A program made the translations under genes and the position numbers. This document shows positions 1 through 64,000 of a DNA stretch of 64,000 nt, one piece after another. The notes under the pieces are model-generated. The model ran no database searches, had not been told where the DNA came from, and saw only the letters and a program-made list of their open reading frames with translations. This DNA is from an uncultured Planctomycetales bacterium (GTDB lineage Bacteria; Omnitrophota; Gorgyraeia; Zapsychrales; JANLHA01): positions 238,592 through 302,591 of the forward strand of contig CAZAXH010000001.1 in the NCBI GenBank assembly GCA_964489065.1, written 5' to 3'. Positions within the stretch are counted from its first letter, which is position 1. Every line of letters starts with the position of its first letter.

Positions 1-778
1 AGCCACTGATCCGGATAAGCGCGAATCATCTGCTCTATGATTCGGATATATTTTTTAATAAGGTTTTTCAGGAGGCCTTCGTCAATCCTCCCGTTTCCGT
101 CCACGACACCCGGGTCAATGGGCTTATGCACGATAATCCGAAACCGGCCCTCCCCGGCCCGCACCAGGAAAACCGGCACAATCGGGGCTCCGGTTTTTAC
201 GGAAAAAATCGCCGGCCCTTTGGGAAAAAGGGATTTCTTGCCCAGAAAATCCAGGACAAACCCGTTAGGGCCAAACGAACGGTCCGCCACCACGGCAATA
301 ATTTTATTCTTGTTCAGGATCGACAAACACCGGCGCGTAGCCGCCTGCGGCGGAACGATCACCAGCCCCCGCGCCTCACGCTGTTTGTTAAACAGGTCGT
401 TCACCGGCCGCTCCTTATGCGGCAGGGCAATGGCCACCGAGGGGTAACCCAACAAGCTGAGCAACACACCCCCCAGTTCCCAATTCCCGATATGGCCGGA
501 CAAAAGGATAGCCCCTTTCCCTTTTCTAAGAGCCTCATCGATATAATGCAAATTTTCTGTAACAACCCGCTCTTTGATAAAATGACCGTCGATCTCATTG
601 GCCATGCGGAAGAATTCCACCAAATATCTGCCGAAATTACGGAAGACCTCCCGGACGTTCCATTCCACATCGCTTTTTTCCGGCAAAATAATACAGAGGT
701 TATCGCGCACCGCCCGGCGGTCCCGGAAAGAAAAGAGATAATGCAGATCCGATACAAAAATAGCTAACCGGTAAGACA
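1..778 (-). CDS. Lipid A biosynthesis acyltransferase (LpxL/HtrB lysophospholipid acyltransferase family); C-terminal part lies beyond the window edge
   Basis: Manual translation of the minus strand from ATG (complement of 776-778): MSYRLAIFVSDLHYLFSFRDRRAVRDNLCIIL...LLSGHIGNWELGG...VADRSFGPNGFVLDFLGKKSLFPKGPAIFSVKTGAPIVPVF. This resembles the LpxL/LpxM HxxxxE acyltransferase core. It is not in the ORF track because there is no in-window stop. Confidence 0.6.
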
Positions 779-851
779 TTTTAAGCGGGAGACGGTTAAC
801 AAGGAACTGCCCAAACTTATAAAGAATAAACTTAAACATAATTTTGATACT

Positions 852-1020
852 GAATCAAAGGTATAAACCCCAAAGCAAGCTCTGAATTCAAATAACCGCA
901 GCAAGCTGCGGAGTATTAAACCAAGATCCTTCGACTCGTTCGCTTCGCTCACTCGCTGCAGGATCAATTCGCATTTCTCGTTTACACTCCCTTAGGTCGT
1001 GTAAACTAAATGCTCATTGA
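852..1020. repeat. Copy 1 of a ~170-bp structured noncoding element; inverted orientation relative to copy 2 at 61247-61417
   Basis: The reverse complement aligns with 61247-61417 at roughly 87% identity, with a 1-nt indel. Internal hairpins include GTTTACAC...GTGTAAAC, GATCCT...AGGATC, CCGCAG-CTTG-CTGCGG and CAGAGC-TT-GCTTTG. One stem difference is a G-U wobble. Confidence 0.7.
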
Positions 1021-1057
1021 ATAAACTTGCGAACACGGCCGGCCCGGCCTATCCTTT

Positions 1058-2221
1058 TCAAAAAACCTTCTTGAGGGGATCCACGGCTAAAATAAGCTTA
1101 GCGATATCCAACGCGGCATGCGGCTTTCCGCTCGCATACGCCGCTTTGCTCATAGCCATCAAACGGTCAGGAGATTTAAGCAACAACTCCACTTCTTCGC
1201 CGATATCACTGGTTTTATCAATCCGGATCCCTATCCCTTTCTTAAGGAGAAAATCTGTGTTCCGCATTTCCTGCCCGGGGAGAGGATTAACGATCACCAT
1301 TGGCAACCCTTTGGCCAAAGCCTCGCTCGTTGTCATCCCTCCAGGTTTACTAATAATAAGGGTCGCCAACTCCATCAACTCGTCCACATTATTCGCAAAC
1401 TCATAAAACAACAGTTTTTTGTCCCGCTGAGCCGGCTGGCGGCTCAAAGAAGCCGCTTCCTTTTGCAACCACTTGACCAGCTTTTTGTTGATACCGGTTA
1501 AAACAATAAGCTGTATCGGCATGCGGATATGAAGCAAAGAATTGACCACGGATTTAATGGGCCCCAAGCCCTGCCCTCCTCCCATAATAAGCGCAACCGG
1601 AACTTTCAAATCCAGGCCGAGCCGGTCGGCGATAGGCCCCCTGTCGAGCTGAACCGCGAATTTGGGCCGGATCGGGATGCCGTAAACTTTAATCATGTCT
1701 TCCGGAACGCCTTTTTTAATAAAACGTTCTTTGGCATCCAAAGAAGGCACAATATAATAATCGACCCCGTTGTTCAACCAGAACGAGTGCGGCGCATAAT
1801 CTGTCAGGACAGCGAATAACCGGAAATCAAGTTTCTTTTCCCGCTTATAATCCGCCACCATCCCGCAGGGGAAGGCCTGCGTGCACACCACAGTATCGGG
1901 GTGGTGTTTTTCAAAAAGCCGCTCGATTTTTTTATGACTGGTCCGATGCAGGTATTTTTTCACGGGTTCGGATTTCTTAACGATGCTGGGATTGTCATAC
2001 AAATAATCCCAGACTTTCGGGGTGCGCTTAATTACGCTCATATACGTACGGTGCACGACTTTATCCAACAAAGGATAGGTATACCCAAAGCCGTTCACCA
2101 TGGGAGCAATGACCGATGGGTTCAAATCTTTCAGCGCTTTTTGGATGGAAACCGTGGCCTGACGATGCCCGGAAACCCGGGTAATGTACATCAACAAAAC
2201 ACGGCGTTTTTTGTTATCCAT
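1058..2221 (-). CDS. GT28-family diacylglycerol glycosyltransferase (UgtP / MGDG-synthase-like)
   Basis: ORF 1058..2281, with the start moved to the internal Met (MDNKKRRVLLMYITRVSGH), which has a GAAGG RBS. Motifs VLLMYITRVSGH, IMGGGQG, ISKPGGMTTSEA and PGQEMRNTDFL match Bacillus UgtP-like processive glucosyltransferases. Confidence 0.75.
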   Translation of the reverse strand: MDNKKRRVLLMYITRVSGHRQATVSIQKALKDLNPSVIAPMVNGFGYTYPLLDKVVHRTYMSVIKRTPKVWDYLYDNPSIVKKSEPVKKYLHRTSHKKIERLFEKHHPDTVVCTQAFPCGMVADYKREKKLDFRLFAVLTDYAPHSFWLNNGVDYYIVPSLDAKERFIKKGVPEDMIKVYGIPIRPKFAVQLDRGPIADRLGLDLKVPVALIMGGGQGLGPIKSVVNSLLHIRMPIQLIVLTGINKKLVKWLQKEAASLSRQPAQRDKKLLFYEFANNVDELMELATLIISKPGGMTTSEALAKGLPMVIVNPLPGQEMRNTDFLLKKGIGIRIDKTSDIGEEVELLLKSPDRLMAMSKAAYASGKPHAALDIAKLILAVDPLKKVF

Positions 2222-2243
2222 GGGGGCCTTCGTTCTTAAACAG

Positions 2244-2480
2244 TTATTCAACAGGATCAATCTGAGCCAGGGGCGCACCAATCAGAATACTTTCTCCGAC
2301 CCGGGCGTAAATGTTCTTAACAACACCGGAACAGTCTGCCGGGATGATAAATGTCGCCTTATCAGTTACCATTTCCACCAGGTCTGTCTGCCGGGCGACC
2401 TTGTCCCCGACCTTGACATGCCAGAAAGCCACCTCGGCGCGCTCAATGCCTTCTCCAAGTTGTGGCAATACAATCTGCAT
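2244..2480 (-). CDS. Stand-alone lipoyl/biotinyl attachment domain protein (78 aa)
   Basis: MVTDKATFIIPADCSGVV contains the (T/S)DKA lipoyl-lysine motif flanked by hydrophobic beta strands. It lies immediately downstream of lipB. Confidence 0.6.
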   Translation of the reverse strand: MQIVLPQLGEGIERAEVAFWHVKVGDKVARQTDLVEMVTDKATFIIPADCSGVVKNIYARVGESILIGAPLAQIDPVE

Positions 2481-2507
2481 AAAATTATATCCTCTTTTCT
2501 GGGCACT

Positions 2508-3173
2508 TTAAAAAGCAGGACTAGAATTCCCGGTAAAAACACGAAGACAATGCCGCCGGAAAAGCTGCTTAACGATCCGCATATCTACGGCGGCTCCTTG
2601 TAACTGCTGGACCGATGTCATCTGCACATCCAGTCCACAGGGTTTAATCAAATTAAAAAACGGAAGATCGGTATTAATATTAATGGCTAGGCCGTGAAAG
2701 GTCACCCAGTGTTTGACTCCAACTCCAATCGAGACGATTTTTTTCGACCCAACCCAAACTCCGGTTCTGCCCGGGAATCTACAAGTCAATATATCAAAAT
2801 CCGTCAATAAATCAATGGCAACTTGCTCTAATTTATCCAAATACCACCTTAAATCACAACGATAATTCTTCAAATTGAAGACAGGATATGCCACAAGCTG
2901 CCCCGGAGCGTGCAAAGTCACGTCTCCTCCGCGATCAACCGCGATGACATCAATCCCCTGTTGTTCCAGGACAGGAGAAGCTGTCAATATATGGCGGCTG
3001 TCCGCCAGCCGCCCCAACGTAATCACCGCAGGATGTTCGCACATAAACAAGTACGGGCCGTGTCCGGCTAGGACCTCCTGCACAGCTGTTTTCTGGCGAG
3101 CATAGGCTTCATTATAGTTAATGATGTTCCAGTCTTCAACAGTCCACTGTTGGTCAATGTCATGTGACGTCAT
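2508..3173 (-). CDS. lipB: Octanoyl-[ACP]:protein N-octanoyltransferase LipB
   Basis: DRGGDVTLHAPGQLVAYP, KIVSIGVGV and PCGL motifs. The start is placed at the internal Met (MTSHDIDQQW), which has a GGAAGGA RBS. The ORF track extends to 3257. Confidence 0.8.
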   Translation of the reverse strand: MTSHDIDQQWTVEDWNIINYNEAYARQKTAVQEVLAGHGPYLFMCEHPAVITLGRLADSRHILTASPVLEQQGIDVIAVDRGGDVTLHAPGQLVAYPVFNLKNYRCDLRWYLDKLEQVAIDLLTDFDILTCRFPGRTGVWVGSKKIVSIGVGVKHWVTFHGLAININTDLPFFNLIKPCGLDVQMTSVQQLQGAAVDMRIVKQLFRRHCLRVFTGNSSPAF

Positions 3174-3273
3174 AATATCCTTCCCCCCAAGGGAAAACGC
3201 CTCATTAAAAACCAGGGGGTTAATTCGCACGTCTGACTTATGTCGCTGTCGCTCCATAAGTCAAGTGCTCATT

Positions 3274-3308
3274 AAAAAACCCCGTGCCGGAAAAAATCCT
3301 GGCCGGGG
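3274..3308 (-). terminator. Rho-independent terminator downstream of the IDH-family gene
   Basis: On the minus strand: CCCCGGCCAGG-AUUUUUU-CCGGCACGGGG followed by UUUUUUAAUG. Confidence 0.6.
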
Positions 3309-3342
3309 TTGAAATCCCACAAAAACGTATAGAACTAACGTT

Positions 3343-4425
3343 TTAACGCAGTCTCTGGCAGATCGCATCCGCCATTTCCTGGGTGCCCACCGCAGAAGGA
3401 TCGTCCCGCTGGGCCTTTAAATCGTATGTAACTGATTTCCCTTCCCGCAGGACATCCTGAACCGCCTGTTCCAAACGCTCCGCCTCTCGCGTCTTATTCA
3501 AATAACGCAACATCATAACCGCGGACAAAATCGTGGCCGTAGGATTGACTTTATTTTTTCCGGCATATTTAGGCGCGGATCCATGCACGGGCTCAAAAAG
3601 GGCCGCATTCTCCCCGATATTGGCTCCGGGCGCAATCCCCAGCCCGCCGACCAGGCCAGCGCATAAATCAGAAACAATATCCCCATACAGATTGGGAAGG
3701 ACAAGGACATCGTACAAATCCGGTTTCTGAACCAGCTGCATGCACATATTGTCCACAATCACATCCTGGAATTCAACTCTCCCCTCATATTCTTTAGCCA
3801 CGTCACGGGCGACCCGCAAAAAAAGCCCGTCGGTGTATTTCATAATATTGGCCTTATGGACAGCGCTGACTTTTTTCCTATTATTCTTAACGGCGTAATC
3901 AAAAGCGGCTTTCACGATACGCCGGGAACAGGTGACCGATATGGGTTTTATGGAGATCGCAGAATCCGCCCGGATCGGTTTAGGCTGCATCCGGTTGATT
4001 TCTTCGATCAAATGCGCGACCTCCTGGCTGCCCTGTTCAAATTCGATCCCCGCATAAAGATCCTCGGTGTTTTCCCTAAATATGACCAGATCAACGTCCC
4101 GGTTAACCGCTTTCGTCCCTTCATAATATTTATTCGGGCGGACACAGGCGAACAAATCCAAAACCTGGCGCAACTGGACGTTCACGGAACGAAAGCCTGA
4201 TCCCACAGGAGTCACGATCGGCCCTTTGATGGCAACTTTATTCCGGCGGACAGACTCAACCGCCTCCTCAGGCAAAGGCGTGCCAAACTGCTTGATGGCA
4301 TACTCCCCGACCGGATGTTCCTCCCATTCAATTTCCACTCCGGTGGCCTCGACGCATTTTTTCATGGCCAAGGACACTTCCGGGCCGATGCCGTCCCCCG
4401 GCAATAATGTAACACGAATAGACAT
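3343..4425 (-). CDS. Isocitrate/homoisocitrate dehydrogenase family protein (NAD-dependent IDH-like)
   Basis: 360 aa. NLYGDIVSDLCAGLVGGLGIAPGANIG matches IDH/HICDH rather than LeuB. Confidence 0.75.
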   Translation of the reverse strand: MSIRVTLLPGDGIGPEVSLAMKKCVEATGVEIEWEEHPVGEYAIKQFGTPLPEEAVESVRRNKVAIKGPIVTPVGSGFRSVNVQLRQVLDLFACVRPNKYYEGTKAVNRDVDLVIFRENTEDLYAGIEFEQGSQEVAHLIEEINRMQPKPIRADSAISIKPISVTCSRRIVKAAFDYAVKNNRKKVSAVHKANIMKYTDGLFLRVARDVAKEYEGRVEFQDVIVDNMCMQLVQKPDLYDVLVLPNLYGDIVSDLCAGLVGGLGIAPGANIGENAALFEPVHGSAPKYAGKNKVNPTATILSAVMMLRYLNKTREAERLEQAVQDVLREGKSVTYDLKAQRDDPSAVGTQEMADAICQRLR

Positions 4426-4442
4426 GAAATCAAAACCCCTCT

Positions 4443-5504
4443 CTACATAGATTTATCCAACAACTGCGCAAATTCTTCCTTATTCTTGACATAAACCATG
4501 GCTGTTTCGTATGTAATCACGCCGTCCTGATACAACCGCTGCAGGGATTTGTCCATCGTATGCATCCCATAGGCGCTTCCGGTTTGGATCGCCGTGGGAA
4601 GCTGTTCGATAGCTTGCTCCCTAATCAGATTCCTCACGCCGGGCGTCGCGATCATGATTTCCGTCGCGAGAACCCGCCCCTGGCCGTCCGCACGCGGCAA
4701 AAGAATCTGGGAGGCCACCCCCTGCAAAGCGGAGGACAGCTGCAATTTGACCTGCTGTTGCTGATGAGGAGGGAACGCGTCGATAATACGTTCTATCGTC
4801 TGCGGCGCGTCCGGGGTGTGCAGTGTCGCCAGAACCAAATGGCCTGTTTCAGCCGCCGTCAAGGCTGTCGAAATAGTTTCGAGATCGCGCATTTCTCCGA
4901 CAACAATAACGTCGGGGTCCTGCCGGAGACAACGCTTAAGGGCTTCCGCGAAGCAATTGGTGTCCCGGTACACTTCCCTCTGTTTAATAATCGATTTTTT
5001 GTTGAAATGCACATATTCGATCGGGTCCTCAATCATAATCACGAGGTTTTCCCGTTCTTCATTAATGAGGTTGATCATCGAGGCCAATGTGGTTGTTTTT
5101 CCTGTCCCCGTCGGGCCAGTAATCAGGACCAGCCCGTTTGGTCTCCGCGCCAGGTCCACGATGACCGGCGGTAATCCAAGTTCCTCCATATTAGGGATAA
5201 AAATAGGGATTCGCCGGAACGCCGCTTCAGCGGCGCCGCGCTGCAAATGGACATTAACGCGAAAGCGATCCATCCCGGAAAGCGCCAGGGAAAAATCTAA
5301 TTCCCGGTCCCGCTCAAAGATTTCCTTTTGGCTATCCGTCAGGATACTGTAAATCATCTTTTTCAGTTCATCCCGGGACAGAGGATTCTTATTCGTCAAG
5401 ACCAATTTGCCATCAATCCTTAAAACAGGCGGCGTGTCATACGTCAAGTGAAGGTCCGAAGCCCTCTTTTCTATTGTTAAAAGAAGAAGATCTCTTAACT
5501 CCAT
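4443..5504 (-). CDS. pilT: Type IV pilus retraction ATPase PilT
   Basis: 353 aa. Walker A GPTGTGKTTT, typical PilT N-terminus (LHLTYDTPPVLRIDGKL), and the AIRNLIRE-like motif GVRNLIREQ. Confidence 0.85.
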   Translation of the reverse strand: MELRDLLLLTIEKRASDLHLTYDTPPVLRIDGKLVLTNKNPLSRDELKKMIYSILTDSQKEIFERDRELDFSLALSGMDRFRVNVHLQRGAAEAAFRRIPIFIPNMEELGLPPVIVDLARRPNGLVLITGPTGTGKTTTLASMINLINEERENLVIMIEDPIEYVHFNKKSIIKQREVYRDTNCFAEALKRCLRQDPDVIVVGEMRDLETISTALTAAETGHLVLATLHTPDAPQTIERIIDAFPPHQQQQVKLQLSSALQGVASQILLPRADGQGRVLATEIMIATPGVRNLIREQAIEQLPTAIQTGSAYGMHTMDKSLQRLYQDGVITYETAMVYVKNKEEFAQLLDKSM

Positions 5505-5583
5505 ATGAACTCCTTAGGTAAATTATTTGACCGACAGGTTTCCATCTCGTCCGGGGTGGCGGGGGTCAAGCCATAACAAAGGG

Positions 5584-6747
5584 TTAACGATTTTTGGCAA
5601 TCCAGGCCGCAAGCCGCTTGACCCCTTCTCGAATTCTTTCTTTTGACGTGGAAAAACTTATGCGTATAAAACCGGGAGCGCCGAATCCGTCTCCGGGGAT
5701 AAGAGCCACATTAACGTCATTTAAAATACGCTTGGCCACATCCTGAGAATCCCCCAAAGCAGAAAAATCACAAAAAAGATAAAACGCCCCTTCCGGCTTA
5801 ATATACGTAATGCCCGGAATTTCATCCATAAGAGACATGAGCAAATCCCGTCTTTGCTTAAATTCCTCACGCATAGCGAGAATGCTCTCCTCGGAAGAAC
5901 TAAGCGCCTGCAAGGCCGCTTTTTGGCTGACCGAGCAAGGGTTCGACGTGGAATGATCCTGGAATTTTTTCACATAATCCATGATCTCCTGAGGGCCAGC
6001 GCAATAACCGACGCGCCACCCCGTCATGGAGAAGGCCTTGGAGAAACCGTTCACCGTAATCGTCCTGGCATAGACCTCCGACCCTAAAGAGGCAATCGAA
6101 GGGCAGGGCGACGACTCATAAATCAATTTTTCATAAATTTCGTCGCTGATAATCCAAACCCGATTTTTCACACACAATTCCGCCAGCGGACGCAATTCTT
6201 CAAGACTGTAAATCATGCCCGTAGGATTGGAGGGGGAATTTAAAATAAAAATTTTTGTCTGTTTCGTAATATGATTCCGAAGCGTTTCGACGTTAACTTT
6301 AAAACGGCTCTCCACCGTCGTGGGAATAAAGCGGGGAACCGCGCCCGCCACTTTCACCATTTCAGGATAACTCACCCAATAAGGGGACGGGATCAAAACT
6401 TCATCTCCGTCATCGGCAAGGACTTGGATCACGTTAAAAAGAGAATGCTTGGCCCCGCAGGATACCGCGATTTGCTCCGGTGTATAGGACAAATTGTTTT
6501 CACGGGCAAATTTCTTGGAAATAATCTGACGGAGTTCCAGGGCCCCCACGCTGGGAGTATATTTAGTAAAACCGTCTTGAATGGCCCGGATCGCCGCCTG
6601 TTTAATTTCAGAAGGAGTATCAAAATCCGGTTCCCCCCCGGCAAAATTGACAACGTCTTTACCTTGCGCAGACAGTTCTTTAGCACGCGCCGTAATAGCC
6701 AAGGTGGAAGATCCCACCAGTGACTGAATCCTGCGATTGATATCCAC
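5584..6747 (-). CDS. Class I/II PLP-dependent aminotransferase (aspartate aminotransferase-like)
   Basis: 387 aa. NSPSNPTG and SKAFSMTGWRVGY motifs. Confidence 0.8.
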   Translation of the reverse strand: MDINRRIQSLVGSSTLAITARAKELSAQGKDVVNFAGGEPDFDTPSEIKQAAIRAIQDGFTKYTPSVGALELRQIISKKFARENNLSYTPEQIAVSCGAKHSLFNVIQVLADDGDEVLIPSPYWVSYPEMVKVAGAVPRFIPTTVESRFKVNVETLRNHITKQTKIFILNSPSNPTGMIYSLEELRPLAELCVKNRVWIISDEIYEKLIYESSPCPSIASLGSEVYARTITVNGFSKAFSMTGWRVGYCAGPQEIMDYVKKFQDHSTSNPCSVSQKAALQALSSSEESILAMREEFKQRRDLLMSLMDEIPGITYIKPEGAFYLFCDFSALGDSQDVAKRILNDVNVALIPGDGFGAPGFIRISFSTSKERIREGVKRLAAWIAKNR

Positions 6748-6769
6748 GACAGGGACCTCCTTCTCTTAA

Positions 6770-7369
6770 TTATTCAGAGGTGCTTTTCCTTCTAAAAATT
6801 TTCTTTATGCCCCCCATGGCTCGCTTTTCCGGCTTGCTTTTATCCTTCTTTTCTTTCGGGACGGATGCCTTGGGCGTTTTGGGGGATGAGGGCTTAGAAA
6901 CATCTGACTGTTTACTTTCCGGCTTCGTTTCTGCGGGAATGATTTCGTGATCGACCGCTGCTTTCTTTTTGACGGCTGCCGCTTTCTTGGCTTTTTGGAC
7001 CGGAACAGGCTTCTTTTCGGTCAGTTCTAGCACGACCATCTGGGCATTGTCCCCACGGCGGTTCAATGCTAACGGAATGATTCGGGTATAACCGCCCTGG
7101 CGCATCTGAAAACGTGGGGCGATCTTATTAAACAACTCGCTCACCAACTTATGATCACAGAGAACAGCAAAAGCCCGGCGACGGTGCGCAAGGGTCCCTT
7201 TCTTACCCAAGGTAATCAATTTATCGACCAGTTTGCGAGACTCCTTCGCTTTGGCCTTAGTGGTAAAAATTTTCTCCCGTAAAAGGGTTGCCTTGGCAAT
7301 ATCCCTTATCGTAGCTTTCCGCCAACTTGAATTTCGACCCAGCTTATTCCCTGCAATTCCGTGTCTCAT
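6770..7369 (-). CDS. rplQ: 50S ribosomal protein L17 with a ~80-aa lysine/proline/alanine-rich C-terminal extension
   Basis: The N-terminal ~120 aa is canonical L17. The tail is KKPVPVQKAKKAAAVKKKAAV...KPSSPKTPKASVPKEKKDKSKPEK. Confidence 0.85.
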   Translation of the reverse strand: MRHGIAGNKLGRNSSWRKATIRDIAKATLLREKIFTTKAKAKESRKLVDKLITLGKKGTLAHRRRAFAVLCDHKLVSELFNKIAPRFQMRQGGYTRIIPLALNRRGDNAQMVVLELTEKKPVPVQKAKKAAAVKKKAAVDHEIIPAETKPESKQSDVSKPSSPKTPKASVPKEKKDKSKPEKRAMGGIKKIFRRKSTSE

Positions 7370-7408
7370 AAAACATCTCTTCCTTTGTATCGCCCCATTA
7401 CAGGAGCA

Positions 7409-8407
7409 TCAGGGCTCAATTGTCTTTTTCAATTTCTTCAAATCAATTTTCATCCCCAAATGCAAACCCATAATTTTCAGCAAATCATTGATCTCGGTTA
7501 ATGATTTCTTCCCAAAATTTCTAAAACTTAATAACTCGGATTCTGTTTTTCGCACCAACTCGGCGATTGTCTTAATATTGGCGTCTTTCAGGCAGTTCGC
7601 GCTCCTAACAGAAAGTTCCAACTCGGAAATTGGCAGCCGTAGCTTTTCATACATAGCTTCCTCCTCTGCCGATATTTCCTCTTCTTCCTCTTCTTCTTCC
7701 GGGAGCTGTCCATAAGCGACAAAAACGTCGAGATGGCGCTGAAGGATATTTGCCCCATAAAGCAAAGCTTCCTTGGGCTCAATTCCGCCATTGGTCCAAA
7801 GCTCCAGGACTAAGCGGTCATAATCCGTGCGTTGCCCCACACGGGTATTCTCCACGTAAAAGTTGACCTTTGTGATAGGCGTAAAAATTGAGTCCACGGC
7901 GATTGTCCCAACCGTGAGACCTTCATTTTTATGTATTTCCGCCGGAACATATCCGCGGCCCTTACACACCTCCAACTCCATATTAAACAGGATGTCCTGG
8001 GTTAGTGTTGCAATCTGATGATCCGGGTTCATGATCTCCACCGTTTCATCGGTGATAATATCCCGCGCCAAGACCGGTCCGATTTTATCTTTTTTAATAT
8101 AAATCGTTTTAGGAACCTTCGAATGAGAACGGAGAACCAACCCTTTAACATTCATGACAATATCCGTCACCGGCTCTAAAACCCCTTGCAATGTAGAGAA
8201 TTCATGCTGCACCCCTTCAATACGAATGGCTGTCACCGCACTGCCTTCAATGGAAGACAACAGGATTCTCCGCAGAGAATTACCTAAAGTTACCCCATAG
8301 CCCCGCTCAAAAGGTTCTGCGATAAAACGCCCATAGCGCGTTGTATATGTTGCTTCTTCACAATCTAACCGTTTGGGCATCTGGAAATCTCGCCACTTGA
8401 CTCCCAT
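7409..8407 (-). CDS. rpoA: DNA-directed RNA polymerase alpha subunit
   Basis: [16 protein letters not shown]-terminal domain and a C-terminal alpha-CTD. The linker carries an [14 protein letters not shown] insertion. Confidence 0.9.
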
Positions 8408-8447
8408 AGTCTCCTCCTAAATTAAATATATAATGCTTGAGAGAGTT

Positions 8448-9074
8448 TTATCTTGAATAAAGTTCGACGATCAGCTGCTCATTGACAGGATAGCCGATAT
8501 CTTCTCGTTCCGGCAAACGCAACACTTTTCCTTTAAAATGCTCCGGATCCCCCATCAGCCATGCCGGAACAGACCTGCCCTGCGAAGCCTCAAGATTTTC
8601 TTTGACTTTATCTTTGCCCTTTTTGTCAAACTTCATGGACACTTCGTCATTTTGTTTGATGAGATACGAAGGGACATTCACCCGATGGTCATTGACATAA
8701 ACAAATCCGTGGGAAACAAACTGCCGCGCCTGTTTCCGGGAAAGCGCAAATCCGAGTTGATAAACGACATTATCCAAACGGCGTTCCAGAAATTGCAGCA
8801 AAGTGCTCCCGGTAACCCCTTTCTTACATGCCGCTTTTCCAAAATAAAGACGGAACTGTTTTTCCAAAAGGCCATAAATTCTTTTAACCTTTTGTTTTTC
8901 ACGCATCTGTAAACCGTAGTTAGACAATTTCGTTCGTTTCGCCCCGTGATCCCCAGGAGCATATTCCCTGCGATCCAAAGCGCAGCGATGAGTATTGCAC
9001 CGGGTGCCTTTCAGGAACAGCTTCTCCCCTTCCCGTCTGCATTTCTTACAACTCGGCTCTAAATCTCTTGCCAT
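8448..9074 (-). CDS. rpsD: 30S ribosomal protein S4
   Basis: 208 aa with N-terminal C4 zinc motif CKKCRREGEKLFLKGTRC. Confidence 0.9.
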   Translation of the reverse strand: MARDLEPSCKKCRREGEKLFLKGTRCNTHRCALDRREYAPGDHGAKRTKLSNYGLQMREKQKVKRIYGLLEKQFRLYFGKAACKKGVTGSTLLQFLERRLDNVVYQLGFALSRKQARQFVSHGFVYVNDHRVNVPSYLIKQNDEVSMKFDKKGKDKVKENLEASQGRSVPAWLMGDPEHFKGKVLRLPEREDIGYPVNEQLIVELYSR

Positions 9075-9124
9075 GCTACTCTCTTTCCTTTCTTTAATGT
9101 CCTTGCTTCTCTAAAGCGACGGCC

Positions 9125-9532
9125 CTAAACTCTTCTCTTCTTGCGGGGCCGGCACCCATTATGCGGCATAGGTGTCACATCCCGGATTGACATGACATTA
9201 AGTCCCGCTGCCTGAACAGCCCGGATCGCTGACTCGCGTCCTGACCCAGGCCCTTTCACATAAATATCAACGCTGTTTAATCCCAATTCTTTCGCTTCTT
9301 TCGCGGCTGAGCCCGCTGCGACTTGAGCGGCAAAAGGGGTGGATTTCTTGGACCCATTAAAGCCAACGGCTCCCGGGCTGGACCAGGAAATCGCATTCCC
9401 CTGCTTATCCGTAATGGTAATCAGCGTGTTGTTAAACGTTGCCTTGATATGCACTATCCCGACGGTAACGCCTTTTAGCATTTTTTTCTTTAATTTTTTC
9501 TCTTTTCTTACCGAAACCTTGCCTTTTGCCAT
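9125..9532 (-). CDS. rpsK: 30S ribosomal protein S11
   Basis: [22 protein letters not shown]. Confidence 0.9.
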
Positions 9533-9559
9533 ATTATATCCTCAAAGGTATTGCTGCTG

Positions 9560-9928
9560 TTATTGCTTCTTTCCGCCGACAAGCCCCTTACGGCCTTTTC
9601 TGGTACGGGCGTTTGTTTTTGTTCTCTGCCCACGGACCGGAAGTCCTTTCCGATGGCGAAGCCCGCGGTATGACCCCATATCCATATGACGACGGATGTT
9701 CTGCGTCACATCCCTCCGCAGGTCCCCTTCAACAAGGAAATTGTTTTGAATCACACTGGTCAAGCGAGCAATTTCTTCGTCAGTAAGATCTTTAGCCCGG
9801 CGACCATATTCAATATTAGCCTCATCCAGCGCTTTACGGGCGGTCGTTGGCCCGATCCCATACAAAAATGGCAGAGCCACATCTATTCTTTTTTCTCTGG
9901 GTATGTCCACACCTAATATTCTTGGCAT
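9560..9928 (-). CDS. rpsM: 30S ribosomal protein S13
   Basis: [26 protein letters not shown]. Confidence 0.9.
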
Positions 9929-9979
9929 ATTCCGTTCCTCAAGCGATTAATAATAAAATCAAATCCTACCGACTCTTTA

Positions 9980-10093
9980 TTAACCCTGTCTTTGTTTATG
10001 TTTGGGATTAGAACAAATAACCCTCACGACATTTTTACGCCGCACAATTTTACAATTACTGCAAATTCTTCTGATTGACGATTTTACTTTCAT
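9980..10093 (-). CDS. rpmJ: 50S ribosomal protein L36 (37 aa); below the ORF-track size cutoff
   Basis: Manual translation: [37 protein letters not shown]. Its start overlaps the infA stop in TAATG. Confidence 0.8.
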
Positions 10094-10311
10094 TATTTAC
10101 ACCTATAAGTAATTCTGCCCCGTGTCAAATCATAGGGCGAGAGTTCCAGCTTCACCCGGTCTCCCGGAAGGATCCGGATAAAGTGCATCCGGATTTTTCC
10201 AGAGATATGCGCCTGGACTTCGTGGCCGTTATCCAACTTCACCCGGAAAAGCGCATTGGGCAACGCCTCTACGATAACTCCTTCTACCTCAATTAAATCT
10301 TCCTTGGCCAT
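10093..10311 (-). CDS. infA: Translation initiation factor IF-1
   Basis: 72 aa; [32 protein letters not shown]. Confidence 0.9.
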
Positions 10312-10323
10312 GGAATACGTTCT

Positions 10324-11085
10324 CTAAATGGCTGTTAGGATCCGAGGACCATCTTGTGCCACCGCAATGGTATGTTCAAAATGCGCAGAAGGTTTACCAT
10401 CGAGTGTTTCCACGGTCCAGCCATCATCTAAAATTTTTGTCTGCCAAGCCCCCATATTCACCATCGGCTCAATAGCCAAAACCATTCCGGTCTCTAAGAC
10501 CGGGCCTTGATGCGGAGGGCCGAAGTTTGGGATTTCAGGTTCTTCATGCAAATTCCGTCCAATGCCGTGACCAACGAAATCACGCACCACTGAATATCCT
10601 TTTGACTCAACAAAATTCTGAATCGCGTTCGATATATCTGAAAGATGATTATTCACCCGGGCTTGGGCGATTCCAATCTGAAGAGCCCTTTCCGTCACCT
10701 GCAATAAATTATTCAATTCCGGGGAAATACTCCCCACACCTACCGTAACGGCCGTGTCAGAAAAAAAACCATTATGAATGATCCCGATATCCAAGCTCAC
10801 GATATCGCCATCTCTGATCACTTTCGGCCCCGGGATGCCATGAACGACCTCTTCATTAATCGACACACACACACAAGCGGGATATCCGCGATACCCTTTG
10901 AACGCCGGCTTAACGTTTCTTTCTGCGATCAACTTTTCGCAAACGGCATCCACATCTTTTGTTGTCATTCCACATTTTAAAGAACGAAGTAAATCCTTAA
11001 CAATCTCGGCCAAAAGCCTGCCCGCCTGCGCACAAGCTTCAACCTCTTCTGGCGATTTTATCTTTATTTGATGTCTCTGATTCAT
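10324..11085 (-). CDS. map: Methionine aminopeptidase type I
   Basis: 253 aa with a conserved metal-binding fold signature. Confidence 0.9.
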   Translation of the reverse strand: MNQRHQIKIKSPEEVEACAQAGRLLAEIVKDLLRSLKCGMTTKDVDAVCEKLIAERNVKPAFKGYRGYPACVCVSINEEVVHGIPGPKVIRDGDIVSLDIGIIHNGFFSDTAVTVGVGSISPELNNLLQVTERALQIGIAQARVNNHLSDISNAIQNFVESKGYSVVRDFVGHGIGRNLHEEPEIPNFGPPHQGPVLETGMVLAIEPMVNMGAWQTKILDDGWTVETLDGKPSAHFEHTIAVAQDGPRILTAI

Positions 11086-11725
11086 TCAAAATATCGCTTA
11101 ACTCATTTAACAATTCCGCTGTTTTCTTTTCGGCGTTAAATGTATGCAACTTCCTTTGGTTCAAATAATAATCCACAATCGGCTTGGTGCTTTCCTTGTA
11201 AACCTTCATGCGGTTTGTAATGGTCTCTTCATTGTCATCAGGCCGCTGATATAATTCCCCGCCACAATGATCGCACACGCCTGCCTTTTTAGGCGGCATG
11301 TTCACCGTGTGATAAATCGCATTGCACTTCCGGCACAACCGCCGCCCCGTGAGCCTCGGCAGAATGACCGGAAGCCCCGCTTCCATATAAACAACCAAAT
11401 CTATCGGCTGTTGAATGTGATCAAGAATCCGGTCCAGGGATTCGGCTTGCGCCGTTGTCCGAGGGAACCCATCCAGTAAGTATCCATGTTCCGTCACGTC
11501 CTGCTGCCCTAAGCGCTCCTCCATAATTTCAATGATCAGGTCATCGGGGACCAAACCACCACTTTCAACATAACTCTTCACGCGCCGCCCTAAATCCGAG
11601 CCGCTCTTCATCGCCTCGCGCAATATATCGCCGGTGGAAATATGCACCAACTCGAAAGATTCTTTAATCATGCCGGCAAAAGTCCCTTTCCCGGCACCGG
11701 GAGGCCCGAGTAACACCAAATTCAT
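11039..11725 (-). CDS. adk: Adenylate kinase (zinc-lid form, C-terminally extended)
   Basis: GPPGAGKGT P-loop and CRKC...CDHC lid. The 3' end overlaps map by 47 nt. Confidence 0.9.
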   Translation of the reverse strand: MNLVLLGPPGAGKGTFAGMIKESFELVHISTGDILREAMKSGSDLGRRVKSYVESGGLVPDDLIIEIMEERLGQQDVTEHGYLLDGFPRTTAQAESLDRILDHIQQPIDLVVYMEAGLPVILPRLTGRRLCRKCNAIYHTVNMPPKKAGVCDHCGGELYQRPDDNEETITNRMKVYKESTKPIVDYYLNQRKLHTFNAEKKTAELLNELSDILNESETSNKDKIARRG

Positions 11726-13062
11726 CGTCGCCCCCTTAGCTGCCCTGACTTCATAAACCCATCGTAATGCCGCATCAACAAATGCGACTCAATCTGTTTC
11801 ATCGTGTCCAGCATAACCCCAACGGTAATAAGGACACCCGTCCCGCCGAAAAATGACGCCACAAGATACGGGACCCGGAAAGAAGCCATGATCGCATCAG
11901 GCATAACCGCAATAGCGCAAATAAAAAACGCTCCGGCCAAGGTAATCCGCTCCAAGACAAACTCCAAATAATTAGCCGTTTGAATTCCCGGACGAACGCC
12001 CGGGATAAAACCGCCATGTTTTTTAAGGTTTTCAGCAACATCAATCGGGTTAAACACGATGGCCGTATAAAAATAGCAGAAGAAAATGATCAACAGTCCA
12101 TATAAAGCATAATAAAACACATGCCCTCTCTGCATAAAAGACGCGAAACTCTGAAAGCCCTGCGAGGGGATAAAACTGGCCAGCGTCGCAGGAAAAAGAA
12201 TAATCGATTGAGCGAAAATGATCGCGATAATCCCGGAAGTATCCACCTTTAAAGGAAGGTAGGTGCTCTGGCCCCCATACACTTTCCGGCCGACAATTCG
12301 CCTGGCATATTGAACCGGTATTTTCCTCTGGGCCTGGGTGATCAGAGTAATCGCCACCACAACCGCCACCAAAAATATCAGCATCATGACTAGGGTTAAC
12401 GGCTGCAACTGAGCGGCTCCTACGGTCTTGGCGCTCATTAACAACACCAAAGTTTGGATGGCCTGCGGTGCGGAAGAAACAATCCCGGCGGTGATGATAA
12501 GCGATATGCCCTGCCCGATTCCCCGTTCCTGAATCTGCTCTCCGAGCCACATGAGCAACAATGTTCCGCACGTTAACGTCAAAACCGTTGAAATACGGAA
12601 CGCCCAGCCAGGATGATTCACTATATTAACGTCACCGAACCCCTTCTCCATCCACAGCGCGATAAAAAAAGACTGCACCAGGCATAACAATAAAGTTCCA
12701 TAGCGGGTGTACTGATTAATTTTATGATACCCGGCCTGTCCTTCCTTAGACAATTTCTCAAGGGCAGGGACAACCGCCGTCAAAAGCTGCATAATAATCG
12801 AACTGGAGATATACGGCATAATCCCCAGGGCAAATACGGTCATCTTGGCGATGGCCCCACCGGAAAACATATTAATAACACCAAAAATCGAGCCGGCATT
12901 CGACGTGCTCAACCTCATGAAATATTCAGTCAATACAGCCCCATTTACCCCGGGAGTAGGGATAAAACATCCCACCCGGTACAGGGCAATGATACCCAAT
13001 GTAATCAGAATGCGTTTTCTTAAATCTGGGATTTTAAAACAATTGGCAAATCCGGATATCAT
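11722..13062 (-). CDS. secY: Preprotein translocase SecY
   Basis: 446 aa, 10-TM profile. Confidence 0.9.
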   Translation of the reverse strand: MISGFANCFKIPDLRKRILITLGIIALYRVGCFIPTPGVNGAVLTEYFMRLSTSNAGSIFGVINMFSGGAIAKMTVFALGIMPYISSSIIMQLLTAVVPALEKLSKEGQAGYHKINQYTRYGTLLLCLVQSFFIALWMEKGFGDVNIVNHPGWAFRISTVLTLTCGTLLLMWLGEQIQERGIGQGISLIITAGIVSSAPQAIQTLVLLMSAKTVGAAQLQPLTLVMMLIFLVAVVVAITLITQAQRKIPVQYARRIVGRKVYGGQSTYLPLKVDTSGIIAIIFAQSIILFPATLASFIPSQGFQSFASFMQRGHVFYYALYGLLIIFFCYFYTAIVFNPIDVAENLKKHGGFIPGVRPGIQTANYLEFVLERITLAGAFFICAIAVMPDAIMASFRVPYLVASFFGGTGVLITVGVMLDTMKQIESHLLMRHYDGFMKSGQLRGRR

Positions 13063-13072
13063 AGGAAGTGGT

Positions 13073-13543
13073 CTATTTATGTTTTTCCTTCAGAAAATTT
13101 TTATCAATAATTTTTATCTGCCCGCCGGCGTTCTTGATAATTTCTTCCGCCCGTTTCGAGAAACTATATGCCTCAATCTGAAAAGCGTGTTTAAGGTCAG
13201 AATTCCCGACGACTTTGTATGGCTTAAACATACTTTTAATAAAGCCTCTTTCCATTAAAGTAGCGGCATCCAGATTCCCTCCCGTACCCAAAGCAGCCAA
13301 TTGTTCTAAAGAAACCAGTTTATATAAAACCGGCCGTCGGCTTCGGAATCCCACTTTAGGAAGCCTCCGGATCAGCCGCATCTGTCCACCCTCTAATTGT
13401 TTTTGAATACCCCGGCCGGACCGGGAGTTCTGTCCGGTCTGCCCACGGCAAGAAGTTTTTCCGTGTCCGGAACCATTCCCGCGCCCCACAATTTTACGTC
13501 TTTTTTTTGCGCCTTTAGCCGGTTTTAAATCATGAACTTGCAT
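13073..13543 (-). CDS. rplO: 50S ribosomal protein L15
   Basis: [15 protein letters not shown]. Confidence 0.9.
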
Positions 13544-14192
13544 TGGTCTGCACCTGTTCCAATTCTTTATATTGTTTGAATTTCATCCGGGTCAGCCCGT
13601 CCATCGTTGCCTTGACAACGTTTATCGGATTATTGCTGCGGTGGCATTTCGTCAAAATATTGTGAATCCCTGCCCCTTCACACACAGCCCGGACCGGACC
13701 GGCCGCGATAACCCCGGTTCCTTCAGAAGCCGGTTTCAACAAAACTTCCGCCCCCCCGCAGACCCCGATAATTTCATGAGGGATCGTGGTCCCTTTAAGG
13801 GGAATCTTCACCATACTCTTTTTTGCCCGCATAAGCGCCTTGCGGATCGCAATAGCCACTTCCCCGGCCTTCGCCAAATTATACCCAACGTTGCCTTTCA
13901 TATCCCCGACAACGACCAAAGCGCTGAATGACAATTTCTTGCCGCCTTTGGTCACCTTGGTCACGCGTTTGATGGAAAGGACTTTTTCCATAAAATCCGA
14001 CGGTTCGGCAACGAATTTTTTCTGAGCCGCCCGATCGCTTCCACCCTGTTTGGAAGAAGAACGATCGCGCCTCTTACCAGGAGCTCTCCCCTCGAATTCT
14101 TTAGAACTCTCTGCTCTGGAAGAAGCCACTTGTTCTTCTCTCTGTTCTTGCTGATTATTATGTTCATTATCCATAAATATCAATCTCCCCAA
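13530..14192 (-). CDS. rpsE: 30S ribosomal protein S5 with an acidic/Q-rich ~60-aa N-terminal extension
   Basis: The S5 core is [21 protein letters not shown]. There is no L30 gene between S5 and L15. Confidence 0.85.
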
Positions 14193-14213
14193 ATAATTTG
14201 TGTTTTGGGCATG

Positions 14214-14585
14214 CTAGAAATCCAAACCACCTTTTCTGGCCGCTTCGGCAAAAGCTTTGACCCGTCCATGATAAACATAACCGCAGCGGTCAAAACAGAC
14301 CTGTTTAACTCCCTTAGCGACCAATTCAGCAGCGAAAGCTTCCCCAAGAACCGTAGCCGCCTGAATATTCCCTCCAGACTTAACCTTTTGCCTAAGCATC
14401 TGATTTTTTGTGGAAAGGCCCAAAAGCACCTTGCCGCTTGAATCGTCAATAACTTGAGCCGCAAAGTTCTTTAAACTCCGGTGCACACAAAGCCTCGGCC
14501 GATCCGGCGTTCCGACAACTCTTTTCCTGAGCCGGCTGTGCCGGGCAAGGCGTTTTGATTCTTTAATAACTTCTTTTCTTCCCAT
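14214..14585 (-). CDS. rplR: 50S ribosomal protein L18
   Basis: 123 aa; RPRLCVHRSLKNFAAQVIDD. Confidence 0.85.
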   Translation of the reverse strand: MGRKEVIKESKRLARHSRLRKRVVGTPDRPRLCVHRSLKNFAAQVIDDSSGKVLLGLSTKNQMLRQKVKSGGNIQAATVLGEAFAAELVAKGVKQVCFDRCGYVYHGRVKAFAEAARKGGLDF

Positions 14586-14592
14586 AGTTCAA

Positions 14593-15132
14593 CTACTTTG
14601 TTACAGATTTACCTTGTTTAGTTCTTACAATTTCACCTAAATAACGGATCCCTTTCCCCTTATAAGGTTCCGGCCGTTTTAAATCCCTGATCTTAGACGC
14701 AATCTGTCCCAGCAAAATTTTATTGATCCCCTCGAGAACTATGGACGTCGGCTTGGGAACAGCCACTTTAAGCTCTTTCGGGACAACAAACTCGACCGGA
14801 TGACTCAACCCCAAATTCAAAATAATGGTATTGCCCTGCAATTGCGCCCTATAACCAATACCCTGAATTTCCACCTCTTTTTTATGGCCTTTGGTCACTC
14901 CTGTGATCATATTCACCAGTAAAGCCCGAACCGTGCCGTGGTTCGCCCGCCCCTGCTTGGTATCATTCAGCCGGGTCACGACCAAATAATTATCCTTATG
15001 TTCAACTTTAATCCCATAGGGCGTACTTAGAGATATTTTTCCTTTAGGGCCTTCGAGGAGAACCTGCGTACCGTCAATAGCCACTTTCACTTCTTTGGGA
15101 ACAACAATTGGAATTTTACCTTTTCTTGACAT
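14593..15132 (-). CDS. rplF: 50S ribosomal protein L6
   Basis: 179 aa; MSRKGKIPIVVPKEVKV. Confidence 0.9.
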   Translation of the reverse strand: MSRKGKIPIVVPKEVKVAIDGTQVLLEGPKGKISLSTPYGIKVEHKDNYLVVTRLNDTKQGRANHGTVRALLVNMITGVTKGHKKEVEIQGIGYRAQLQGNTIILNLGLSHPVEFVVPKELKVAVPKPTSIVLEGINKILLGQIASKIRDLKRPEPYKGKGIRYLGEIVRTKQGKSVTK

Positions 15133-15138
15133 GTTTTT

Positions 15139-15540
15139 TTACCAGATGTAACAAAGTACCTCTCCCCCAACGCCTTGTCGTCGGGCTTCATGATCATCTA
15201 AAACCCCTTTGGACGTAGAAATAACCGCCGTCCCTAAACCGTTTAAAACCCGGGGCACTTTATTCCGCGGGGCGTAAACCCGCAGTCCGCTTTTAGAAAT
15301 TCTTTTGATCCCTATGATCGCAGATTTCTTCCCTTCATATTTTAAATACACCTTGAACGTCCCCTGAACATCATTTTTCATAAGCCGGCAATCTTCGATA
15401 TATCCCTGAGTCTTAAAAATCTCGAGGATCTTGCCCGTGAGCTTTGAGGCAGGGATATCCACAGTCAGCTTATGCGCCTGAATAGCGTTTCGGATACTTG
15501 TCAACATATTGGCAATTGGATCATTCAATGACATAATCAA
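15139..15540 (-). CDS. rpsH: 30S ribosomal protein S8
   Basis: 133 aa; DPIANMLTSIRNA. Confidence 0.9.
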   Translation of the reverse strand: MIMSLNDPIANMLTSIRNAIQAHKLTVDIPASKLTGKILEIFKTQGYIEDCRLMKNDVQGTFKVYLKYEGKKSAIIGIKRISKSGLRVYAPRNKVPRVLNGLGTAVISTSKGVLDDHEARRQGVGGEVLCYIW

Positions 15541-15572
15541 TTCCTTAATTAATAATTCACTTTATATAATAA

Positions 15573-15758
15573 TTACCAGCTGGCCTTCTTAATCCCGGGA
15601 ATTTCCCCTTTCCAAGCCAGTTCCCTAAAACAGATACGACAGGTCCCAAACCGGCGCAAATATCCTTTCGGTCGGCCACATAATATACAACGGTTATGCT
15701 GTTGGGTCGAAAACTTCGGTGTCTTTTTAGACTTGAGTATTAAGGCTTTTCTCGCCAT
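15573..15758 (-). CDS. rpsZ: 30S ribosomal protein S14 type Z (zinc-binding, 61 aa)
   Basis: [25 protein letters not shown]. Confidence 0.85.
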
Positions 15759-15789
15759 ATGAAATCATATCCTCTTATAAAATCTGTGA

Positions 15790-16335
15790 TTAACTCTTAC
15801 TGAAAGGCATCCCGAACAGACGCAACAATTCCATCGTCTGTTCCCGCGGCCCCCGATTAAATACAAAACATATATCCATTCCCTGACTCCGCGTGATACG
15901 GCCCACGTCGATTTCCGGGAAAATAGCCTGATCGGCGATCCCCATGGAATAATTCCCGTCCCGATCAAAAGACTTTAGAGGAACCCCATTAAAGTCACGA
16001 ATTCTCGGCAAACACACATTCACAAACCGGTCAAGGAACTCATACATCTTGTGCCCTCTTAAAGTCACCTTGCAACCAATAGGCACTTTCGCTTTCAGCT
16101 TAAAATTGGAAATGGCTTTTTTGGAACGCCGGATAATCGGTTTTTGTCCCGTGATTTTTTCCATGTCCTGCATAGCCGCCTCCAGAATTTTAATATCCTG
16201 AATCGCTTCCCCAACGCCCATATTAAGGACAATTTTTTCCAGCCTGGGGACAGCCAACTGGTTTGACACGTCAAAAGCCTTCTGCATTTGCGGAATAATC
16301 TCTTCTTTATATTTTACCAGCAATCTTGGAACCAC
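15790..16335 (-). CDS. rplE: 50S ribosomal protein L5
   Basis: 181 aa, at the conserved position in the spc operon. Confidence 0.9.
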   Translation of the reverse strand: MVPRLLVKYKEEIIPQMQKAFDVSNQLAVPRLEKIVLNMGVGEAIQDIKILEAAMQDMEKITGQKPIIRRSKKAISNFKLKAKVPIGCKVTLRGHKMYEFLDRFVNVCLPRIRDFNGVPLKSFDRDGNYSMGIADQAIFPEIDVGRITRSQGMDICFVFNRGPREQTMELLRLFGMPFSKS

Positions 16336-16360
16336 GTTCGTATCCCCTTGTAATCAAAAA

Positions 16361-16672
16361 TTATATGACTTCTCCGCTCACTTTTGCGATTCTGACCTTA
16401 GAACCGTCTTTTAAAACCGAAACGCCAAAACGCGTTCGTTTATTCGTCTTTTTATCTACAAGCATCACATTGGAAATATGCAAAGGCATCTCCAACTCTA
16501 TAAATCCGCCTTTCTGATCCTGCTGAGTTTTGCGCTTGGCTTTTTTAACCAAATTAACCTTTTCAACAACAACTTTTTGACCACCAGGCAACACTCTTAA
16601 AACTTTTCCGGTTTTACCCTTATCCTTGCCTGCTATAACGATGACCTTATCATTTTTTTTAATTCGCAACAT
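16361..16672 (-). CDS. rplX: 50S ribosomal protein L24
   Basis: 103 aa, KOW motif. Confidence 0.85.
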
Positions 16673-16673
16673 T

Positions 16674-17042
16674 TTATACTACCTCGGGAGCTAAAGAAAT
16701 AATTTTCATGAATTCCAAATTCCGCAACTCTCTGGCCACCGGGCCAAAAACACGCGTTCCTTTGGGGTTCCCGGCTTCATCAATAATAACTAAAGCGTTG
16801 TTATCAAACCGCACCGTTGTCCCGTCCGCTCTTTTAATGGGGAACTTTGTCCTCACCACAACAGCGGTCACGACAGTTCCTTTTTTAATCGCCGCGTCCG
16901 GAGCGGCCTCTTTAATATTGACCTTAATAACATCTCCAACCTGCGCCCATCGCCGGCCTTTACTGTTCAAAACTCCAATCATTGAAGCCCGGCGGGCTCC
17001 TGAGTTATCAGCGACAGTCAATATCGATTTCATATAAAGCAT
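16674..17042 (-). CDS. rplN: 50S ribosomal protein L14
   Basis: [10 protein letters not shown] core. The start is trimmed to the internal Met (MLYMKS), which has a GAGG RBS. The ORF track extends to 17087. Confidence 0.9.
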
Positions 17043-17053
17043 GTCCGACCTCG

Positions 17054-17311
17054 TTAACTGGTTTTTAAAATTTCCATAATGACCCACCGCTTATCTTTGG
17101 ATAAAGGGCGGGTTTCCATAATCTTAACAACATCCCCAAGTTTGCTCGCATTTTTTTCATCATGCGCCTTATACTTTACGGCCTTACGCATCGTCTTCGT
17201 GTATTTTGAATGTTTATTAGACCAGCGTACCTGAACCACCCGTGTTTTGTTCATTTTATCGCTGACAACTTCTCCTGAAAGGAATTTCCTTCTGTTAGTC
17301 CTTGTTTCCAT
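17054..17311 (-). CDS. rpsQ: 30S ribosomal protein S17
   Basis: [14 protein letters not shown]. The likely start is METRTN. It overlaps the rpmC 3' end. Confidence 0.85.
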
Positions 17312-17498
17312 CGTTCTTCCTTTCATTCAGGATAGTTTGAATACGGGCAATATCTCTTTTAATCAGCTTGAACATAGATGGTCTTTCCACGCGGCCGATT
17401 TTACGCTGATATCTCAGGTCAAAAAGGTCTTTTTTTAAAGCCTTTTCTTTTTGCCCTAAATCTTCCTGGCTTAAATTTCTTAAATCTTTTGCTTTCAT
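17295..17498 (-). CDS. rpmC: 50S ribosomal protein L29
   Basis: 67 aa; MKAKDLRNLSQEDLGQKEKALKKDLFDLRYQ. Confidence 0.8.
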   Translation of the reverse strand: MKAKDLRNLSQEDLGQKEKALKKDLFDLRYQRKIGRVERPSMFKLIKRDIARIQTILNERKNDGNKD

Positions 17499-17544
17499 GC
17501 TATTTCCAAAATTAGGTTTTGAATTACATCAAAACGTGTTAATA

Positions 17545-17967
17545 TTAATGACCTTGCGTCGCCCGGGTCACAAACCTCGTTTTTACCGGCAATTTAAAGG
17601 CAACCAAACGCAAAACGATTTTAGCAAAATCTTCCGGAATCCCGCCCAATTCAAAAATCACGCGTCCTCTTTGGATCGGGCAGACCCAATGATCGAGGTC
17701 CCCCTTCCCCTTGCCCATACGCGTTTCCGCAGGTTTTTTGGTCACGGGTTTGCGGGGAAAAACATTAACCCACATTTTTCCGGCCCCACGGAGTTTTCTA
17801 ACCATAACGAGACGGCAGGCTTCCAAGTGCTGCGCTTTCACAATCCCGTTCTCAATCGCCTTAATTCCATATTCCCCAAACCGCAAATTACTGCCCCGGC
17901 AAACAATCCCGCGGTTTTTCCTCTTTTGTGATTTACGGTATTTTACTTTCCTTGGCATTAACAACAT
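17545..17967 (-). CDS. rplP: 50S ribosomal protein L16
   Basis: MPRKVKYRKSQKRKNRG. Confidence 0.9.
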   Translation of the reverse strand: MLLMPRKVKYRKSQKRKNRGIVCRGSNLRFGEYGIKAIENGIVKAQHLEACRLVMVRKLRGAGKMWVNVFPRKPVTKKPAETRMGKGKGDLDHWVCPIQRGRVIFELGGIPEDFAKIVLRLVAFKLPVKTRFVTRATQGH

Positions 17968-17981
17968 AATAAAAAACTCCT

Positions 17982-18653
17982 TTAAGCGATCTTCGGCTCA
18001 GAAGCTTTGCCCCGCCTCTTCTCCCGGATAATTTCCCCTTTATAAATCCAGACTTTCACGCCGATCACCCCATACGTCGTGTGGGCTTCCGCGAAACCAA
18101 AATCAACATCCGCGCGAAGAGTCTGCAACGGGATAGACCCTTCATGATATTTTTCCGTCCTCGCCATTTCCGCTCCGCCCAAGCGCCCGGAAACCTTAGC
18201 TTTAATCCCCAAAGCCCCTGCTTGGCAGGACTGATCAATGGCTCTTTTGACCGCCCGGCGAAACGCCACGCGTTTTTCCAGTTGAAACGCGATATTCTGC
18301 GCGACAAGGCGGGATTCCAGAAACGGGTTTTTGATTTCAATAATATCGATAGCCACCTCGCTGGCCGTGATCTTGGCCAAGTCTTCCTTCAATTTATCAA
18401 TATCCGCTCCCCGGCGACCGATAATGATTCCGGGCCTGGCCGAAGCGATCTTAATCTTCACTTGATCTGCGGCCAAACGCTCAATCACAATATAAGACAC
18501 CGCCGCATGAATAAATTTATTCTGGATGTACTTCCTGATTTTAAAATCCTCGACCACGTTCTGGGCGTATTTTTTACGGTCAGCGTACCAAAGGCTACGC
18601 CAGTTTCTCGTGACTCCTATGCGCTGAATGTATGGATGTACCTTTTGTCCCAC
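17982..18653 (-). CDS. rpsC: 30S ribosomal protein S3
   Basis: 223 aa; MGQKVHPYIQRIGVTRNW. Confidence 0.9.
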   Translation of the reverse strand: MGQKVHPYIQRIGVTRNWRSLWYADRKKYAQNVVEDFKIRKYIQNKFIHAAVSYIVIERLAADQVKIKIASARPGIIIGRRGADIDKLKEDLAKITASEVAIDIIEIKNPFLESRLVAQNIAFQLEKRVAFRRAVKRAIDQSCQAGALGIKAKVSGRLGGAEMARTEKYHEGSIPLQTLRADVDFGFAEAHTTYGVIGVKVWIYKGEIIREKRRGKASEPKIA

Positions 18654-18666
18654 TCTACGATATCTC

Positions 18667-19002
18667 CTATTTAGTAATAAGATCCAGTTCTATGGTTAAA
18701 TGTGACGTTCTTTTCAAAATGGGAGTCGCCCGGCCGAACGTGGCGGCCCGGTAACGTTTCCACATCGGCCCCTGATCAGCCGTGATTTTGGAAATGTACA
18801 GCTGGCTCTCCGTCAATCCTTTTTGTTTAGCGTTGCTCACCGCTGAATTCAAGATTTTCGCGATCGCTTCTGTGACTCTTTTATCCGTCTGCTTCAGCAG
18901 GGCCAAGGACGTCAGGACATCCTTCCCGCGAATCAAGGCCATCACCTGATTGGCCTTGCTGGACGGAACTCTAACATATCGACATCGTGCTTTTGCAATC
19001 AT
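18667..19002 (-). CDS. rplV: 50S ribosomal protein L22
   Basis: 111 aa, at the conserved position. Confidence 0.85.
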   Translation of the reverse strand: MIAKARCRYVRVPSSKANQVMALIRGKDVLTSLALLKQTDKRVTEAIAKILNSAVSNAKQKGLTESQLYISKITADQGPMWKRYRAATFGRATPILKRTSHLTIELDLITK

Positions 19003-19028
19003 TTCTCGTTCTTTTTTAAAATCAAGGT

Positions 19029-19316
19029 TTACGTTTTATCGGGTGCTTTCTTTGCTTTAACCCCACCATGTTTCCGAAACGTCCGGGTGGGTACAAAATC
19101 CCCGAATTTATACCCGACCATATTCTCCGTAATAAAAATCGGCTCATGTTTACGGCCGCTGTGCACTGCGACAGTAAATCCGACGAACTCCGGAGTAATC
19201 GTGGACCGCCGTGACCATGTCTTAATCGGTTGCCGCTGTCCGGTTTCAACCATCCGTCTAAGCTTTTTTTCCAAATCTTCGGCCACAAACGGGCCCTTTT
19301 TTATTGACCTAGGCAT
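19029..19316 (-). CDS. rpsS: 30S ribosomal protein S19
   Basis: [15 protein letters not shown]. The start is trimmed from the ORF track's 19340. Confidence 0.9.
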
Positions 19317-19317
19317 G

Positions 19318-20154
19318 TCACTTTGTCCTTCGCTTAACAATGAATCGATCAGAATATTTTTTTAACTTTCTCGTTTTCAGCCCCTTGGTGGCTTTACCCC
19401 ACGGCGTAACCGGATGTGGGTTCCCCTGAGGGGCCTTCCCTTCGCCTCCCCCGTGAGGATGGTCGATAGGGTTCATGGCGACCCCGCGGACATGTCCCCG
19501 ACGACCTAACCAACGGTTGCGGCCGGCCTTCCCGATCGAACGGCTTTCATGCTCCACGTTCCCAAGCTGACCAACCGTTGCCCGGCATTTACCGCGCACT
19601 TTGCGGACTTCACTGGAGGGAAGCCTCAAAAGGACAAAATCCCCTTCCTTCGCAATAAGTTGAGCCGATGTCCCGGCTGAACGGACAATCTGCCCGCCCT
19701 GCCCGGGAGACAACTCGACATTGTGAACAGCGGTTCCCAAGGGGATATTAAACAATGGAAAACAATTCCCCGCCTTGATATCCGCGCTCCCCTCTTTCAC
19801 GCTGATCACATTATCACCCACCCGCAAGTCCAAAGGAGCCAAAATATATGATTTCGATTTGTCCGGATATTGGATTAACGCAATCCGTACCGACCGGTTA
19901 GGGTCATACTCTATGGCTAAAACTTCGGCTGGTTCGTCAACCCGCTGACGTTTAAAATCTACTAAACGATACATCCGTTTATGCCCGCCGCCCCGGAATC
20001 GCACTGTGACCCGGCCAAACATATTCCGACCGCCTGTTTTCTTTAAAGGGCGCAACAAAGCTTTCTCCGGCGTGGATTTCGTAATGTCGGAAAAATCCGA
20101 AAGCGCGGTATGCCGCAGGCCGTTTGTTATTGGTTTATAGCGTTTAATACCCAC
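19318..20154 (-). CDS. rplB: 50S ribosomal protein L2
   Basis: 278 aa; GGGHKRMYR and HPHGGGEGK motifs. Confidence 0.9.
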
Positions 20155-20172
20155 TGATGTTCCCTCTCTTCA

Positions 20173-20451
20173 TTATGTTACGTCGATTTTAAATCCTTGT
20201 TGAAGCGTCACAATGGCTTTCTTCCATTGTGACGTATAGCCGAACTGCTGCCGGACCCGCTTACGTTTTGCCGGCATGATGACCGTATTGACCGTCGCCA
20301 CTTTCACTTTGTAAATATCTTCCACGGCTTTCTGGATTTCAATTTTATTAGCGTCCAGCGCAACCTGAAAAAGATATTTACCCTGCGGCTCCAAGGTCGA
20401 CCCTTTTTCGGTTCTTATCAAAGACTGGACAATATCATAACTTGTAATCAT
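20173..20451 (-). CDS. rplW: 50S ribosomal protein L23
   Basis: 92 aa, at the conserved position. Confidence 0.85.
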   Translation of the reverse strand: MITSYDIVQSLIRTEKGSTLEPQGKYLFQVALDANKIEIQKAVEDIYKVKVATVNTVIMPAKRKRVRQQFGYTSQWKKAIVTLQQGFKIDVT

Positions 20452-20453
20452 TT

Positions 20454-21083
20454 TTATTTCGTCCCTAAACGTTTTAAAATTTTCTCCAAGGCGGTCTTTG
20501 TTAAAAGCAACTTCTTGTTCTTCATCACATCATAAGCATTGACGTCTTCCGCACGAACAACCTGAAAACGGGGAATATTGCGGCTCACCAAACGCACACT
20601 TTCATGACTCCCGTCCAAAAGCGCCAGGACTTTTCCCCGCTCAACCCAGACTTTAAGAATTTTGGCGAAATCTTTTGTTTTGGTAAAACTTTCCGTAAGT
20701 TCCGTCACACAAAGCAAATCATCCGCTTTATATTTCGCATTCAGACTTTCTTTCAGGGCGCACAACCTCATTTTTTGGGGGATCGCATAACGGTAATCCC
20801 GCGGATGTGGCCCAAATACAACCCCGCCGCCCACATAATTGGGAGCCCGTATCGACCCAGCCCTGGCCCGGCCAGTCCCCTTTTGCCGGTACGGTTTCTT
20901 CCCGCCTCCGGAGACAGCTCCTCTTTCCTTGGTGGATGCGGTCCCCTGCCGCAGGCATGCCTGATACATTATGACGGCCTGATGAATCACATCGGAGTTC
21001 ACATGAGGCCCGAACACCTGCTCCGGGAGGTCAATCTTTTCAATTTCTTTGCCGCTTTTATCTAAAACTGGTAATTGTGACAT
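20454..21083 (-). CDS. rplD: 50S ribosomal protein L4
   Basis: 209 aa, at the conserved position. Confidence 0.85.
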   Translation of the reverse strand: MSQLPVLDKSGKEIEKIDLPEQVFGPHVNSDVIHQAVIMYQACLRQGTASTKERGAVSGGGKKPYRQKGTGRARAGSIRAPNYVGGGVVFGPHPRDYRYAIPQKMRLCALKESLNAKYKADDLLCVTELTESFTKTKDFAKILKVWVERGKVLALLDGSHESVRLVSRNIPRFQVVRAEDVNAYDVMKNKKLLLTKTALEKILKRLGTK

Positions 21084-21102
21084 AACTTTTAAACCTACCG
21101 TC

Positions 21103-21813
21103 CTAAGCTTTCTTTCCTTTGGCTTTAGCTTTACTTTGTTTCATCGGATTCTTTTTATGAATAACAACAGCGGCTTTTTCTTCCAACGACTGGAATTTCC
21201 GCTTTTTAGACAGTTTAATCTCTACGATGGAATTTTTCGCACCCGGAACCGCCCCCTTAATCACCAGCAAATTCTTCTCCACATCGACTTCCATGATACG
21301 CAAACTTTGCACGGTCACCCGCTCAGCACCCATATGTCCGGGCATATGCTGACCGCGGTATGTCCGGGATGGATCAGAACTCGCCCCGATGGAACCGACC
21401 CGCCGATGATGCATGGAACCGTGCGCCGCCGGCCCTCCGGACCAATTCCAACGTTTCATACCACCGGCAAACCCTTTGCCTTTCGACATGCCAGACACAT
21501 CCACAAAGTCCCCGGCCTTAAAAATATCCGCCCTGATCTCCTGTCCGACCTGATAGTCCTTATTATCCGTAGACCGGAATTCTCTGACAATACGGGTCGG
21601 CGCAACTCCGATCTTTTTAAAGAAATCCGCCTGCGGCTTACGAATCCTCGCCTCTTTCGTGGCTTCGAACCCGACCTGAATTTTCAGGGGGGATTCCTTC
21701 AGGGCCAAAACAGGACATGGGCCGGCCTGGATCACCGTTACCTCAAGGATATTTCCTTCCTTGTCAAAAATTTGAGTCATACCTATTTTCTTACCAAGTA
21801 TTCCGAGTATCAT
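21103..21813 (-). CDS. rplC: 50S ribosomal protein L3 with a short lysine-rich C-terminal tail
   Basis: The start is at MILGILGKKIGMTQIF. The ORF track extends to 21834. Confidence 0.85.
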   Translation of the reverse strand: MILGILGKKIGMTQIFDKEGNILEVTVIQAGPCPVLALKESPLKIQVGFEATKEARIRKPQADFFKKIGVAPTRIVREFRSTDNKDYQVGQEIRADIFKAGDFVDVSGMSKGKGFAGGMKRWNWSGGPAAHGSMHHRRVGSIGASSDPSRTYRGQHMPGHMGAERVTVQSLRIMEVDVEKNLLVIKGAVPGAKNSIVEIKLSKKRKFQSLEEKAAVVIHKKNPMKQSKAKAKGKKA

Positions 21814-21850
21814 CTTCCCTCTCTCCCATGTCAACTAACGTGGCAAGGAT

Positions 21851-22153
21851 TTACTGCTTAATTTCCACATCGACCCCTGCCGGCAAATTCAGCTTCCGCA
21901 AAGCCTCTACAGTTTTAGCCGTAGGATCCAGAAGATCAATGAGACGTTTATGGATCGCCAGGTGAAACTGTTCCCGAGACTTTTTGTCGATATGCGGAGA
22001 CCGCAAAACTGTATATAATTCCTTTTTGGTCGGCAAAGGAACCGGGCCGGAAACTCTGGCCCCCGTCCGGATCGCCGTATCGACAATTTCTTGCGCTGAC
22101 TGGTCAATCAGCCGATGATCATAAGCTTTTAGTTTTATTCTGATTTTCTGCAT
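21851..22153 (-). CDS. rpsJ: 30S ribosomal protein S10
   Basis: [19 protein letters not shown]. Confidence 0.9.
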
Positions 22154-22231
22154 AACGCATCCGATCAGCCTCGCGCCGCATAAGCAGCAGAAAGCCGATC
22201 ATAACCTCATTAAGTTTGTAGTCCCTATTGA

Positions 22232-23425
22232 TTAAGCAATAACTTCGGAAACAACGCCCGCCCCTACTGTACGGCCGCCTTCACGAATAGCAAAACGCAA
22301 TTCTTTTTCCAACGCAACCGGAGTGATCAACTCAACGGTCAATTCAATATTATCTCCGGGCATACACATTTCCACACCTTCCGGGAGAAGGGCATTCCCG
22401 GTCACGTCTGTCGTCCGGAAATAAAACTGCGGACGGTATCCCTTAAAGAACGGGGTGTGACGGCCGCCTTCTTCTTTCTTTAAAACATAAACCGTGCCTC
22501 TAAATTTGGTGTGGGGCGTAATGGAACCCGGTTTGGCCAAAACCATCCCGCGCTCAATCGCATCCTTATCCATGCCGCGCAACAGTAACCCGACATTGTC
22601 CCCGGCCTGACCTTCATCCAGTTCCTTGCGGAACATTTCCACGCCCGTCACAACGGTCTTCTGAATATCCGGACGCAATCCAACACAATCAATTTCTTCT
22701 CCGACCTTAACTCTTCCTCTTTCAATACGGCCCGTCGCAACGGTTCCTCGTCCGGAGATGGAAAACACGTCTTCCACAGCCATGGAAAATGGCTTATCAA
22801 GTTCACGAACCGGTTCCGGAATATAATCATCCACGGCCTGCATCAAATCCAGAATCGGCTGAGTCTTTTCAGGATTATCGATGTCATTCAAAGCATCCAG
22901 AGCGCTCCCCTTAATAATCGGAGTCTTGTCCCCGTCAAAATTATATTTGGACAACAATTCACGGACTTCCAGTTCAACTAAATCCAAGAGCTCTTTATCT
23001 TCAACCTGATCACATTTATTAAGAAAAACGACAAGACGAGGGACGTTAACCTGTCTGGCCAACAGAATGTGCTCGCGGGTCTGAGGCATAGGACCGTCAG
23101 CCGCGGAAACCACCAAAATTGCGCCATCCATCTGAGCGGCGCCAGTGATCATATTTTTAATATAATCCGCGTGACCAGGGCAGTCAATATGGGCATAATG
23201 GCGTTTGTCGGTCTCATATTCCAAGTGAGCGATATTAATCGTGATCCCTCGTTCTTTTTCTTCCGGAGCGTTATCAATAGAATCATAACTGCGAATTTGA
23301 GCCAACCCTTTTTTATGCAAAATCATGGTTATGGCCGCACTTAAGGTAGTCTTCCCGTGATCAACGTGACCAATGGTCCCGATGTTCAAATGCGGTTTAT
23401 TTCTCGTGAATTTTTCCTTAGCCAT
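22232..23425 (-). CDS. tuf: Elongation factor Tu
   Basis: 397 aa; [10 protein letters not shown]. Confidence 0.95.
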
Positions 23426-23454
23426 GACGTTCCTCCCTTTTATTGAAATTCTTT

Positions 23455-25557
23455 TTAAGTTCTTCCGGCTTTTACCATTGCTTCTTGTCGTGAACCTTTG
23501 ATTTTTTCAGCAACATGATATGGAACTTCCGAGTAAAACGCGGGTTCCATCGAGAAAGAAGCCCGTCCCTGAGTTAAAGAACGCAAAGCGTTCGCATAAT
23601 TAAACATTTCTGCCAACGGCACTTCACAGCGCGCGATCTTGAGTTTCCCCCGTGTGCCCAGGTTTACGATTTTAGCCCGCCGCGTATTGAGATCCCCCAT
23701 GACCTGGCCCATAAACTCTTCCGGAGCGGAAACTTCCAAATCCATAACCGGCTCCAGAAAAACCGAATGCCCTCTCTGCAATCCTTCCCGAAGCGCCGCT
23801 TTGCCCGCCAGTTGAAAAGCCAGTTCACTGGAGTCAACTTCATGGTATGATCCGTCCACCAACGTCACCACAAAATCCGTAACCGGATATCCGGCAAGAA
23901 TACCGTTCAAGGCGCCCTCCCGTACCCCTTTTTCGACCGCCGGGATATACTCTCTGGGAATCGCGCCCCCCTTGATTCTATTATCAAAAACAACACCGTC
24001 CCCTGGTTTCTCCGCCGGAGCGATGTTAATAACACAATGCCCGTATTGACCGCGCCCGCCGGTCTGAGAAATAAATTTCCCAACGACACCGGTCACCTTC
24101 TCCGTGATTGTTTCCCGGTACGCAACCTGTGGCCGTCCAATATGGGTTTCAAGATTATTCTCCCGCTTCATCCGGTCAATGATAATGTCCAGGTGCAGTT
24201 CTCCCATGCCGGAAATAATCGTCTGTCCGGTTTCATGATCGTACTGGACACGCAAAGACGGATCTTCGTCCAGGAATTTCCGCAAGGCGAGACCAAGCTT
24301 ATCCTGATCCGCCTTGGTTTTCGGCTCAATCGCCATGGAAACCACAGGCTCAGGGATCTTCATGTTTTCAATCAAAATCTGCTGGGCATCATCACAAATC
24401 GTGTGCCCGGATTTCGTTTCCTTCAGCCCGACCAAAGCGACAATCTCGCCCGCCCCCACTTTCGGAATAATTTCCTGCTTATTCGCATGCATCACAACAA
24501 TTTTGGCCACCCGTTCTTTGGTGCGGATGCTAGAGTTGTAGATCGTAGAACCAGCGCTTATAACGCCGGAATAAATTCTTGTATAAAAAAGCTTTCCAAC
24601 ATAGGGGTCAGAGGCAATCTTAAAAACCAATGCGGCCAACGGCGCCTCAACGGACGCCAACCGCTCCACGGGTTCCTGGGTGCGGGGGTTAATCCCTGGA
24701 AGAGGCGGGACATCAAGAGGGGAGGGCATATAGTCGACAACCGCGTCCAACAGAAGCTGCACTCCACGTTTTTTTAAAGAAGTCCCGACCATAACCGGGA
24801 TAAACCGGTTTTTGATCACCTCCCGGCGAATAACCGCCTTGATTTCCTCGGGAGAAACCTCCTTCTCCTCAAGGAACCTCATCATAATCTGATCATCCAC
24901 GTCCGCCAACGATTCCAACAGGACATGGTAATATTCTTCGGCCTTCTCTTTTAAATGATCCGGGATATCAACGCGCTCCAGCGTAATCCCGTCCTCATCT
25001 TTATAAGTAATATACTGCCGATGGATAACATCTACAATACCCTTAAAACTGTCTTCTGTTCCATCCGGAAAATTAATCGCCGCCGCGTTACAGCCCAAAC
25101 GGTCATGGATTTCATCAATAACCCGGTCATAATCGGCCCCCAGCCTGTCGATCTTATTAATAAAAATCATCCGCGGAACCTGATAACGATCGGCCTGGCG
25201 CCACACGGTTTCCGTCTGGGATTGCACGCCACCTGCAGCGCACAAGACAACCACCGCGCCATCCAAGACCTTCAAGGAGCGCTCAACTTCCACGGTAAAA
25301 TCAACGTGCCCGGGAGTGTCAATAATGTTGATTTTATGGTCTTTCCAGTAACACGTCGTGCTCGCGGACATAATGGTGATCCCGCGCTCTTGTTCCTGCG
25401 CCATAAAATCCATGGTTGTGTTGCCATCATCTACATTCCCCATTTTATGAATAACGCCACAGTAATAGAGAATACGCTCCGTCGTAGTTGTTTTCCCGGC
25501 GTCAATATGGGCAATAATCCCTATGTTTCTTAAATCTTTTAAAGAAGTTGGTTCCAT
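23455..25557 (-). CDS. fusA: Elongation factor G
   Basis: 700 aa; [15 protein letters not shown]. Confidence 0.95.
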
Positions 25558-25561
25558 TAAA

Positions 25562-26032
25562 TTACCACCTCAAATGCGCAAAAGCCTTGTTTGCCTCAGC
25601 CATCTTATGCGTCTCGTCTCTTTTCTTAATCGCAGGGCCTTCAGATTTATACGCCGCCAGGAGCTCATCCGCCAGTTTGACCGTCATGGGCTTGCCCTTT
25701 TTTTTGCGGGCAAAGTCCCTCAGCCAGCGCAACGCCAAAGAATTCCCCCGGGGCCCGGTCACCTCGACCGGAATCTGATATGTTGCGCCTCCGACACGCC
25801 GCGGTTTCAATTCCAGGCGCGGCCGGATATTATCGATAGCCTTATTAAAAACCTTCAACCCGCTATCTTCGTGGGTTTTCTGTTTCAGGATATCCAACGC
25901 ACCGTAAACAATTTTTTCCGCGACTGTCTTCTTGCCTTCCACCATCAGCGTATTGATAAACTGCGCCACCAAAGCGCTATCATATTTGGGGTCAGTCACG
26001 ACTTCGCGTTTTTCTGCTTTTCGTCTTCTCAT
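25562..26032 (-). CDS. rpsG: 30S ribosomal protein S7
   Basis: 156 aa. Confidence 0.9.
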
Positions 26033-26403
26033 TACTTCTCTCTCTTGGTTCCATATTTTGACCGTGATCGTTTCCGTTTAGCTACACCGGTTGTGTCTAA
26101 CGTCCCTCTTACGATATGATAACGTACGCCCGGCAAATCTTTCACGCGGCCACCCCGAACCAGGACAATGGAGTGTTCCTGCAGATTATGTCCTTCCCCA
26201 GGGATATACGCAGTTACCTCGATCCGGTTTGATAAACGGACACGGGCGATTTTCCTCAAAGCCGAATTCGGCTTCTTCGGGGTCATTGTTTTCACCTGCA
26301 AACAAACGCCTCGTTTTTGAGGGCATTGAGCCAATGCCGGGGATTTAGTTTTCTTGTTTTTCAGGCTGCGACTCTTGCGAATCAGCTGTTGTATCGTTGG
26401 CAT
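26032..26403 (-). CDS. rpsL: 30S ribosomal protein S12
   Basis: [13 protein letters not shown]...[10 protein letters not shown]. Its first 59 nt lie inside the rpoC 3' end. Confidence 0.9.
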
Positions 26404-29400
26404 ATTTCACCGTTTCCACTTGGTCATAAAGTTTAAAACCCGTACCCGCGGGGATCAAATGCCCCACAATTACGTTTTCTTTCAAGCCACGTAAAAGATC
26501 GATTTTACCAGACGCCGCTGCTTCTGTCAAGACTCTTGTCGTCTCCTGAAAACTAGCCGCGGAGATAAAGCTTTCCGTCGTCAAAGACACCTTCGTGATC
26601 CCCAACAACAGCGGGGTCGCCTGAGCCGGTTTGCCTTTTTTCTTTAAAGTTACTTCATTCGCTTTCTTAAAACGAATGCGATCCACCTGTTCTCCGACGA
26701 GGAATTCAGTGTCTCCAGAATCTTCGATCTTAACCTTCTTGAGCATCTGAGAAATAATCAACTCGATATGCTTATCATTAATCCGCACGCCCTGCAGACG
26801 GTAAACTTCCTGAATCTCGTTCAAAAGATATTCCTGCAAAACCTTGTCCCCGCAGACGCGGAGAATATCGTGCGGCACAACCGGGCCGTCTGTCAATTGC
26901 TGCCCGGCGAAAACACGGTCGTTTTTATAAACCGTCGGGTGCTTCCCGTGAGGGATCGTATATTCTTTTGACATGCCGGTCGTGCTGCGCACCACAATCG
27001 TGCGAAGCCCTTTCCGGTCCTCGCCAAACTCAACAGCCCCGTCAATTTCGGAAATAATGGCCGGATCCTTAGGCCGTCTGGCCTCAAAAAGTTCCGCCAC
27101 CCGCGGCAACCCGCCCGTGATGTCCCTCGTTTTCCCGATGCCACGAGGGATCTTCGCGATCAGGTCCCCGGCATTAATCATCTGTTTATCACTGACCAGA
27201 ATATGCGCTCCGACAGGGATCGAATAAATCCCGACGACCTCTTTCTTGTCGTCCGTGATAATAATCTGCGGATGATATTCCAGCTTGTGTTCCACAACAA
27301 CACGTTCTGTGATCCCGGTGATAGGATTCTGCTCCTGTTGCACCGTGACATCCTGGATCAAATCTTCGGAGTTAACAACCCCCTTGACTTCCGTAATGAT
27401 CGGGATCGTGTACGGATCCCACGTCGCGAAAATTTCATTCTCGTTAATTTCCGCCCCATCGGCAAACTTGATCGTAGCCCCCTGTGGCAACTGATGGCGT
27501 TCAAATTCCCGGCCATACTCGTTATTAATACTCACCGCGCCATTCCGGTTAAGGACAACGAACTCTTTATTCCGTTCGACGACACGCAACTGGTGATACT
27601 TCATGACCCCTTTATTCTTGGAACGGTAAAAAGACTGTTCCACAGCACGGCTGGCCGTCCCTCCAATGTGGAAGGTCCTCATAGTCAGCTGGGTCCCCGG
27701 CTCGCCGATGCTTTGCGCAGCGATAACCCCGACCGCCTCGCCAATCTCAACTAAACGCTGGGTCGCCAGGTTTCGGCCATAACATTTAACACAGGTTCCT
27801 GTCTCGGCCTCGCAGGTTAAGACGCTGCGGATACGCACCTTTTCAATCCCCAGTTGCTCAATCATAGTCGCTTTTTCTTCCGTAATCTCCTCGCCGGCTT
27901 CCACAACAACCTGATCCGTGATGACATCGACAATGCTGTCCAAGGCGACACGACCGATAATGCGCTCCCGCAGACTGACCACAAGTTCGTCCCCTTCAAC
28001 GATCGCGGAAACCGTGATACCGTTTAATGTCCCGCAATCCTCTTCGGTCACAACACATTCCTGGGCAACGTCCACCAACCGGCGTGTCAGATAACCGGCA
28101 TCGGCCGTCTTCAAAGCCGTATCCGCAAGACCTTTCCGGGCCCCATGCGTGGAGATAAAATATTCCAAAACCGTCAGCCCTTCACGGAAACTCGCAGTAA
28201 TCGGGTTTTCAATAATCTCCCCGGAGGGCTTAGCCATCAACCCCCGCATCCCCGACAACTGGCGGATCTGAAGACGAGAGCCCCTGGCACCGGAATCGGC
28301 CATAATAAAGACAGGGTTAAAAGCCGCCATCTGTTTAAACACCAAATCAGAAATCTTCTCTGTCGTATGCGTCCAGATATCAATAATTTTGTTATAACGT
28401 TCGCGTCCGGTGATAATCCCCTTGCGATACTGATCCTCGACCTTAGCCACCTCCTGCTTGGCTTCCTTAATATGGACTTCTTTTTCCTTCGGGCTCGTCA
28501 AGTCGGAGATGGCGATCGATATCCCTGCCTTGGTGGCCATATTAAAACCAAATTCTTTAAGACTGTCCAGCAAATTAACCGTCGTATGTTGCCCAAAACG
28601 CTTATAACAGTCAGCGATGACCGCCCCGATCTGTTTCTTATCCATCGTGTCGTTAACAAACCCGAACCCCTCAGGCAGCAGTTCATTGAACAAAATACGC
28701 CCCACGGTCGTTTCAATAATCGGCTGATTAGATAATTTCTGCGGCACCCCGCCCCCGTCTTCTCCGCCCAGTTCTCCGTCCTGAGAAATAACCAAAGAAG
28801 GTTTTTCGTCTCCCCAAACAGGTTGCGCCAAACGAAGCTTGATGCCCGTATGCAGATTAATCTGACCGTCATTATAAACAATAATGGCCTCTTCCTTGCT
28901 GCCAAAAAGGCGGGAGTCGTGTTCTTCTTCCCGATCCTTCGTCAAATAATACAAACCTAAAACCATATCCTGGGTTGGAGACACGATGGGCCGCCCATCG
29001 GCCGGAGAAAAAAGGTTATTCACCGACAAAAGTTGCAGGCGGCATTCAATCTGCGCTTCCAAAGACAACGGCAGGTGAACCGCCATCTGGTCCCCGTCAA
29101 AGTCCGCGTTAAAAGCCGTACAAACCAAAGGATGAAGTTTAATGGCTTTCCCTTCCACCAGCACCGGTTGAAACGACTGGATACTTAAACGGTGCAGCGT
29201 CGGCGCGCGGTTAAGCATGATCGGGTGGTCCTTAATGACCTCATCCAGAATATCCCAAACCTCGACCTTGGCCCTTTCCACCATCCGCTTGGCACCCTTG
29301 ATCGTGTGAACAAACCCTTTTTCCCGTAATTCCCGGATAATAAACGGTTCGAACAGTTCAAGGGCCATCTTTTTAGGAAGACCGCACTGATGCAATCTGA

Positions 29401-30469
29401 GCGTCGGCCCCACAACGATAACAGAACGGCCGGAATAATCCACGCGTTTTCCGAGCAAATTCATCCGGAAACGCCCCTGCTTGCCTTTTAACATATCCGA
29501 CAAAGACTTCAAGGGCCGGTTGCCTGACCCCAACACGGGCCGCCCGTGACGGCCGTTATCCAAAAGCGCGTCCACGGATTCCTGAAGCATACGCTTTTCG
29601 TTACGGATGATAATCTCAGGCGCTTTTAAGTCAATCAATTTTTTAAGACGGTTATTACGGTTAATGACCCGCCGGTACAAATCATTCAAATCCGAAGTGG
29701 CAAAACGTCCGCCTTCCAGCGGAACCAGGGGCCGGAGATCCGGAGGGATCACCGGGATGACGTCCAAAACCATCCACTCCGCCTTATTCCCGGATATTTT
29801 AAAATCCTCGACGATCTTTAGGGTTTTGGCGATTTTCTTGGCGTTGGTCCCGGCCGGCGTTGCTTTCTCCATATCTTTCCGGAGTTTCTTGCACAGGGCT
29901 CCGAGATCGATTTCCTTCAAAAATTCTCTTACCGCCTCAGCGCCGATTTTAGCTTTAAACGCCCCGCCGTATTTCACCAACGCTTCCTGATATTTATCTT
30001 CGGACAAAAATTCCTTCTTCTTCAACGGGGTATCACCCGGATCAATCACTACATATTCTTCATAATAAATCAATTTCTCCAAGTCACGCAAAGAGATCTG
30101 CATTAAAGCGGACAAACGGCTGGGCACGGCCTTATAAAACCATATATGCGTGACAGGACAGGCCAACTCAATATGTCCCATGCGCTCACGGCGGACAGAT
30201 GACCGGGTGACCGTCACTCCGCAACGGTCACAGGTAATCCCCTTAAATTTAATCCCCTTGTATTTGCCGCAATTACATTCCCAATCCCGAACCGGGCCGA
30301 AAATCCGCTCACAAAATAGCCCGTCCTTTTCCGGTTTTAAAGTCCGGTAATTTAACGTTTCCGCCTTTTTAACCACGCCATGTGACCATGATTTTATCAC
30401 TTCTGGCGCCGCAATCCGGATCGTAATGCGATCTTCCTGTTGAGGTTGTTCTTTTTTTGTCGTGGCCAT
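26345..30469 (-). CDS. rpoC: DNA-directed RNA polymerase beta' subunit
   Basis: 1374 aa; [12 protein letters not shown] catalytic motif. Confidence 0.95.
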
Positions 30470-30471
30470 AA

Positions 30472-33400
30472 TTATTTCTTCGTACCTTTTGTCTCTTTAA
30501 TAATAGGTTGGTCCTGACCTTCTTTTTCCAATCGGATATCCAAGCATAACCCCTGAAGCTCTTTCACGAGGACATTGAAAGACTCCGGCGTGCCCGTCGC
30601 GAGTTTCTGTTCCCCTTTGACAATGGCCTCATAAATACGGCTGCGCCCGGCCACATCGTCGCTTTTAACCGTCAGCATTTCCTGCAAAGTATACGCCGCT
30701 CCATAGGCTTCCAGCGCCCAGACTTCCATTTCCCCAAAACGCTGGCCGCCGAAATGGGCCTTGCCGCCTAACGGTTGCTGTGTAACAAGAGAATACGGCC
30801 CGATAGACCGTGCGTGAATTTTTTCATCAACCAGGTGATTAAGTTTCAACATATAAATGTACCCGACCGTCACCTTCTGGTCAAAAGGCTCACCGGTAAA
30901 GCCATCGTAGACAATGGTTTTTCCGTCTTCAGGAAGCCCCGCCTCCTTGCTTAACTGGCGGATTTCCCCCTCCGTAGCCCCGTCAAAAACCGGAGTTTCC
31001 GCGTAGAACCCTAAGGTCTGGGCAACCCACCCCAAATGCGTTTCCAGAAGCTGCCCGACATTCATACGGGAAGGGACCCCTAACGGATTAAGGACAATAT
31101 CCACCGGCCGGCCGTCGGCAAGATATGGCATGTCTTCCTCCGGAACGATCCGGGACACAATCCCTTTATTCCCATGCCGGCCGGCCATCTTGTCCCCTTC
31201 CTGCAACTTCCGTTTCGTCGCCACATACACCACAACTCGTTTCAAGACCCCGGCAGGAAGTTCATCACCCCGCCTGACCCGTTCCGACTCCTGCTGCTGT
31301 TCTTCCATCATTTCATTGATCTTGCTTTCGAAAAAATCAACGGTCTGCCGGATTTCGGAATCCTCATCATAATCATTAAGGTTCATCGTGGTGAGTTTTT
31401 TGGAAGAAACATTCAACAGCTGGCAAAGCTTTTTCTCCCGTTCAGATTCAATAAACTCAATTTCTTGAGCGTAATATTCCTTTATCTTCTCAACGGCCTC
31501 TTGTTCCTTAGCCTTATCCGCCTTGGACTTCCGGCCCCGCTCGGTCCGCTGGAACACCTCCGTGTTGACAATGACGCCTTCGATACCCGGTGGGAGGGTC
31601 AAGGAAGTATCCCGGATGTCCGCGGCCTTTTCCCCGAAGATCGCCCGCAGCAACCTCTCCTCCGGAGACAACTCTTTTTCGCTTTTAGGTGTCACTTTGC
31701 CGACCAGGATATCACCGGCTTTCACTTCCGCGCCGACCCGAACAATCCCTTCTTCGGTCAAATCCTTCAAGGCTTCTTCCCCGACATTAGGGATATCCCG
31801 CGTGATCTCTTCATTCCCCAAACGCGTTTCCCTAGCCTCAACTTCAAACTTTTCCACATGAATCGACGTAAAATTGTCTTCCCTAACCAGCCGCTGATTG
31901 ACAAGGATAGCGTCCTCAAAATTATATCCTCTCCACGGCATAAAAGCGACGAGCACATTTTGCCCCAAGGCGATACGGCCTTCTTGGGTCGCCATGCCGT
32001 CGGCGATCACATCTCCCTTTTCCACCTGCTCCCCAAGCTGCACAATAGGCTTTTGCAAAATGCAGGTGTTGGCGTTAGACCGTAGAAAATTTTTTAACGG
32101 ATAAACCCGGTCACCCACCACGATTTCCCTGGCATCTACTTTCGTGACTTTGCCGGCTTCTTTCGCGACCACCACGACACCGGAATCCCTGGCCACTTTC
32201 CCTTCCATCCCGGTCCCGACGAAGGGAACTTGCGTTCTCATAATAGGAACCGCCTGCCGCTGCATGTTGGATCCCATCAAGGCCCGGTTGGCGTCATCAT
32301 GCTCCAGGAAAGGAATCATCGAGGTAGCCACGGAAACCAGCTGCTTCGTGGACACATCTTTATAATCAATCTGCTCCGGCTTAACTTTTGGAAAATCGGT
32401 TTTATAACGGCAGATAATTTCTTTTTCGACCAAAGTCCCGTGCTCATCGGTCGCGGCATTCGCCTGGGCGATATATTTCATCTGATCAATATCCGCCGTC
32501 AAGAATTCCACCTTAGTGCCTACCTTCCCGTTTTCCACTTTATAGTAGGGCGTTTCGATAAAACCCAAGTCATTAACGCGGGCGCACGTGGTCAAAGAAG
32601 AAATCAATCCGATATTGGGCCCCTCCGGCGTCTCAATAGGGCATACCCGGCCATAGTGAGTTGGGTGAACGTCACGGACCTCAAATCCGGCCCGTTCCCT
32701 GGAAAGCCCTCCCGGCCCTAAAGCGCTTAAACGGCGCTTATGGGTCATCTCGGCCAAGGGATTCACTTGATCCATAAATTGAGAAAGCTGGCTCCGGGCG
32801 AAGAAATCATGCATCTGATTGGAAAAAAGACGGGAATTGATAAGATGGTGAGCCGTGAGATTATCAAAAGAACTCATCACAACAAGGCGTTCTTTAATAG
32901 AACGTTCCAGCCGGGCGAGACCGATGCGGACCTGATTCTGCACAAGCTCCCCGACGCTTTTGATACGCCTGTTCCCCAAATGATCAATATCATCGACTTC
33001 CCCGTGCCCTTCTCTCAATCCGAAAAGATACTGAATAACAGCCACGACGGTGTTAATATCCAAAACCCGGTTATCTAACGGGATATTAGTACCCAGTTTC
33101 CGGTTGATAATATACCGCCCCACCTTGCTGAGGTCATAGCGTTTCGGGTCAAAAAACAAACGATAAAACAAAGCCTCGGACACTTCAATCGTCGCCGGCT
33201 CCGTGGGCCGCATCTTGCGGTAAAAATCCAATAAGGCCTCTTCCTTATTCACCGTGTGATCCTTTTCCAAGGTGTTCTTCATTTTGGAAAAATCATCACC
33301 GAGTAACGCCTGCATGTCCGCTTCGTTCGACAGACCCATGATGCGTAAAATCTGGGTTGCGGGAAAATGCCGGCGGCGGTCTATATACGCCAGCAAAACA

Positions 33401-33933
33401 TCATTTAAATCGTATTTGATTTCAAACCAAGCGCCCCGGGAAGGGATAATGCGGCCATGATAAATACTTTTTCCTGTCGGGTGGAGTTCTTCCTCAAAAG
33501 AAACCCCAGGCGGACGCTGAATCTGGGACACCACAACCCGCTCATCGCCATTAATAATAAACGTCCCGGTTTCCGTCATCAAAGGGAAATCCCCGAAATA
33601 AACTTCTTGCTCCTTGATATCAATCGGGGTAATAAGCCGCAACTTCACTTTCAACGGAGCACAGTACGTTAAACTGCGTCTTTGGCACTCAATGCTGGAA
33701 TATTTCTCTTTCCCGAAATAATAACTGATGTATTCCAGCTTGATCTGTCCGTCATAACTTTCCAGCGGAAAGACTTCCCGGAAAACCTCCTCCAGCCCCT
33801 GATCACTTCTTTTTTCCGGCAGACAATCCCTCTGCAGGAAGTCCTCGTACGATTTCACCTGAATATCCAGCAAATTGGGCAGCTCAAACACATCCTTGAT
33901 CTTACCGAAATTTCTAACATTTAATTTTTTCAT
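30472..33933 (-). CDS. rpoB: DNA-directed RNA polymerase beta subunit
   Basis: 1153 aa, the short beta form without the large lineage-specific insertions. Confidence 0.95.
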
Positions 33934-34087
33934 TTTGAATTAGGGTTGCTGTTTGTTTATGGAGTTGTTTGAGGGGGCTGCTTTTCCAAAAAGAACTTCA
34001 GCGCTATAAAACACCCCGACCGTCATGAACGAACGCATGGGAGCTGGTGCTGTTAAACTCCTCAAAAAAGCTGCTGTGCCGCAAAAA

Positions 34088-34525
34088 TTACTTCAACTCG
34101 ACTTTAGCGCCAGCCGCTTCAAGCTTCTTCTTCATCTCTTCGGCTTCTTCTTTTGAAACGTCTTCTTTAACAGGTTTCGGCGCACCTTCTACCAAATCCT
34201 TAGCTTCCTTCAATCCTAAATTGGTAATGGCCCTGACCTCTTTGATAACCGCAATTTTATTGGCCCCAGCGGCAGCCAACACCACCGTAAAGGACGTCTT
34301 TTCTTCCTGCGCAGCCGCCGCACCGCCAGCCGCCGGCATCCCTGCCATCATCATGCCAGCCGGCATGGGAGCCGCCGCCTGAATACCGAATCTGTCTTCC
34401 AATCCTTTGACCAAGTCTGCCAATTCCAAGGCGGTTAAGCCCTCAATTAATTTAGCCACTTCTTCCAATTTCGGCGAAAGCGTTACGCTTGCCTTTTCCA
34501 CCGCTGTATTACCATTCTCCGACAT
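34088..34525 (-). CDS. rplL: 50S ribosomal protein L7/L12 with an extended Ala/Met/Gly-rich hinge
   Basis: The start is at [11 protein letters not shown]. The C-terminal domain is conserved. Confidence 0.85.
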
Positions 34526-34526
34526 C

Positions 34527-35066
34527 TTAATTACCTCCCTTTTTTTCACTTAACTGTTTCAATATGGATAACAACTCCCGAGTTTTGCCGTTCAAAACAC
34601 TGGCTAACTGGGTTAAAGGCGACACAATAACCGATAAAAGCTGAGACAACAACACATCCCGGGGAGGAAGATCTGCCAACCGTTTCACATCGCTTTTATC
34701 CAAAAAAGCCCCGTCCAGGACGCCGCCCTGAACCGAGGCCGTTTCACATTTTTCCAAAAATTTCATTAACGTCTTTGACACCAAGGCGCAGTCTGCGTTA
34801 CTCCAGACAAAAGCCGTCTGATTCTGAACTTTCCCGGCCAAGGCATCCTGCTGACATTCCTTCAACGCAATTTGAGCGATACGGTTTTTCGACACGCACA
34901 CGGCGGCCCCCAAGTGCCGCAGGTCTTTTCTCAAATCATTCATTTGAGAAGCGGACACCGCAGAATAAGAGAGCAAAAAAACATTGCCGTTTTTCTGCAA
35001 CCCGTCCTTGATGGATTCCACCAGCTTTTCTCTATATATTTTCCCGACTTTACCCATGGTTCGCAC
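34527..35066 (-). CDS. rplJ: 50S ribosomal protein L10
   Basis: 179 aa, at the conserved position. Confidence 0.85.
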
Positions 35067-35092
35067 CCTTATAATTTAAGGAACAGTTATTC

Positions 35093-35776
35093 TTAAACAT
35101 CTGAAATCTTCAAGCCGGAACCCATGGTCGTTGAGAGGGCTACCGTTTTAAAGAGATCACCTTTCACCGTGGCCGGTTTTAAATTTTGAATCGCATCAAT
35201 CAAGGTCCGTGCGTTTTCAAATATTTTTTCCTTAGGAAAAGATCTTTTCCCGATACCGACATGTATCCCTGCTTGCTTATCCGTCTTAAATTCCACCCGG
35301 CCAGCCTTGACTTCCTTAATGGCCTTTTCCAAATCGTTCGTGACCGTACCGGTTTTCGGGCTGGGCATCAAGCCCCTCGGCCCTAGGACTTTACCAAGTT
35401 TACTTAAATCCCGCATCATATCCGGAGTCGCAACAACCGTATCAAAATCAAGGAAGCCATTAGCCACCTTGTCAATAAGATCATTGGCCCCAACGATATC
35501 CGCGCCGCAGGCTTCGGCCTTCTGCGCCATTTCCCCTTTGGCGAAAACGGCCACCCGAATTTTTCGGCCCGTTCCATGCGGCAACATGACCGTGCCCCGA
35601 ATCAGTTGATCCGAACTTTTCGGATCAATGTTAAGGTGAAAATGCAGTTCCACCGTTTCATCAAACTTCACTTTTGGAAACTTTTCGATGTTCCTCACGG
35701 CCTCTTCTAGGGTGAAAGAAACTTTTTCTGCCGCAATCGCCTTGATCTCTTTATTTCTTTTGGATAGTTTAGCCAT
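35093..35776 (-). CDS. rplA: 50S ribosomal protein L1
   Basis: The start is at MAKLSKRNKE. The ORF track extends to 35821. Confidence 0.85.
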   Translation of the reverse strand: MAKLSKRNKEIKAIAAEKVSFTLEEAVRNIEKFPKVKFDETVELHFHLNIDPKSSDQLIRGTVMLPHGTGRKIRVAVFAKGEMAQKAEACGADIVGANDLIDKVANGFLDFDTVVATPDMMRDLSKLGKVLGPRGLMPSPKTGTVTNDLEKAIKEVKAGRVEFKTDKQAGIHVGIGKRSFPKEKIFENARTLIDAIQNLKPATVKGDLFKTVALSTTMGSGLKISDV

Positions 35777-35777
35777 A

Positions 35778-36203
35778 TTAATCAACCACCTCAATTCCCA
35801 TGCTTCGAGCCGTTCCCTCAATGATCTTCATGGCCTGATGAACATCCTGGGTATTCAAATCTTCCATTTTCACTTTAGCAATCTCTGTGATCTGGGCCCG
35901 GGTCAAAGTAGCTATTTTTTCTTTTCCTGCTTCCCCCGAAGCTTTGGCCAAATTAGCGGCCTTCTTAATCAGAACGGAACTCGGAGGAGTTTTTATAATA
36001 AAATCAAAAGACTTATCTTTATAAACCGAGATCACCGCCGGAAGAATCAGCCCTTCCCGGCCTTTGGTTTTCTCATTGAAAGACTTGCAGAACCCCATAA
36101 TATTCACACCGTGCTGGCCTAATGCCGGCCCGACCGGCGGAGCGGGGTTTGCCTGCCCTGCTGGTACATACAATTTAATTTGTGCCACAACCTCTTTAGC
36201 CAT
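35778..36203 (-). CDS. rplK: 50S ribosomal protein L11
   Basis: 141 aa; [19 protein letters not shown]. Confidence 0.9.
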
Positions 36204-36204
36204 T

Positions 36205-36735
36205 TTAAATTTTCTCCACTTGCCAATATTCCATTTCCACCAGCGTCGAACGGCCGAAGATAGAAACGCTCACTTTTAATTTACCCCGATCTGGATAGAC
36301 TTCTGTCACTGTCCCGTTAAAGTTAGCAAACGGCCCTTCCGAAATCCGAATCGCCTCTCCGACTTCAAACACCACTTTCGGGCTAGGTTTCGTTTCCGTG
36401 TCCTCGGTGCGGCGAACAATCGAATTCACTTCTTCTTCGGAAATGGGGGTCGGCCGATGCCCGGGCCCGATAAAACCAGTAATCCCGGGAGTGCTTTTGA
36501 CCAGGTACCAGCTCTCCTTGCTCATTTCCATCTTGACGAGAATATATCCGGGGAAGAACTTCCGGGCGGTGATGCGTTTTTTACCTCCGCGGATTTCGGA
36601 AACCTGCTCGGTCGGGACAATAATTTCTTCGATATAATCTTTCAGATTCGTAGCATTCATCCGGCTCTCAAGGCCGGCTTTGGCTTTTTCCTCAGCTCCT
36701 GTTTGCGTATGTATAACGAACCATTTCATGGTCAT
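36205..36735 (-). CDS. nusG: Transcription antiterminator NusG
   Basis: 176 aa with NGN and KOW domains. Confidence 0.85.
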
Positions 36736-36742
36736 AGGACAA

Positions 36743-36928
36743 TCACTTAATTATAATGCTGATAAATTTTGAAAGAACCATATCCGTCACCCAAATAAAC
36801 ACAGCCAAAAAAGCCGAGCTCATGAAAACAATCCAGGTTGACTCGATCAACTCCTGTTTTGTCGTCCAAGAAACCTTCTTCAGTTCAACGACAACTTCAG
36901 AGAAAAATTTAGATAATTTTGCAATCAT
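36743..36928 (-). CDS. secE: Preprotein translocase subunit SecE
   Basis: 61 aa with a single TM helix; lies upstream of nusG. Confidence 0.7.
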   Translation of the reverse strand: MIAKLSKFFSEVVVELKKVSWTTKQELIESTWIVFMSSAFLAVFIWVTDMVLSKFISIIIK

Positions 36929-36930
36929 AT

Positions 36931-37004
36931 TTTTTAATAACAGGCCTGGTAGGATTCGAACCTACAACACACGGTTTTGGAGACCGTTGCTCTGCCAGTT
37001 GGAG
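36931..37004 (-). tRNA. tRNA-Trp (anticodon CCA); 3' CCA not encoded
   Basis: Cloverleaf drawn by hand: acceptor AGGCCUG/CAGGCCU, D stem GCUC/GAGC, anticodon loop CU-CCA-AA, T loop TTCGAAT. Confidence 0.85.
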
Positions 37005-37069
37005 CTACAGGCCTATTTTACCCCGTGTCTGAAAAGGGTTCAGCGTACACCGCCTGATGTAAAATAAAA

Positions 37070-37222
37070 CTACTTTTTAGTTTCCCGATGCAACGTATGC
37101 TTGCGACAAAACCGACAGTATTTATTCAGTTCTATCCTATCCGGCGTCTTTTTCTTATCCTTCATGCTTTGATAATTGATTCTTTGGCACTCCGTACACT
37201 GGAACTGTATGTTCTCTCGCAT
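37070..37222 (-). CDS. rpmG: 50S ribosomal protein L33 (50 aa); below the ORF-track cutoff
   Basis: Manual translation: [50 protein letters not shown]. Confidence 0.8.
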
Positions 37223-37243
37223 CGTTTTCTCTTTCTATCGCAG

Positions 37244-37316
37244 AGCCCCCGACCGGACTTGAACCGGTGACCCCGTCCTTACCAAGGACGTGCTCTACCG
37301 GCTGAGCTACAGGGGC
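37244..37316 (-). tRNA. tRNA-Thr (anticodon GGU)
   Basis: Acceptor GCCCCUG/CGGGGGC, anticodon stem CGUCC/GGACG with loop UU-GGU-AA, T loop TTCAAGT. Confidence 0.85.
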
Positions 37317-37462
37317 GATCTAATGATCGCTGCAATGTCATTGGCTTAACAACGAGCCCTAAGAACTTCTATCTGGGCCACAATACATCTTATAGGGGTT
37401 CACAAAAAATTCATTGCAGCAGAAAAAGTCCATACTACAATGAATTTATAAAATGAAAGTAA

Positions 37463-37491
37463 AGTATATATGTCACACCAAATTTTGTCAA
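37463..37491 (-). promoter_or_regulatory. Sigma70-type promoter (TTGACA-17-TATACT) for the tRNA-Thr, rpmG, tRNA-Trp, secE, nusG transcription unit
   Basis: Read on the minus strand. It has an AT-rich upstream region and sits ~140 nt upstream of tRNA-Thr. Confidence 0.45.
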
Positions 37492-37553
37492 GTATTTTAT
37501 TTTTCAGGCCGAAATATATCATCTTAGCAACATTGCAGTTAGAGAAGCCCTTC

Positions 37554-38723
37554 TCACCGCACAATTTTAAGAAAACGCCTTTTGCCGACTTTCAGCACTC
37601 CCGGTTGAGGCCCCCAGGTTTCTTCCATAATCTTTTCGCCGTTCCACGTGACCGCTCCCTGCGCCAAAAGACGCCGCACTTCTTTCCTGGAAGGCGCTAA
37701 TCCGGACTCCACCAAGATATCGGCAATCAGCGGTGATTCTCCCGACGGGAGAAAATATTCAGGCATATCATCCGGCAGCTGTTTCTGGCTGAACACTTTT
37801 TGAAAACGCGCGCGCGCGTCACGGGCGTCCTGCGGATTATGAAACATCTCCACGACAATCTCCCCCAGCCTCAGCTTAGCGTCCTTAGGATGCATCTCTT
37901 TAATCAAGGGCAAATTTTCCATCGTCAGGACTTCATAATAACGCATCATCAACTCGTCGCTGATGGACATAATTTTCCCGACAATTTCATCCGGCGGCTC
38001 ATCAATGCCGATATAATTATGCAACGACTTGCTCATCTTCTTTTCGCCATCCGTCCCCTCCAGAAGAGGGGTCATCAGCACGACCTGGGGTTCCTGCCCG
38101 TAAGCCTCCTGCAACTGCCGCCCCATTAAAAGATTAAACGTCTGGTCCGAGCCTCCGCACTCCACATCCGCTTTTAATACAACAGAATCATACCCCTGCA
38201 AAAGCGGATAAAAAAGCTCCAGGATGCTGATCTCTTTCTGCTCTTCAAAACGTTTTTTAAAATCCGCCCGGGCGAGCATCTGGGCCACGGTGGAATGCGC
38301 CGCCAGTTCAAGAACCTGCTGGGCGTTTAACCCGGCCAGCCACTGGCTGTTAAAAACAACCTCTGTTTTCTGAGGATCCAAAACCTTAAAAACCTGCCGT
38401 TTATATGTCTGCGCGTTCTGCGCCACCACATCCGGCGACATTTTTGGCCTCAGCTGATCGCGTCCGGAAGGGTCCCCGATCTGAGCGGTGAAATCCCCTA
38501 TCAGGAAACAAACCCGGTGCCCCATATCCTGGAACTGCCGGAGCTTCCTTAAAAGCACCACATGCCCCAAGTGGATATCCGGAGCCGTGGGGTCAAAGCC
38601 CGCCTTGACCGTTAGCGGCCGCCCGGTCTCCAGCGATTTTTTCAATTTGGCCTTCAACATGTCGAGATTAATAATCTCTGTCGTGCCCCGGGAAAGGCAG
38701 GCTATTTGCTGCTCAATATCCAT
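37554..38723 (-). CDS. tyrS: Tyrosyl-tRNA synthetase
   Basis: HLGH and KMSKS motifs plus a C-terminal S4 domain. The start is at MDIEQQIACL. Confidence 0.9.
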   Translation of the reverse strand: MDIEQQIACLSRGTTEIINLDMLKAKLKKSLETGRPLTVKAGFDPTAPDIHLGHVVLLRKLRQFQDMGHRVCFLIGDFTAQIGDPSGRDQLRPKMSPDVVAQNAQTYKRQVFKVLDPQKTEVVFNSQWLAGLNAQQVLELAAHSTVAQMLARADFKKRFEEQKEISILELFYPLLQGYDSVVLKADVECGGSDQTFNLLMGRQLQEAYGQEPQVVLMTPLLEGTDGEKKMSKSLHNYIGIDEPPDEIVGKIMSISDELMMRYYEVLTMENLPLIKEMHPKDAKLRLGEIVVEMFHNPQDARDARARFQKVFSQKQLPDDMPEYFLPSGESPLIADILVESGLAPSRKEVRRLLAQGAVTWNGEKIMEETWGPQPGVLKVGKRRFLKIVR

Positions 38724-38894
38724 CACGTTCAAAACCCCCGCCTTGAAAAAAGCCAAATAAAAACAGAGCCCCGCACGCATAGCGCGACACCCTGTTTCTC
38801 ATTAAATCCAAAATATATACCTGATAATTTAAAACGCAAGACGTGTCTCAACGAGGACAGCACACTTCCCTAATTTATGGAGGAAGGCCCCCGA

Positions 38895-40445
38895 TCAGGA
38901 TAGCCGTGTGCTGACACCAATTTTCATCTGGTCCACATCAACCTTAATAATTTTAACGCGCAACTTATCACCGGGTTTCAAGGCTGCGGCCTGTTCTTTA
39001 TCAATTTCCGAAGAATAAACCAACGCCTCGACTTCATCTTCCAGCTTCACAAAGACGCCGAAATTCGAATTCAGGACCACTTCCACTTCCACTTCATCCC
39101 CCACCTTATATTTTTCTGCAATCATCGGCCAGGGGTTATCTGTTAACTGTTTTAAACCCAGTGTGATTTTCCGGTTGTTAGCGTCAATCCCCAAAACCAT
39201 AACTTCAATCTCTTGTCCTTTCGACAGGATGTCTTGAGGATGGTTGACTTTTTTGGTCCAGGACATATCAGAAACATGAATCATGCCCTCCAGACCAGAC
39301 TTTAATTCGACGAAAGTCCCGTAATCTGTAAACCCCCGGACAACACCCTTCACCCGCGTTCCGATGGGAAGAGTTTTTTCCGCTTCCAGCCAGGGGTTAG
39401 ACTCGAGCGCTTTCATGCTGAGGGAAATTCTTTTGGAATCCTTATCGACATTTATAATTTGGGCCTCGATCTCGGTCCCAACGGAAAACATCTCCTGAGG
39501 ATTGACCAGTTTCTTCTGCCATGTAATTTCCGATGAATGTAGCAGGCCCTCGATCCCTTTCTCAATTTCTACAAAAACGCCGTACGGCATGATATTGACA
39601 ATTTTCCCTTTAATCTGGCTGCCGGCCGGATATTTTTCATAAATGTCATCCCAGGGATTGGGGGTAATTTGCTTGAGCCCCAAAGAAACCTTCGAGTTTT
39701 CCTGATCAAAATCAATGATCAGAACTTCAATCTGATCACCGATCGACACAATTTCAGAAGGATGGTTGATGCGGGACCAACTCATGTCTGTAATATGCAG
39801 CAACCCGTCCACGCCGCCCAAATCAATAAAGGCACCGAAATCGGTAATCCCCTTAACGACGCCTTTACGTTTTTGTCCTTTCTCAAGTTCGCCCCACAGC
39901 TTTTCCCGGATTTGCTCCCGCTCTTTTTGATAAATATCCCGGCGGGATAAAATCAGGTTGCGGCGCTGCTTATTGATCTTGGCGACCTGGAAATTAAACT
40001 TATTCGCCATAATGGTTTCCGGAGAGTATCCCTTGAACGCGGACAAAGACATCGGCAGGAACGCCTCCAATCCTTCAATATCAACCATATACCCGCCCTT
40101 CACCACCTTGATCACCCGGCCGTCCACGACAGCCCCTTCCTCTATACCCCCCATGATTTTCTGCCAGCCTTTAACTTTCTCTGCCTTAAGTTTGGACAGC
40201 ACAAGGCGGCCATCCTCATCTTCAATAGATTCGACAAGAACGTCGATTTCATTATCGATCTTGATATCCTCTTTATTACGGAACTCCTCCAGGGAAACAA
40301 AGCCTTCAGATTTAAATCCGATATCCACGACCGCTTCCGTATCATTGAAAGCGACGATATGCCCCCGCACGATCTCCCCTTCCTTGACCGTTTTGACAGA
40401 CTTCTCATACAACTCGGACATAAGTGACTGATGTTCTTTATCCAT
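38895..40445 (-). CDS. rpsA: 30S ribosomal protein S1
   Basis: 516 aa with repeated S1 domains. Confidence 0.9.
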   Translation of the reverse strand: MDKEHQSLMSELYEKSVKTVKEGEIVRGHIVAFNDTEAVVDIGFKSEGFVSLEEFRNKEDIKIDNEIDVLVESIEDEDGRLVLSKLKAEKVKGWQKIMGGIEEGAVVDGRVIKVVKGGYMVDIEGLEAFLPMSLSAFKGYSPETIMANKFNFQVAKINKQRRNLILSRRDIYQKEREQIREKLWGELEKGQKRKGVVKGITDFGAFIDLGGVDGLLHITDMSWSRINHPSEIVSIGDQIEVLIIDFDQENSKVSLGLKQITPNPWDDIYEKYPAGSQIKGKIVNIMPYGVFVEIEKGIEGLLHSSEITWQKKLVNPQEMFSVGTEIEAQIINVDKDSKRISLSMKALESNPWLEAEKTLPIGTRVKGVVRGFTDYGTFVELKSGLEGMIHVSDMSWTKKVNHPQDILSKGQEIEVMVLGIDANNRKITLGLKQLTDNPWPMIAEKYKVGDEVEVEVVLNSNFGVFVKLEDEVEALVYSSEIDKEQAAALKPGDKLRVKIIKVDVDQMKIGVSTRLS

Positions 40446-40506
40446 ATAAAAAACCTCTCTTTTATCTTATTCTTCGAAGAATCAACAACAATCTTCAAAG
40501 TGGTCA

Positions 40507-40535
40507 TATTATCTCAATTATTATAAATTTGTCAA
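40507..40535 (-). promoter_or_regulatory. Sigma70-type promoter (TTGACA-17-ATAATA) upstream of rpsA
   Basis: Read on the minus strand, ~60 nt upstream of the rpsA ATG. Confidence 0.45.
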
Positions 40536-40629
40536 ATAAAATCTTCTTCCGGGCGGCGCTTTTTCTTCGTCGAGCAAGGCCATTTTCATAACATGCCTTT
40601 TCCCCGATTCCAAAAATACATCTGCTTTG

Positions 40630-41244
40630 TTAACAGGAAGAAAGAGCCCCTATAGCGCCCATCACCTGATCTGCTATTTGTTCATAGGACTGTCCCGGGG
40701 ACATAGGAACAGGCGGACCGAACCTGACCCGGATCGGATGTCTTCTAAACCACCGGGCTCCGGGGGGGAGGACTTGATCAGACCCCTGAATAAAGACAGG
40801 GATAACGGGCACATGACTTTTGGCCACCAGGAATCCAATACCAGGTTGCGCCTTAACGCCGCCGCTCTCCAAACGCGTGCCCTGAGGGAACAACAACAAC
40901 GGAGAGCCGTTTTTTAAACGCCGCAGAGCCTCCCGCAAGGCAGCAATATCCGGCTCGCCCCTGCGAATAGGAAACGTCCCCACCTGCCGCAAAAACCATC
41001 CCAGCAGAGGGTTCGTGAAAAGGGATTTTTTGGCCATGTAACTTATCCGGCGCCAGACGCTTAACCCGACGATAAGGGGATCCAGGTAGCTCAGGTGGTT
41101 ACTCGCGAAAATATAACTGCCTTGGGACGGGATATACTTCCTGCCCTCGGTTGTGAACGGGAAAAAAATTTTACTAAAAAACTTAATAATGAAATAACTA
41201 CCCCAGTAAACCATTCCTCTTGGCCGATGCTTCCTTATATTCAA
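40630..41244 (-). CDS. plsC: 1-acyl-sn-glycerol-3-phosphate acyltransferase
   Basis: NHLSYLDP (HX4D) and FPQGTR motifs. Confidence 0.8.
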   Translation of the reverse strand: MNIRKHRPRGMVYWGSYFIIKFFSKIFFPFTTEGRKYIPSQGSYIFASNHLSYLDPLIVGLSVWRRISYMAKKSLFTNPLLGWFLRQVGTFPIRRGEPDIAALREALRRLKNGSPLLLFPQGTRLESGGVKAQPGIGFLVAKSHVPVIPVFIQGSDQVLPPGARWFRRHPIRVRFGPPVPMSPGQSYEQIADQVMGAIGALSSC

Positions 41245-42659
41245 GATCTTAAAAGTTTATCCCCGTATTGAATCAACTCCTTGGCGCGTTTCAGGCTTTT
41301 CGCCTCTGAATAGGCGCGCACCAGCGGCTCGGTCCCGGAAGGCCGGAGCATAAGCCAGCTTTCATCTTCGCAAATAAGCTTGACGCCGTCACAGTCTCTC
41401 ATATCGACGACCTTCTTTCCCAGCAGGCTCGTGGTCTCCTTAAACCGCTGAATATCAAATGGTCTGGCCCCGAGCTTCACGTCGCTTCTCTGATAATAAT
41501 AACGCCCGAATTCCTTTTCCATCTCCTCCACGATTTTTTTAATATTCTTCTTCTGATACACCATCATTTCCAGCAGTAAAAGCCCGGCCAGCGTGCCGTC
41601 CCGTTCCGGGATATAATCCTGCACCCCCATCCCGCCGGCTTCCTCTCCCCCGGCGACGATATTTTCAGCAACCATCAGATCAGAAATATATTTAAAACCT
41701 ACCGGCGTCTCGTAAAGTTTAAGCCCCAGCTTGGAAGCAATCCTATCCAGCATCGTGGTTCCGCAGACCGTCTTCACAATCCCACCTTTCCGGCCCCGGT
41801 TTCGCACCAAATGCAGAATGAGCAGCCCCAGAATTTTCTGCGGGTGCAGGAACTCCCCGCCGGTAGCCACCGCCGCAATCCGGTCCGCGTCCCCATCCAG
41901 GACCAGGCCCAAATCAAACCCTTCTGTTTTAACCCGCTTAAGGATGCCGGCCAGGTACTGAACCACGGGCTCCGGCTTCTTCCCATCAAAATAGGGATTA
42001 ATATCTTCCCGCATCAGCGACAACCGGATGTTGGTCCCTTTCAATGCTTCAGCGATCAAGCTGTCGCCGCTGCCATGCATGGCATCCATCAAAACTTTAA
42101 AACGGGCCGTTTTAATTTTCTTGAGATCAATATAGCTCCGGATAAATTTCAGGTAGGCCGTTTTATAATTCTGCATGACAATTTTCCCGGACTGTTTGGC
42201 TTCATTAAAATCCATGGGTTGTACCGGCGCTTCGCTGATATACCCCTCCACTTTATTGGTGATCTCTTTCGACGCTCCTCCGCCCTGGGCCGTCTTGATT
42301 TTCACGCCGTTGAATTTATAGGGATTATGGCTTGCCGTAATCATAATCCCGGCGACACACGCATGAACCGTGACCCCGTAACTAAGAGCCGGCGTCGGTA
42401 TAGGCGCGTCCGACAACAGCACGTCGATACCGTTCTTCGCCAGAACACAGGCCACGGTTTCGGCGAACTCGGCGGACATAAAGCGGGTGTCATACCCCAC
42501 GGCCACGCATTTCCGGCCGTTGATGTTTTCAAGATCCCGATTGATCCATTCGCTGATCGCCTGGGTGAGGACCGCCACATTTTCAAAGGTAAACGTGTCG
42601 GCGATCACCGCACGCCACCCGTCGGTTCCGAACTTAATAATGTCTCTTTTAGAACTCAT
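41241..42659 (-). CDS. Phosphoglucomutase/phosphomannomutase family protein
   Basis: TASHNP active-site loop and GVKLICEDESWLMLRPSGTEP. The start is at MSSKRDIIKFGTDGWRA. Confidence 0.8.
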   Translation of the reverse strand: MSSKRDIIKFGTDGWRAVIADTFTFENVAVLTQAISEWINRDLENINGRKCVAVGYDTRFMSAEFAETVACVLAKNGIDVLLSDAPIPTPALSYGVTVHACVAGIMITASHNPYKFNGVKIKTAQGGGASKEITNKVEGYISEAPVQPMDFNEAKQSGKIVMQNYKTAYLKFIRSYIDLKKIKTARFKVLMDAMHGSGDSLIAEALKGTNIRLSLMREDINPYFDGKKPEPVVQYLAGILKRVKTEGFDLGLVLDGDADRIAAVATGGEFLHPQKILGLLILHLVRNRGRKGGIVKTVCGTTMLDRIASKLGLKLYETPVGFKYISDLMVAENIVAGGEEAGGMGVQDYIPERDGTLAGLLLLEMMVYQKKNIKKIVEEMEKEFGRYYYQRSDVKLGARPFDIQRFKETTSLLGKKVVDMRDCDGVKLICEDESWLMLRPSGTEPLVRAYSEAKSLKRAKELIQYGDKLLRS

Positions 42660-42675
42660 ATTCGTTCCCCCATTT

Positions 42676-43263
42676 TTATTTATCAAATTTATATAACTGG
42701 TTTTGTTCAATGTACTCCAAAACCTTGTCCGGGACAAGATACTTGATCGTTTTCCCCTGCGCAATCGCCCGGCGGAGATAGGAGGAAGAGATGTCCATCC
42801 CGGGCAGCATGACCGACTGAAATTTTATTTTTTTCTGATGGTGCCGGAAGCCGGGGCGATTCACGACGATAAAAGTCACGATTTCAATAATACGGTCGAT
42901 CTCTTTCCAGGTTTCAAGCGTATCAACATTATCCTCTCCGATGATAAAAAAAAGCTTTGTTTCAGCCGGATACCGCGCCCGGAAATGGCAGACCGTGTCA
43001 ATGGAATAAGACTTTCCGCCCTTTTGGACCTCATAATCGGACACTTCGAACCGGGGGTTCCCCTGAACCGCCAGCGCCACCATACGGTATCGGTCCCAAG
43101 CCGAGGCCAGCCGAGGCATTTTCTTATGAGGCGGCAGCGCGGACGGCACAAAAATCACCTTATCAAGACGGCACTTTTCCAGAGCCTTCTGGGCAATCGC
43201 CATATGACCGATATGCACGGGGTCAAAGGTGCCGCCCAATATACCAATGCGCTCTGGTCTCAT
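42676..43263 (-). CDS. nadD: Nicotinate-nucleotide adenylyltransferase
   Basis: GILGGTFDPVHIGH. Confidence 0.8.
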   Translation of the reverse strand: MRPERIGILGGTFDPVHIGHMAIAQKALEKCRLDKVIFVPSALPPHKKMPRLASAWDRYRMVALAVQGNPRFEVSDYEVQKGGKSYSIDTVCHFRARYPAETKLFFIIGEDNVDTLETWKEIDRIIEIVTFIVVNRPGFRHHQKKIKFQSVMLPGMDISSSYLRRAIAQGKTIKYLVPDKVLEYIEQNQLYKFDK

Positions 43264-43277
43264 GAGTTTCCGTTCCG

Positions 43278-44564
43278 TCAGGCCCTGATCTGCCCTTTTC
43301 CCCAAATGACATATTTATAGGTTGTCAATTCCTGCAAGGCCATCGGCCCACGGGCATGAAGCTTGTCCGTGCTGATCCCGATTTCCGCACCGAACCCAAA
43401 CTCATAACCATCCGTAAAACGGGTCGACGCATTGTGATAGACGCAGGCGGAATCCACTTTTTGAAGAAAATGCCGGGCTTCTTTTTTGTCATCCGTTACG
43501 ATTGCATCCGAATGATGCGACCCGTATGCATTAATATGATCAATGGCCTCCTCAACCGAAGGAACAACTTTAACCGCCAGGATAAGGTCAAGATATTCTT
43601 CGCTCCAGTCCTGGACCCGGGCAGGCTTCACACCCTTGACGATGCGGCGGGTCAACGGGCATCCGCGGATTTCCACGCCGGCCTTCCGGAAAGCATCCAG
43701 CATAACCGGCAGAAACCGCGCCGCGATGTCCTTGTGCACCAGCATCGTTTCCATGGCGTTGCACACGCCGGGGCGCTGCACCTTGGCATTGAAACAAATA
43801 TGGTGGGCCATATTGATGTCAACCCGGTCGGAAACATACGTATGGCAAACCCCTTTATAATGCTTGATAACAGGGATCAAAGAATTCTCGGCCACAAAAC
43901 GGATCAACCCTTCCCCTCCCCGGGGGATAATCAGGTCCACCGCATCGTTGCATTTTAAAAGCACCTGGACGGACTCCCGGTCCGTGGACGCGATCATCTG
44001 AATGACATCGGCAGGAATCCGGGTCCGGCTTAACGCTTTTTTCAGAACATTAAAAATCGCCTGATTGGAAAACAGGGCTTCTTTGCCTCCCTTTAATATA
44101 ACGGCGTTGCCTGATTTCAGGCACAATCCTATGCAGTCGCTGGTCACATTCGGCCGGGCCTCATAAATAATCCCAATCAGCCCCAGGGGAACCCGGACCT
44201 TTTCAATCTTCAATCCGTTGGGACGGGTGAACGTCTCCAGGATGTCTCCCACCGGGTCTTTTAACGCGGCGGTTTCTTGCAGACAATCCACCATGCTCTG
44301 GATACGCTTATCGTTCAATGTCAAGCGGTCAACCAGGGCTTGAGAGTGCTGAGCTTTTTGCGCGGCGGCAACGTCCTTCTGGTTCTCCGCCAGAATCCAG
44401 GACCGGTTTTCCAAAAGAGCTTGAGCCATAAATTTTAAGGCTTTGTTTTTTTCCGCCGCGCGGGTTAAGGCCAAAGTACGAGCGGCGGTCTTAGCCTTGT
44501 GGGCCATCGTCTTTATAGTTCGCTCAGTTGTCATCCGATCCCTCTTTCCAACATTTTTTAGCAA
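43278..44564 (-). CDS. proA: Gamma-glutamyl phosphate reductase
   Basis: 428 aa aldehyde-dehydrogenase fold; lies downstream of proB. Confidence 0.85.
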   Translation of the reverse strand: MLKNVGKRDRMTTERTIKTMAHKAKTAARTLALTRAAEKNKALKFMAQALLENRSWILAENQKDVAAAQKAQHSQALVDRLTLNDKRIQSMVDCLQETAALKDPVGDILETFTRPNGLKIEKVRVPLGLIGIIYEARPNVTSDCIGLCLKSGNAVILKGGKEALFSNQAIFNVLKKALSRTRIPADVIQMIASTDRESVQVLLKCNDAVDLIIPRGGEGLIRFVAENSLIPVIKHYKGVCHTYVSDRVDINMAHHICFNAKVQRPGVCNAMETMLVHKDIAARFLPVMLDAFRKAGVEIRGCPLTRRIVKGVKPARVQDWSEEYLDLILAVKVVPSVEEAIDHINAYGSHHSDAIVTDDKKEARHFLQKVDSACVYHNASTRFTDGYEFGFGAEIGISTDKLHARGPMALQELTTYKYVIWGKGQIRA

Positions 44565-44587
44565 TTTATTTTGCTTTCAAGGGCATT

Positions 44588-45691
44588 TTAACGCCGGCTC
44601 AACACCAGATTATCGCAATGGATCGCTTCTTTCTGCCCCCGCCGGGTTTCGTTCGCCTGCAGCAGGGCTTTATTCAATTCAGCCGTGGAATAGTTCGAAA
44701 TCCCCCGGGCAATCTCCTGATCATCTTTCCCCCGAACCACAACAACCTCTCGGGCCTTAAAATGCCCCTCGATTTTCAAAACCCCCGGCAGCAAAAGGCT
44801 CCGCCCTCCCTGCAGCAAGGCTTTCTCCGCTCCCGCATCAATGAAAATGACGCCCTTGGGTTTGGCGCCGAAAGAAATCCAGTGTTTTCTGGACAAGAGC
44901 CGGTTTTCTTTTTCAACGAATAAAGTCCCGATCCTCTCCGCCGCCAGAATGCGCGGCAAGACATCCTTGGTCCGGGCATTGGCGATGATGCATGGCACAT
45001 TCGCCTGCGTCGCGACCTGGACCGCCTGCAGCTTGGCGGACATCCCGCCCTTGGACATATGCTTATTCGACGTCCCGGTCGCCAGCCCTTCAATTTGCGC
45101 CGTAATCTCTTTGATTTCCCGGAACACTTTTTTACGCCCGCTCTTCAGATCATACAACCCCTCGACATCAGACAAAATAATCAGCAGGTCAGCGTGCATC
45201 TGACTGGCAACGAGCGCGGAAAGCTTGTCGTTATCTCCGAATTTAATTTCTTCCGTAGAGATTGTATCATTCTCATTAATGACAGGAATCACGTTGCGTT
45301 CTAAAATCGTTTTCAGCGTGGCCCGGGCGTTGTTAAAACGCATCCGGTCAGAAAAATCATCCCAGGTCAATAAAACCTGCGCACAGGTCATTTTTCTGGG
45401 TTTAAACAAATCCGCATACGTGCGCATCAATACCAGCTGTCCTATGGCCGCCAGCGCCTGCAGAGAAGCGACATCCCCGGGGCGCGCGCGAAGCTGTTGT
45501 TCCCCCATCCCCAGAACAATAGCGCCGGAACTGACCAGAATGACCTCAATGCCGCGTTGATGCAGAAGCGCGATTTGAGACACCAAAGACTTTAAAAGCG
45601 CGGTGCGCGGCTTCATGTGATAGGAGGCAATATTGCTGGAGCCGATTTTAATAACAATCCGTTTAATAGGTCTTGGGAATTTCCTGAACAT
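44588..45691 (-). CDS. proB: Glutamate 5-kinase (with PUA domain)
   Basis: 367 aa; IVIKIGSSNIA. Confidence 0.85.
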   Translation of the reverse strand: MFRKFPRPIKRIVIKIGSSNIASYHMKPRTALLKSLVSQIALLHQRGIEVILVSSGAIVLGMGEQQLRARPGDVASLQALAAIGQLVLMRTYADLFKPRKMTCAQVLLTWDDFSDRMRFNNARATLKTILERNVIPVINENDTISTEEIKFGDNDKLSALVASQMHADLLIILSDVEGLYDLKSGRKKVFREIKEITAQIEGLATGTSNKHMSKGGMSAKLQAVQVATQANVPCIIANARTKDVLPRILAAERIGTLFVEKENRLLSRKHWISFGAKPKGVIFIDAGAEKALLQGGRSLLLPGVLKIEGHFKAREVVVVRGKDDQEIARGISNYSTAELNKALLQANETRRGQKEAIHCDNLVLSRR

Positions 45692-45702
45692 GCCGCCACC
45701 TT

Positions 45703-46689
45703 TTAAGACAACAGGCCCTTCACCTTCTGCAAGCTCTCCCGGATTTGCGTCACGACCGCCGCAACGCCATCTCCGGTTTTCGCAGACACGGCTATAACCC
45801 GGATATCCGGGTACCGCCGTTTAAAACGCCGGAGATTCCCGGATGACTGCGGGAGGTCCATCTTGTTCGCCACCACAACCTTCTGTTTCACAGTAAGCTG
45901 ATCGCTGTAAGACGCGACTTCCTGATTGATCTTTTCATAATCTTCACCAGGATCCCGGCCTTCCATGGCAGCCATGTCAATCATATGCACTAAAACCTGT
46001 GTGCGTTCCGCGTGTTTCAGAAAACGATCGCCTAATCCCCGGCCAGCATGGGCCCCTTCAATAAGCCCCGGAAGATCAGCCACGATAAAATCCGCCCCTG
46101 CCTCGCCGGGAACAACCCCCAGGACCGGAGCTTTTGTCGTGAACGGATAATCCGCGACTTTTGACTTTACCTTAGATATACAATTAATCAGCGTTGATTT
46201 CCCGGCATTGGGAAAACCGATAAGGCCAACATCCGCAATCAGTTTTAGTTCAAGATGAATTGTCCTGGCTTCGCCCACCCCCGGAGGCGTGGGGGTCCGG
46301 TTATAGATATTGCCCCGCCCCCCGGCTCCGCCTTTGGCGACAACAATACTCTGCCCATTCTCGGCAAGATCCCGGATCAAAAGACCGGTTTCCTTATCGC
46401 GGATAACCGTCCCCACCGGTATTTTTAAAACACAATCATCAGCCGTTTTGCCTTTTTTCCCTTTACTGCCGCCGTGTCCGCCGTTGTCCGCTTTATAATG
46501 CTGTTTATACCGATAGTCCAGCAACGTCTGAATATGGCTGTCAGCCTCAAAAATGATATCGCCGCCCTTACCGCCATCCCCCCCGTCTGGCCTGGAGTAA
46601 CGCATATATTTATCCCGGTAAAAACTTTCGCAGCCTTTTCCACCGTTACCCCCATTCACAAAAATCCGTGCCTCATCTACAAAAGCCAT
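45703..46689 (-). CDS. obg: GTPase Obg
   Basis: Obg fold N-terminus (FVDEARIFVNGGNGGKG) and G domain GFPNAGKSTL. Confidence 0.9.
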   Translation of the reverse strand: MAFVDEARIFVNGGNGGKGCESFYRDKYMRYSRPDGGDGGKGGDIIFEADSHIQTLLDYRYKQHYKADNGGHGGSKGKKGKTADDCVLKIPVGTVIRDKETGLLIRDLAENGQSIVVAKGGAGGRGNIYNRTPTPPGVGEARTIHLELKLIADVGLIGFPNAGKSTLINCISKVKSKVADYPFTTKAPVLGVVPGEAGADFIVADLPGLIEGAHAGRGLGDRFLKHAERTQVLVHMIDMAAMEGRDPGEDYEKINQEVASYSDQLTVKQKVVVANKMDLPQSSGNLRRFKRRYPDIRVIAVSAKTGDGVAAVVTQIRESLQKVKGLLS

Positions 46690-46730
46690 GGTCTCGTCTT
46701 CCCTCACCCCTTGTTCCCGGCCGAATGGTT

Positions 46731-47048
46731 TTAGGCGCCGGTAACAATCCTCTTAATTTGCAGCGCTGTGAGTTTTTGCCGATACCCGCGTTTACTAGAC
46801 GAACCCTTCCGCACCCGGTATTTATAAGCCACGACTTTATTCCCCCCCATATGGTCTAAAACTTCCGCCTGAACTTTCACGTCCCCCAAATAAGGGTTAC
46901 CGACACGGACCGTGGCTCCGTCTGCCAACAACAAAACCTGGTCTAACGTCAACGCCTCCCCCTTTTCCCCTTTTAAACGATTGGGGCGGATGACGTCCCC
47001 CTCGCTGATCTTAAACTGGGCTGACCCGACTTTAACAATAGCAAACAT
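46731..47048 (-). CDS. rplU: 50S ribosomal protein L21
   Basis: MFAIVKVGSAQFKISEGD. It is followed directly by obg with no rpmA in between. Confidence 0.85.
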   Translation of the reverse strand: MFAIVKVGSAQFKISEGDVIRPNRLKGEKGEALTLDQVLLLADGATVRVGNPYLGDVKVQAEVLDHMGGNKVVAYKYRVRKGSSSKRGYRQKLTALQIKRIVTGA

Positions 47049-47218
47049 AAACTCCTCCTTTATTCTCAAAATATGTTATAAAATGAGTATTTCTTAAATA
47101 CTTCATTAAAGCGTATTATAGCAAAAAGTCAACAAATTTTTACAACCGCCCCGGGAACCCAAAAACCGGCACAAACCGCGCCCACGAAGACCCCTAACAA
47201 AGAATCGCCTCCTGGCCA

Positions 47219-48517
47219 TCAACTGGTCTTAACTCTCCCCCGCCCTTCACAATAAGGACAGACGCCAAACGCAATGGATTCCAGAGCTTTTCCGGTCCTG
47301 GCTCGTGTCATTTCAACCAGGCCCAAAGAAGAAATCTGATTGACTTCCGATTTGGCGTGGTCTTTTTTCAAGGCCACTTGCAAAGCCTCCAAAACTTTCC
47401 TCTTATGCATCTCGCGGGACATGTCGATAAAGTCTATAACAATAATTCCCCCCAGGTCGCGCAAACGAAGCTGGCGGGCAATTTCCGGGGCCGCTTCCAT
47501 ATTCACCATAAAAGCCGCTTCTTCAGGAGAAGCTTTGGTTTTAAACCGCCCGCTGTTAACATCAACGACCGTCAGCCCCTCGGTGGGCTCAATAACAATA
47601 TAGGCCCCCGACTTCAGGAGAACCCGCGGGTTATAAATCTTTTCAAGTTCCTTGGAGACCCCCTTCGCCTCAAAGAGCGGGCTGGTGCCCCGGTATAAAT
47701 GAATCTTGTGGATTTCTTCCTTCCCGATCAGGTTCTGGACGAACTTCTTGAGTTTAATAAAATCCGCAGACGAATCAATAACCACCTTATCCACCCGGGC
47801 GTTAAGATAATCCCTGACCACTTTCCATATAAGATCAAATTCCTTATAAATCAACGCCGGAGCTTTTTTGTTCTCGGACAATTTGGTGATCTGCTGCCAA
47901 ATCTTATAAAGAAACTTCGCGTCCCGGAGCAGTTCCCTCTTGCCTTGTTCAAAAGAAACCGTCCTGACGATAAACCCGCCCTGCTGCGTGAATGTAAACC
48001 CTTTCAGCACATCTTTCAGCCGCTGCCGCTCCTCTATATTCAAAATCTTTTTGGAAACGCCGTTATGGCTGTCAAACGGCATGTATACGATAAACCTCCC
48101 GGCGAGCGAAATATGCGTCGTCAGGCGGGCCCCTTTATTGCTGAACGGGTCTTTGACGACCTGCACCAAAATTTCCTGCCCCTCCTTCAGAGGCTGCGGG
48201 GACGCTTCTGGCCGGGGGCTTACTTTATGTCGGTGCTTTAAAAGACGGTGCAATAATTTTTTGGGACCGTTCAATTCTTCTTCCAGCAATGGGTTAATCG
48301 CGTCCGTCAAATAAAGGAACCCATTCTTTTCCTGTCCAATATTAACGAAAGCCCCGTTAATAGACGGCAAAATAGATTCAACCCTCCCTTTATAAATATT
48401 CCCCAAAATAGACTGGTCATTGACTTTCTCGATATAAAAATCGTCCAGCTTCCCTTCATCAATAATGGCGACCCGGGTTTCTCCCGTTCCGATCTGAATA
48501 AGAATCTCTCTCGACAC
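47219..48517 (-). CDS. rng: RNase E/G family ribonuclease (RNase G-like, short form)
   Basis: S1 domain, DNase I-like core and CPYCEGRGRV zinc link. GTG start with an AAGGAGGG RBS. Confidence 0.8.
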   Translation of the reverse strand: MSREILIQIGTGETRVAIIDEGKLDDFYIEKVNDQSILGNIYKGRVESILPSINGAFVNIGQEKNGFLYLTDAINPLLEEELNGPKKLLHRLLKHRHKVSPRPEASPQPLKEGQEILVQVVKDPFSNKGARLTTHISLAGRFIVYMPFDSHNGVSKKILNIEERQRLKDVLKGFTFTQQGGFIVRTVSFEQGKRELLRDAKFLYKIWQQITKLSENKKAPALIYKEFDLIWKVVRDYLNARVDKVVIDSSADFIKLKKFVQNLIGKEEIHKIHLYRGTSPLFEAKGVSKELEKIYNPRVLLKSGAYIVIEPTEGLTVVDVNSGRFKTKASPEEAAFMVNMEAAPEIARQLRLRDLGGIIVIDFIDMSREMHKRKVLEALQVALKKDHAKSEVNQISSLGLVEMTRARTGKALESIAFGVCPYCEGRGRVKTS

Positions 48518-48734
48518 AATCCCTCCTTATCCCTCAATCAAATTTTTTAACTGTTTAATGGCCCCGCCGCTCAAGGGGCCGACATCCGGCCCGGGAACAC
48601 GTCCCCGGTCTGGCATTAAATCCTCCCCTGAAGTCCGTAAAAGGACACCTCTGCCCCCACGTTCAAACAACAAGAACTGAAGGCAGAGGTCGCAATATTC
48701 AATCGCATCAATGCGTTACAGCCCAAGAACGCAA

Positions 48735-50084
48735 TTATGGCTGTTCCTGGGTAATGATATGCGGCGTCAGGAAAATAAGCAAATCCGTCTTAACCGATGT
48801 CTTTTCCGTCTTCTGAAAAAGCAAGCCAAAAATCGGGATGTCGCCTAAAATCGGGAGCTTCTTTTTCACATCCGTACTCTGGTCCTTAATCAAACCGGCG
48901 ATAACCAGCGTCTCCCCGTCTTTGATCATAACGCTCGTCGTCACTTCTTCGCTGCTCAACTGCGGCATCGACGTATTTTCCACTGTCACATAATCCAAAA
49001 TCGCGGTGATCTTCGGATTAATATCCAAAGTCACATGCCCGGCGTTGTTCACGTGCGGGGTCACCTCAAAAATAATACCAATATCCTTGAATTCCCAGTC
49101 GCTCACCTGCAGTTTGGCCTGGTCTTCATTATAACTGTATTTGGGAATCGGGTACTGGCTCCCAACGGTAATCTTGGCCATTTTGTTGTCCAGGGTCACA
49201 ATCCGCGGGTTAGACAGAATATTGGTATCGCTCCGGGTCGTCAGCATTTCAAAAACAGCCTGCGCCTCAGCAAAACTCAAAGTTCCAAGCGTGAATCCGG
49301 AAGAAACCGTGTCGGGTTGAAAACCCTCGTCACTGTCCCCTATCGCCGGGAAATTATAGGGCGAATATTTATTAGATGTGTCTATCGTAAATGGCCACAT
49401 ATGCGGACGGGCCGATCCCGTAACAGTCGCTTTGGCCACCCAATCAATCCCCAGCTTATCCGTGTTGCTTAAGGTGGTTTCGACAATCTTCGCCTCGATC
49501 AGAACCTGCGGAGTCGTTTTATCCAGCTGTTCGATAACCGCCGAAATCAACTCCAGGTTTCCCGGGATATCTCGGACGATCACGGAGTTGGTGCGCTCAT
49601 CCATATTAATGCTGCCCCGGTCCGTTTTCATTTTATCGATAGATTCCTTGACATCCGCCGCCTTCGCGTAATTCAGGACATACGTTTTGGTTACCAGCGG
49701 TTCCTGGTCCGCCAGCAACTTGGCGTCTTCCCGTCTTTTTTTCAAATTGTCAATCGTCGTGACGGTAATGATATTCCCCCTCTGTTCATACGCGTAGCCG
49801 TATGTCTCCAGGACGACCTGGAGCGCTTTCTGCCACGGGACATCCTGCAATTTAATCGTGATCAAACCCGTCACTTCCGGGCCGGCCACAATATTAACAC
49901 CGCTCTTGTAAGAGAGGATCCGCAGGACATTCTGAATATCCGCGTCCCTGAAATCCAGGCTGACATTCCCCCCCTCCGACATGGAAAGATTTTCCGGAGA
50001 ATCTGCTGTTGTGCCGTCTTGCGCATACACAGGTGTCATCATCAAGGCCAAAAAAATAACCAGTATTACCCATCGTCTAAACAT
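48735..50084 (-). CDS. pilQ: Type IV pilus secretin PilQ
   Basis: Signal peptide, AMIN/N0-like N-terminus, and a C-terminal secretin domain ending ...LLIFLTPHII. Confidence 0.8.
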   Translation of the reverse strand: MFRRWVILVIFLALMMTPVYAQDGTTADSPENLSMSEGGNVSLDFRDADIQNVLRILSYKSGVNIVAGPEVTGLITIKLQDVPWQKALQVVLETYGYAYEQRGNIITVTTIDNLKKRREDAKLLADQEPLVTKTYVLNYAKAADVKESIDKMKTDRGSINMDERTNSVIVRDIPGNLELISAVIEQLDKTTPQVLIEAKIVETTLSNTDKLGIDWVAKATVTGSARPHMWPFTIDTSNKYSPYNFPAIGDSDEGFQPDTVSSGFTLGTLSFAEAQAVFEMLTTRSDTNILSNPRIVTLDNKMAKITVGSQYPIPKYSYNEDQAKLQVSDWEFKDIGIIFEVTPHVNNAGHVTLDINPKITAILDYVTVENTSMPQLSSEEVTTSVMIKDGETLVIAGLIKDQSTDVKKKLPILGDIPIFGLLFQKTEKTSVKTDLLIFLTPHIITQEQP

Positions 50085-50085
50085 A

Positions 50086-50475
50086 TTAGTCCTCCTTTTT
50101 GAGTTTTAGAATAACTCGTTCTTGACCTTTTTGTAATGTCACGCGGTTCTCTTTTATATCCTTAACGGTGAACACACCGATAGATTCGTCCTTCTGCAGA
50201 ATTTTTCCGTTAATAATCGCCACGCTTTTCCCTCCGTCCCCGACGTAAATCCCTTCCAGAACCAAATCCGTCGCCAAAAGATCCTTCTCCAAGTTAACAA
50301 TCATCCCCTTAGAATTCACCAGCGGCCAGAAGGGGTCGCGTTTGTCATGGCTGTCGTACACATAGTCGGCGCTGGCCTCCTCAGCCTCATCCTCGGCGCC
50401 GCCGCAAGGCGTAACGCCGGCCAAGGTCACGATCAGCAGAATTGTCCAAAATCGGATTTTTGTCTTCCTCATCAT
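50086..50475 (-). CDS. pilP: PilP-like pilus assembly lipoprotein
   Basis: 129 aa; signal peptide with Cys and a beta-rich C-terminus. Assigned by position between pilO and pilQ. Confidence 0.45.
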   Translation of the reverse strand: MMRKTKIRFWTILLIVTLAGVTPCGGAEDEAEEASADYVYDSHDKRDPFWPLVNSKGMIVNLEKDLLATDLVLEGIYVGDGGKSVAIINGKILQKDESIGVFTVKDIKENRVTLQKGQERVILKLKKED

Positions 50476-51074
50476 TTCTGCCCGCCTTCAAACACAACCA
50501 GTTCGATCGCCAAATTAATGGATGCCGTCTGTTGGTCTTCCCGGCCTGTTTCAATTGAAAAATTCGGCAATCGCAAAAAAATACCGTCTCGCTCCAGTTC
50601 ATTCAAAAACCGGCCGAACGGATGATAACCGCTCTCCGCTTCTATAACAATAGGAATAGAAAAATATTTCCCCTCATTATTCTCCAGAACCGGATCGTTG
50701 ATGGCCGTCTGCGGTAAAATCTGTTCTATTTTTACACCATGTTTATCCGCGATCCTCGAAATATTTTCCAAAAGAAACGGGATATCCTCTTTACGCTTAA
50801 TCCTCCGCTGCAGATTCTGATACTTGTCTTCCAGCCGTGACAATTCTTTTTTATACTGGTTAACCCGAAGGATATTATTCCTGGTTTCAGCCGTTTCCCG
50901 GTTCAATTCTTCCAGCTTGGGATTAATGGCCTGCAGAGTCTTCAGTTGAAACTGCAAGGGGAACAGATAGAAAATCACAAGAATCACCGTAAAGACGCCC
51001 GCCAATAAGAAGAAAGGGTTCTTTTCGCTGATTTTATTCACCACGGACCCCATCTGATTCTTGATATCACTCAT
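50472..51074 (-). CDS. pilO: PilO-like pilus assembly protein
   Basis: 200 aa; N-terminal TM helix followed by a coiled-coil and ferredoxin-like region. Assigned by position. Confidence 0.55.
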   Translation of the reverse strand: MSDIKNQMGSVVNKISEKNPFFLLAGVFTVILVIFYLFPLQFQLKTLQAINPKLEELNRETAETRNNILRVNQYKKELSRLEDKYQNLQRRIKRKEDIPFLLENISRIADKHGVKIEQILPQTAINDPVLENNEGKYFSIPIVIEAESGYHPFGRFLNELERDGIFLRLPNFSIETGREDQQTASINLAIELVVFEGGQK

Positions 51075-51101
51075 TTCTTTTACCCTTATCCCGGGGGGCC
51101 T

Positions 51102-51686
51102 CTACAAATCCACCCGGATCGTAAAATCCGCAACCGGTGTTCCGTTGATTGTCCGGCTTTTAATGTACTCCAGCTCTATTTCACTAAAGTCCCTCATAAA
51201 AGCATGGTTGTCTTTTAAACTGGTATTAAAACTGTGGACGCTGATCATTTCCGTCTGTGTTTTGGAAACAGCGCTGCCGTTGATCAGCAAAATCCCGCCC
51301 TCCAGCTGCATTTTGGTTAACCACACTCCGCGCGGAAGATTATCGCTGATCTCGTTTAATTTCTGTGACCACACAAAATCCCGGCTCCCCAGAACTTCTT
51401 CCAGAGGAGCGAGTTTGCCGTTAATCTCTTTAATCTGCCCGACATAGCGCTCTGTGTTGATTCTCTGCGGAACGAGTTCGGCCAGCTCAGACATCAAACG
51501 CTTGCGTTCGGCCAGTTTCAAGGAAATCATAAATTGCAAAGCGCCCGCGCCCAGGGCCAGGACAACGATAAACAGGCCAGTATAACCAATAATCGCCTGT
51601 TTCGACAACCCGGCGGACGGCTCACTGGAAGGGAGAGCTTTCCTCTTTTTTTTCAATTGAGGAGGGACTAAATTTATTTCAATCAT
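51102..51686 (-). CDS. pilN: Type IV pilus assembly protein PilN
   Basis: MIEINLVP N-terminal motif (INLLP-like) followed by a TM helix. Confidence 0.65.
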   Translation of the reverse strand: MIEINLVPPQLKKKRKALPSSEPSAGLSKQAIIGYTGLFIVVLALGAGALQFMISLKLAERKRLMSELAELVPQRINTERYVGQIKEINGKLAPLEEVLGSRDFVWSQKLNEISDNLPRGVWLTKMQLEGGILLINGSAVSKTQTEMISVHSFNTSLKDNHAFMRDFSEIELEYIKSRTINGTPVADFTIRVDL

Positions 51687-51733
51687 AGATTATCCCCTGC
51701 TTTACCTCATTGTATCTCCATCGCTGAACATGC

Positions 51734-52798
51734 TCATGAATACAAAGACAACCCGAGGGCCACGGACAGAAACGCCGTGTTGGACTCCAAATCCTCCCTC
51801 TTAGCCGTGTCTCCCTGTGTCAGCCAAGGAAACGGGTTCCAGCGTGACACTTTGATATCAAGATTTTTAAAAATAATATCGTCCATCCCTTCCAACTTAG
51901 ACGTTCCGCCGGTTAAAAGCAAATGGGTGATACCCACATTCTTCTCTGTCATAAAGTAGTCAAAAGACAACCGGAGTTCCGAAACCAGATTAATAATCAC
52001 CGATTCGCAGGCGTCCAGCACCTTGACCAACTGGTCTTTGGGGTTCCTCTTCAAACTCTCCGCTTCTTCATACCGCAGGCTCAAGGAATTCGTTAAGGCC
52101 TTCGTAAAGTCTCTGCCGCCGATAAAAACATCCCGGGTAAACAACGGCATCCCCTGGACCATAATGGTAAGATTGCTGACAACCTCCCCGATGTCCAGGA
52201 TAGCGACGGCGGCATGCTTGGAGGCGTCCGGCGCTGTTTCCGGATTTTCCAGCATTTTCGGGTTCAACACGTTCATAATATTGGAAATCGCAACCGCGTT
52301 AAGAGAAATAAAATTGGGATGGTACCCCAGTTCCGTGAGAAAGGCGACGCGGTCGTCGATGATTTCTTTCTTTGCGGCGGCCACCAGAACCAGCATTTTA
52401 TTATCTTTTAACGTGGTGTTCAGAATGTGGCAATCCGTGTAGATTTGGTCCAGAGGGAAAGGGAAATATTTGTCCGCCTCAATGGCGAAACATTTTTTCA
52501 AATCTGCGAGGGGCATGCGGGGAAGCTCAATATAGCGGATCAGGGTGCCTTTTCCGCTGACGGCGGTGAAAGGATCCATAGCCTCAGCCGAAAGGTTGCG
52601 CAGAGTTTGTTTGACCGCCTTCTTCTGGTCGCCCCCTTCCACAGGAACGACCGCCCAGTCCAGAAGCGTATAGGCGGATCCGGCCTTTTTTACTTTTATA
52701 CCTTTACAGGCAAACGTTCCGATATCCAGCCCGACCGTCACTGCGCCGGCTTTCTCCGGGACAACTCCTTTAAATGCTTTTTTAAAAAAACCTGGCAT
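51734..52798 (-). CDS. pilM: Type IV pilus assembly ATPase-like protein PilM
   Basis: 354 aa actin-like fold; VGLDIGTFACKGIKV. Confidence 0.8.
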   Translation of the reverse strand: MPGFFKKAFKGVVPEKAGAVTVGLDIGTFACKGIKVKKAGSAYTLLDWAVVPVEGGDQKKAVKQTLRNLSAEAMDPFTAVSGKGTLIRYIELPRMPLADLKKCFAIEADKYFPFPLDQIYTDCHILNTTLKDNKMLVLVAAAKKEIIDDRVAFLTELGYHPNFISLNAVAISNIMNVLNPKMLENPETAPDASKHAAVAILDIGEVVSNLTIMVQGMPLFTRDVFIGGRDFTKALTNSLSLRYEEAESLKRNPKDQLVKVLDACESVIINLVSELRLSFDYFMTEKNVGITHLLLTGGTSKLEGMDDIIFKNLDIKVSRWNPFPWLTQGDTAKREDLESNTAFLSVALGLSLYS

Positions 52799-53015
52799 AA
52801 TAAGAATGTCTTACTCTTATATAAAAATTCCCTGCGGAGAATTTTTATAACCTGTTTATATTAAATAAATAATATTATCCTTATTGTAACAAAAACATCG
52901 CGGACTTCAAAAGCGCATTCTGTTTTTTTTGTTTCCCCCTATTGCGCCACAACCTCGAACTTCTACAGCCCCCGTGCTTATCTTGGGTCTAAAGAATCAT
53001 GCTCCTCGGGAAACC

Positions 53016-53156
53016 AGCCGCCGGTTACCGCTGCTGGCCGGCCAACCGGATCTGCTGCTGAATATCCTGGTTCACAATCACGAGGTACCGGGCGAATGCG
53101 ATAAACCCAAGGATAAGCGCGGCAATAATAATCATGTTAAAGTTCGGAGGTCTCAT
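53016..53156 (-). CDS. Possible 46-aa single-TM small protein or leader ORF ahead of pilM
   Basis: Manual translation: MRPPNFNMIIIAALILGFIAFARYLVIVNQDIQQQIRLAGQQR. It has a GGGAGAGGGA RBS and an extended -10 element 25 nt upstream. It is below the ORF-track cutoff. Confidence 0.3.
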
Positions 53157-53184
53157 CTGTCCCTCTCCCTATTTTAACCGGTGC

Positions 53185-53193
53185 ATTATAACA
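53185..53193 (-). promoter_or_regulatory. Extended -10 promoter element TGTTATAAT
   Basis: A perfect TGnTATAAT on the minus strand, immediately upstream of the small ORF and the pilMNOPQ block. Confidence 0.35.
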
Positions 53194-53325
53194 CCTTTTT
53201 ATTCAAGCACTAGATTTTTAATATTTTAATACACCCTTGCTTCTAAAAATCTATTCTCCGTTCCCGACTCATCACACCCCCCGCATTCATCCCCGGGCAT
53301 GCCCGCGGTCTTCTGCGAAGGCGGA

Positions 53326-53357
53326 CAAAAAGAGGGGGGCCTTTTTAGGCCCCCCTC
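53326..53357 (-). terminator. Strong Rho-independent terminator after pilA
   Basis: On the minus strand: GAGGGGGGCC-UAAAAA-GGCCCCCCUC followed by UUUUUG. Confidence 0.8.
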
Positions 53358-53396
53358 AAAACCGAATCACAAACTTTCACAGACGGGCTACGGAGT

Positions 53397-53789
53397 CTAC
53401 ATACCTCCCGTCAGGATGCCTCCGGTCGTAATCGTGAATGTCGTTGTCCCGGACGTCCCGACCGTAACCGGCGTTGCCGTAAACGTGTAATAACCGGCAT
53501 TGAACACACAATTAAAATTAAACCCGGACACTGTCGTGCCGCAATAATTGGTGTTGATATACGGCGGTGTCGCGCCAGTCAAAGACGTTTCATTCGCTGG
53601 ATAGTTCCCGGTATTGGCCGTCGCGAATGTCTCCGAGGATGTTGACAATGACCGCAGCGTACTTTTTGCCAGCGCGTCATTAGCGGAGATCTTAGCCCTT
53701 AACAGGTTAGGAATCGCGATAGCAGCCAGTAAAGCGATAATGGCCACAACGATCATGATTTCGACGAGCGTAAAACCTTTTCTGTTCAT
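53397..53789 (-). CDS. pilA: Type IVa major pilin
   Basis: Prepilin leader plus GFTLVEIMIVVAIIALLAAIAIP. The C-terminus is Thr/Gly-rich with two Cys forming a disulfide loop. The start is at MNRKGFTLVE. Confidence 0.85.
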   Translation of the reverse strand: MNRKGFTLVEIMIVVAIIALLAAIAIPNLLRAKISANDALAKSTLRSLSTSSETFATANTGNYPANETSLTGATPPYINTNYCGTTVSGFNFNCVFNAGYYTFTATPVTVGTSGTTTFTITTGGILTGGM

Positions 53790-53934
53790 GTTCTGTCCCT
53801 CCTTCCTCAAGCCTGGATTTACCGCGTCCGCCTTACCAATATCCCAGCAGAAAACTGATGAAAGAATAATGACGGTTTACATAATCTGCTGTGTGTCTTC
53901 GGTTTAGCGACACGATCGACTTTATTCTTTCCCT

Positions 53935-53962
53935 ATGCTAACACATGGACTCAAGCTGTCAA
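53935..53962 (-). promoter_or_regulatory. Sigma70-type promoter for pilA (TTGACA-16-TGnTAGCAT)
   Basis: Read on the minus strand. It lies between the upstream terminator and pilA and gives a leader of ~140 nt. Confidence 0.4.
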
Positions 53963-53970
53963 TTCAAATC

Positions 53971-54150
53971 AAAAAAAAATCTGTCCTTCTTCAAGAGGGA
54001 CAGATCACTATTTATGCCTATATCTTTCCTGATGGCAACTGGCTGCCCTCTTTCGGCCGGAACTCCGCCTCCTGTAGGGCCCTATAGCTTTGTGTCCCAT
54101 CCTTACGAATGGTTTACCTTTTGCATCACCTGATTGTCAAGTCTACTGAA
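53971..54150 (-). ncRNA. Candidate ~170-nt small RNA transcription unit with a promoter and intrinsic terminator but no ORF
   Basis: A TTGACA-18-TATACT promoter at 54151-54180 drives ~170 nt of noncoding sequence. It ends in the hairpin UCUGUCC-11 nt-GGACAGA followed by U9 (53971-54004). Confidence 0.35.
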
Positions 54151-54180
54151 AGTATACAACCCGCCTACTTAAAATGTCAA
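54151..54180 (-). promoter_or_regulatory. Sigma70-type promoter (TTGACA-18-TATACT) 18 nt downstream of the coiled-coil gene stop
   Basis: It uses the same hexamers as the tRNA operon promoter at 37463-37491. Confidence 0.45.
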
Positions 54181-54197
54181 GGCCGTTTCCCTGCCGG

Positions 54198-55772
54198 TCA
54201 TTTCCGACGAAGCCCCTTATCCCGAGCTTTTAAAAGCCCCCCGACTTTTTTCTGCAGCCCCTGATTTTCGCGCTGCAGGACCTTCAAATAGTCATTCAAC
54301 TGCGTTTCTTCCCGGGAAAAACTTTCCGCGGCTTTCCGCTCTTCTTCATAACGGGCTTCAATAATCGACAGGGAGCTCGTCAGAACCGCCTCTCTTAATT
54401 GTAAAGCCTCCACGTCCCTTTTCAGTTTCTGACTTTCAGAAACCGGCACCGGGGCGTTATTATCTTCTTCATCCGGGACCCAAGAGGCCTCCGCGGGCTC
54501 GTCCAGATCAATATCCTCCAGAAGCCGCGTCAATTCTTCTTTGATCTCCTGCGCGGACGGCGAAGCCCCCTGGCCCTTCTGGGCTCTCTGACAATCGGCC
54601 TGCAAAGCAGCAATCTCTTTTCCCAGCAACTTTTCTTTCTTGCGATAAGCCTTGGTTTGAATCTGTCCCTTTCGAATAGACAGGTTCAAATCGTCGATAT
54701 CGTCTGCCAATTGTTCCCGGGAAACGGCCCATGAAGCGGAAGACGGAGATGGGATCCAAAAAGCCGCCGCGTCCTGCAAAGGAAGCCTTTCGCTCAAAAC
54801 CTGTTTTTTCCTCCTCAACAGATCCGTTTCCTCCGCCAGGACCCGGCGGAAAATAACCGCCTGTTTTTCCTGCTGCCGCGAGGCGACGCGAACAACCTCC
54901 TGCAGGTCCTGGATATCAGCAAAAATTTTCTCTAACTGCTCCTTATCACTCCGCAGCCGCGCAATATCCTCTTGAAGACCGGCTAACGCCGCCTTGTCTT
55001 TAAGGGCGGCTGTCTCCCGTTGCTGGTTGAACTTTTCCAAAGTCCCTTCCGCGGCCGACAAACGGCCTTGACTCTCCGCCACCCTCGGCAGCCAGGCCTC
55101 CTTTTGGGACTTTAATTCCTCCGTCCGGTTTTTTTGCGACGATATTTTTTGTTGAAGCTTGCGGACACTCTCTTTTCTCCTGTCAATATCGTTTCGCAAA
55201 GCATCACACCGCGCGATCAACGCCTCCTTCTCTTCCTGTTTGTCTCTCTGTAGCGGTTGCGCACTCTTTTGCTGAAGGCGTTTCTGAAAAAAAGACACTT
55301 CCTCTTGCAGCAACTGGGCTTCCTCCTGAAGGCGTTTCTGCTTGTCAAGCATGACGCTCATTTGCACTTCTTTATCGTCCCGGTTCACATCATGATTTTG
55401 CCCTGCTTTCCGTAAGGCCTCCAGATCCTTCAGCAAATTATCCCGGTCTTCCTCCTGCAAGGTCAGGGCCTCCCGCAGAACCTTTTGATCCGCAAGAAGC
55501 TGATCCCTCTCCTGCTGAAACCCGGCCAGATCTTGCTCATATCGCTCAAGGGCCTGGCGCAAAGCCTTATTCTTCTCTCCCATCTGCGTGTTCTTCCGTA
55601 AGGCTTCCCCCATCGCCTCTTTCAGATCCCGGACAGCGGCCGCCAGCATCTGTTCGGCGGGCGCCGCCGGCTCAGCCGCTTCCAACTCCTGTGTGGCGGC
55701 CTGCTGCGGAAGGCAGAGCCCCCACACGCCGGCCAATACAAAAAAAGCATATTTGCGCAGAACCACAGACAT
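54198..55772 (-). CDS. Secreted long coiled-coil protein of unknown function within the pilus operon
   Basis: 524 aa. N-terminal signal peptide (MSVVLRKYAFFVLAGVWGLCLPQQAATQ), then ~480 aa of E/Q/K/R/L/A-rich heptad-like sequence. It starts 44 nt after the pilC stop. Confidence 0.6.
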   Translation of the reverse strand: MSVVLRKYAFFVLAGVWGLCLPQQAATQELEAAEPAAPAEQMLAAAVRDLKEAMGEALRKNTQMGEKNKALRQALERYEQDLAGFQQERDQLLADQKVLREALTLQEEDRDNLLKDLEALRKAGQNHDVNRDDKEVQMSVMLDKQKRLQEEAQLLQEEVSFFQKRLQQKSAQPLQRDKQEEKEALIARCDALRNDIDRRKESVRKLQQKISSQKNRTEELKSQKEAWLPRVAESQGRLSAAEGTLEKFNQQRETAALKDKAALAGLQEDIARLRSDKEQLEKIFADIQDLQEVVRVASRQQEKQAVIFRRVLAEETDLLRRKKQVLSERLPLQDAAAFWIPSPSSASWAVSREQLADDIDDLNLSIRKGQIQTKAYRKKEKLLGKEIAALQADCQRAQKGQGASPSAQEIKEELTRLLEDIDLDEPAEASWVPDEEDNNAPVPVSESQKLKRDVEALQLREAVLTSSLSIIEARYEEERKAAESFSREETQLNDYLKVLQRENQGLQKKVGGLLKARDKGLRRK

Positions 55773-55815
55773 CCCGTTACACCTTATCGTTTAAAATTCA
55801 GGATTTCCCCAAGCG

Positions 55816-57015
55816 TTAAATAATCTGAGTAATGCTAATAATCGGCAAGAACAGCGCAATGACAATAAAACCAACCACGATACCCAAAAAACCAATAATG
55901 AGCGGCTCAATAATGCTCGTCAAACCCGCCACGGCCGCGTCCACCTGATCGTCATAAAAATCCGCGATCTTCCCAAGCATCTTCTCCAACTGTCCGGATT
56001 TTTCACCAATGGAAATCATGCGCGTCACCATCGGAGGGAAAACACCGCTTTTGACCAGTGGGGTCGCAATGCTTTCCCCTTCGCGGACATTGTTTTTCAC
56101 ACTGATCACCACATTTTCCACCACCCGATTGCCACTGGTCTTCCCGACGATATCCAAAGATTCCAGGATCGGGACGCCGGTCTGCAGCAACGTCGCCAGC
56201 GTGCGGCTGAACCGGCTGATAGCCACTTTCCGGATCAATTCGCCGAAAATAGGCACCCGCAATGACATTTTATCAATGGCCTCCCGGCCCCGGTCGGTTT
56301 TATACCACCGGCTTAACAGAAATCCCAACAAAACAATCCCTCCGATGAGATACAAAAGGTTTTTCTTCAGCATGTCGCTGGCCCCGATCAGCATCTGTGT
56401 CATGGCCGGCAATTCCGAATTAAAAGAATCGTAAATGGAGGCAAAAGTAGGGACGACTTTGACCAGCAGGATAATGGTAATGATGATGGCCATAAACACA
56501 ACGACCGTTGGATATATCAGGGCTGATTTGACTTTGCGTTTCAGCTTGAGTGTCTTTTCGAGGTAGGAGGAGATGCGGTCCAATATGGCGCTCAATACCC
56601 CGCCCGTTTCCCCCACTTTGACCATATTCACAAAAAGAGTGTCAAAAGCCTTGGGATGCTTGGCAAACGCCGCCGACAAACTGCTCCCCATCTGGATATC
56701 GTCCCGCACAGCGATGACGACACTCTGAAAATAAGATTGCGTGATCTGCTCCTGCAAAGCGTCCAGGGCCTGAAGAATCGGGATCCCCGCGTCAACCATC
56801 GTAGATAACTGCCGGGAAAAGATAACCAGATCTTCCGGCTTAACGGACTTCTTGACAAAAACCGTTTTGGATGCCACCTTAACCGGCTTCACGTCAATGA
56901 TTGTCAGGTGGCGCTTGCGGAGTTCCTCTATAACCGCAGCCTGATTCTCGGCGCTGATCTTCCCGACAACATTGCGCGCCCCCTGATCCTTGGCGACATA
57001 TTTAAAAGTCGGCAT
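55816..57015 (-). CDS. pilC: Type IV pilus platform protein PilC (GspF family)
   Basis: 399 aa with two GspF repeats and three TM segments. Confidence 0.85.
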   Translation of the reverse strand: MPTFKYVAKDQGARNVVGKISAENQAAVIEELRKRHLTIIDVKPVKVASKTVFVKKSVKPEDLVIFSRQLSTMVDAGIPILQALDALQEQITQSYFQSVVIAVRDDIQMGSSLSAAFAKHPKAFDTLFVNMVKVGETGGVLSAILDRISSYLEKTLKLKRKVKSALIYPTVVVFMAIIITIILLVKVVPTFASIYDSFNSELPAMTQMLIGASDMLKKNLLYLIGGIVLLGFLLSRWYKTDRGREAIDKMSLRVPIFGELIRKVAISRFSRTLATLLQTGVPILESLDIVGKTSGNRVVENVVISVKNNVREGESIATPLVKSGVFPPMVTRMISIGEKSGQLEKMLGKIADFYDDQVDAAVAGLTSIIEPLIIGFLGIVVGFIVIALFLPIISITQII

Positions 57016-57225
57016 AACCTATTCCTTTTGCGATATGATCCAAAAGTAATTGTACCATCATTTCACCCCGGATAAAAAGTGTTTCAATAAATTTTTTTAT
57101 GAATTTCATTTTACGAGCCGCGAAAAACCCATCAGGTTGCCGGACGATAACGCGTTCCCCTCTTCTCCTTCCTTTATCTTTATATTTTTATTATTTCCCG
57201 GGAGAAAGCCAAACCCGGCGGCGTC

Positions 57226-58935
57226 TCAATCATTGGATGTGATCCTCAAAACTTCATCGAGCGTCGTCTCTCCGTCACACAATTTCTGCAGGCCGTCTTC
57301 CCAAAGCGTCAGCATGCCGAGTTTTTTACGGGCATATTCCTTTATTTCGTCGGAAGACTTTCCCAGAATCAGCATCTCGCGGACATGATCATCAAGCGGC
57401 ATCATTTCCGTGACCCCCAATCTCCCGTGAAAACCGGTGTGCCGGCAGGAATCGCATCCCTTTCCATGATAAAAAACCCGGTCCTTCTTGACAGGGATGC
57501 CCAACTCCCTTAAGACTTTATCCGGGATGTCCATCACCTCCTTGCAACGGGGGCAAATTCTCCGGCACAATCGCTGTGCACAGACCAGCACCAGGCTGGA
57601 TGACACCAGGAAAGGCTCCACTCCCATATCCACCAGGCGAGTCAGCGCTCCGGCCGCATCATTCGTATGCAGCGTTGAATAGACCATCTGCCCCGTTAAA
57701 GACGCCTTGATGGCGATATCTGCGGTTTCGTAATCACGGATCTCCCCCACCATCACAATATCCGGACTCTGCCGGAGAATCGCTTTTAACCCTTCGGCGA
57801 ACGTCAGCCCGATATCCGGCTTCACCTGAATCTGCGTCAAGCCATCCACGACATATTCAACCGGGTCTTCAATCGTAATAATATTTTTATCCACCTTATT
57901 CAATTCATTAATAATCGAATACAGGGTCGTGGATTTACCGCTTCCGGTCGGCCCGGTCACCAGGATCATCCCGAACGGCTGGGCGATCGCGTCCTGAAGC
58001 TTAAGCACCGACGCCCCGGAGAACCCAAGCCCGTCCAAACCGATGCGGAGGTTTTTCTTGTCCAGAACCCGCAGGACTATTTTCTGCCCGAAACTCGTCG
58101 GCAGAAGAGAAACACGGAAATCCACCTCTTGGTTGTTGACCCGCATCTTAAAACGGCCGTCCTGGGGCACCTGGGTGGCCGTGATATCCAGCCGGGACAT
58201 AATTTTGATACGGACAATAATGGCATTTTGGTTTTCCTTAGGGATTTTCATCGCGTGAACCAACGTCCCGTCAATCCGGTAACGGACACGCACGCAGTCC
58301 AGCATGGGTTCAACATGAATATCCGAGGCGCGCTGCTTGATCGCTTCACGGATGGCCAGGTTCACCAGGCGGATGATCGGCGCCTGCTCCCCCTCATCCG
58401 CCATCATCTCCGAATCAGTGACCAGCTCGCTGTCACTGATAATTTCCAGCTCTCCCACATCGATATCTTTACTGACGTCCTGAACCGAGTTGGAAATCTT
58501 GCTGCCGTAATAGGTTTCAAGCGCATGCAGGATGTCGGATTCCGTGCTCATCACGACGTCCACGTCCTTGCCTGTCAAATTCTTCAGATCATCAATCGCA
58601 AAAATATTCAGAGGGTCCGCCATCGCGATCGTCACAGTCTTCTGCATCTGGGATATCGGGAGGATCCGGTATTGGCGGGCCACCCTTTCGGGAATCGCGT
58701 CTTTTAAAGAAGGATCGATTTTGTATTTTTTAAGATTAATAAACGGGATATGCAATTCCCGGACCAGCAAAACCATCAGGTCCTCTTCTTTGATCAGCCC
58801 CTTTTCGATCAGGGCCCGGTCCAGGCTGATATTTTTGCTCTTCTGCAATTCTATCGCTTCATCCAGATCCTCTTTTTTGATTTTGAGGCTCTCAACAAGC
58901 GTTTGAATAATTTTTGTCTTGAGTGGTTGTGACAT
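57226..58935 (-). CDS. pilB: Type IV pilus assembly ATPase PilB/GspE family (paralog 2)
   Basis: 569 aa. T2SSE_N domain, Walker A GPTGSGKSTT, and tetracysteine CPRCK...CDSC. Confidence 0.85.
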   Translation of the reverse strand: MSQPLKTKIIQTLVESLKIKKEDLDEAIELQKSKNISLDRALIEKGLIKEEDLMVLLVRELHIPFINLKKYKIDPSLKDAIPERVARQYRILPISQMQKTVTIAMADPLNIFAIDDLKNLTGKDVDVVMSTESDILHALETYYGSKISNSVQDVSKDIDVGELEIISDSELVTDSEMMADEGEQAPIIRLVNLAIREAIKQRASDIHVEPMLDCVRVRYRIDGTLVHAMKIPKENQNAIIVRIKIMSRLDITATQVPQDGRFKMRVNNQEVDFRVSLLPTSFGQKIVLRVLDKKNLRIGLDGLGFSGASVLKLQDAIAQPFGMILVTGPTGSGKSTTLYSIINELNKVDKNIITIEDPVEYVVDGLTQIQVKPDIGLTFAEGLKAILRQSPDIVMVGEIRDYETADIAIKASLTGQMVYSTLHTNDAAGALTRLVDMGVEPFLVSSSLVLVCAQRLCRRICPRCKEVMDIPDKVLRELGIPVKKDRVFYHGKGCDSCRHTGFHGRLGVTEMMPLDDHVREMLILGKSSDEIKEYARKKLGMLTLWEDGLQKLCDGETTLDEVLRITSND

Positions 58936-58959
58936 GATGAAACGGTTTTTAATCTCCCC

Positions 58960-60726
58960 TCAGTCCGGGGTTTCAGCCGGAGTCTTCTCCAGGGGCTCGT
59001 CAGCCGCAGTGACGCGCAGGACCTCTTCCAGCGTCGTCAGGCCGGCCAGGGCTTTGGCCATGGCATCCTCCCGCATCGTGGTCATACCTTCCCGTCGCCC
59101 CATCATTTTAATCTGCAGTTCCCCGGCCCGCTGTAAAATGCCCTTACGGACCGGCGGCGTAAGGACCAGGATTTCCGAAATACCCACCCGCCCGCTGTAG
59201 CCGGTCTTCAGACAGTTCTTGCATCCTTGTCCGCGGGACAGCCTGATGTCCCCTTTCTTGCCCTGCGCCTTCAACCCCACTTTCTCCGCCATCTCCGGAG
59301 ACAGGACAAATTCTTCCTTGCATTTCGGGCAGATCCGCCGGAGAAGGCGCTGCCCCACGACCGCGATGACGGAGGAACAAATCAGAAACGGTTCCACCCC
59401 CATATTGACCATACGCACAATCGACCCCGCCGCCGTGGTCGTATGCAGGGAACTCACCACGAGATGCCCGGTCAACGCGGCTTTAACCGCAATATCCAGG
59501 GTTTCACTTTCCCGGATTTCTCCAATCATAATGACATCGGGGTCCTGCCTCAAAATAGACCGCAGGGTTGAGGCAAACGTCAGGCCCACGCTGGGTTTCA
59601 CGTTCACCTGGTTCAGTCCCGCCATCTGGTACTCCACGGGATCCTCCACGGTCACAATATTTTTTCCCGGTGAGTCAATATACTTCAAAATCGAATACAG
59701 GGTCGTTGTCTTCCCGCTGCCCGTCGGGCCGCAGGACAGGATCATCCCGTGCGGCTTATCCGCGCATTCCTTCAGCCGGCGCAAAGCCTCCGGCTGAAAC
59801 CCAAGGTTATTGATGTCCACGGCCCCCGCGGATTTATCCAGAACGCGGAGCACGATCTTTTCCCCAAAAATCGTCGGGAGGACATTGACGCGAAAATCAA
59901 CCTCCTTGTTCCCGGACAGGATCGTCCGGAACCGCCCGTCCTGCGGAATGCGCCGCTCCGAGATATCCAAATTAGACACGACTTTCAGCCGGGAAATAAT
60001 CGCCAGGTGCAGGGCCTTGGACATCTGGTCAATTTCGCGGATGACCCCGTCCACCCGGTAACGGATGCGCAATGTTTTTTCCAGAGGCTCAATGAAAACG
60101 TCGCTGGCTTTCGCCATAACGGCCTGTTGGATGATGGTGTCCGTTAATTTGATCAAAGGGGCGTCCTGGGAAATATCCTCGACCGAAACTTTTTCCGAAT
60201 CCAGGTCCTGCTCTTTGACCAGCTCCAGTTCTTCGGCGTCCCGCATGTCCTTAATGATGCTTTCCAAAGTTTCTCCCGACTCCACCGGAGAACCCTGTGT
60301 GTAACAGCGCTCAATAGCATCCGCCAGTTGAGTCGAGCGGGCGATGATCGGCGTGATGCTTAACCCCGTCAATGCCTTCACATCATCGATAACAAAAATG
60401 TTCAAAGGATCAGCCATGGCGAGGGTCAGGTTCCCGCCCATTTTGGACACCGGCATGATTTGATATTTCTGCGCCACGTCCCGCGGGATCAGTTTCACGA
60501 CACTGGGATCGATTTTAAGCCGGGAAATATCTATCGGGGGGAGGCCCAATCCTTCGCTGAGGATATGGGTCAAATCATCTTCACTGATCAGGTTCATCCG
60601 GACCAGCACCTGGCTGAGGTCACCGCCAGAGTTCTTCTGTTCCAAGAGAGCCCTGTCCAAATCTTCCTGTTTGATAATATTATCTCTCAACAGGATTTGC
60701 TGTAACCGTTCTTTTAAGGAAAACAT
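58960..60726 (-). CDS. Type IV pilus assembly ATPase PilB/GspE family (paralog 1)
   Basis: 588 aa. T2SSE_N domain, Walker A GPTGSGKTTT, and tetracysteine CPKCK...CKNC. Confidence 0.85.
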   Translation of the reverse strand: MFSLKERLQQILLRDNIIKQEDLDRALLEQKNSGGDLSQVLVRMNLISEDDLTHILSEGLGLPPIDISRLKIDPSVVKLIPRDVAQKYQIMPVSKMGGNLTLAMADPLNIFVIDDVKALTGLSITPIIARSTQLADAIERCYTQGSPVESGETLESIIKDMRDAEELELVKEQDLDSEKVSVEDISQDAPLIKLTDTIIQQAVMAKASDVFIEPLEKTLRIRYRVDGVIREIDQMSKALHLAIISRLKVVSNLDISERRIPQDGRFRTILSGNKEVDFRVNVLPTIFGEKIVLRVLDKSAGAVDINNLGFQPEALRRLKECADKPHGMILSCGPTGSGKTTTLYSILKYIDSPGKNIVTVEDPVEYQMAGLNQVNVKPSVGLTFASTLRSILRQDPDVIMIGEIRESETLDIAVKAALTGHLVVSSLHTTTAAGSIVRMVNMGVEPFLICSSVIAVVGQRLLRRICPKCKEEFVLSPEMAEKVGLKAQGKKGDIRLSRGQGCKNCLKTGYSGRVGISEILVLTPPVRKGILQRAGELQIKMMGRREGMTTMREDAMAKALAGLTTLEEVLRVTAADEPLEKTPAETPD

Positions 60727-60734
60727 GACGTTCC

Positions 60735-61190
60735 TTAGGAGGTGGTGGTGCTGCGATATCTCTTAATCGCTTCTTTAATGTCGCTAGCCGTTGAAACAAA
60801 CGTCTGAACACTGCAGCCGGTCAGCATTTCAATATCTTCCACGGCGATACGATTCAGGGGATTCGCCATGGCGACCGTTAAACTTTTTCCGATCTTATCA
60901 ATGGGGATCAAACAGTATTTTTTGCAGACGCCTTCCGGAACCGCGTTGAGGACCTCCTGATCAATCTCATAATTCGACAAAGGAAGGAAAGGGAATCCAT
61001 ACTGACAGGTGAGGGCCTGGGCGATATCTTCCTCCGTGGCGAACTTCAGCTCGACCAGAATTTCGCCGATAAGCCCGCCTTTTTCGTTTTGATAGGCCAT
61101 GGCCATGGCGACTTGCTCCCGGTCAATAACGCCTTTCTCAACGAGCAGTTCCCCCAAATGTTTATTGGATGTGCGTTTGTAATCTTTCAT
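60735..61190 (-). CDS. Stand-alone T2SSE_N / MshEN-like domain protein (151 aa)
   Basis: KHLGELLVEKGVIDREQVAMAMAYQ fits the RLGxxLLxxGLLxxxxLxxxLxxQ-type motif, with G and Q conserved. The rest resembles the N1 domain of GspE/PilB (IPIDKIGKSLTVAMANPLN). Confidence 0.6.
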   Translation of the reverse strand: MKDYKRTSNKHLGELLVEKGVIDREQVAMAMAYQNEKGGLIGEILVELKFATEEDIAQALTCQYGFPFLPLSNYEIDQEVLNAVPEGVCKKYCLIPIDKIGKSLTVAMANPLNRIAVEDIEMLTGCSVQTFVSTASDIKEAIKRYRSTTTS

Positions 61191-61246
61191 ATGTCAGGGT
61201 ATACACCCTCTTTATGATCTTATCTTAAACAAAAATTGCCCTTGAC

Positions 61247-61417
61247 TCAATGAACATTTAGTTTACACAACCCAAGAGAGCGTAAACTAGAAATGCAAAT
61301 TGATCCTCCAGCGCGAGTGAGCCAGGAGAACGAGTCGAAGGATCTTGATTTACTATCCCGCAGCTTGCTGCGGTTAATTGAGTCCAGAGCTTGCTCTGGG
61401 GTTTATATCTTTGATTC
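61247..61417. repeat. Copy 2 of the ~170-bp structured noncoding element (opposite orientation to copy 1)
   Basis: See the copy at 852-1020. It lies between the rodA stop and the MshEN-like gene start. A TTGACT hexamer sits at its upstream edge and an extra hairpin GGCAAAA-AGAA-TTTTGCC sits downstream. Confidence 0.7.
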
Positions 61418-61559
61418 CATTCCCGGGCAAAAAGAATTTTGCCTATTATACAACATATTATCATTCTTATATATAATTTATAAAGAATTGTTTTTAAAAG
61501 CACGTCCCGGGACCGAAGACAGAACCCAAGGGTTGCCGGGCCTTTACAAGGACCCGGGA

Positions 61560-62666
61560 TTAGAAAATCGTGTGCCTCTTGCTTAAATTCAGCAAAACGC
61601 CGATCATAAATAATGAAACCATAAAAGACGTTCGTCCATAACTCACCAAAGGCAGCGTAATCCCCACCACCGGACACATCCCCAGCACCATGCCGATGTT
61701 AATCAAGACCTGTAAAGAGAAAATAACGATCATCCCCACCGCAATCTGCATACCGAAGCGGTCTTTCACTTGTTCTGCCACTTTCAGCCCCGCGTAAATC
61801 ACGACGCCATAACACAGCAAAAAAATCAGCGTCCCCAACAACCCCCACTCTTCTCCAATAACGGAAAAAATAAAATCCGTGTGCCGTTCCGGCAAAAAGT
61901 TCAGCTGATTCTGCGTTCCTGACAGCCATCCTTTCCCCCACAGCCGGCCCGACCCCACCGCAATTTTAGATTGAATAATCGTATAACCGGCCCCTAACGG
62001 ATCAATATTGGGATTCAGGAAAACCAGCAGCCGGTCTTTCTGGTACGGCTTGATAACATGCCAGCCGAACGGCATCAGAACAAGACAAATCATGAGGAAG
62101 CCCAGGATATACCGGTAACGCAGCCCGCTGGCAAACAGCATAAAAATAAAGATCCCGAAAAACAACAAAGACGTTCCCAGGTCGGGTTGCTTGAAAACAA
62201 GCAGCATCGGGACGAGAGTTATCAAAAGAGGCACAACCAGGTCGCGCCACAGCACCCCCACGGGACTGCGGGCCCGGGCAGAAAAAGAGGAACGCCGGTC
62301 GCTGAAATACCGGCCCAACCCGAAGATCAAACTCACTTTCGCCAGTTCCGAAGGCTGGAAGCTGATCCCGGCAATCGAAAACCATCGCTGGGCCCCCAAA
62401 GCGTGCCGGCCGGCGACCAGGACCAGGATCAGCAAGATCACGCTTCCCCCGTAAATAAAATAAGCCATATCATAAAATTTTCTGTAATCCACATGACTCA
62501 GATAAAGCAGCATAAAAAGGCCGAGCACCGAAAAAACAACCTGGTCATAGAAGACTTTGTGGGAAACCCGCACGTTCTGATAAGACGCGCTATACAAAGC
62601 TATCAGGCCAAACGCTATCACCGCGAAGGTAAAAATAAAAATCACCACCCCTATATCTCGGCGCAT
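61560..62666 (-). CDS. rodA: SEDS-family peptidoglycan glycosyltransferase RodA/FtsW (RodA by linkage to PBP2)
   Basis: 368 aa, 10 TM helices, adjacent to mrdA. Confidence 0.85.
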   Translation of the reverse strand: MRRDIGVVIFIFTFAVIAFGLIALYSASYQNVRVSHKVFYDQVVFSVLGLFMLLYLSHVDYRKFYDMAYFIYGGSVILLILVLVAGRHALGAQRWFSIAGISFQPSELAKVSLIFGLGRYFSDRRSSFSARARSPVGVLWRDLVVPLLITLVPMLLVFKQPDLGTSLLFFGIFIFMLFASGLRYRYILGFLMICLVLMPFGWHVIKPYQKDRLLVFLNPNIDPLGAGYTIIQSKIAVGSGRLWGKGWLSGTQNQLNFLPERHTDFIFSVIGEEWGLLGTLIFLLCYGVVIYAGLKVAEQVKDRFGMQIAVGMIVIFSLQVLINIGMVLGMCPVVGITLPLVSYGRTSFMVSLFMIGVLLNLSKRHTIF

Positions 62667-62700
62667 AAAACGATTCCCTCCTTAAAGCAGCAAATCCCTA

Positions 62701-64000
62701 TCACAAAATATCCTCGGCTCTCAGGCGCTGGAACAGCTCCCTCGTCAGGACAACCGCATTATAACTCGACCCGCCATATTCCAGAAACACACAAAAAGAA
62801 ACCCGTCTTTTCCCTTCCAGACTGTATCCCGCAAACCAGGCGTGTTCGTCCCTTCCGGGGACGGATTGAGCGGTCCCTGTTTTTCCAAACATTTTAAACC
62901 CGGGCATATCCAAAATCCGGGCCGTCCCGTAAGGGTCTTTGACGGCCCCCAGGAGCCCTTCCTGAATAATCTTAAAAATCTCCTGGTCAAGGGTCACCAG
63001 CCGGACCGTCGAAAACTGAACAATATCCTGCTCGCCGATTCTCTTAATCAAAAACGGCTGCACCTCTTTCCCGCCGCGGCCAATCGTCGTGTTAAGCCGG
63101 GCAATCTGCAGCGGGGTCGCCAACACTTCCCCCTGACCGATGGAATAATTCAACGTATCTCCCTTGTACCAGCCGGTCGGATTCTTGATCCTCCGGAAAC
63201 GGCGGCTGGGGATAAATCCTTTTTCTTCCGCCGGCAAATCCACATGCGTCACATCCCCCAGGCCGAGCAGCCGGGCGTATTTATACAACTGGTCAGGCCC
63301 GATCAATAATCCCGTATTAAAAAAATACACATTGCAGGAATGGGCAATCGCTTCAATAAGATTCTGGTTGTTATGCACATGCGCGCACCGGAATTGCCGC
63401 TTGCCCAAAGTATAATAACCGGGACAGTGGAACGTCGTGTGTTTGGAAATTTTCTTGTTCGCCAACGCCGCGATACTCACAACGATTTTAAAAATTGAGC
63501 CGGGGGGATACTGCCCCTGAATGGCCCGGTTCAACAGCGGCGCCTCCGGGTTGGAATACGCGGAACTGATCTGCCCCCTCAGGCGATGATCCACAAAGAT
63601 ATTAGGATCATATGTCGGGGAGCTGACCATCCCTAAAATTTCCCCGCTGTCAAAATCCATCACGACGATCGCGCCCTTGCGGGGCCCCAGGGCTTCCTGG
63701 GCGATCTGCTGGATGCGGGCGTCAATGGTCAGATGCACATCCTCTCCGTTTTCGGCCTCCCGGATGCTCAGCAGCCTCACCTGCTGGCCGCGGCTGTTCA
63801 CCTCAATCTGCATCCCGCCCTCTTTCCCTTTAAGATAACGGTCATAATATTCTTCAATCCCGGAATAACCGACAATGCTTAAAGGGGTGTACCCGTAGTC
63901 TTTCAATTTCTCCATTTGGGTCCGGTTGATCTTCCCCACCTGGCCGAGGAGATGCGCCCCGACGCTGCCCATGGGGTAATAGCGCCGGTAATGTTCCTGC
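62701..64000 (-). CDS. mrdA: Penicillin-binding protein 2 (transpeptidase), C-terminal part; N-terminus beyond the window
   Basis: SxxK (GSIFK), SxN (SCN) and KTG (KTGTA) motifs. Confidence 0.85.
   Translation of the reverse strand, partial: QEHYRRYYPMGSVGAHLLGQVGKINRTQMEKLKDYGYTPLSIVGYSGIEEYYDRYLKGKEGGMQIEVNSRGQQVRLLSIREAENGEDVHLTIDARIQQIAQEALGPRKGAIVVMDFDSGEILGMVSSPTYDPNIFVDHRLRGQISSAYSNPEAPLLNRAIQGQYPPGSIFKIVVSIAALANKKISKHTTFHCPGYYTLGKRQFRCAHVHNNQNLIEAIAHSCNVYFFNTGLLIGPDQLYKYARLLGLGDVTHVDLPAEEKGFIPSRRFRRIKNPTGWYKGDTLNYSIGQGEVLATPLQIARLNTTIGRGGKEVQPFLIKRIGEQDIVQFSTVRLVTLDQEIFKIIQEGLLGAVKDPYGTARILDMPGFKMFGKTGTAQSVPGRDEHAWFAGYSLEGKRRVSFCVFLEYGGSSYNAVVLTRELFQRLRAEDIL

Follow-up and report, generated by a model that had tools for sequence, protein, structure and literature searches.

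A putative composite intergenic repeat with a REP-class hairpin in a narrow lineage of Omnitrophota

Results

Two inverted copies in intergenic gaps

The window, by which we mean the whole 64-kb stretch of DNA that was analysed, carries two similar stretches of about 175 nt, both located in gaps between minus-strand genes. Copy A lies between an MGDG_synth (ugtP-like) gene with its stop codon at 1058 and a Lip_A_acyltrans (lpxL-like) gene with its start codon at 839, the latter position according to our own reading; it begins 13 nt upstream of this start codon and ends 31 nt from the MGDG_synth stop, on its downstream side. Copy B is situated between the stop of RodA at 61560 and the start, at 61190, of a stand-alone MshEN gene, which heads a pilB/type IV pilus operon. 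All four flanking genes are on the minus strand, and their Pfam labels agree with the pairs ugtP-like/lpxL-like and rodA/MshEN-like that the initial annotation, made from the sequence alone, had named for the two gaps. The following features are referred to:

852..1027, plus strand (canonical strand on plus): copy A, composite of about 175 nt, antisense to the flanking minus-strand genes
61245..61418, minus strand (canonical strand on minus): copy B, composite of about 175 nt, in the same sense as the flanking genes
61419..61490, minus strand: host promoter-like stretch (..TTGTATAATAGGCAAAATTCTTTTTGCCCGG), just upstream of copy B and outside the element

By blastn, 852-1020 (+) and 61417-61247 (-) share 87.1% identity over 171 nt (E = 5e-56), in line with the reverse-complement pair of about 87% identity described initially, and the indel between both copies has 2 nt (CG) instead of the 1 nt given there. 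Comparison of four full copies placed the borders at about 852-1027 for copy A and about 61245-61418 for copy B, with an element length of about 175 nt and the ends TCAATGAGCA.. and ..CTTTGATTC. In a listing of the repeats of the window, this pair was the sole long repeat without an origin in paralogous genes, and an 18-nt piece of the element occurs there exactly twice, compared with 0.03 occurrences expected by chance.

Hairpin anatomy of the element

Read on the strand that is plus at copy A, the element consists of an A/T-rich start, the hairpins H1 (CAGAGC-AA-GCTCTG) and H2 (CCGCAGC-AA-GCTGCGG), a central hairpin (GATCCTTCGACTCG...AGGATC) and, with about 20 pairs, the long interrupted hairpin H6-H5-H4, which terminates with ..GCTCATTGAATAAA. 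All hairpins proposed in the initial annotation, namely GTTTACAC/GTGTAAAC, GATCCT/AGGATC, CCGCAGC..GCTGCGG and CAGAGC..GCTYTG, were found again. For the long-hairpin module a covariance model, R1, was used, and its scores are given with the positions of the hairpins:

871..884, plus strand: H1 of copy A, CAAAGC-AA-GCTCTG, fully paired only on the reverse strand via a G-U pair
896..911, plus strand: H2 of copy A, CCGCAGC-AA-GCTGCGG; its reverse strand has a CUUG loop and a T-rich tail and is terminator-like
925..965, plus strand: central REP-like hairpin ("core") of copy A, GATCCTTCGACTCGTTCGCTTCGCTCACTCGCTGCAGGATC
957..1022, plus strand: long-hairpin module of copy A with H6, H5 and H4, about 20 pairs and an 11-nt loop; R1 86.5 bits
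61384..61399, minus strand: H1 of copy B; the plus strand reads CCAGAGCTTGCTCTGG then GGTTTATATCT and is terminator-like
61358..61373, minus strand: H2 of copy B
61302..61344, minus strand: central REP-like hairpin of copy B, 2 nt longer than that of copy A
61245..61310, minus strand: long-hairpin module of copy B; R1 84.6 bits

H1 and H2 differ only at compensated stem positions and look like duplicates of one GC hairpin. A long-range helix, ATTCAAT/ATTGAAT, displays two compensated pairs among the four full copies, its 5' arm being internal and not terminal.

Coding potential and known RNA families

The element was initially considered non-coding, which our searches bear out: overlapping open reading frames do exist, but a Pfam search of the two yielded no family, and a profile of the equivalent open frame in copies A and B and in locus L001, a relative described below, retrieved no homologue from 5.8 billion predicted proteins. 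A comparison with Rfam, likewise suggested in the initial annotation, matched no known family. Rfam 15 run over the whole window at gathering thresholds revealed only two tRNAs and a c-di-GMP-I riboswitch, permissive scans of copies A and B gave only chance-level matches (best E = 0.93, far below any threshold), and scans of the related loci returned no relevant match. Blastn against plasmid and phage collections gave no real match to the element, and a literature search with its sequence strings retrieved unrelated primers only.

Each copy could nevertheless be a transcription unit of its own, encoding a structured, trans-acting RNA of about 170 nt, and as no known family was matched, such a small RNA family would be new. 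Consistent with this, folding of both strands of each copy gave lower energies than shuffled sequences in three of four cases (z = -3.0 to -3.5), the plus strand of copy B reaching z = -1.8, and the reverse strand ends in two CUUG-tetraloop hairpins and a U-rich tail resembling an intrinsic terminator. Against it, a simple consensus scan detected no promoter-like site within the element, nor was one seen at a fixed distance from it, and the distribution, the rate of change and the strand features presented in the following sections also render a small RNA gene family improbable.

Some further candidates were tried and rejected. Class C group II introns insert after terminators, for which reason an intron remnant was considered; Rfam gave no intron match, and both a GUGYG 5' end and a domain V-like hairpin are missing. 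An integron attC site would carry RYYYAAC and GTTRRRY boxes, which are absent, and for a retron, bridge RNA or omega RNA neither a nearby reverse transcriptase, IS110, TnpB or IscB gene nor an Rfam match was found.

Further copies and empty sites in relatives

Public genomes and metagenomes were scanned with conserved strings of the element to find further copies. Orthologues of copy B were detected in the MAG JAGOJP01 (L001) and in the activated-sludge assembly UPTA01 (L005), the relative carrying the orthologue being 95.8% identical to the window over 6.1 kb. A third full copy, also from the UPTA01 assembly (L004), is 85% identical to copy A and 83.5% to copy B, and its flanks are unrelated to the window, with a decayed PAS/HTH gene on one side and a Rex repressor gene (downstream) on the other. 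In total, three full-length loci are known, of which A and L004 are antisense and B is sense with respect to the host genes.

Only two full copies are present in the window and they are inverted to each other, as might be expected of a remnant of a local inverted segmental duplication or of recombination, or of an assembly artefact. We consider all of these very improbable: the third locus, L004, lies in a relative amid unrelated flanks, the aligned copies A and B lose their similarity abruptly at the element borders, and both are reproduced in independent assemblies, the element having been recovered from L001, L005, L006 and L007. An inversion between the two copies was rejected as well, since the genes at both sites have the order and strand seen in the relatives, so that no inversion occurred.

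Empty sites were sought in the neighbourhoods of homologues of the flanking proteins. At site B, four independent assemblies (L008-L011) of a species about 82% identical to the window display a spacer of 55 nt with gene order intact, compared with 224 nt in the window, and the alignment to the window halts at 61423 and picks up at 61198. In three more distant lineages (L012/13, L014-16 and L017) the rodA-MshEN spacers measure only 110-134 nt. Site A is empty in L018, L019, L020, L141 and L142, in which the spacers between MGDG_synth and lpxL have 32-131 nt compared with 218 nt in the window; here, the alignments halt at 1080/1087 and pick up at 841/846. Since these relatives keep the flanking genes and the respective site is empty in them, both copies are insertions that took place after the split from the nearest sampled sister species, which is about 82% identical. 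The loci also show that the composite was copied as a whole into at least three intergenic sites, i.e. A, B and the site upstream of Rex in L004. The flanks are different at every locus, and presence or absence varies between close species, both of which speak against a small RNA gene family.

The core of the promoter-like stretch next to copy B is identical in the empty-site species of L008-L011, which assigns this stretch to the host operon. Copy B was inserted between it and the start of the MshEN/pilB operon and therefore probably lies within the 5' leader of the latter. This position would suit another explanation, namely that the element has been exapted as a cis-acting RNA, boosting terminators or stabilising 3' ends after genes and, at copy B, tuning the MshEN/pilB operon from its 5' leader. 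Two observations argue against this explanation, which we regard as unlikely and to which we return with the long hairpin: every other species examined lacks the element at sites A and B, meaning that the host genes function in its absence, and different loci transcribe opposite strands of it.

As for a possible way of insertion, the terminal ends GAATCAAAG and CATTGAATA match each other in inverted orientation at only 6/9 bases, and terminal inverted repeats are thus lacking. No direct repeat is common to the flanks of A, B, L001 and L004, with the junctions not fixed to the base, the empty-site species being 18% diverged. The fetched loci contained no gene with the Pfam label of a Y1 or any other transposase, nor did we encounter an autonomous parent element.

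Divergence of the inserted copies

Between the window and L001, the orthologues of copy B are identical at 153/174 positions (87.9%), i.e. about 12% diverged. The four-fold degenerate sites of the four flanking genes are identical at 646/708 positions (91.2%; 8.8% diverged) and the promoter-like stretch upstream of copy B at 70/72 (97.2%). In addition, L001 and L004 have lost pairs in H1, H2, H4 and H5 without compensation. As the element changes about as fast as four-fold sites and stem pairs are broken, it resembles a repeat drifting after its insertion, unlike a constrained RNA gene, and the inserted copies drift at about the neutral rate. Such a rate, with its accumulating stem-breaking changes, counts against a small RNA gene, and it also counts against a cis-acting function of the full copy. 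On the other side stand the compensation in the ATTCAAT/ATTGAAT helix and the derived changes in copy B, which are all structure-neutral on the transcribed strand, where they form G-U pairs. In addition, the conservation of a solo module (see below) suggests that some modules may be under host-level selection.

The long-hairpin module

A profile built from the four full copies weakly matched L020, and a related element was then read in the Iso_dh/LplA spacer of both L019 and L020. Its 3' module carries GCACTT/AAGTGC where the full copies have GCATTT/AAATGC, and GATTTATG/CATAAATC where they have GTTTACAC/GTGTAAAC, with complementarity kept. An alignment of six sequences comprises 20 pairs with 92.5% paired cells, and six pairs (also described as six stems) are changed on both sides. 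None of 500 shuffles attained the covariation score of the alignment (0/500), and sliding the partners by 1-3 columns left 24-42% paired cells and 0-2 compensated pairs. All six double changes map to the single branch between the two subfamilies, and since either strand pairs by Watson-Crick rules, they give no information on the strand and would suit a hairpin of DNA just as well as one of RNA. The initial annotation had taken a G-U wobble in a stem as fitting selection on RNA structure and had proposed to look for covariation; a single wobble is weak evidence for such selection, but real covariation emerges only from a comparison of the 3' module with the divergent subfamily of the sister species, and the 3' hairpin has been kept via compensated changes during the history of the family.

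With R1, a third and partial copy was found in the window. The initial annotation had reported two copies, which holds for the full ones, and had overlooked this one:

3215..3277, plus strand: solo long-hairpin module in the Iso_dh/LplA spacer; R1 52.8 bits, E ~1e-10

The solo module is orthologous to the copies of the sister species L019 and L020 and, on the gene-sense strand, directly follows the U-tract of the Iso_dh terminator. A divergent copy of the module is present in L014 (R1 36 bits). The module hence occurs alone or recombined, at 3215-3277 of the window, in L019, in L020 (tandem partial units) and in L014. R1 found no match over about 0.78 Mb of IMG/VR loci and, with filters off, none over 87 kb from more distant Omnitrophota, and the module seems to be confined to a narrow clade of this phylum. 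As a side observation, the LplA start at 3257 is an over-extended ORF call caused by such an element.

In a comparison of the window with L019/L020, the solo module and the Iso_dh terminator together reach about 93% identity, with one compensated change from T-A to C-G in the module. Compared with genomes at about 82% and with the site A spacers, which are unalignable, the solo copy looks constrained. These findings speak for a cis-acting RNA, as do the six compensated pairs of the 3' module, its start at a terminator U-tract in the window solo copy, L019, L020 and L014, and the terminator-like hairpins carried by the reverse strand. Against it, the full copies evolve at the rate of four-fold sites and lose stem pairs in L001 and L004.

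The central hairpin and a nested insertion

Outside the clade, relatives exist only for the central hairpin of the element, which matches two units of L003, a MAG labelled Lachnospiraceae, at 42/43 and 39/42 bases, and one unit of L002 (Ca. Aadella gelida) at 43/50 bases; these units bear the end sequence GTGTCAT.. and form inverted pairs. At the position of this tag the window copies read AATTG-ATCCT.., compared with GTGTC-ATCCT.. in L002 and L003, and ATTG is found in all four full copies. Members of the CGTC-tagged REP superfamily carry a CGTC or TGTC tag and a stem opening with A-T, T-A; they are mostly head-to-head dimers, occur in several phyla, among them as dRS3 of Neisseria and RPE-4/RPE-6 of Rickettsia, and no dedicated transposase is known for them (Di Nocera et al. 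2013, PMC3733652). In the central stem, ATCCT/AGGAT, the first pairs are A-T and T-A, the stem opening of CGTC/TGTC REPs (PMC3733652), and on the tagged (reverse) strand a tandem G.A/A.G pair can be read in the stem. The central hairpin is therefore best regarded as derived from the cross-phylum CGTC/TGTC-tagged REP class, with the tag lost in the window copies. That the centre of the element is a REP-class repeat found across phyla is a further point against a small RNA gene.

A generic unit of this class, GTCATCCTGAGCG-N(3-30)-CGAAGGATC, occurs at least 172 times in at least 120 IMG/VR loci (1.14 Mb), with less than one match expected by chance according to our own rough estimate. Among the units listed, the preceding base is T in 86%, and inverted doublets are common. 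Viral contigs contain this generic unit only, with 0 matches to the 18-mer of the element itself. In the 64-kb window, no canonical REP units were found elsewhere with up to 2-3 mismatches, the two single embedded occurrences being the only ones.

In L019 and L020 a different hairpin, TGTC-ATGACTTAC...GTAAGTCAT-GG, is nested between the GC hairpin and the long hairpin, with an 8-nt direct repeat on either side of it that reads ATTAATTC in L020 and ATTCATTC in L019. Neither the second and third tandem units of L020 nor the solo copy of the window carry an insert at this junction. The GATCC..GGATC hairpin of the 175-nt element sits at this very junction, between the degenerate 8-mer copies ATTAAACC and ATCAATTC. 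The shared junction between copies of the 8-mer suggests that the 175-nt element is made up of the hairpin module, a nested REP-class hairpin and a duplicated GC hairpin. We thus read the element as a mosaic of a clade-specific long hairpin of 66 nt, a REP-class central hairpin and two short GC hairpins. The direct repeats flanking 142 distinct IMG/VR units are no longer than those of permuted controls, none of them reaching 8 nt, so that the 8-nt repeat of L019/L020 is local and not a general property of the REP class.

It is conceivable, though rather unlikely in our view, that the long-hairpin module is a new clade-specific structured element with a host role by terminators and, moreover, a preferred landing pad of CGTC/TGTC REPs at the ATTAATTC junction. 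The host role would follow from the 93% conservation and the compensated stems of the module at its orthologous site. If true, this would be a rare direct footprint of the movement of an "orphan" REP class for which no transposase is known.

Strand and orientation

Evidence on the strand is mixed. The canonical strand is supported at four stems by one-sided changes that keep a G-U pair; most of these lie in B and L001, in which this strand is transcribed. The reverse strand is favoured by H1 of copy A, two CUUG tetraloops, the tandem G.A pair and the terminator-like tails. Such contradictory signals are not in favour of a small RNA gene.

Terminator-like hairpins are found on the reverse strand only, and this strand runs with the host genes in 5/6 independent loci, a proportion that is not statistically significant. 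At the loci with the reverse strand in gene sense, the module begins at a T-tract behind a terminator or a terminator-like hairpin: the Iso_dh terminator in the window, L019 and L020, the terminator of a c-di-GMP-I riboswitch in L014, and short GC hairpins in A and L004. Copy B is the only locus in the other orientation, and there, no hairpin precedes a U-tract. From this pattern of six loci, which is not a test, we infer that insertion may be aimed at sites with a hairpin and a T-tract, and that insertions placing terminator-like hairpins inside a leader may be selected against.

Discussion

Taking these results together, we assign a probability of about 0.7 to the reading that both stretches represent one composite intergenic repeat of about 175 bp, which is non-coding and non-autonomous and is restricted to a narrow lineage of Omnitrophota. 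Of the two possibilities put forward initially, a new small RNA family or a miniature repeat, the miniature repeat stands in a broad sense, and the small RNA recedes in view of the empty sites, the occurrence in both orientations, the lack of an internal promoter and a rate of change like that of four-fold sites.

The composite would have been assembled from the hairpin module of the clade, a nested REP-class hairpin and a duplicated GC hairpin, and it was then copied whole to A, B and L004. Mobilisation might have been brought about in trans by an enzyme recognising hairpins in single-stranded DNA, of the REP/RAYT or IS200/IS605 type. Such an enzyme is suggested by the hairpins near both ends, the lack of terminal inverted repeats and of a visible target duplication, and the landing after a terminator-like hairpin and T-tract; as neither a transposase nor an autonomous parent was found in the fetched loci, this mechanism is entirely inferred. 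Once inserted, the copies would be passively co-transcribed with the host operons, with at most a mild effect as terminator or stabiliser. Their orientation would be filtered by selection, the strand with the CUUG hairpins being tolerated in gene sense only behind the terminator of the upstream gene.

Mosaic intergenic repeats are known as the BIMEs of E. coli, the NIMEs of Neisseria (RS units flanked by dRS3) and the pneumococcal BOX elements (boxA-boxB-boxC). With these, the element shares separable hairpin modules that also occur alone or recombined, its intergenic location and co-transcription in either orientation; it differs in that the module sequences are unrelated, the copy number seen is low and the whole composite was copied at three full-length loci. 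ERIC/IRU and Correia elements are MITE-like transcribed hairpin repeats forming one long hairpin via terminal inverted repeats and duplicating a TA target. They are similar in size (100-180 bp), intergenic, non-coding, variable in presence and able to add hairpins or terminators to transcripts, whereas the ends of the Omnitrophota element match at 6/9 bases only, there is no visible duplication and it has four separate hairpins. A classical MITE would be in agreement with about 175 non-coding nucleotides at three loci and with empty sites at A and B, but not with the absence of terminal inverted repeats; a target duplication was not visible in the flanks of A, B, L001 and L004.

PATEs are hairpin-ended elements derived from IS200/IS605 and moved by HUH Y1 transposases. 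REPINs are hairpin-ended as well and are also moved by HUH Y1 transposases (PMC3116915). Our element resembles both in its hairpins near both ends without terminal inverted repeats or a visible target duplication, in its insertion behind a hairpin and beside TTTAT or TTGAC, both short and rich in T, and in its long persistence and slow decay. Unlike a REPIN, which consists of two inverted REPs folding into one hairpin and goes with a RAYT gene in the genome, it has one REP-like unit per element and no doublet, with no RAYT, TnpA or TnpB at the examined loci, and unlike PATEs it has no known cognate autonomous element. The likeness to CGTC/TGTC REPs lies in the stem and loop sequence of the central hairpin, which matches the TGTC-tagged inverted-doublet units of L003 at 42/43 bases, in the occurrence across phyla and in the lack of a known dedicated transposase. 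The differences lie in the ATTG at the tag position of the window copies, in a loop of about 30 nt compared with 4-5 nt in published families, and in a hairpin that is single within the composite and no head-to-head dimer, with two occurrences in 64 kb. The element is hence a composite REP-containing intergenic repeat of the REP/BIME/NIME/BOX-like kind, standing outside any named family.

A literature search found no description of modular REP/BIME/NIME-like intergenic repeats for Omnitrophota, and the present copies document such repeats in an uncultivated phylum. They provide a clean pair of filled and empty sites and tie the core of the element to a cross-phylum CGTC/TGTC REP class that lacks a known mobilising enzyme. 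For this class, the nested REP with its 8-nt direct repeat and the landing after terminator U-tracts are small mechanistic clues. A false lead is also removed, since no conserved regulatory RNA of Omnitrophota is involved and the element should not seed a small RNA family. The clade-specific long hairpin with strong covariation and one conserved copy by a terminator, and the nested REP-class hairpin, are of interest to specialists. On the practical side, repeats of this kind break assemblies and produce over-extended ORF calls.

Hairpin modules at the Iso_dh/LplA spacer

The 3' long-hairpin module of the element also occurs by itself in the window, in the spacer between Iso_dh and LplA, and the corresponding spacer of the two sister species L019 and L020 holds a related modular element:

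Window 3215-3277, plus strand: solo 3' long-hairpin module, between Iso_dh and LplA
Window 3343-4425, minus strand: Iso_dh gene, one side of this spacer, with LplA on the other
L020 8690-8990, minus strand: related modular element
L019 8865-8990, minus strand: related modular element

Read on the gene strand, the solo module is directly preceded by the terminator U-tract of Iso_dh, and it is about 93% conserved in both sister species. Because ORF 2508..3257 crosses the module, the LplA start is probably over-called there; the true start looks to be the ATG near 3176 (MTSHDIDQQ..), which is preceded by GGAAGGA. The element of the sister species contains a 45-nt TGTC-tagged hairpin with an 8-nt direct repeat on both sides (ATTAATTC in L020, ATTCATTC in L019), and L020 carries two extra tandem partial units without this hairpin. 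The hairpin thus looks to have inserted into the element and duplicated its target.

The module was also found in the more distant relative L014, immediately 3' of the terminator of a c-di-GMP-I riboswitch that has a conserved counterpart in the window (58-59 bits for the two):

Window 54031-54128, minus strand: c-di-GMP-I riboswitch, upstream of a type IV pilin (N_methyl) gene in the pilus cluster
L014 17814-17908, plus strand: conserved c-di-GMP-I riboswitch

The pilus operon is headed by a stand-alone protein of MshEN, a c-di-GMP-binding domain.

Variation among the full copies

Alignment of copies A and B with those of L001 (orthologous to copy B) and L004 (upstream of a Rex gene) revealed within-genome sharing at four positions (A and B versus L001 and L004), while about eight positions track locus or subfamily (A and L004 versus B and L001); these site patterns hint that the copies exchanged sequence by gene conversion or came from two source subfamilies. 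Two independent Logan assemblies of the same organism, L006 (SRR15237810) and L007 (SRR21822500), with 99.96-100% identity to the window, both terminate at window position 997, within the H4 loop of copy A, and since they break at the same base, a further near-identical copy or a strain variant is hinted at there.

REP-class units outside the clade

Viral-labelled IMG/VR contigs are very rich in the 25-nt unit (T)GTCATCCTGAGCG-MAG-CGAAGGATC and in variants of it with longer loops (at least 172 units in at least 120 loci, L021-L140; maximum 8 per 14 kb). The units frequently form inverted doublets, and the longer loops look like small hairpins ending in ..AGT. At 1150-2850 of L003, a buffalo rumen MAG labelled Lachnospiraceae, BIME-like clusters of TGTC-tagged units flank a gene that is putatively argJ-like from its translation. 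By eye, this stretch is G+C-rich; if truly so, the bin assignment may be wrong, as such a composition would be unusual for Lachnospiraceae.

Other features of the window

A repeat search of the window returned direct repeats, which are not non-coding but reflect motifs conserved among three paralogous genes for T2SSE/PilB-type ATPases, and Rfam identified two tRNA genes 230 nt apart:

4876-5143, 57725-57980 and 59501-59756: direct repeats D1 and D2
36941-37014, minus strand: tRNA gene, 61 bits
37244-37316, minus strand: tRNA gene, 67 bits

Follow-up and report, generated by a model that had tools for sequence, protein, structure and literature searches.

Layout of the pilA upstream region

The window, a 64,000-nucleotide stretch of DNA from the uncultured phylum Omnitrophota, carries on its minus strand the gene of a type IV major pilin, pilA (53397..53789), whose 130-aa product begins MNRKG/FTLVEIMIVV and matches PF07963 (N_methyl) with 34.3 bits. 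A GGAGG sequence lies 8 nt 5' of the pilA ATG, and a terminator scan placed a strong terminator, made of an 11-bp GC-rich stem followed by T5, at 53332..53357 (minus strand), where it closes the pilA transcription unit. Upstream of pilA and on the same strand stands a compact module of a promoter (promoter P1), an RNA aptamer and an intrinsic terminator, followed by a second, pilin-proximal promoter (promoter P2). Promoter P1 is located 25 nt upstream of the aptamer, the terminator 25 nt downstream of aptamer stem P1, and pilA 181 nt further on. A sequence-only reading of this region had listed the two promoters, the terminator, a palindrome and a GUAA hairpin, all of which we found on the minus strand at the positions given for them.

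Promoter P1 (54151..54180, minus strand; TTGACA-18 nt-TATACT) matches the consensus at 11 of 12 positions and was the top-scoring site in a 2.2-kb scan, which returned 8 promoter-like sites as against 2.2 +/- 1.5 in shuffled sequences; transcription from it would start near 54144. The intrinsic terminator (53971..54005, minus strand) is built from the arms UCUGUCC (54004-53998) and GGACAGA (53986-53980) around an 11-nt loop, with nine U at 53979-53971. Its stem is lengthened by an A54005-U53979 pair and by three further inner pairs in RNAfold, giving a hairpin (54005-53979) of about -11.4 kcal/mol. A simple scanner reported this hairpin only in its plus-strand form, and terminator-like sites in the region did not exceed chance (3 versus 2.9). 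We judged the terminator to be real because its T-run is conserved, occurring within 260 nt after the aptamer in 93 of 100 metagenomic copies, and not because of the site count. Promoter P2 (53935..53962, minus strand; TTGACA-16 nt-TAGCAT, with a TG extended -10) begins 8 nt after the U-tract and matches at 10 of 12 positions; transcripts from it would be expected to begin near 53928.

Related copies were drawn from a genome set (n = 35) and an unbiased metagenome sample, 107 members of which were scored for promoters, and 80 Omnitrophota loci were located via PilC. Approximately 150 related copies keep the module, with a TTGACA-N17-TATACT promoter, the aptamer, and a hairpin plus U-tract. About 30 of the 35 genome copies had a TTGACA-N16-18-TATACT site 50-62 nt before the aptamer core, and 69 of the 107 metagenomic copies had a promoter site matching at 10 or more of 12 positions no more than 100 nt upstream. 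The proposal that the unit has its own promoter and intrinsic terminator was borne out, with promoter P1 conserved in relatives. About 24 of the 35 genome copies and 25 of 37 metagenomic pilin-linked copies have a site resembling promoter P2 (TTGACA-N16-18-TAnnAT) that separates the terminator from the start codon of the pilin gene, at variable distances in both sets, and this conservation supports the earlier view that pilA has a promoter of its own. The statement that the segment holds no ORF of 31 aa or more was correct for the minus strand, where the longest reaches 30 aa (54100-54008), and incorrect for the plus strand, which has ORFs of 50, 62 and 51 aa. Small ORFs across the element were not conserved in relatives on either strand, and we regard those on the plus strand as mechanical.

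Between 53971 and the pilA start codon, the scan gave no other terminator. An alignment of divergent relatives revealed a conserved motif, AAACCGTCATTATTC, in the pilA 5' UTR (53864..53878, minus strand); only 5 of 27 minimum-energy folds have it paired with the Shine-Dalgarno sequence. RNAalifold returned no consensus structure for this UTR from a rough alignment, and inspection of the UTR by eye yielded no convincing GG-N10-GC site of a sigma-54 promoter for pilA.

A class I c-di-GMP aptamer

The segment between promoter P1 and the terminator had been taken for an unclassified small RNA. The Rfam scan proposed at that time, once run, instead gave a clear match to the c-di-GMP-I riboswitch (GEMM-I; RF01051), a cis-regulatory leader family, at 54030..54128 on the minus strand. 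The match scored 58.4 bits against a gathering score of 35 (E = 7.7e-9) and covered model positions 1-87 of 87. All 12 aptamers in ten diverse relatives likewise reached Rfam clan gathering scores. Judged by sequence and model alignment, the unit is almost certainly a canonical class I c-di-GMP riboswitch, and its aptamer would be expected to bind c-di-GMP.

The elements of the fold can be assigned individually. Stem P1 pairs 54128-54124 with 54034-54030. Stem P1b pairs 54112-54107 with 54102-54097 around a GUAA tetraloop (54106-54103), so that the previously described hairpin CCAUUC-GUAA-GGAUGG, confirmed at 54112-54097, corresponds to stem P1b with its GNRA tetraloop; a GNRA loop was present in 35 of 35 copies. 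In c-di-GMP-I riboswitches, such a tetraloop docks into a receptor within stem P2. Stem P2 (54089-54078 with 54047-54037) has a variable tip and a conserved A-G bulge, and aligns to the RF01051 model. The pairs G21-C46 and U22-A45 correspond to 54117/54092 and 54116/54093, respectively. The latter pair is compensatory in the window relative to C22-G45 of the model, and among the copies it is U-A in 30 and C-G in 5, with zero mismatches. In the model alignment, G20, A47 and C92 (Vc2 numbering), which we take from the crystal-structure literature to be the ligand-contacting bases, have their equivalents at 54118, 54091 and 54035, and this triad was kept in 34 of 35 genome copies.

Comparison among relatives supported the same structure. 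Across 30 diverse copies, the 22 pairs of the Rfam-derived structure, on which covariation was also counted, were paired in 92.9% of cases, compared with 27-46% for slid controls. Compensatory changes were seen at 10 pairs, with a covariation score of 0.265 versus 0.156 in shuffles, a value that none of 500 shuffles reached. De novo RNAalifold of the aptamer set produced a non-native consensus, and it was replaced by these counts on the Rfam-derived structure. A weak regular-expression match elsewhere in the window (26638-26591) was treated as chance, as it falls inside a long ORF and was not reported by Rfam.

The possibility that the aptamer is a variant with another ligand deserved attention, since the best clan match of the window in a sensitive scan was c-di-GMP-I-GGC (RF03167; 57.1 bits). 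This family belongs to the same clan and gives nearly equal scores, clan competition assigns many relatives to it, and several relatives exceed its gathering score of 59. The window itself remains below that score, however, while easily passing the RF01051 threshold. At the position equivalent to A47 of Vc2, the consensus of RF03167 shows G (GGGACGCGAA), whereas A is found in the window (A54091) and in all 35 genome copies. The other variant to be considered was GEMM-Ib, which shares the overall GEMM-I fold and which, in Geobacter, is associated with extracellular-appendage and electron-transfer genes. GEMM-Ib RNAs are reportedly the 3'3'-cGAMP riboswitches of Geobacter, with G20 changed to A20 as the defining difference, according to Kellenberger et al. 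2015 and Nelson et al. 2015. One relative (L045) does have A at position 20, but position 20 is G in the window (G54118) and in 34 of the 35 copies. Both variants were rejected on these diagnostic bases, and a ligand other than c-di-GMP appears very improbable.

The aptamer fold also accounts for the 16-nt near-palindrome (54072..54087, minus strand). In the Rfam alignment it represents the 5' strand of stem P2 and the start of the variable P2 tip. In favor of a protein-binding operator, at which a regulator of the pilus genes would contact the DNA, are the near-perfect symmetry of CTATAGGGCCCTACAG and its location between two promoters. Nevertheless, relatives keep only AGGGCCCU or AGGGUCCC of it and the outer palindromic bases vary even among close relatives, one of which (L004) has CTAGAGGGCCCTACCA, with only AGGGCCCT or AGGGTCCC remaining. 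The palindrome is therefore not conserved as such, being reduced to AGGGCCCU in relatives, and what conservation it has is accounted for by pairing within the RNA, stem P2 showing compensatory changes. The operator proposal was not upheld, and we consider it extremely improbable.

Gene context and the question of a separate RNA

In the 80 Omnitrophota loci reached via PilC, aptamer and pilin gene always share a strand, and the aptamer precedes a T-run and then the pilin gene. Wherever a genome locus offers enough sequence, the aptamer has a pilin gene behind it, and where two aptamers occur there are also two pilin genes. The gene preceding the module differs between loci, indicating that the module travels with the pilin gene. 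The expectation of a structured, pilus-associated regulatory RNA was thus confirmed in the form of a pilin-linked aptamer. In the unbiased metagenome sample, the aptamer and terminator also stand directly before other genes, with the ORF start about 60 nt after the T-run; these genes encode adhesin-like, beta-helix, PAS and response-regulator proteins. GEMM riboswitches are associated with motility and membrane genes, and the genes behind the Omnitrophota module, which include those for pili, adhesin-like and signalling proteins, fit these associations. The presence of the module in front of the pilin gene and various other genes argues for a cis-acting leader, and it is likely that the riboswitch regulates pilA in cis. 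Most likely the unit forms the 5' part of a pilA transcript that extends past the terminator, a case that the sequence-only reading had named as refuting a separate RNA, and such read-through would be predicted to reach pilA.

An alternative is that the module yields a stand-alone or dual-function RNA of about 170 nt acting in trans, either as a c-di-GMP buffer or sponge or as a base-pairing sRNA, while pilA is transcribed from promoter P2. Models for these two modes are the Bdellovibrio merRNA and the Listeria SreA, respectively. The near-consensus promoter (11/12) of the unit itself, its strong U9 terminator, the thermodynamic preference for that terminator and the conserved second pilA promoter immediately after it are all consistent with a discrete transcript. 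A precedent exists in merRNA of Bdellovibrio bacteriovorus, a massively expressed c-di-GMP riboswitch RNA without a downstream gene in a predatory bacterium (PMC3627812), and the Omnitrophota have themselves been proposed to be predators or parasites (PMC10066038). The two systems thus share a c-di-GMP-I aptamer that is, or could be, made as a discrete RNA, together with a predatory lifestyle, actual or proposed. However, merRNA lacks a conserved ORF behind it, and the authors who described it argue against a classical cis regulator (PMC3627812), whereas the Omnitrophota module always has a gene of the same orientation behind it, a pilin gene in genome loci with enough sequence and also other ORFs in metagenomic copies, and its aptamer contains a complement of the terminator arm. 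The linkage to a pilin gene on the same strand is strict in all of the more than 30 genome loci, duplicated pairs included; the copies placed directly before other ORFs leave no room for a second promoter, which is the classical cis arrangement; and the 5' arm of the terminator is conserved as a complement of the aptamer, a feature that a constitutive terminator would not need. Action in trans with pilA served from promoter P2 therefore seems quite improbable as an account of the module.

A related view assigns to promoter P1, the aptamer and the terminator the role of making mainly a separate c-di-GMP-binding RNA (a buffer or a trans-acting sRNA), with read-through into pilA being secondary and generating isoforms. 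It arises because pilin-linked copies conserve a full promoter P2 right after the terminator, and we hold it to be distinctly unlikely. The hosts of such an RNA would be putatively host-dependent nanobacteria. Alongside regulation of pilA in cis, which we prefer, the terminated RNA of about 170 nt may have a secondary role in trans.

Direction of switching and comparison with known systems

The relationship between the terminator and the aptamer bears on the direction in which the riboswitch would act. The terminator 5' arm UGUCCCUCUU (53993..54002, minus strand) can pair either with the 3' arm to form the terminator or with the aptamer segment AGGAUGGGACA (54093..54103, minus strand), which runs from the last loop base through the P1b 3' strand and the GAC junction to A45 and would form the upstream half of an antiterminator. 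In the minimum-energy fold of nascent RNA ending at 53990, 54103-54093 pairs with 54002-53993 through 10 pairs and one bulge; synthesis of the 5' arm shifts the fold to the antiterminator, and only 5% of shuffled arms invaded the window aptamer in the same manner. In 25 of 33 genome copies and in 67 of 74 metagenomic copies, this aptamer site was the best partner of the arm, the latter count against 37.9 expected from shuffled arms, with only moderate enrichment in the genome set (17 of 25 versus 9.7 expected). The antiterminator register was 79% paired, compared with 45-57% when slid.

Because the terminator 5' arm is conserved as the complement of an essential aptamer segment (the P1b 3' strand plus GGGAC), we predict with moderate confidence an OFF switch, in which c-di-GMP leads to termination. 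The antiterminator helix exhibited no covariation beyond shuffles, 112 of 500 of which reached the observed value; its aptamer side hardly varies, and pairing of the U/C-rich arm relies on wobble. Shuffle z-scores for the energy of the arm-aptamer duplex were weak (median, -0.8), the positional test being more informative. At the full length of the hairpin, the terminator together with the aptamer is more stable than the antiterminator, by 3.5 kcal/mol in the window and by a median of 7.5 kcal/mol in relatives, indicating that the antiterminator would have to act kinetically.

The same stability relationship is what one would expect of an unliganded ON switch, for which the terminator state is the thermodynamic default. 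In that case, c-di-GMP would prevent termination and raise pilin expression, in a manner similar to the class II riboswitch at C. difficile pilA1. Such a polarity would be in line with the common role of c-di-GMP in promoting adhesion, and in C. difficile type IV pili (PMC6366702), and several of the other genes behind the module encode adhesin-like surface proteins. Against it, we found no sequence that would let an aptamer with bound ligand occlude either arm of the terminator. A distance of 10-43 nt separates the terminator from the P1 3' strand, with no overlap, so that the usual ON design is absent, and in folds of nascent RNA the 5' arm finds its partners inside the aptamer, not in the linker, in a pairing that is incompatible with the ligand-bound fold. 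An ON switch is accordingly regarded as unlikely.

For the OFF switch that we favor, the following sequence of events can be proposed. RNA polymerase would start at promoter P1 (54180-54151), and the nascent RNA would fold into the c-di-GMP-I aptamer (54128-54030). Bound c-di-GMP would lock the aptamer and leave the 5' arm (54004-53993) free for its 3' arm, so that the U9 terminator could form and transcription would stop near 53971, leaving an RNA of about 170 nt. At low c-di-GMP, the 5' arm would invade the aptamer at 54103-54093 (the P1b 3' strand and the GGGACA junction), and the resulting antiterminator would allow polymerase to run through promoter P2 and the UTR of about 180 nt into pilA. 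The input to pilA would then consist of a basal share from promoter P2 and a c-di-GMP-repressible share from promoter P1 and any read-in from the pilB-pilC operon upstream. The conserved promoter P2 directly after the terminator makes pilA independent of read-through and weakens the case for the riboswitch as its main control; its probable contribution is an additional part of pilA transcription that c-di-GMP can repress. As an overall explanation, a pilA 5' leader with a canonical c-di-GMP-I riboswitch that switches OFF seems fairly likely.

The unit is a new example of a well-known RNA switch, recognized by Rfam at threshold, and not a new kind of RNA. It resembles the RF01051 members Vc2 of Vibrio cholerae and Cd1 of the Clostridioides difficile flgB leader in score, architecture, GNRA tetraloop and ligand-contact bases. 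Cd1 is a class I, terminator-based OFF switch (PMC6366702) and offers a precedent for the predicted polarity, and the Omnitrophota unit shares with it an intrinsic terminator as the expression platform and the predicted OFF polarity. It differs from Vc2 and Cd1 in its host, an uncultured phylum, in its target, the major type IV pilin, and in the second conserved promoter and the UTR of about 180 nt that separate the terminator from the gene in pilin-linked copies. The best-studied riboswitch of a pilin gene is Cdi-2-4, a class II riboswitch upstream of C. difficile pilA1 that acts as an ON switch via a transcription terminator (PMC6366702), and its opposite polarity counts against the OFF prediction. 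Both are c-di-GMP riboswitches of a major type IV pilin gene leader with a terminator as platform, but Cdi-2-4 has the unrelated class II fold and turns expression ON, whereas the Omnitrophota unit is of class I and is predicted to turn it OFF. What makes the latter slightly unusual is only its conserved order of elements, in which a promoter, the riboswitch and a terminator are followed by another promoter.

Omnitrophota are proposed to live by attachment, predation or symbiosis, and type IV pili are regarded as central to this lifestyle (PMC10066038); our full-text literature searches returned no paper linking this phylum with c-di-GMP riboswitches. Our comparisons show that, in a large part of the phylum, a canonical c-di-GMP riboswitch precedes the major pilin gene. 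The module thereby offers a sequence-based handle on a c-di-GMP regulon in an uncultured phylum, along with the testable prediction that high c-di-GMP lowers pilin transcription. The three neighboring MshEN domains matched the c-di-GMP-binding motif at only 8-9 of 12 positions.

A c-di-GMP-I aptamer within the unit

Scanning the entire window against Rfam at gathering thresholds revealed two tRNA genes (36941-37014 and 37244-37316, minus strand), a c-di-GMP-I aptamer (RF01051; 54128-54031, minus strand; 58.4 bits versus a gathering score of 35, full model covered), and nothing else. In the Rfam alignment, stem P1 was formed by 54128-54124 paired with 54034-54030, and the consensus C22-G45 pair was replaced by a compensatory U-A pair. 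Two minus-strand elements correctly located by the sequence-only reading acquired an identity: the hairpin CCAUUC-GUAA-GGAUGG (54112-54097) was aptamer stem P1b capped by a GNRA tetraloop, and the 16-nt near-palindrome (54087-54072) was the 5' strand of stem P2, continuing into its variable tip. The predicted ligand-contacting positions were G54118, A54091, and C54035, equivalent to G20, A47, and C92 in the numbering of the Vibrio cholerae type aptamer (Vc2). A more sensitive search ranked c-di-GMP-I-GGC (RF03167) first in the clan, with 57.1 bits, below its gathering score of 59; the RF03167 consensus has G at position 47, whereas the window RNA has A, so this variant was rejected in favor of the canonical type. 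The identity of a cGAMP-sensing GEMM-Ib switch was also rejected for the window aptamer, which has G20. By all criteria testable on sequence, the window RNA belongs to the c-di-GMP-I family, a well-known kind of riboswitch whose copy here would be flagged by standard annotation.

The aptamer is flanked by a near-consensus sigma70-type promoter (TTGACA-18-TATACT; 54180-54151, minus strand), here called the P1 promoter, and an intrinsic terminator (UCUGUCC, 11-nt loop, GGACAGA, and nine U; 54004-53971, minus strand), both as previously described. The P1 promoter matched 11/12 consensus positions and ranked first in a 2.2-kb scan, which contained 8 promoter-like sites versus 2.2 ± 1.5 in shuffles. 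The earlier statement that no ORF of at least 31 aa is present held for the minus strand (longest, 30 aa) but not for the plus strand, where mechanical ORFs of 50-62 aa span the unit; none of these was conserved in relatives.

The surrounding genes constitute a complete type IVa pilus cluster. Upstream lie three consecutive minus-strand genes encoding two PilB-like T2SSE ATPases and a 151-aa MshEN-only protein (57226-58935, 58960-60726, and 60735-61190), all with MshEN, a c-di-GMP-binding domain; only 8-9/12 positions of the c-di-GMP-binding motif were matched in the window proteins. These are followed by PilC and a coiled-coil protein of 524 aa whose N-terminus is signal-like (54198-55772, minus strand); it had no Pfam match, and the gene found at its position varies among relatives. 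Downstream are pilA (53789-53397, minus strand; preceded by GGAGG), encoding a type IV pilin with an N-methylation motif, a strong terminator (53357-53332, minus strand), and the genes for PilM, PilN, PilO, and the secretin. An identical pilin sequence was found on a Logan metagenome contig.

Conservation of the module and its linkage to pilin genes

A PilC search of species-representative genomes returned 80 loci, nearly all labelled Candidatus Omnitrophota or mislabelled MAGs of the same group (best, 99% identity). The aptamer core, sought with a loose pattern, was present in ~33 of them, always on the pilC strand and 3' of pilC. Every genome locus with sufficient sequence had a T-run 100-210 nt and a pilin gene (GFTLVEIMIVVAIIALLAAIAIPNLL) 260-505 nt past the core start, and the two loci with two aptamers had two pilin genes each, one per aptamer. 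As the gene 5' of the module differed from locus to locus, the module travels with the pilin gene. An Rfam gathering score was reached by 12/12 aptamers from ten diverse loci. Across 30 diverse copies, the canonical structure was 92.9% paired, compared with 27-46% in slid controls, with compensatory changes at ten pairs and a covariation score reached by 0/500 shuffles. The GNRA loop was kept in 35/35 copies and the G/A/C triad in 34/35. By contrast, the near-palindrome was kept in relatives only as AGGGCCCU; its outer part was not conserved, ruling out the protein-binding operator that had been proposed for it.

Several relatives deserve separate mention. In the tandem pilin loci L011 (4839-5709) and L019 (3869-5091), each pilin gene has its own promoter, aptamer, and terminator, the entire module having been duplicated along with the gene. 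In the single triad exception among the 35 copies, L045 (15520-15612 of CAYOSQ010000002.1), the G20 equivalent is A (UUAAAAGUAAACC), so that the triad reads A20/A47/C92, the signature of cGAMP-sensing GEMM-Ib riboswitches. Many aptamers of L010, L011, L019, L024, L025, and L042 go to RF03167 by clan competition (59.7-63.1 bits versus a gathering score of 59); because they have A, not G, at diagnostic position 47, annotation pipelines may mislabel them.

Promoters were conserved on both sides of the aptamer-terminator pair. TTGACA-N16-18-TATACT occurred 50-62 nt 5' of the core in ~30/35 genome copies, and TTGACA-N16-18-TAnnAT, frequently with an extended -10 TG, lay 3' of the terminator and ahead of the pilin start codon, at variable distance, in ~24/35. 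The latter supports the earlier claim that pilA has its own promoter, in the window a P2 promoter-like site (TTGACA-16-TAGCAT with TG upstream; 53962-53935, minus strand; 10/12). The predicted layout is P1 promoter, aptamer, terminator, P2 promoter, a UTR of ~140-190 nt, and the pilin gene, in which the conserved second promoter after a terminator is a small architectural oddity.

This conserved second promoter is what leaves room for a less likely alternative, a stand-alone RNA. Such an RNA has a real precedent in merRNA of Bdellovibrio, a c-di-GMP riboswitch RNA for which a ligand-sponge role has been proposed (PMC3627812). The genes behind the module point the other way. An unbiased search of metagenomes for the core pattern yielded 120 loci (114 distinct copies), with a T-run within 260 nt past the aptamer in 93 of the 100 copies having at least 260 nt downstream. 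In 92 copies the downstream sequence extended for at least 700 nt; of these, the next gene encoded a pilin in 33 and another protein in 59, including a ~200-aa protein without Pfam match (~20 copies), large secreted proteins (~10) in which a right-handed beta-helix was weakly matched, a TPS-domain protein directly behind the riboswitch (L101), a PAS protein, response regulators, and a C39-like peptidase. In the non-pilin copies, the ORF starts ~60 nt past the T-run, where a second promoter cannot fit, the classical riboswitch-leader arrangement. This arrangement, together with the strict pilin linkage of the module, argues that the P1-aptamer-terminator module acts in cis. Of the candidate pilus-associated sRNA first suggested, the regulatory RNA and its pilin link stand, but as a c-di-GMP-I aptamer for which a cis leader is favored.

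The ~200-aa protein (MIEKLVTSKTRIKILKLFLSHIDDRYYLRELER...; L087, L094, L095, L111, L138, L139, L144, and ~13 more metagenome loci), which has a hydrophobic segment, was the most frequent non-pilin product encoded directly behind the module and may be a c-di-GMP-controlled regulator. The large secreted proteins (L100, L103, L132, L140, L146, L147, L151, and L160), also encoded directly behind the riboswitch, start with ...ATYYVRxDGGTAxQCTG and reach ~1100 aa.

Full-text literature searches found no paper connecting Omnitrophota with riboswitches, and the principal genomic survey of this phylum, which emphasizes type IVa pili, never mentions c-di-GMP or riboswitches; this instance and its regulon thus appear unreported.

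Predicted polarity of the switch

Stepwise folding of the nascent window RNA gave an aptamer-like fold until the terminator 5' arm emerged. Once this arm was made, the minimum-energy structure paired 54002-53993 (UGUCCCUCUU) with 54103-54093, a segment made up of the final loop base, all of the P1b 3' strand, the GAC junction, and A45; this pairing is incompatible with the ligand-bound aptamer; with the 3' arm made, the minimum-energy state reverted to aptamer plus terminator. Only 5% of shuffled arms invaded the window aptamer. The typical 5' arm in relatives, CCUAUUCUU, is a wobble-inclusive complement of AAGGAUGGG at the same aptamer site, which was the best partner of the arm in 25/33 genome copies and in 67/74 metagenome copies (37.9 expected from shuffled arms), including copies before unrelated genes. 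When the alignment was anchored solely on the stem of each individual terminator, the proposed antiterminator register was 79% paired, versus 45-57% for most slid registers. Three results weaken the case for an OFF switch. Nascent-fold tests of the genome set showed only moderate enrichment (17/25 versus 9.7 expected), with P1 lost in 10/13 (5.4 expected). No covariation beyond shuffles was found for the antiterminator helix because its aptamer side is invariant. With the hairpin complete, the terminator state was more stable than the antiterminator state, by 3.5 kcal/mol in the window and 7.5 kcal/mol (median) in relatives, so the antiterminator must act kinetically. In favor of an OFF switch, the terminator never overlapped the P1 3' strand (linker, 10-43 nt), and the module therefore lacks the usual ON design.

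On balance, we lean toward an OFF switch in which c-di-GMP would cause termination. The same class and polarity are seen in Cd1, the C. difficile class I switch with OFF behavior, whereas the class II switch before C. difficile pilA1 has the opposite polarity (PMC6366702). Transcripts from P1, and any that enter from the pilB-pilC operon upstream, would have to pass the riboswitch; a scan between the coiled-coil gene stop codon (54198) and the aptamer found no terminator. With c-di-GMP bound, transcripts would stop at the U9 tract as an RNA of ~170 nt, leaving pilA on P2 alone, and at low c-di-GMP read-through would supplement P2 with a longer mRNA isoform.

Features of the pilin 5' UTR

In the last ~80 nt before the ATG (53855-53797 in the window; also, e.g., L009, L010, L014, L017, and L042), a UCUUCUCUUCUGG-like stretch paired with CCAGAAAGGAGG in the minimum-energy fold of ~11/27 relatives, a predicted hairpin that would sequester the Shine-Dalgarno sequence. 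It appears to covary (UCUGGA/UCCAGA versus UCUGAAUC/GGUUCAGA); a rough alignment of pilin 5' UTRs gave no consensus structure with RNAalifold. A perfect Shine-Dalgarno-like AAAGGAGGTG lies inside the P2 spacer of L013, L017, L032, L035, L042, and L046. The motif AAACCGTCATTATTC(.TT), at 53864-53878 (minus strand) and at equivalent positions in loci L003-L047, ~75-95 nt 5' of the pilin start codon, is kept across divergent Omnitrophota; it is rich in pyrimidines and similar to the terminator 5' arm.

Follow-up and report, generated by a model that had tools for sequence, protein, structure and literature searches.

Gene X, in a window of 64 kb from a Candidatus Omnitrophota bacterium (the whole stretch of DNA that was analysed), is the founding member of a family, as yet unnamed, of rod-shaped coiled-coil proteins that are exported and tied to the type IV pilus operon of Omnitrophota. 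Homologues of X exist only in Omnitrophota-type contigs, where they are locked to pilC or, in a variant that ends in TPR repeats, lie between pilQ and pilM. X is probably a new accessory part of the type IV pilus machine, the exact job of which we infer below; the more specific proposition, that it is a structural component of the cell envelope, exported by the Sec route and belonging to the T4aP machine of one large Omnitrophota clade, has about an even chance of being correct. The type IV pilus ranks with the bacterial machines that have been studied most thoroughly, and the list of its core components is regarded as all but complete; in this clade of an uncultured and little-understood phylum, an additional exported rod protein is retained beside the platform gene.

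X is a real, constrained gene. The 524-aa ORF proposed in a preceding sequence-only reading was reproduced at exactly the same coordinates (54198-55772, minus strand), and orthologues with 91, 63, 55 and 36% identity all occupy the same position in the locus. That the gene is real follows from its dN/dS of 0.20–0.34 against three orthologues; the ratio stays below 1 in every segment of the protein. By this measure, X is nevertheless the fastest-evolving gene of the pil locus, with constraint still present (0.02–0.13 for the neighbouring genes), and the constraint on its rod is 3–10 times weaker than that on any core Pil protein. The composition is 12.8% L, 11.8% A, 11.5% E, 10.3% Q, 8.8% K and 8.6% R. 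When compared with Pfam, NCBIfam and PDB sequences, X matches no family above any cut-off, so that the label ‘uncharacterized’ stands; there is only sub-threshold coiled-coil noise, which accounts for the candidates DUF2779, cyanuric acid hydrolase, SMC and Rad50 (the latter two with 12–24 bits against cut-offs of 567–1087, in coiled-coil regions only, and incompatible with a signal peptide). No paralogue of X is found elsewhere within the window, neither X nor the riboswitch described below is mentioned in the Omnitrophota papers searched for relevant terms, and literature searches on periplasmic coiled-coil T4P components returned nothing relevant.

An ORF for a coiled-coil protein with a signal peptide directly follows pilC in ~36 of the 80 Omnitrophota pilC loci, the two genes being separated by a median of 12 nt across the family (from -4 to 79), and in the close relatives the position of X is identical throughout. 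When 2,522 locus ORFs were searched with phmmer and jackhmmer, starting from X, only positional equivalents were recovered, with convergence at 40; a relaxed search adds just one further pilC-downstream ORF, and the family profile does not recruit PilN or PilO. For remote homologues, an exhaustive HMMER search was the informative one; a word-indexed search with the single sequence yielded only two non-self relatives. Avian SLMAP coiled coils, into which the word-indexed profile search drifted, were rejected as compositional, and one HMMER match (P0049) was discarded as a methyltransferase with coiled-coil repeats. The members of the family share a signal peptide, an N-terminal module with an invariant Asn at a heptad ‘a’ position, a heptad rod, a C-terminal leucine zipper (...Y-L..L..EN..L) and adjacency to pilC (or the location between pilQ and pilM), and are 183–570 aa in total length, with two main length classes.

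Across the phylum, the pil cluster is flanked by mreBCD-pbp2-rodA on one side and rng-rplU-obg on the other, and the Omnitrophota that lack X retain the same mre...pil...rng synteny. In the rearranged clusters L044-L048, the family gene moves with pilQ and pilM; in four of these (L044, L045, L047 and L048), it lies between the two genes and its product has C-terminal TPR repeats, a module for protein docking. No family member occurs in Omnitrophota with PilC less than ~57% identical, where pilC abuts the pilin gene; X is therefore dispensable for T4aP function in general. The suggestion of the sequence-only reading that X could be an unrelated passenger is contradicted by the positional conservation down to 57% PilC identity. 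Its placing of X with the pilus operon is borne out in every relative found, initially the close relatives and then the 40 loci: pil synteny is conserved and no homology to a known non-pilus family came to light, the two points on which the tie had been made to depend beforehand.

Table 1. Gene X, its parts and its neighbours in the window, listed in the direction of transcription
Feature	Position	Strand	Description
Stand-alone MshEN-domain protein	60735..61190	minus	151 aa; PF05157, E=2.2e-20; opens the operon
Two tandem PilB-type assembly ATPases	57226..60726	minus	569 and 588 aa; PF00437, PF05157; each with MshEN N-domain; same operon, upstream
pilC (T2SSF platform protein)	55816..57015	minus	PF00482, E=1.9e-66; immediately upstream of X
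Ribosome-binding site of X	55780..55785	minus	AAGGTG; in the 43 nt between pilC and X, 8-13 nt ahead of the ATG
Gene X	54198..55772	minus	524 aa, ATG start; founding member of an unnamed Omnitrophota family
Predicted Sec-type signal peptide, ~aa 1-26	55695..55772	minus	MSVVLRK / YAFFVLAGVWGLCL / PQQAA; cleavage site approximate
Pro/Ala/Glu-rich linker, aa 27-38	55659..55694	minus	mature N-terminus; poorly conserved, low confidence
Conserved N-module, aa 39-100	55473..55658	minus	consensus sL..LK.s......N..L..(E/K)N..LR; from alignments and register
Helical rod segment 1, aa 39-168	55269..55658	minus	AF2 helix, one unbroken heptad register
Helical rod segment 2, aa 178-337	54762..55241	minus	AF2 pLDDT up to 93; register run; follows hinge 169-177 (SAQPLQR)
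Helical segments 3-4, aa 346-421	54510..54737	minus	follow Pro/Ser hinge 338-345; weakest constraint within the rod
Acidic Pro-containing disordered linker, aa 422-445	54438..54509	minus	pLDDT <50 at 422-443; variable in alignment
Conserved C-module, aa 446-523	54204..54437	minus	leucine zipper, L/I/F at 10/11 ‘d’ positions
Promoter, sigma-70-like, near-consensus	54151..54180	minus	TTGACA-18-TATACT, 11/12; 18 nt past the X stop, ahead of the riboswitch
c-di-GMP-I riboswitch aptamer	54031..54128	minus	RF01051, 58.4 bits (gathering score 35); 70 nt downstream of the X stop
Intrinsic terminator	53970..54005	minus	12-bp stem + T9; riboswitch expression platform
Major pilin gene	53397..53789	minus	N_methyl motif; probable ATG at 53789, ORF open from 53810
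pilM-pilN-pilO-pilP-pilQ (alignment proteins and secretin)	48735..52798	minus	domain matches; PilN PF05137, PilO PF04350

X follows the motor and platform genes of the pilus (Table 1); in the small protein encoded by the first gene, both MshEN-like motifs are visible by eye. Co-transcription with pilC is plausible because the two genes are 43 nt apart, X has its own ribosome-binding site, the interval contains no terminator-like site and the gap is short across the family. The close spacing had already been pointed out in the sequence-only reading, although with a figure of 44 nt that is corrected by the end of pilC at 55816. One weak (9/12) promoter-like match lies inside the 3′ end of pilC (55865-55838). 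The two genes pilC and X are probably coupled both translationally and transcriptionally.

Downstream, a 387-nt spacer separates X from the pilin gene and contains a promoter, a c-di-GMP-I riboswitch and a terminator. The riboswitch, which is absent from the sequence-only reading, scores nearly the same as its GGC variant and is conserved behind the X-family gene (12 of 15 loci). Judging from this arrangement, it would gate the pilin gene and mark the 3′ boundary of the X transcription unit, and the terminator would also stop read-through from X. The transcriptional separation of X from the riboswitch-gated pilin is what would be expected of a part of the machine rather than of the fibre. The pilin itself, the gene for which is called as 130 aa in the locus L003, matches PilA and GspG in its N-terminal part only. 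PilQ consists of N0/STN, Secretin_N and Secretin domains, with no AMIN domain found.

X carries signal-peptide features and has no other membrane segment: its single hydrophobic segment is the N-terminus, with hydrophobic 19-mer windows only at residues 1-28. Among the 36 aligned family members, K or R precedes the hydrophobic core in 35, an AXA-like site is present in all and a lipobox-like motif occurs in 2; the alignment of X orthologues displays a V-x-A↓Q cleavage-type site. X itself has no lipobox, the WGLC stretch in it being neither a lipobox nor conserved. The mature N-terminus is disordered in the AlphaFold2 (AF2) model (pLDDT <50 at residues 21-38), and the linker at residues 27-38 diverges readily, with amino acid identity of 0.32–0.89 and dN/dS of 0.33–0.66.

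Nearly all of mature X is heptad-regular helix, arranged in four rod segments with three hinges. The best-register score is 0.417, compared with 0.25 +/- 0.02 in shuffled sequences (z = 8.2), and each helical segment keeps one unbroken heptad register. The AF2 model is all-helical, with a pLDDT of 76.6 and hinges at 169-177, 338-345 and 422-445, and with a pTM of 0.26 leaves the three-dimensional arrangement of the segments unfixed. The signal peptide and long heptad-like coiled coil recognized at the outset thus hold, as an N-terminal hydrophobic segment followed by ~485 aa of heptad-regular helix.

The conserved residues cluster in two places, a short N-module and a leucine-zipper module at the C-terminus, whereas the rod between them varies threefold in length. 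The conservation score is 0.48–0.53 in the N-module compared with 0.26–0.38 in the middle of the rod, and N61, which is invariant, and N68 occupy heptad ‘a’ positions. In the C-module, Y495, E502, N503 (also an ‘a’ position) and L506 are invariant, and the conserved stripe comprises the a, d and g positions, which is wider than a two-stranded core requires. This module is the best-matching region in most of the remote homologues, with dN/dS of 0.09–0.25; the corresponding range for residues 338-445 is 0.27–0.95.

When the profile of 36 sequences is run against the PDB, only the rods of myosin, tropomyosin, crescentin and SMC are retrieved, that is, nothing beyond ‘coiled coil’; the weak, generic similarity to YbgF and to EnvC-type M23 activators lies within this noise. 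A Foldseek comparison of the AF2 model with the PDB gave no match at E<=0.001. Extended helices yield non-specific matches in fold searches. Residues 178-337 and 346-523 align in hhalign with a probability of 96.6%, compared with 66–92% for control pairs of coiled-coil segments, which is only suggestive of an internal duplication within X.

The best reading of these observations is that X is a parallel-dimeric envelope rod, produced along with PilC, that serves to dock or tether components of the pilus machine; the periplasmic scaffold of the sequence-only reading survives in this form, its function still an inferred one. An Asn at the ‘a’ position of a coiled coil specifies parallel dimers, as in GCN4, and since X has invariant Asn residues in core ‘a’ positions at either end, the protein would form a parallel, in-register homodimer. 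Operon structure or translational coupling would keep its production in fixed proportion to the PilC platform. Both conserved ends may be docking sites, one probably directed towards the inner-membrane platform and the PilMNOP alignment complex, and the other probably facing the secretin or a different partner in the envelope. With its hinges, the rod would then be a flexible tether or an element of a cage, not a spacer of fixed length, and X may compensate for the missing AMIN, LysM or pilotin-type accessories in a system with a short PilQ. Fully extended, the rod segments would span an estimated ~60 nm (at ~0.15 nm per residue), more than the width of a typical periplasm, so that X must be bent at its hinges, run alongside the membranes or pass out of the periplasm.

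A surface or secreted protein would be an equally good match for the rapid evolution of X and its variable length. By analogy with known pilus-secreted proteins, X might be a T4P-dependent exoprotein or a pilus-presented fibre, a thin dimeric rod moved through the PilQ channel by the growing pilus and acting outside the cell, for example in contact with a host or prey; we consider this rather unlikely. It would account for a protein with a Sec signal peptide and neither a membrane anchor nor an enzymatic domain, encoded directly after the platform gene of a pilus operon (tcpF, likewise, follows the platform gene tcpE), for the estimated length in excess of the periplasm and for the high substitution rate and length variation, which are common in surface and host-interaction proteins. 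A host-attachment role has been proposed for the T4aP of Omnitrophota (PMC10066038). The export signal of TcpF and CofJ is a disordered mature N-terminus (PMC10120004, PMC9565799, PMC6048534), with which that of X is compatible without being diagnostic; however, no part of X is less conserved than this segment, in which no conserved Tyr-type motif was seen. The precedents, moreover, are of type IVb, whereas the system here is a T4aP with PilMNOPQ, the TPR-ended variant between pilQ and pilM resembles a machine component, and the expression of X goes with that of the motor and platform genes, not with the pilin unit under riboswitch control. Finally, dN/dS is well below 1 overall, with diversifying selection possible only at residues 338-445 in one close pair (0.95). 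In its most elaborate form, the proposal makes X the first T4aP-dependent fibrous exoprotein, a parallel dimer that would be loaded on the pilus tip via its end modules, threaded through the AMIN-less PilQ and used as a fast-evolving, length-variable grappling or contact fibre by ultra-small, host-dependent Omnitrophota, the c-di-GMP riboswitch of the pilin timing the deployment of a pre-made machine and its cargo; this version is slightly less probable still.

More doubtful again is the proposal that X has a general role in the envelope (as a periplasm-organizing, cell-wall or morphogenesis factor, for example) and that this coiled-coil protein has only its operon in common with pilC, its function not being specific to the pilus. 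The location of the pil cluster next to mreBCD-pbp2-rodA, the lack of a pilus-specific motif in X and the faint resemblance to YbgF and EnvC-type activators are in its favour, but X tracks pilC rather than mre/rodA, even following pilQ and pilM where these have moved, the genomes that lack X have the same flanking synteny, the spacing from pilC is tight or overlapping, and the window holds no second copy. Far less likely is a molecular ruler or fixed spacer setting a distance within the machine, such as that from the inner membrane to the secretin, one of the roles floated in the sequence-only reading. Conserved ends flanking a helical middle of variable length do resemble known rulers: Lpp sets the width of the periplasm, and YscP, FliK and tape-measure proteins set the length of needle, hook and tail. 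However, the threefold variation in the length of X is not matched by PilN (194-232 aa), PilO (196-219), PilP (97-149) or PilQ (441-491), with no significant correlation, the rod is interrupted by three hinges, and we know of no length-controlled structure in T4aP, the fibres of which are dynamic; the ruler is accordingly disfavoured. Equally improbable is the peptidoglycan anchor put forward in the same reading, a functional analogue of FimV or TsaP that would fix the secretin in the cell wall. A PilQ without AMIN might need another wall anchor, and X is co-encoded and predicted to be exported, but no LysM, AMIN, OmpA-like, SPOR or other peptidoglycan-binding domain was found in X or its 36 relatives, and X has no internal transmembrane segment.

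If X is a part of the machine, it represents a new way to build or brace the periplasmic section of a T4aP without AMIN, LysM or pilotin accessories; if it is exported from the cell, protein secretion by pili would be found in T4aP as well, and X would be a candidate host-contact factor in Omnitrophota. The family model also names ~50 sequence clusters that are now labelled ‘hypothetical protein’, and the conserved order of operon, riboswitch and pilin is a compact, testable c-di-GMP circuit.

Among the known systems, FimV of Pseudomonas and TsaP of Neisseria and Myxococcus are, like X, non-core, clade-restricted envelope accessories of T4aP, and FimV, being long, acidic and partly coiled-coil or TPR, resembles X in general appearance. 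However, a LysM domain is the defining feature of both proteins, to which FimV adds a transmembrane segment and a TPR part in the cytoplasm, and X has none of these: no LysM or peptidoglycan-binding match (Pfam/NCBIfam, E<=1), internal transmembrane segment or FlgT-like match was found in it, and its AF2 model is helical throughout. Unlike X, moreover, the genes for FimV and TsaP are not located after pilC. In the same machine, PilN and PilO (GspL/GspM-like) are coiled-coil dimers of the periplasmic section, but each of the two is a bitopic membrane protein of ~200 aa built around a ferredoxin-like core and is encoded here separately from X, which matches neither PF05137 nor PF04350.

The TPR-ended variants combine a signal peptide, a coiled coil and C-terminal TPR near pilQ, the same order of domains as in CpoB (YbgF), in which the tol_pal_ybgF TPR domain follows a short trimeric coiled coil and the gene of which belongs to the tol-pal operon. 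Identity with CpoB/YbgF was rejected: TIGR02795 reaches only 19–22 bits against a cut-off of 90.1, and in the TPR variants only, and the context is pil, not tol-pal. Assignment of these variants to PilW/Tgl fails as well, with 33–36 bits against 154 for PilW (TIGR02521) and 20–28 bits against 225 for Tgl. The PilF/PilW/Tgl pilotins are lipoproteins, whereas 34 of the 36 aligned family members, a set that does not include the TPR variants, have no lipobox; none was seen on reading the N-terminus of the L044 variant, and X itself has no detectable TPR repeats.

TcpF (TCP of V. cholerae) and CofJ (CFA/III of ETEC) are, like X, Sec-dependent soluble proteins encoded in a pilus operon. They are globular exoproteins of type IVb systems, whereas X is a coiled coil in a T4aP system, with export predicted only, and no match between X and either protein was found in Pfam, PDB sequences or Foldseek. 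X has no homology to Lpp, YscP, FliK or phage tape-measure proteins, nor does it possess a lipobox, a C-terminal Lys, a T3S4 domain or a length that co-varies with other components; what it shares with these proteins is the overall design, a long, helical, poorly conserved middle between conserved ends.

Gene X lies between pilC and a pilin gene, exactly where the sequence-only reading had placed it, strand, start codon and length included; the sole correction to that observation concerns the gap after pilC, which measures 43 rather than 44 nt. This spacer contains a ribosome-binding site and no terminator-like site, and a weak promoter-like match (9/12) falls within the 3' end of pilC. Searches of Pfam, NCBIfam and PDB sequences with X produced no match above threshold, in agreement with the earlier statement that it carries no recognizable enzymatic or pilin motif, and no paralogue was found elsewhere in the 64-kb window.

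The PilC relatives in a species-level genome collection are nearly all labelled Candidatus Omnitrophota, part of these genomes being mis-binned as ‘uncultured Planctomycetales', and the closest is JAGOJP010000081 (99% PilC identity). A word-indexed search of 5.8 billion proteins returned two non-self relatives of X (63% and 55% identity), both encoded at the identical position; the shared gene order is mreBCD-pbp2-rodA / MshEN-pilB-pilB-pilC-X / pilin / 42-aa ORF / pilMNOPQ / rng-rplU-obg-proB. Searching 1.84 billion cluster representatives exhaustively with HMMER yielded 51 proteins at E<=1e-3 (18 at E<=1e-10); except for one spurious match, all are 490–620 aa long and combine a signal peptide with a coiled coil. 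The only name given to the relatives of X by any source is ‘hypothetical protein [Candidatus Omnitrophota bacterium]'.

When the ORF after pilC was scored mechanically in 80 Omnitrophota pilC loci (L numbers hereafter), an X-like ORF was found in ~36, those with PilC at least about 57–65% identical to that of the window, so that the conservation of position that the sequence-only reading proposed to check is borne out. These ORFs encode proteins of 183–595 aa, hydrophobic near the N-terminus and 55–71% L/A/E/Q/K/R/D in composition, and start −4 to 79 nt (median 12) from pilC; at loci with PilC 52–56% identical, a pilin or minor pilins directly follow pilC. Among the 2,522 ORFs (>=80 aa) of these loci, phmmer with X matched the X-like ORFs downstream of pilC only, and jackhmmer reached convergence after five rounds with 40 proteins, recruiting none of PilN, PilO, MreC or the other locus proteins. 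When the final model was run under relaxed conditions, only one further ORF downstream of pilC came in, the coiled-coil protein of L050, a weak match (E=0.007). In L078, the same slot holds a protein that has a signal peptide but neither a coiled coil nor a Pfam match; the site after pilC looks like a hotspot of exported accessory genes.

Four members of the family do not adjoin pilC (L044, L045, L047 and L048), the gene order being pilC, pseudopilin, pilN, pilO, pilP, pilQ, X-family, pilM, riboswitch, pilin. These variants (464–705 aa) keep the N-terminal conserved region (N-module), and bona fide TPR repeats (TPR_2, E=4e-16) replace the C-terminal leucine-zipper region (C-module). Their place by pilQ and pilM in rearranged clusters shows that the family travels with genes of the pilus machinery. 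This, together with the pilC-linked position across loci, rules out the suggestion that X is an unrelated passenger. The X family is genuine, conserved and unnamed, and it is linked to the T4aP machine of Omnitrophota. Two of these loci also carry a ~1,420-aa ORF; large ORFs beside pilus genes have been reported as a recurring feature of Omnitrophota.

Coordinates of features in the window and in the L loci
Feature	Location	Strand	Remarks
Gene X	54198..55772	minus	ATG start, 524 aa
N-module	X residues ~39-100		family alignment; sL..LK.s......N..L..N..LR
C-module	X residues ~446-523		family alignment; EI..L.LR...L..SL..I..RY.........F..EE..L.EYL.vL..EN..L..K...L
pilC	55816-57015	minus	upstream of X; PF00482, E=1.9e-66
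PilB-type ATPase, two tandem genes	57226-58935, 58960-60726	minus	upstream of X; PF00437 + PF05157
Stand-alone MshEN-domain gene	60735-61190	minus	151 aa; first gene of pilB-pilB-pilC-X operon
Ribosome-binding site AAGGTG	inside pilC-X spacer	minus	sequence read
Near-consensus promoter TTGACA-18-TATACT	54180-54151	minus	18 nt past X stop codon
c-di-GMP-I (GEMM-I) riboswitch aptamer	54031-54128	minus	58.4 bits, gathering score 35
Terminator hairpin	54005-53970	minus	strong; 12 bp + T9 run; between aptamer and pilin
Second promoter-like site	53962-53935	minus	between terminator and pilin
Pilin	53397-53810	minus	downstream of X; N_methyl motif
42-43-aa ORF	53025-53156	minus	counterparts L001 12603-12731, L002 12605-12733
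pilM-N-O-P-Q	48735-52798	minus	downstream of X; domain searches
PilQ	48735-50084	minus	449 aa
pil cluster	45703-63972		with mre and rng flanks
PilT-like ATPase	4443-5504	minus	T2SSE family, 353 aa
Riboswitch copies	L001 11689-11785; L002 11689-11781; L006 12924-13018; L009 7101-7188; L012 12890-12975; L021 3869-3956, 5004-5091; L022 4089-4158; L027 12205-12287; L031 12324-12405; L035 12226-12308; L044 17853-17935; L047 17520-17612
TPR-ended X variants	L044 15284-16678; L045 15152-16570; L047 14801-16393; L048 14921-17038		between pilQ and pilM
~1,420-aa ORF	L047 5281-9528; L048 5250-9527		between pilB2 and MshEN-pilC genes
Protein after pilC	L078 11226-12722		498 aa, signal peptide
Protein after pilC	L050 11227-12273		348 aa, coiled coil

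The N-terminus of X, MSVVLRK / YAFFVLAGVWGLCL / PQQAA, is the sole hydrophobic stretch of the protein, the remainder being 70% L/A/E/Q/K/R/D with a heptad pattern well outside shuffled controls (z = 8.2) and one unbroken register per helical segment; the signal peptide and coiled coil originally proposed are thus upheld. AlphaFold2 predicts helix throughout, whether given 3 or 36 sequences. The 36-sequence model (pLDDT 76.6) has helices at 39–168, 178–337, 346–401, 405–421 and 446–523 separated by low-confidence hinges; because its pTM is 0.26, the model does not fix the relative placement of the segments. Column conservation is 0.48–0.53 in the end modules versus 0.26–0.38 between them, and the middle region is near-absent (183 aa in total), short (302–361 aa) or long (509–595 aa). 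With the register set by the invariant N503 at ‘a', the ‘d' positions of the C-module are L450, L457, L464, I471, F485, L492, L499, L506, L513 and L520, by which pattern it is a predicted textbook leucine zipper; the ‘a' positions of the N-module include N61, which is invariant, and N68. A buried Asn at ‘a', as in the GCN4 Asn16 paradigm, specifies a parallel, in-register dimer, and given such residues in both modules, we infer that X is probably a parallel homodimer and not an intramolecular hairpin. The ‘g' positions of the C-module (R460, S467, R474, E488, Y495, E502 and K509) match the core in conservation (0.64, versus 0.32–0.41 at b, c, e and f), which suggests an additional partner-binding face. 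An hhalign match between 178–337 and 346–523 (96.6% probability) is only suggestive of tandem repeats because control coiled-coil segment pairs score 66–92%.

X is the fastest-evolving gene of the locus. Compared with the window, L001 shows 95% identity in PilC, 87, 88 and 81% in PilN, PilO and PilP, and 63% in X; the respective values for L006 are 89%, 74, 72 and 84%, and 36%. The dN/dS of X against three orthologues is 0.34, 0.28 and 0.20, versus 0.02–0.13 in the pil neighbours, the exception being the pilin, with up to 0.33 in the closest pair, for which substitutions are few. Purifying selection is detected in every segment of X, tightest in the C-module (0.09–0.25) and loosest in the hinge/linker 338–445 (0.27–0.95).

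The sequence-only reading missed the promoter-riboswitch-terminator context between X and the pilin. The window aptamer scores nearly equally with the GGC variant, and c-di-GMP-I-GGC is the best-scoring model for several copies; in 12 of the 15 loci tested, the riboswitch lies 3' of the X-family gene and 5' of the pilin genes, with two copies in L021. Because a promoter of its own, the riboswitch and the terminator separate X from the pilin, the locus is predicted to comprise two units, a motor/platform/X operon and a c-di-GMP-gated pilin unit, and read-through from X would run into the riboswitch terminator. Pilin control by a c-di-GMP riboswitch is known in Clostridioides difficile (for example, PMC6200980) and was not found for Omnitrophota in the literature searched. 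By eye, the 151-aa MshEN protein appears to keep the c-di-GMP-binding motif in both its halves, HLGELLVEKGVIDREQVAMAMAYQ and LIGEILVELKFATEEDIAQALTCQ, and second MshEN copies occur directly upstream of pilC in L044, L045, L047, L048 and L051. Counting this protein, the riboswitch and the MshEN domains of two PilB paralogues, the locus looks heavily wired to c-di-GMP.

Several other features of the neighbourhood can be mentioned. The pil cluster is flanked by mreB-mreC-mreD-pbp2-rodA and rng-rplU-obg-proB-proA, as also in L001, L002, L006, L012, L027, L034, L050 and L051, and this setting is kept across Omnitrophota with or without X. Between the pilin terminator and pilM, with its own promoter-like TTGAAT...TATAAT, lies the conserved 42–43-aa ORF MRPPNFNMIIIAALILGFIAFARYLVIVNQDIQQQIRLAGQQR, which has one predicted transmembrane helix and is near-identical across three genomes whose X is just 55–63% identical. 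PilQ is short (N0/STN, one Secretin_N and the secretin domain), and the cluster shows no gene resembling a pilotin or TsaP. A PilT-like, retraction-type ATPase without an N-terminal MshEN domain is encoded ~50 kb away, adjoining isopropylmalate/isocitrate dehydrogenase and aminotransferase genes; in the X-lacking loci L057, L070, L078 and L082, a PilT-like gene is instead just upstream of the MshEN gene.

The most likely reading, held with middling confidence, is that X is an envelope rod that would dimerize in parallel and dock or tether parts of the T4aP machine. This scaffold option of the sequence-only reading survives, given the tight coupling to pilC, the docking-like conserved ends, the TPR-ended variant by pilQ and the separation from the riboswitch-gated pilin unit. 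The option of a fixed-distance ruler is disfavoured: in 35 loci, X varies from 183 to 570 aa, the lengths of PilN, PilO, PilP and PilQ are near-constant, with no significant correlation (Spearman |rho| <= 0.29, p >= 0.22), and three hinges interrupt the rod. A functional analogue of FimV/TsaP, also proposed originally, is unlikely and finds no positive support apart from the window PilQ, which has no AMIN peptidoglycan-binding domains, and X itself has neither LysM or another wall-binding domain nor an internal membrane segment.

The main rival, which we consider unlikely, is a fibre carried out by the pilus in the manner of TcpF. The genes of TcpF and CofJ lie in type IVb pilus operons; both proteins are exported by Sec and are carried out by the pilus, binding its tip minor pilin through a mature N-terminus that is disordered (PMC10120004, PMC9565799, PMC6048534). 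X resembles them in its predicted Sec export, its gene directly after the platform gene of a pilus operon, the mature N-terminus that AlphaFold2 leaves disordered and its fast evolution, and a dimeric rod, estimated at ~2 nm in width, would pass the secretin channel. However, the window system is T4aP rather than T4bP, no other part of X is as poorly conserved as the disordered segment, and the TPR variant is encoded within pilNOPQ-X-pilM.

The X family is solid and new to annotation; its mechanism is one that we infer for uncultured organisms. The words ‘coiled' and ‘riboswitch' are absent from two papers on Omnitrophota that treat T4aP, and X fits none of the known families with which it was compared. 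Functionally, X is nearest to lineage-specific T4aP envelope accessories such as FimV, TsaP and the TPR pilotins, and the TPR variant matches the domain order of CpoB, but none of these shares the sequence, the post-pilC position or the pure-rod architecture of X. Overall, the exported coiled-coil component of this T4aP cluster is clade-specific and unprecedented.

Follow-up and report, generated by a model that had tools for sequence, protein, structure and literature searches.

A stand-alone MshEN domain protein encoded first in a type IV pilus ATPase module is a possible c-di-GMP receptor

In the window (the whole stretch of 64,000 nucleotides analysed here), from an uncultivated Omnitrophota bacterium, a type IV pilus motor operon opens with the gene for a 151-aa protein consisting of a lone MshEN domain with a tandem c-di-GMP motif, and the next two genes code for the pilus assembly ATPases PilB-a and PilB-b (Table 1). 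Across the phylum Candidatus Omnitrophota the detached proteins have kept the predicted ligand-contact signature of this domain and the ATPases have lost it, a segregation of which the abstracts and passages from the literature that were searched make no mention. On the strength of these comparisons we judge it probable, with moderate confidence, that the 151-aa protein serves as a c-di-GMP-binding sensor acting in trans on the pilus motor.

The sole Pfam domain of the 151-aa protein is MshEN (PF05157; residues 64–149, 72.8 bits, E 2.2e-20, cut-off 23.1 bits), the model for which spans the C-terminal subdomain only. The NCBIfam model NF053729 ('c-di-GMP_motif'), a 53-position model of both tandem motifs with a curated cut-off of 38 bits, matches residues 12–61 (61.1 bits, E 6.5e-17, model positions 2–51 of 53). 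The Pfam and HMM searches and the alignment to the MshE N-terminus thereby recovered both the MshEN domain and the tandem motif, rather than a generic N1 domain lacking the motif, the outcome that an earlier note, made from the sequence of this stretch, had named beforehand as telling against its reading. The PilB equivalog model TIGR02538 aligns with the protein only over model positions 2–139 of 564, Pfam gives no match to the T2SSE ATPase domain (PF00437), the chain ending at residue 151, and the sequence matches in the PDB are exclusively to the N-domains of PilF, PilB, MshE, and XpsE. The description of the product in that note as an N-terminal MshEN domain and nothing more is thus borne out, as is its placement of the gene at the head of the pilus ATPase module: the operon runs in the order MshEN-only, PilB-a, PilB-b, PilC, with the TAA stop of the first gene (60737..60735) lying 8 nt before the ATG of PilB-a (60726) and overlapped by a GGA Shine-Dalgarno-like element, such that the two genes are translationally coupled.

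Table 1. Features of the pilus gene cluster in the window, by descending coordinates
Feature	Coordinates	Strand	Evidence and remarks
MshEN-only gene, 151-aa product	60735..61190	(-)	ORF; ATG start, TAA stop; first gene of the pilus motor operon
MshEN_N c-di-GMP motif region, residues 11-63	61002..61160	(-)	motif I 11-34, spacer 35-39, motif II 40-63
MshEN_C (T2SSE_N1-type) subdomain, residues 64-149	60744..61001	(-)	Pfam PF05157 and AF2 secondary structure; likely protein-docking surface
PilB-a, 588-aa full-length type IV pilus assembly ATPase	58960..60726	(-)	PF00437 447.6 bits, PF05157 81.8 bits, TIGR02538 634.6 bits
PilB-b, 569-aa second full-length PilB paralogue	57226..58935	(-)	Pfam, NCBIfam; MshEN motif more degenerate
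PilC platform protein	55816..57015	(-)	PF00482 222 bits; NF052607 425 bits
c-di-GMP-I (GEMM-I) riboswitch aptamer	54031..54128	(-)	RF01051 58.4 bits, gathering 35, full model length; between a coiled-coil ORF and the pilin gene
Intrinsic terminator-like hairpin and T9 run	53971..54005	(-)	read from the minus-strand sequence, with the stem also flagged separately; putative expression platform immediately following the aptamer
Type IV pilin gene (MNRKGFTLVEIMIV...)	53397..53789	(-)	PF07963 N_methyl 36.2 bits
pilM, pilN, pilO, small ORF, pilQ secretin	48735..52798	(-)	PilM_2 151 bits, Secretin 161.5 bits; completes the pilus machine; same order in related loci

The MshEN consensus, RLGxx(L/V/I)(L/V/I)xxG(L/V/I)(L/V/I)xxxxLxxxLxxQ, occurs twice in the domain with five residues between the copies (Wang et al., 2016, PMC5013675). 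[quoted passage not shown] The earlier note had placed a 24-residue motif at 10–33; the motif stands, but its numbering was off by one (the true span is 11–34) and the string quoted for it had 25 letters. It was also correct in reading a His in place of the first Arg of motif I, and it left motif II undescribed, where Leu40 replaces the first Arg and Lys49 the turn Gly. The residues thus paired with those of MshE are His11 (Arg9), Leu12 (Leu10), Gly13 (Gly11), Val27 (Leu25), Met31 (Leu29), and Gln34 (Gln32) in motif I, and Leu40 (Arg38), Ile41 (Leu39), Gly42 (Gly40), Lys49 (Gly47), Ile56 (Leu54), Leu60 (Leu58), and Gln63 (Gln61) in motif II.

In a per-position logo of 82 Omnitrophota loci the Gly at position 3 of the motif (Gly3) is retained by the detached proteins in 82/82 cases in both motif I (Gly13) and motif II (Gly42), and the Gln at position 24 (Gln24) in 76/82 cases in motif I (Gln34) and 82/82 in motif II (Gln63). 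These are the positions at which V. cholerae MshE tolerates change poorly: G11L shows no binding, G40I suffers a 72-fold loss, and Q32A and Q61A lose about 10-fold each (PMC5013675 supplement), and in PilF GSPII-B the Q218E substitution costs 77-fold (PMC11731258). All of the MshE residues whose loss is most damaging are kept in the 151-aa protein. The two stacking triads (positions 2, 17, and 21 of the two motifs, all Leu in the consensus) are here L12, V27, M31 and I41, I56, L60, all hydrophobic with two of the six being Leu, and vary among L, I, V, and M in the family; such hydrophobic swaps have been called interchangeable, though L29V in MshE costs 4-fold (PMC5013675), and the exchange of triad leucines for Val27, Met31, and Ile56 weighs against binding.

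Position 1 also departs from the consensus, being His or Gln in motif I and Leu in motif II (81/82) of the detached proteins. Judged by the first-position rule, i.e., Arg or in its relaxed form [RKPN], both His11 and Leu40 fall outside, and neither His/Gln at the first position of motif I nor Lys at the turn of motif II is covered by the motif of Wang et al. in its relaxed form, a point against binding. However, PilF GSPII-B has Lys (motif I) and Leu (motif II) at its first positions and binds at 6 nM, with K167L binding at 2 nM and L196R being 4-fold worse (PMC11731258). That this domain binds with Lys/Leu, and more tightly as K167L, indicates that Arg is dispensable and Leu favorable, and motif II of the 151-aa protein conforms to the consensus so extended. 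By analogy with GSPII-B, the missing first-position arginines are thus probably not disqualifying for c-di-GMP binding. The replacement of the guanine-stacking Arg could alternatively mean that another nucleotide is sensed, such as cGAMP or a further cyclic dinucleotide, given the unusual His/Gln at position 1 and the weak binding of cGAMP by MshE (PMC5013675). We consider this very improbable, as guanine recognition goes through the backbone amides that follow Gly3, a residue retained here, and through the leucine triads, whose positions stay hydrophobic, and the riboswitch of the same cluster matches the c-di-GMP-I model.

An AlphaFold2 model of the 151-aa protein (49 sequences; pLDDT 89, pTM 0.80) shows a four-helix bundle (helices 10–18, 24–37, 41–47, and 53–64) followed by an α/β subdomain, with residues 1–7 disordered (pLDDT below 50). 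Foldseek searches of the PDB with this model return significant scores only to MshEN, GSPII, and XpsE-N domains, with a probability of 1.00 to 5HTL, 8PDK, 9G1W, and 2D28. The best superposition of this apo prediction is on PilF GSPII-A, a non-binder (9G1W; TMq 0.85, rmsd 1.6 A), ahead of liganded MshE (0.68) and liganded GSPII-B (0.62). GSPII-A (residues 1–154 of Thermus PilF) has a near-consensus motif and yet does not bind, a failure attributed to subdomain contacts and to an additional turn of helix stabilized by an N-cap; in this domain the two Gln are replaced by His33 and Arg62, Gly3 of motif II is Ala41, and a Thr Ncap extends helix 1 (PMC12002112). This closest structural match raises the alternative of a c-di-GMP-blind adaptor, a rigid 'landing pad' like GSPII-A that bridges or recruits PilB, PilM, and PilC, with the motif kept for the folding of the bundle. 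The absence of both first-position Arg, the Lys at the turn Gly47 (MshE numbering), and the status of the C-subdomain as the most conserved part of the protein (0.74 mean pairwise identity) would all accord with such a role. However, the identifiable defects of GSPII-A are missing from the 151-aa protein: Gln34, Gln63, and Gly42 are conserved and, together with Gly13, essentially invariant in the family, and the residue equivalent to the Ncap is Arg6 (R/K in the family) rather than Thr, Ser, or Asp, with helix 1 beginning at Lys10, one residue ahead of the motif. Further, the two Gln, whose contacts are with the ligand only, are kept in the detached proteins and lost from the PilB N-domains of the same fold, which argues against their conservation for folding alone. 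As the binding of ligand reorients the MshEN subdomains, the model is of an apo form, and the GSPII-A defects are absent, the resemblance to 9G1W is weak evidence, and the landing pad stays alive as an account that we consider rather unlikely.

The loss of the contact residues from the two ATPases was traced both in the window and across the related loci. The ATPase domains of PilB-a and PilB-b are complete; in their MshEN motifs, PilB-a of the window has Gln (motif I) and Ser (motif II) in place of Gly3 and Gly in place of Gln24 of motif II, and PilB-b has Ile and Asp at the former positions and Glu at the latter. Over 79 PilB-a loci, Gly3 of motif I is never Gly, being Q or K instead, that of motif II is Ser, and Gln24 of motif II is G or S, with Arg (motif I) and Glu/Asp (motif II) at position 1. 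Over 68 PilB-b loci, the Gly3 positions are occupied by I/L (motif I) and D/E (motif II), Gln24 of motif II is Glu in all 68, and position 1 is K/R (motif I) and S/G (motif II). Comparison with the characterized variants places these substitutions in classes by which MshE and PilF lose c-di-GMP binding wholly or in large part, and which would be expected to act likewise here; a G40E change has also been blamed for the non-binding of domain III of a Deinococcus protein (PMC5013675 supplement). The motif had been called degenerate in both downstream ATPases, which is right at the contact residues Gly3 and Gln24 of motif II, though PilB-a passes NF053729 with 47.2 bits (cut-off 38) and only PilB-b falls below it with 31.9 bits. 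Since PilB-a lies above the cut-off despite having lost Gly3 and Gln24 of motif II, passing the HMM alone cannot discriminate, and we rejected its score on its own as a separator of binders from non-binders. For annotators the caution is that all three proteins match one Pfam model, yet the ligand-contacting residues are kept in only one of them.

ORF calling and BLAST searches with the window proteins established that the gene order PBP2, RodA, [GGDEF gene], MshEN-only, PilB-a, PilB-b, [second detached MshEN], PilC, pilin, PilMNOPQ is conserved in about 80 Omnitrophota species, the bracketed genes being present in some of them. Of 79 loci, 51 have no more than 8 nt between the stop of the MshEN-only gene and the start of PilB-a, and in 24 the two genes overlap by 1 nt. 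Moreover, a 765-aa protein from another metagenome, P0134, is an MshEN+PilB-a fusion: its residues 4–148 are 43% identical to the MshEN-only protein, its residues 193–758 are 48% identical to PilB-a over 580 aa, its second MshEN domain has a degenerate pattern like that of PilB-a, and its gene is followed by those for a second PilB and then PilC. By the Rosetta-stone argument, this fusion suggests that the detached protein works with PilB-a. The fixed gene order, the short gaps, the existence of a fusion protein, and the presence of a riboswitch in the pilus cluster together lend comparative support to the idea that the detached domain may regulate the ATPases in trans. On a further metagenomic contig, two tandem detached MshEN genes are followed by a gene for a 550-aa protein without a Pfam record, which may be a PilB.

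Database searches recovered 2620 relatives of the 151-aa protein, the best 120 of which are all 148–165 aa long and 72–95% identical to it, with those bearing an organism name coming from Candidatus Omnitrophota. In a scan with one genome per species, relatives were found in 323 genomes, the best 80 of these all being Omnitrophota MAGs, among them a 99% match in a sludge-digester MAG. The top 150 representatives from a search of 1.8 billion proteins include many single-domain proteins of 145–210 aa and many multi-MshEN repeats, the former pointing to the stand-alone MshEN as a common architecture. Over 50 species with all the genes, the mean pairwise identity of the MshEN-only protein (N subdomain 0.70; C subdomain as given above) equals that of the PilB ATPase cores (0.70–0.71) and exceeds that of the PilB N-domains (0.53–0.61), PilC (0.66), and RodA (0.63), which argues that it is no decaying gene fragment. 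A pseudogene or split-gene artefact was likewise rejected, as the ORF is intact in the 323 species-level genomes, the frame of PilB-a differs in the window, and the conservation is equal to that of the ATPase cores.

The detached protein might still be the first half of a split (MshEN)2-PilB, that is, a constitutive, non-regulatory part of PilB-a made as its own chain only by happenstance. The domain order in P0134 is the same, the stop-start gaps are tiny or overlapping, and ATPases of the (MshEN)2- and (MshEN)3-T2SSE types have been listed (PMC5013675 Supplementary Table 4). Nevertheless, the split is kept in about 80 or more species with a conservation above that of the PilB N-domains, suggesting that the free form is itself selected, and about half of the species carry a second detached MshEN paralogue in which Gly3 and Gln24 are also kept (36/36); we consequently see a split PilB as quite improbable, and it would in any event be compatible with ligand binding. 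This second paralogue, encoded between PilB-b and PilC in 35 of 64 loci, has Gly3 and Gln24 in both motifs in all of the 36 loci compared, with L/F/R at position 1 of motif I and Y/F/L at that of motif II. The two intergenic gaps of the window contain no remnants of either this gene or the GGDEF gene. One conceivable use of two such proteins, which we rate as a speculative and improbable proposal, is that the detached MshENs act as diffusible c-di-GMP-loaded selectors of which PilB engages the PilM/PilC platform. Were this the case, a single pilus could switch function by the level of c-di-GMP, e.g., between host or prey attachment and DNA uptake or motility, by a receptor-swapping mechanism not known from any type IV pilus.

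Returning to the sensor that we favor, we propose that the four-helix bundle (residues 11–63) would bind one c-di-GMP through the backbone amides after Gly13 and Gly42, the side chains of Gln34 and Gln63, and the hydrophobic triads of both motifs, with His11 and Leu40 as stacking residues. The C-terminal N1-type subdomain would then dock on the motor, PilB-a being the likeliest site; the detached protein and PilB-a are co-translated, and in a related lineage they form one polypeptide. Given that both PilBs have lost the ligand-contacting residues, the detached domain may supply c-di-GMP control of pilus extension in trans. We infer the binding of the ligand and the choice of partner from these residue-level and genomic comparisons, and c-di-GMP might either activate or inhibit the motor.

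Several parts of this arrangement have counterparts in characterized systems. The MshEN domain of V. cholerae MshE (PDB 5HTL; PMC5013675) shares with the 151-aa protein the two-subdomain fold, the 24 + 5 + 24 layout, the Gly3, Gln24, and triad positions, the basic N-terminal tail, and the association with a type IV pilus motor. In contrast to MshE, the detached protein is unfused to an ATPase, has His/Gln and Leu where MshE has Arg in the two motifs, has Lys for the turn Gly of motif II, and has Val, Met, or Ile for several of the triad Leu. The GSPII-B domain of Thermus thermophilus PilF (PDB 8PDK; PMC11731258) is similar in that its site has no arginine and its motif II begins with Leu, and in being one of several MshEN modules of one pilus ATPase, where it lies beside degenerate sister domains; however, it is a covalent part of PilF with a motif II that is one residue shorter, whereas here the module predicted to be binding-competent is a separate polypeptide and the degenerate modules are on the ATPases. 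Pseudomonas aeruginosa PA3740, the precedent for a free-standing MshEN receptor, likewise lacks an ATPase domain; it is listed among the experimentally characterized proteins (PMC5013675 Supplementary Tables 3-4) and is reported to bind c-di-GMP and affect surface motility. It belongs, however, to a β/γ-proteobacterial family with a highly divergent C-subdomain, and PMC5013675 makes no mention of its gene opening a pilB operon. The architectures in Supplementary Table 4 of that paper contain no plain 'MshEN alone' form, only PA3740 (MshEN with a divergent N1) and MshEN_N-only forms. [quoted passage not shown] A free-standing MshEN receptor (PA3740), a multi-MshEN ATPase mixing binding and non-binding domains (PilF), and a relay in trans onto a PilB N-domain (FimX-PilZ) are hence already known. 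As a precedent for a stand-alone GSPII domain we also considered the cyanobacterial CdgR, and rejected it as this is a ComFB-domain protein.

Omnitrophota are uncultivated, often ultra-small, and thought to be host- or prey-dependent, and type IV pili are prime candidates for their cell-cell contacts. If the detached domain is a receptor, the pili of an entire phylum would come under twofold control by c-di-GMP: the riboswitch would govern the pilin transcript, and the stand-alone sensor would govern two ATPases devoid of sensing of their own. Such an arrangement would constitute a natural 'split' version of the MshE/PilF design and, as sensor and motor could be mixed as separate proteins, would offer a clean system for the transfer of MshEN occupancy to the ATPase ring.

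The riboswitch at the pilin end of the same cluster is preceded by a near-consensus promoter (54180..54151), and the pilin ATG (53789) lies about 240 nt downstream of the aptamer. The unpaired G just 5' of its first helix is presumably the c-di-GMP-specifying G20. Rfam finds a c-di-GMP-I aptamer in 6 of 7 related loci, and a covariance model built from the Rfam hits extends this to 36 of the 45 related loci that reach far enough, always on the operon strand and usually 200–400 nt before the prepilin ORF. This element before the pilin gene is the sole riboswitch found; the MshEN gene has a 369-nt leader with no match to an RNA family (Rfam, window positions 60600-61700, E up to 1). In the proposed mechanism the aptamer would set the transcription of the pilin. 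In Clostridioides difficile a c-di-GMP riboswitch, of class II, similarly precedes pilA1, the gene for the major pilin in a type IV pilus cluster, and lies in its leader; the element described here differs in being of class I (RF01051) and in sharing its cluster with a detached, putative protein receptor.

A source of the ligand was also considered among the neighboring genes. In 28 of 76 species a GGDEF-domain gene (HAMP-GAF-GGDEF) adjoins the MshEN-only gene, and the adjoining genes code for [GAD][DE]HEF instead of GG[DE]EF and have no RxxD I-site. From this signature we rejected the adjoining gene as a local cyclase: its product is probably no cyclase, and the gene is accordingly not counted as support for local c-di-GMP synthesis. 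A protein with a canonical GGEEF is encoded inside the operon of one related species.

Downstream of the gene for the detached 151-aa MshEN protein (MshEN-only), a tandem pair of full-length PilB paralogs is encoded both in the window and in every Omnitrophota locus examined (L001-L084). The ATPase domains of both paralogs are intact, and their MshEN motifs lack Gly3 and Gln24 (positions 3 and 24 of the 24-residue c-di-GMP motif), the pattern of loss being lineage-specific. A fused homolog with an (MshEN)2-T2SSE architecture, P0134, is encoded in a metagenomic locus and is equivalent to MshEN-only plus PilB-a, the first of the two PilB proteins; its gene is followed by those for a second PilB and then PilC. 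In the first domain of P0134, position 2 of the motif is Thr and motif II is lengthened by an insertion of 4 residues, so this domain may not bind as the detached form does.

In 35 of 64 species, the interval between pilB-b and pilC holds a second detached MshEN paralog of about 150 aa, in which Gly3 and Gln24 are likewise invariant and the first motif residues are hydrophobic or aromatic (L/F, Y/F). The window has a 210-nt gap in its place, and a search of the window's intergenic gaps for a remnant found none; its organism either lost this gene or never had one. In one species the operon also contains, after pilB-b and ahead of the second detached MshEN gene, genes for two further proteins, one of 298 aa with a canonical GGEEF motif and one of 1383 aa with AGDEF. 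A further gene, present in 28 of 76 species between rodA and MshEN-only, codes for a HAMP-GAF-GGDEF membrane protein, and in these 28 it frequently runs 4 nt into the start of the MshEN-only gene; the window has a 369-nt gap instead. These proteins uniformly show a degenerate GGDEF signature, [GAD][DE]HEF, and lack the RxxD I-site; judging from these sequences, they are probably sensors or receptors rather than cyclases.

Features of the window and of related loci
Feature	Locus	Coordinates	Strand	Details
Elongation genes	window	61560..63972	-	also upstream in L001, L003
Gap before MshEN-only	window	61191..61559
Inverted repeat	window	61196..61209		AGGGT-ATAC-ACCCT
Tandem PilB pair	window	57226..60726	-
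Gap, pilB-b/pilC	window	57016..57225
524-aa protein	window	54198..55772	-
Riboswitch unit	window	53971..54180	-	upstream of pilin gene
Sigma-70 promoter	window	54180..54151	-	near-consensus, TTGACA-18-TATACT
c-di-GMP-I aptamer	window	54128..54031	-	RF01051, 58.4 bits
12-bp hairpin, then T9	window	54005..53971	-
PilT-type ATPase	window	4443..5504	-	353 aa; PF00437, 159.5 bits
HAMP-GAF-GGDEF	L001	8571..10004
Second detached MshEN	L001	14036..14497
GGEEF and AGDEF	L064	13919..18963
P0134	L086	8001..10298

The cell-elongation genes mreB-mreC-mreD-PBP2-rodA directly precede the pilus operon on the same strand, a juxtaposition conserved among the loci whose sequence reaches far enough upstream. A short inverted repeat lies directly before the start codon of MshEN-only and overlaps a purine-rich GAGGG that could be the ribosome-binding site of this gene; the repeat may serve to control translation or may have arisen by chance.

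The pilin gene is preceded by a complete riboswitch unit, comprising a promoter, an aptamer and a hairpin with T9, of which the aptamer is kept in 36 of 45 related Omnitrophota loci. The gene between this unit and pilC codes for a protein of 524 aa, whose N-terminus resembles a signal peptide and which contains a very long Glu/Lys/Gln-rich, coiled-coil-like sequence; a Pfam search gave no significant family for it, and BLAST recovered relatives at the equivalent position in a subset of related loci. The gene for a PilT-type retraction ATPase adjoins housekeeping genes about 55 kb from the pilus cluster.
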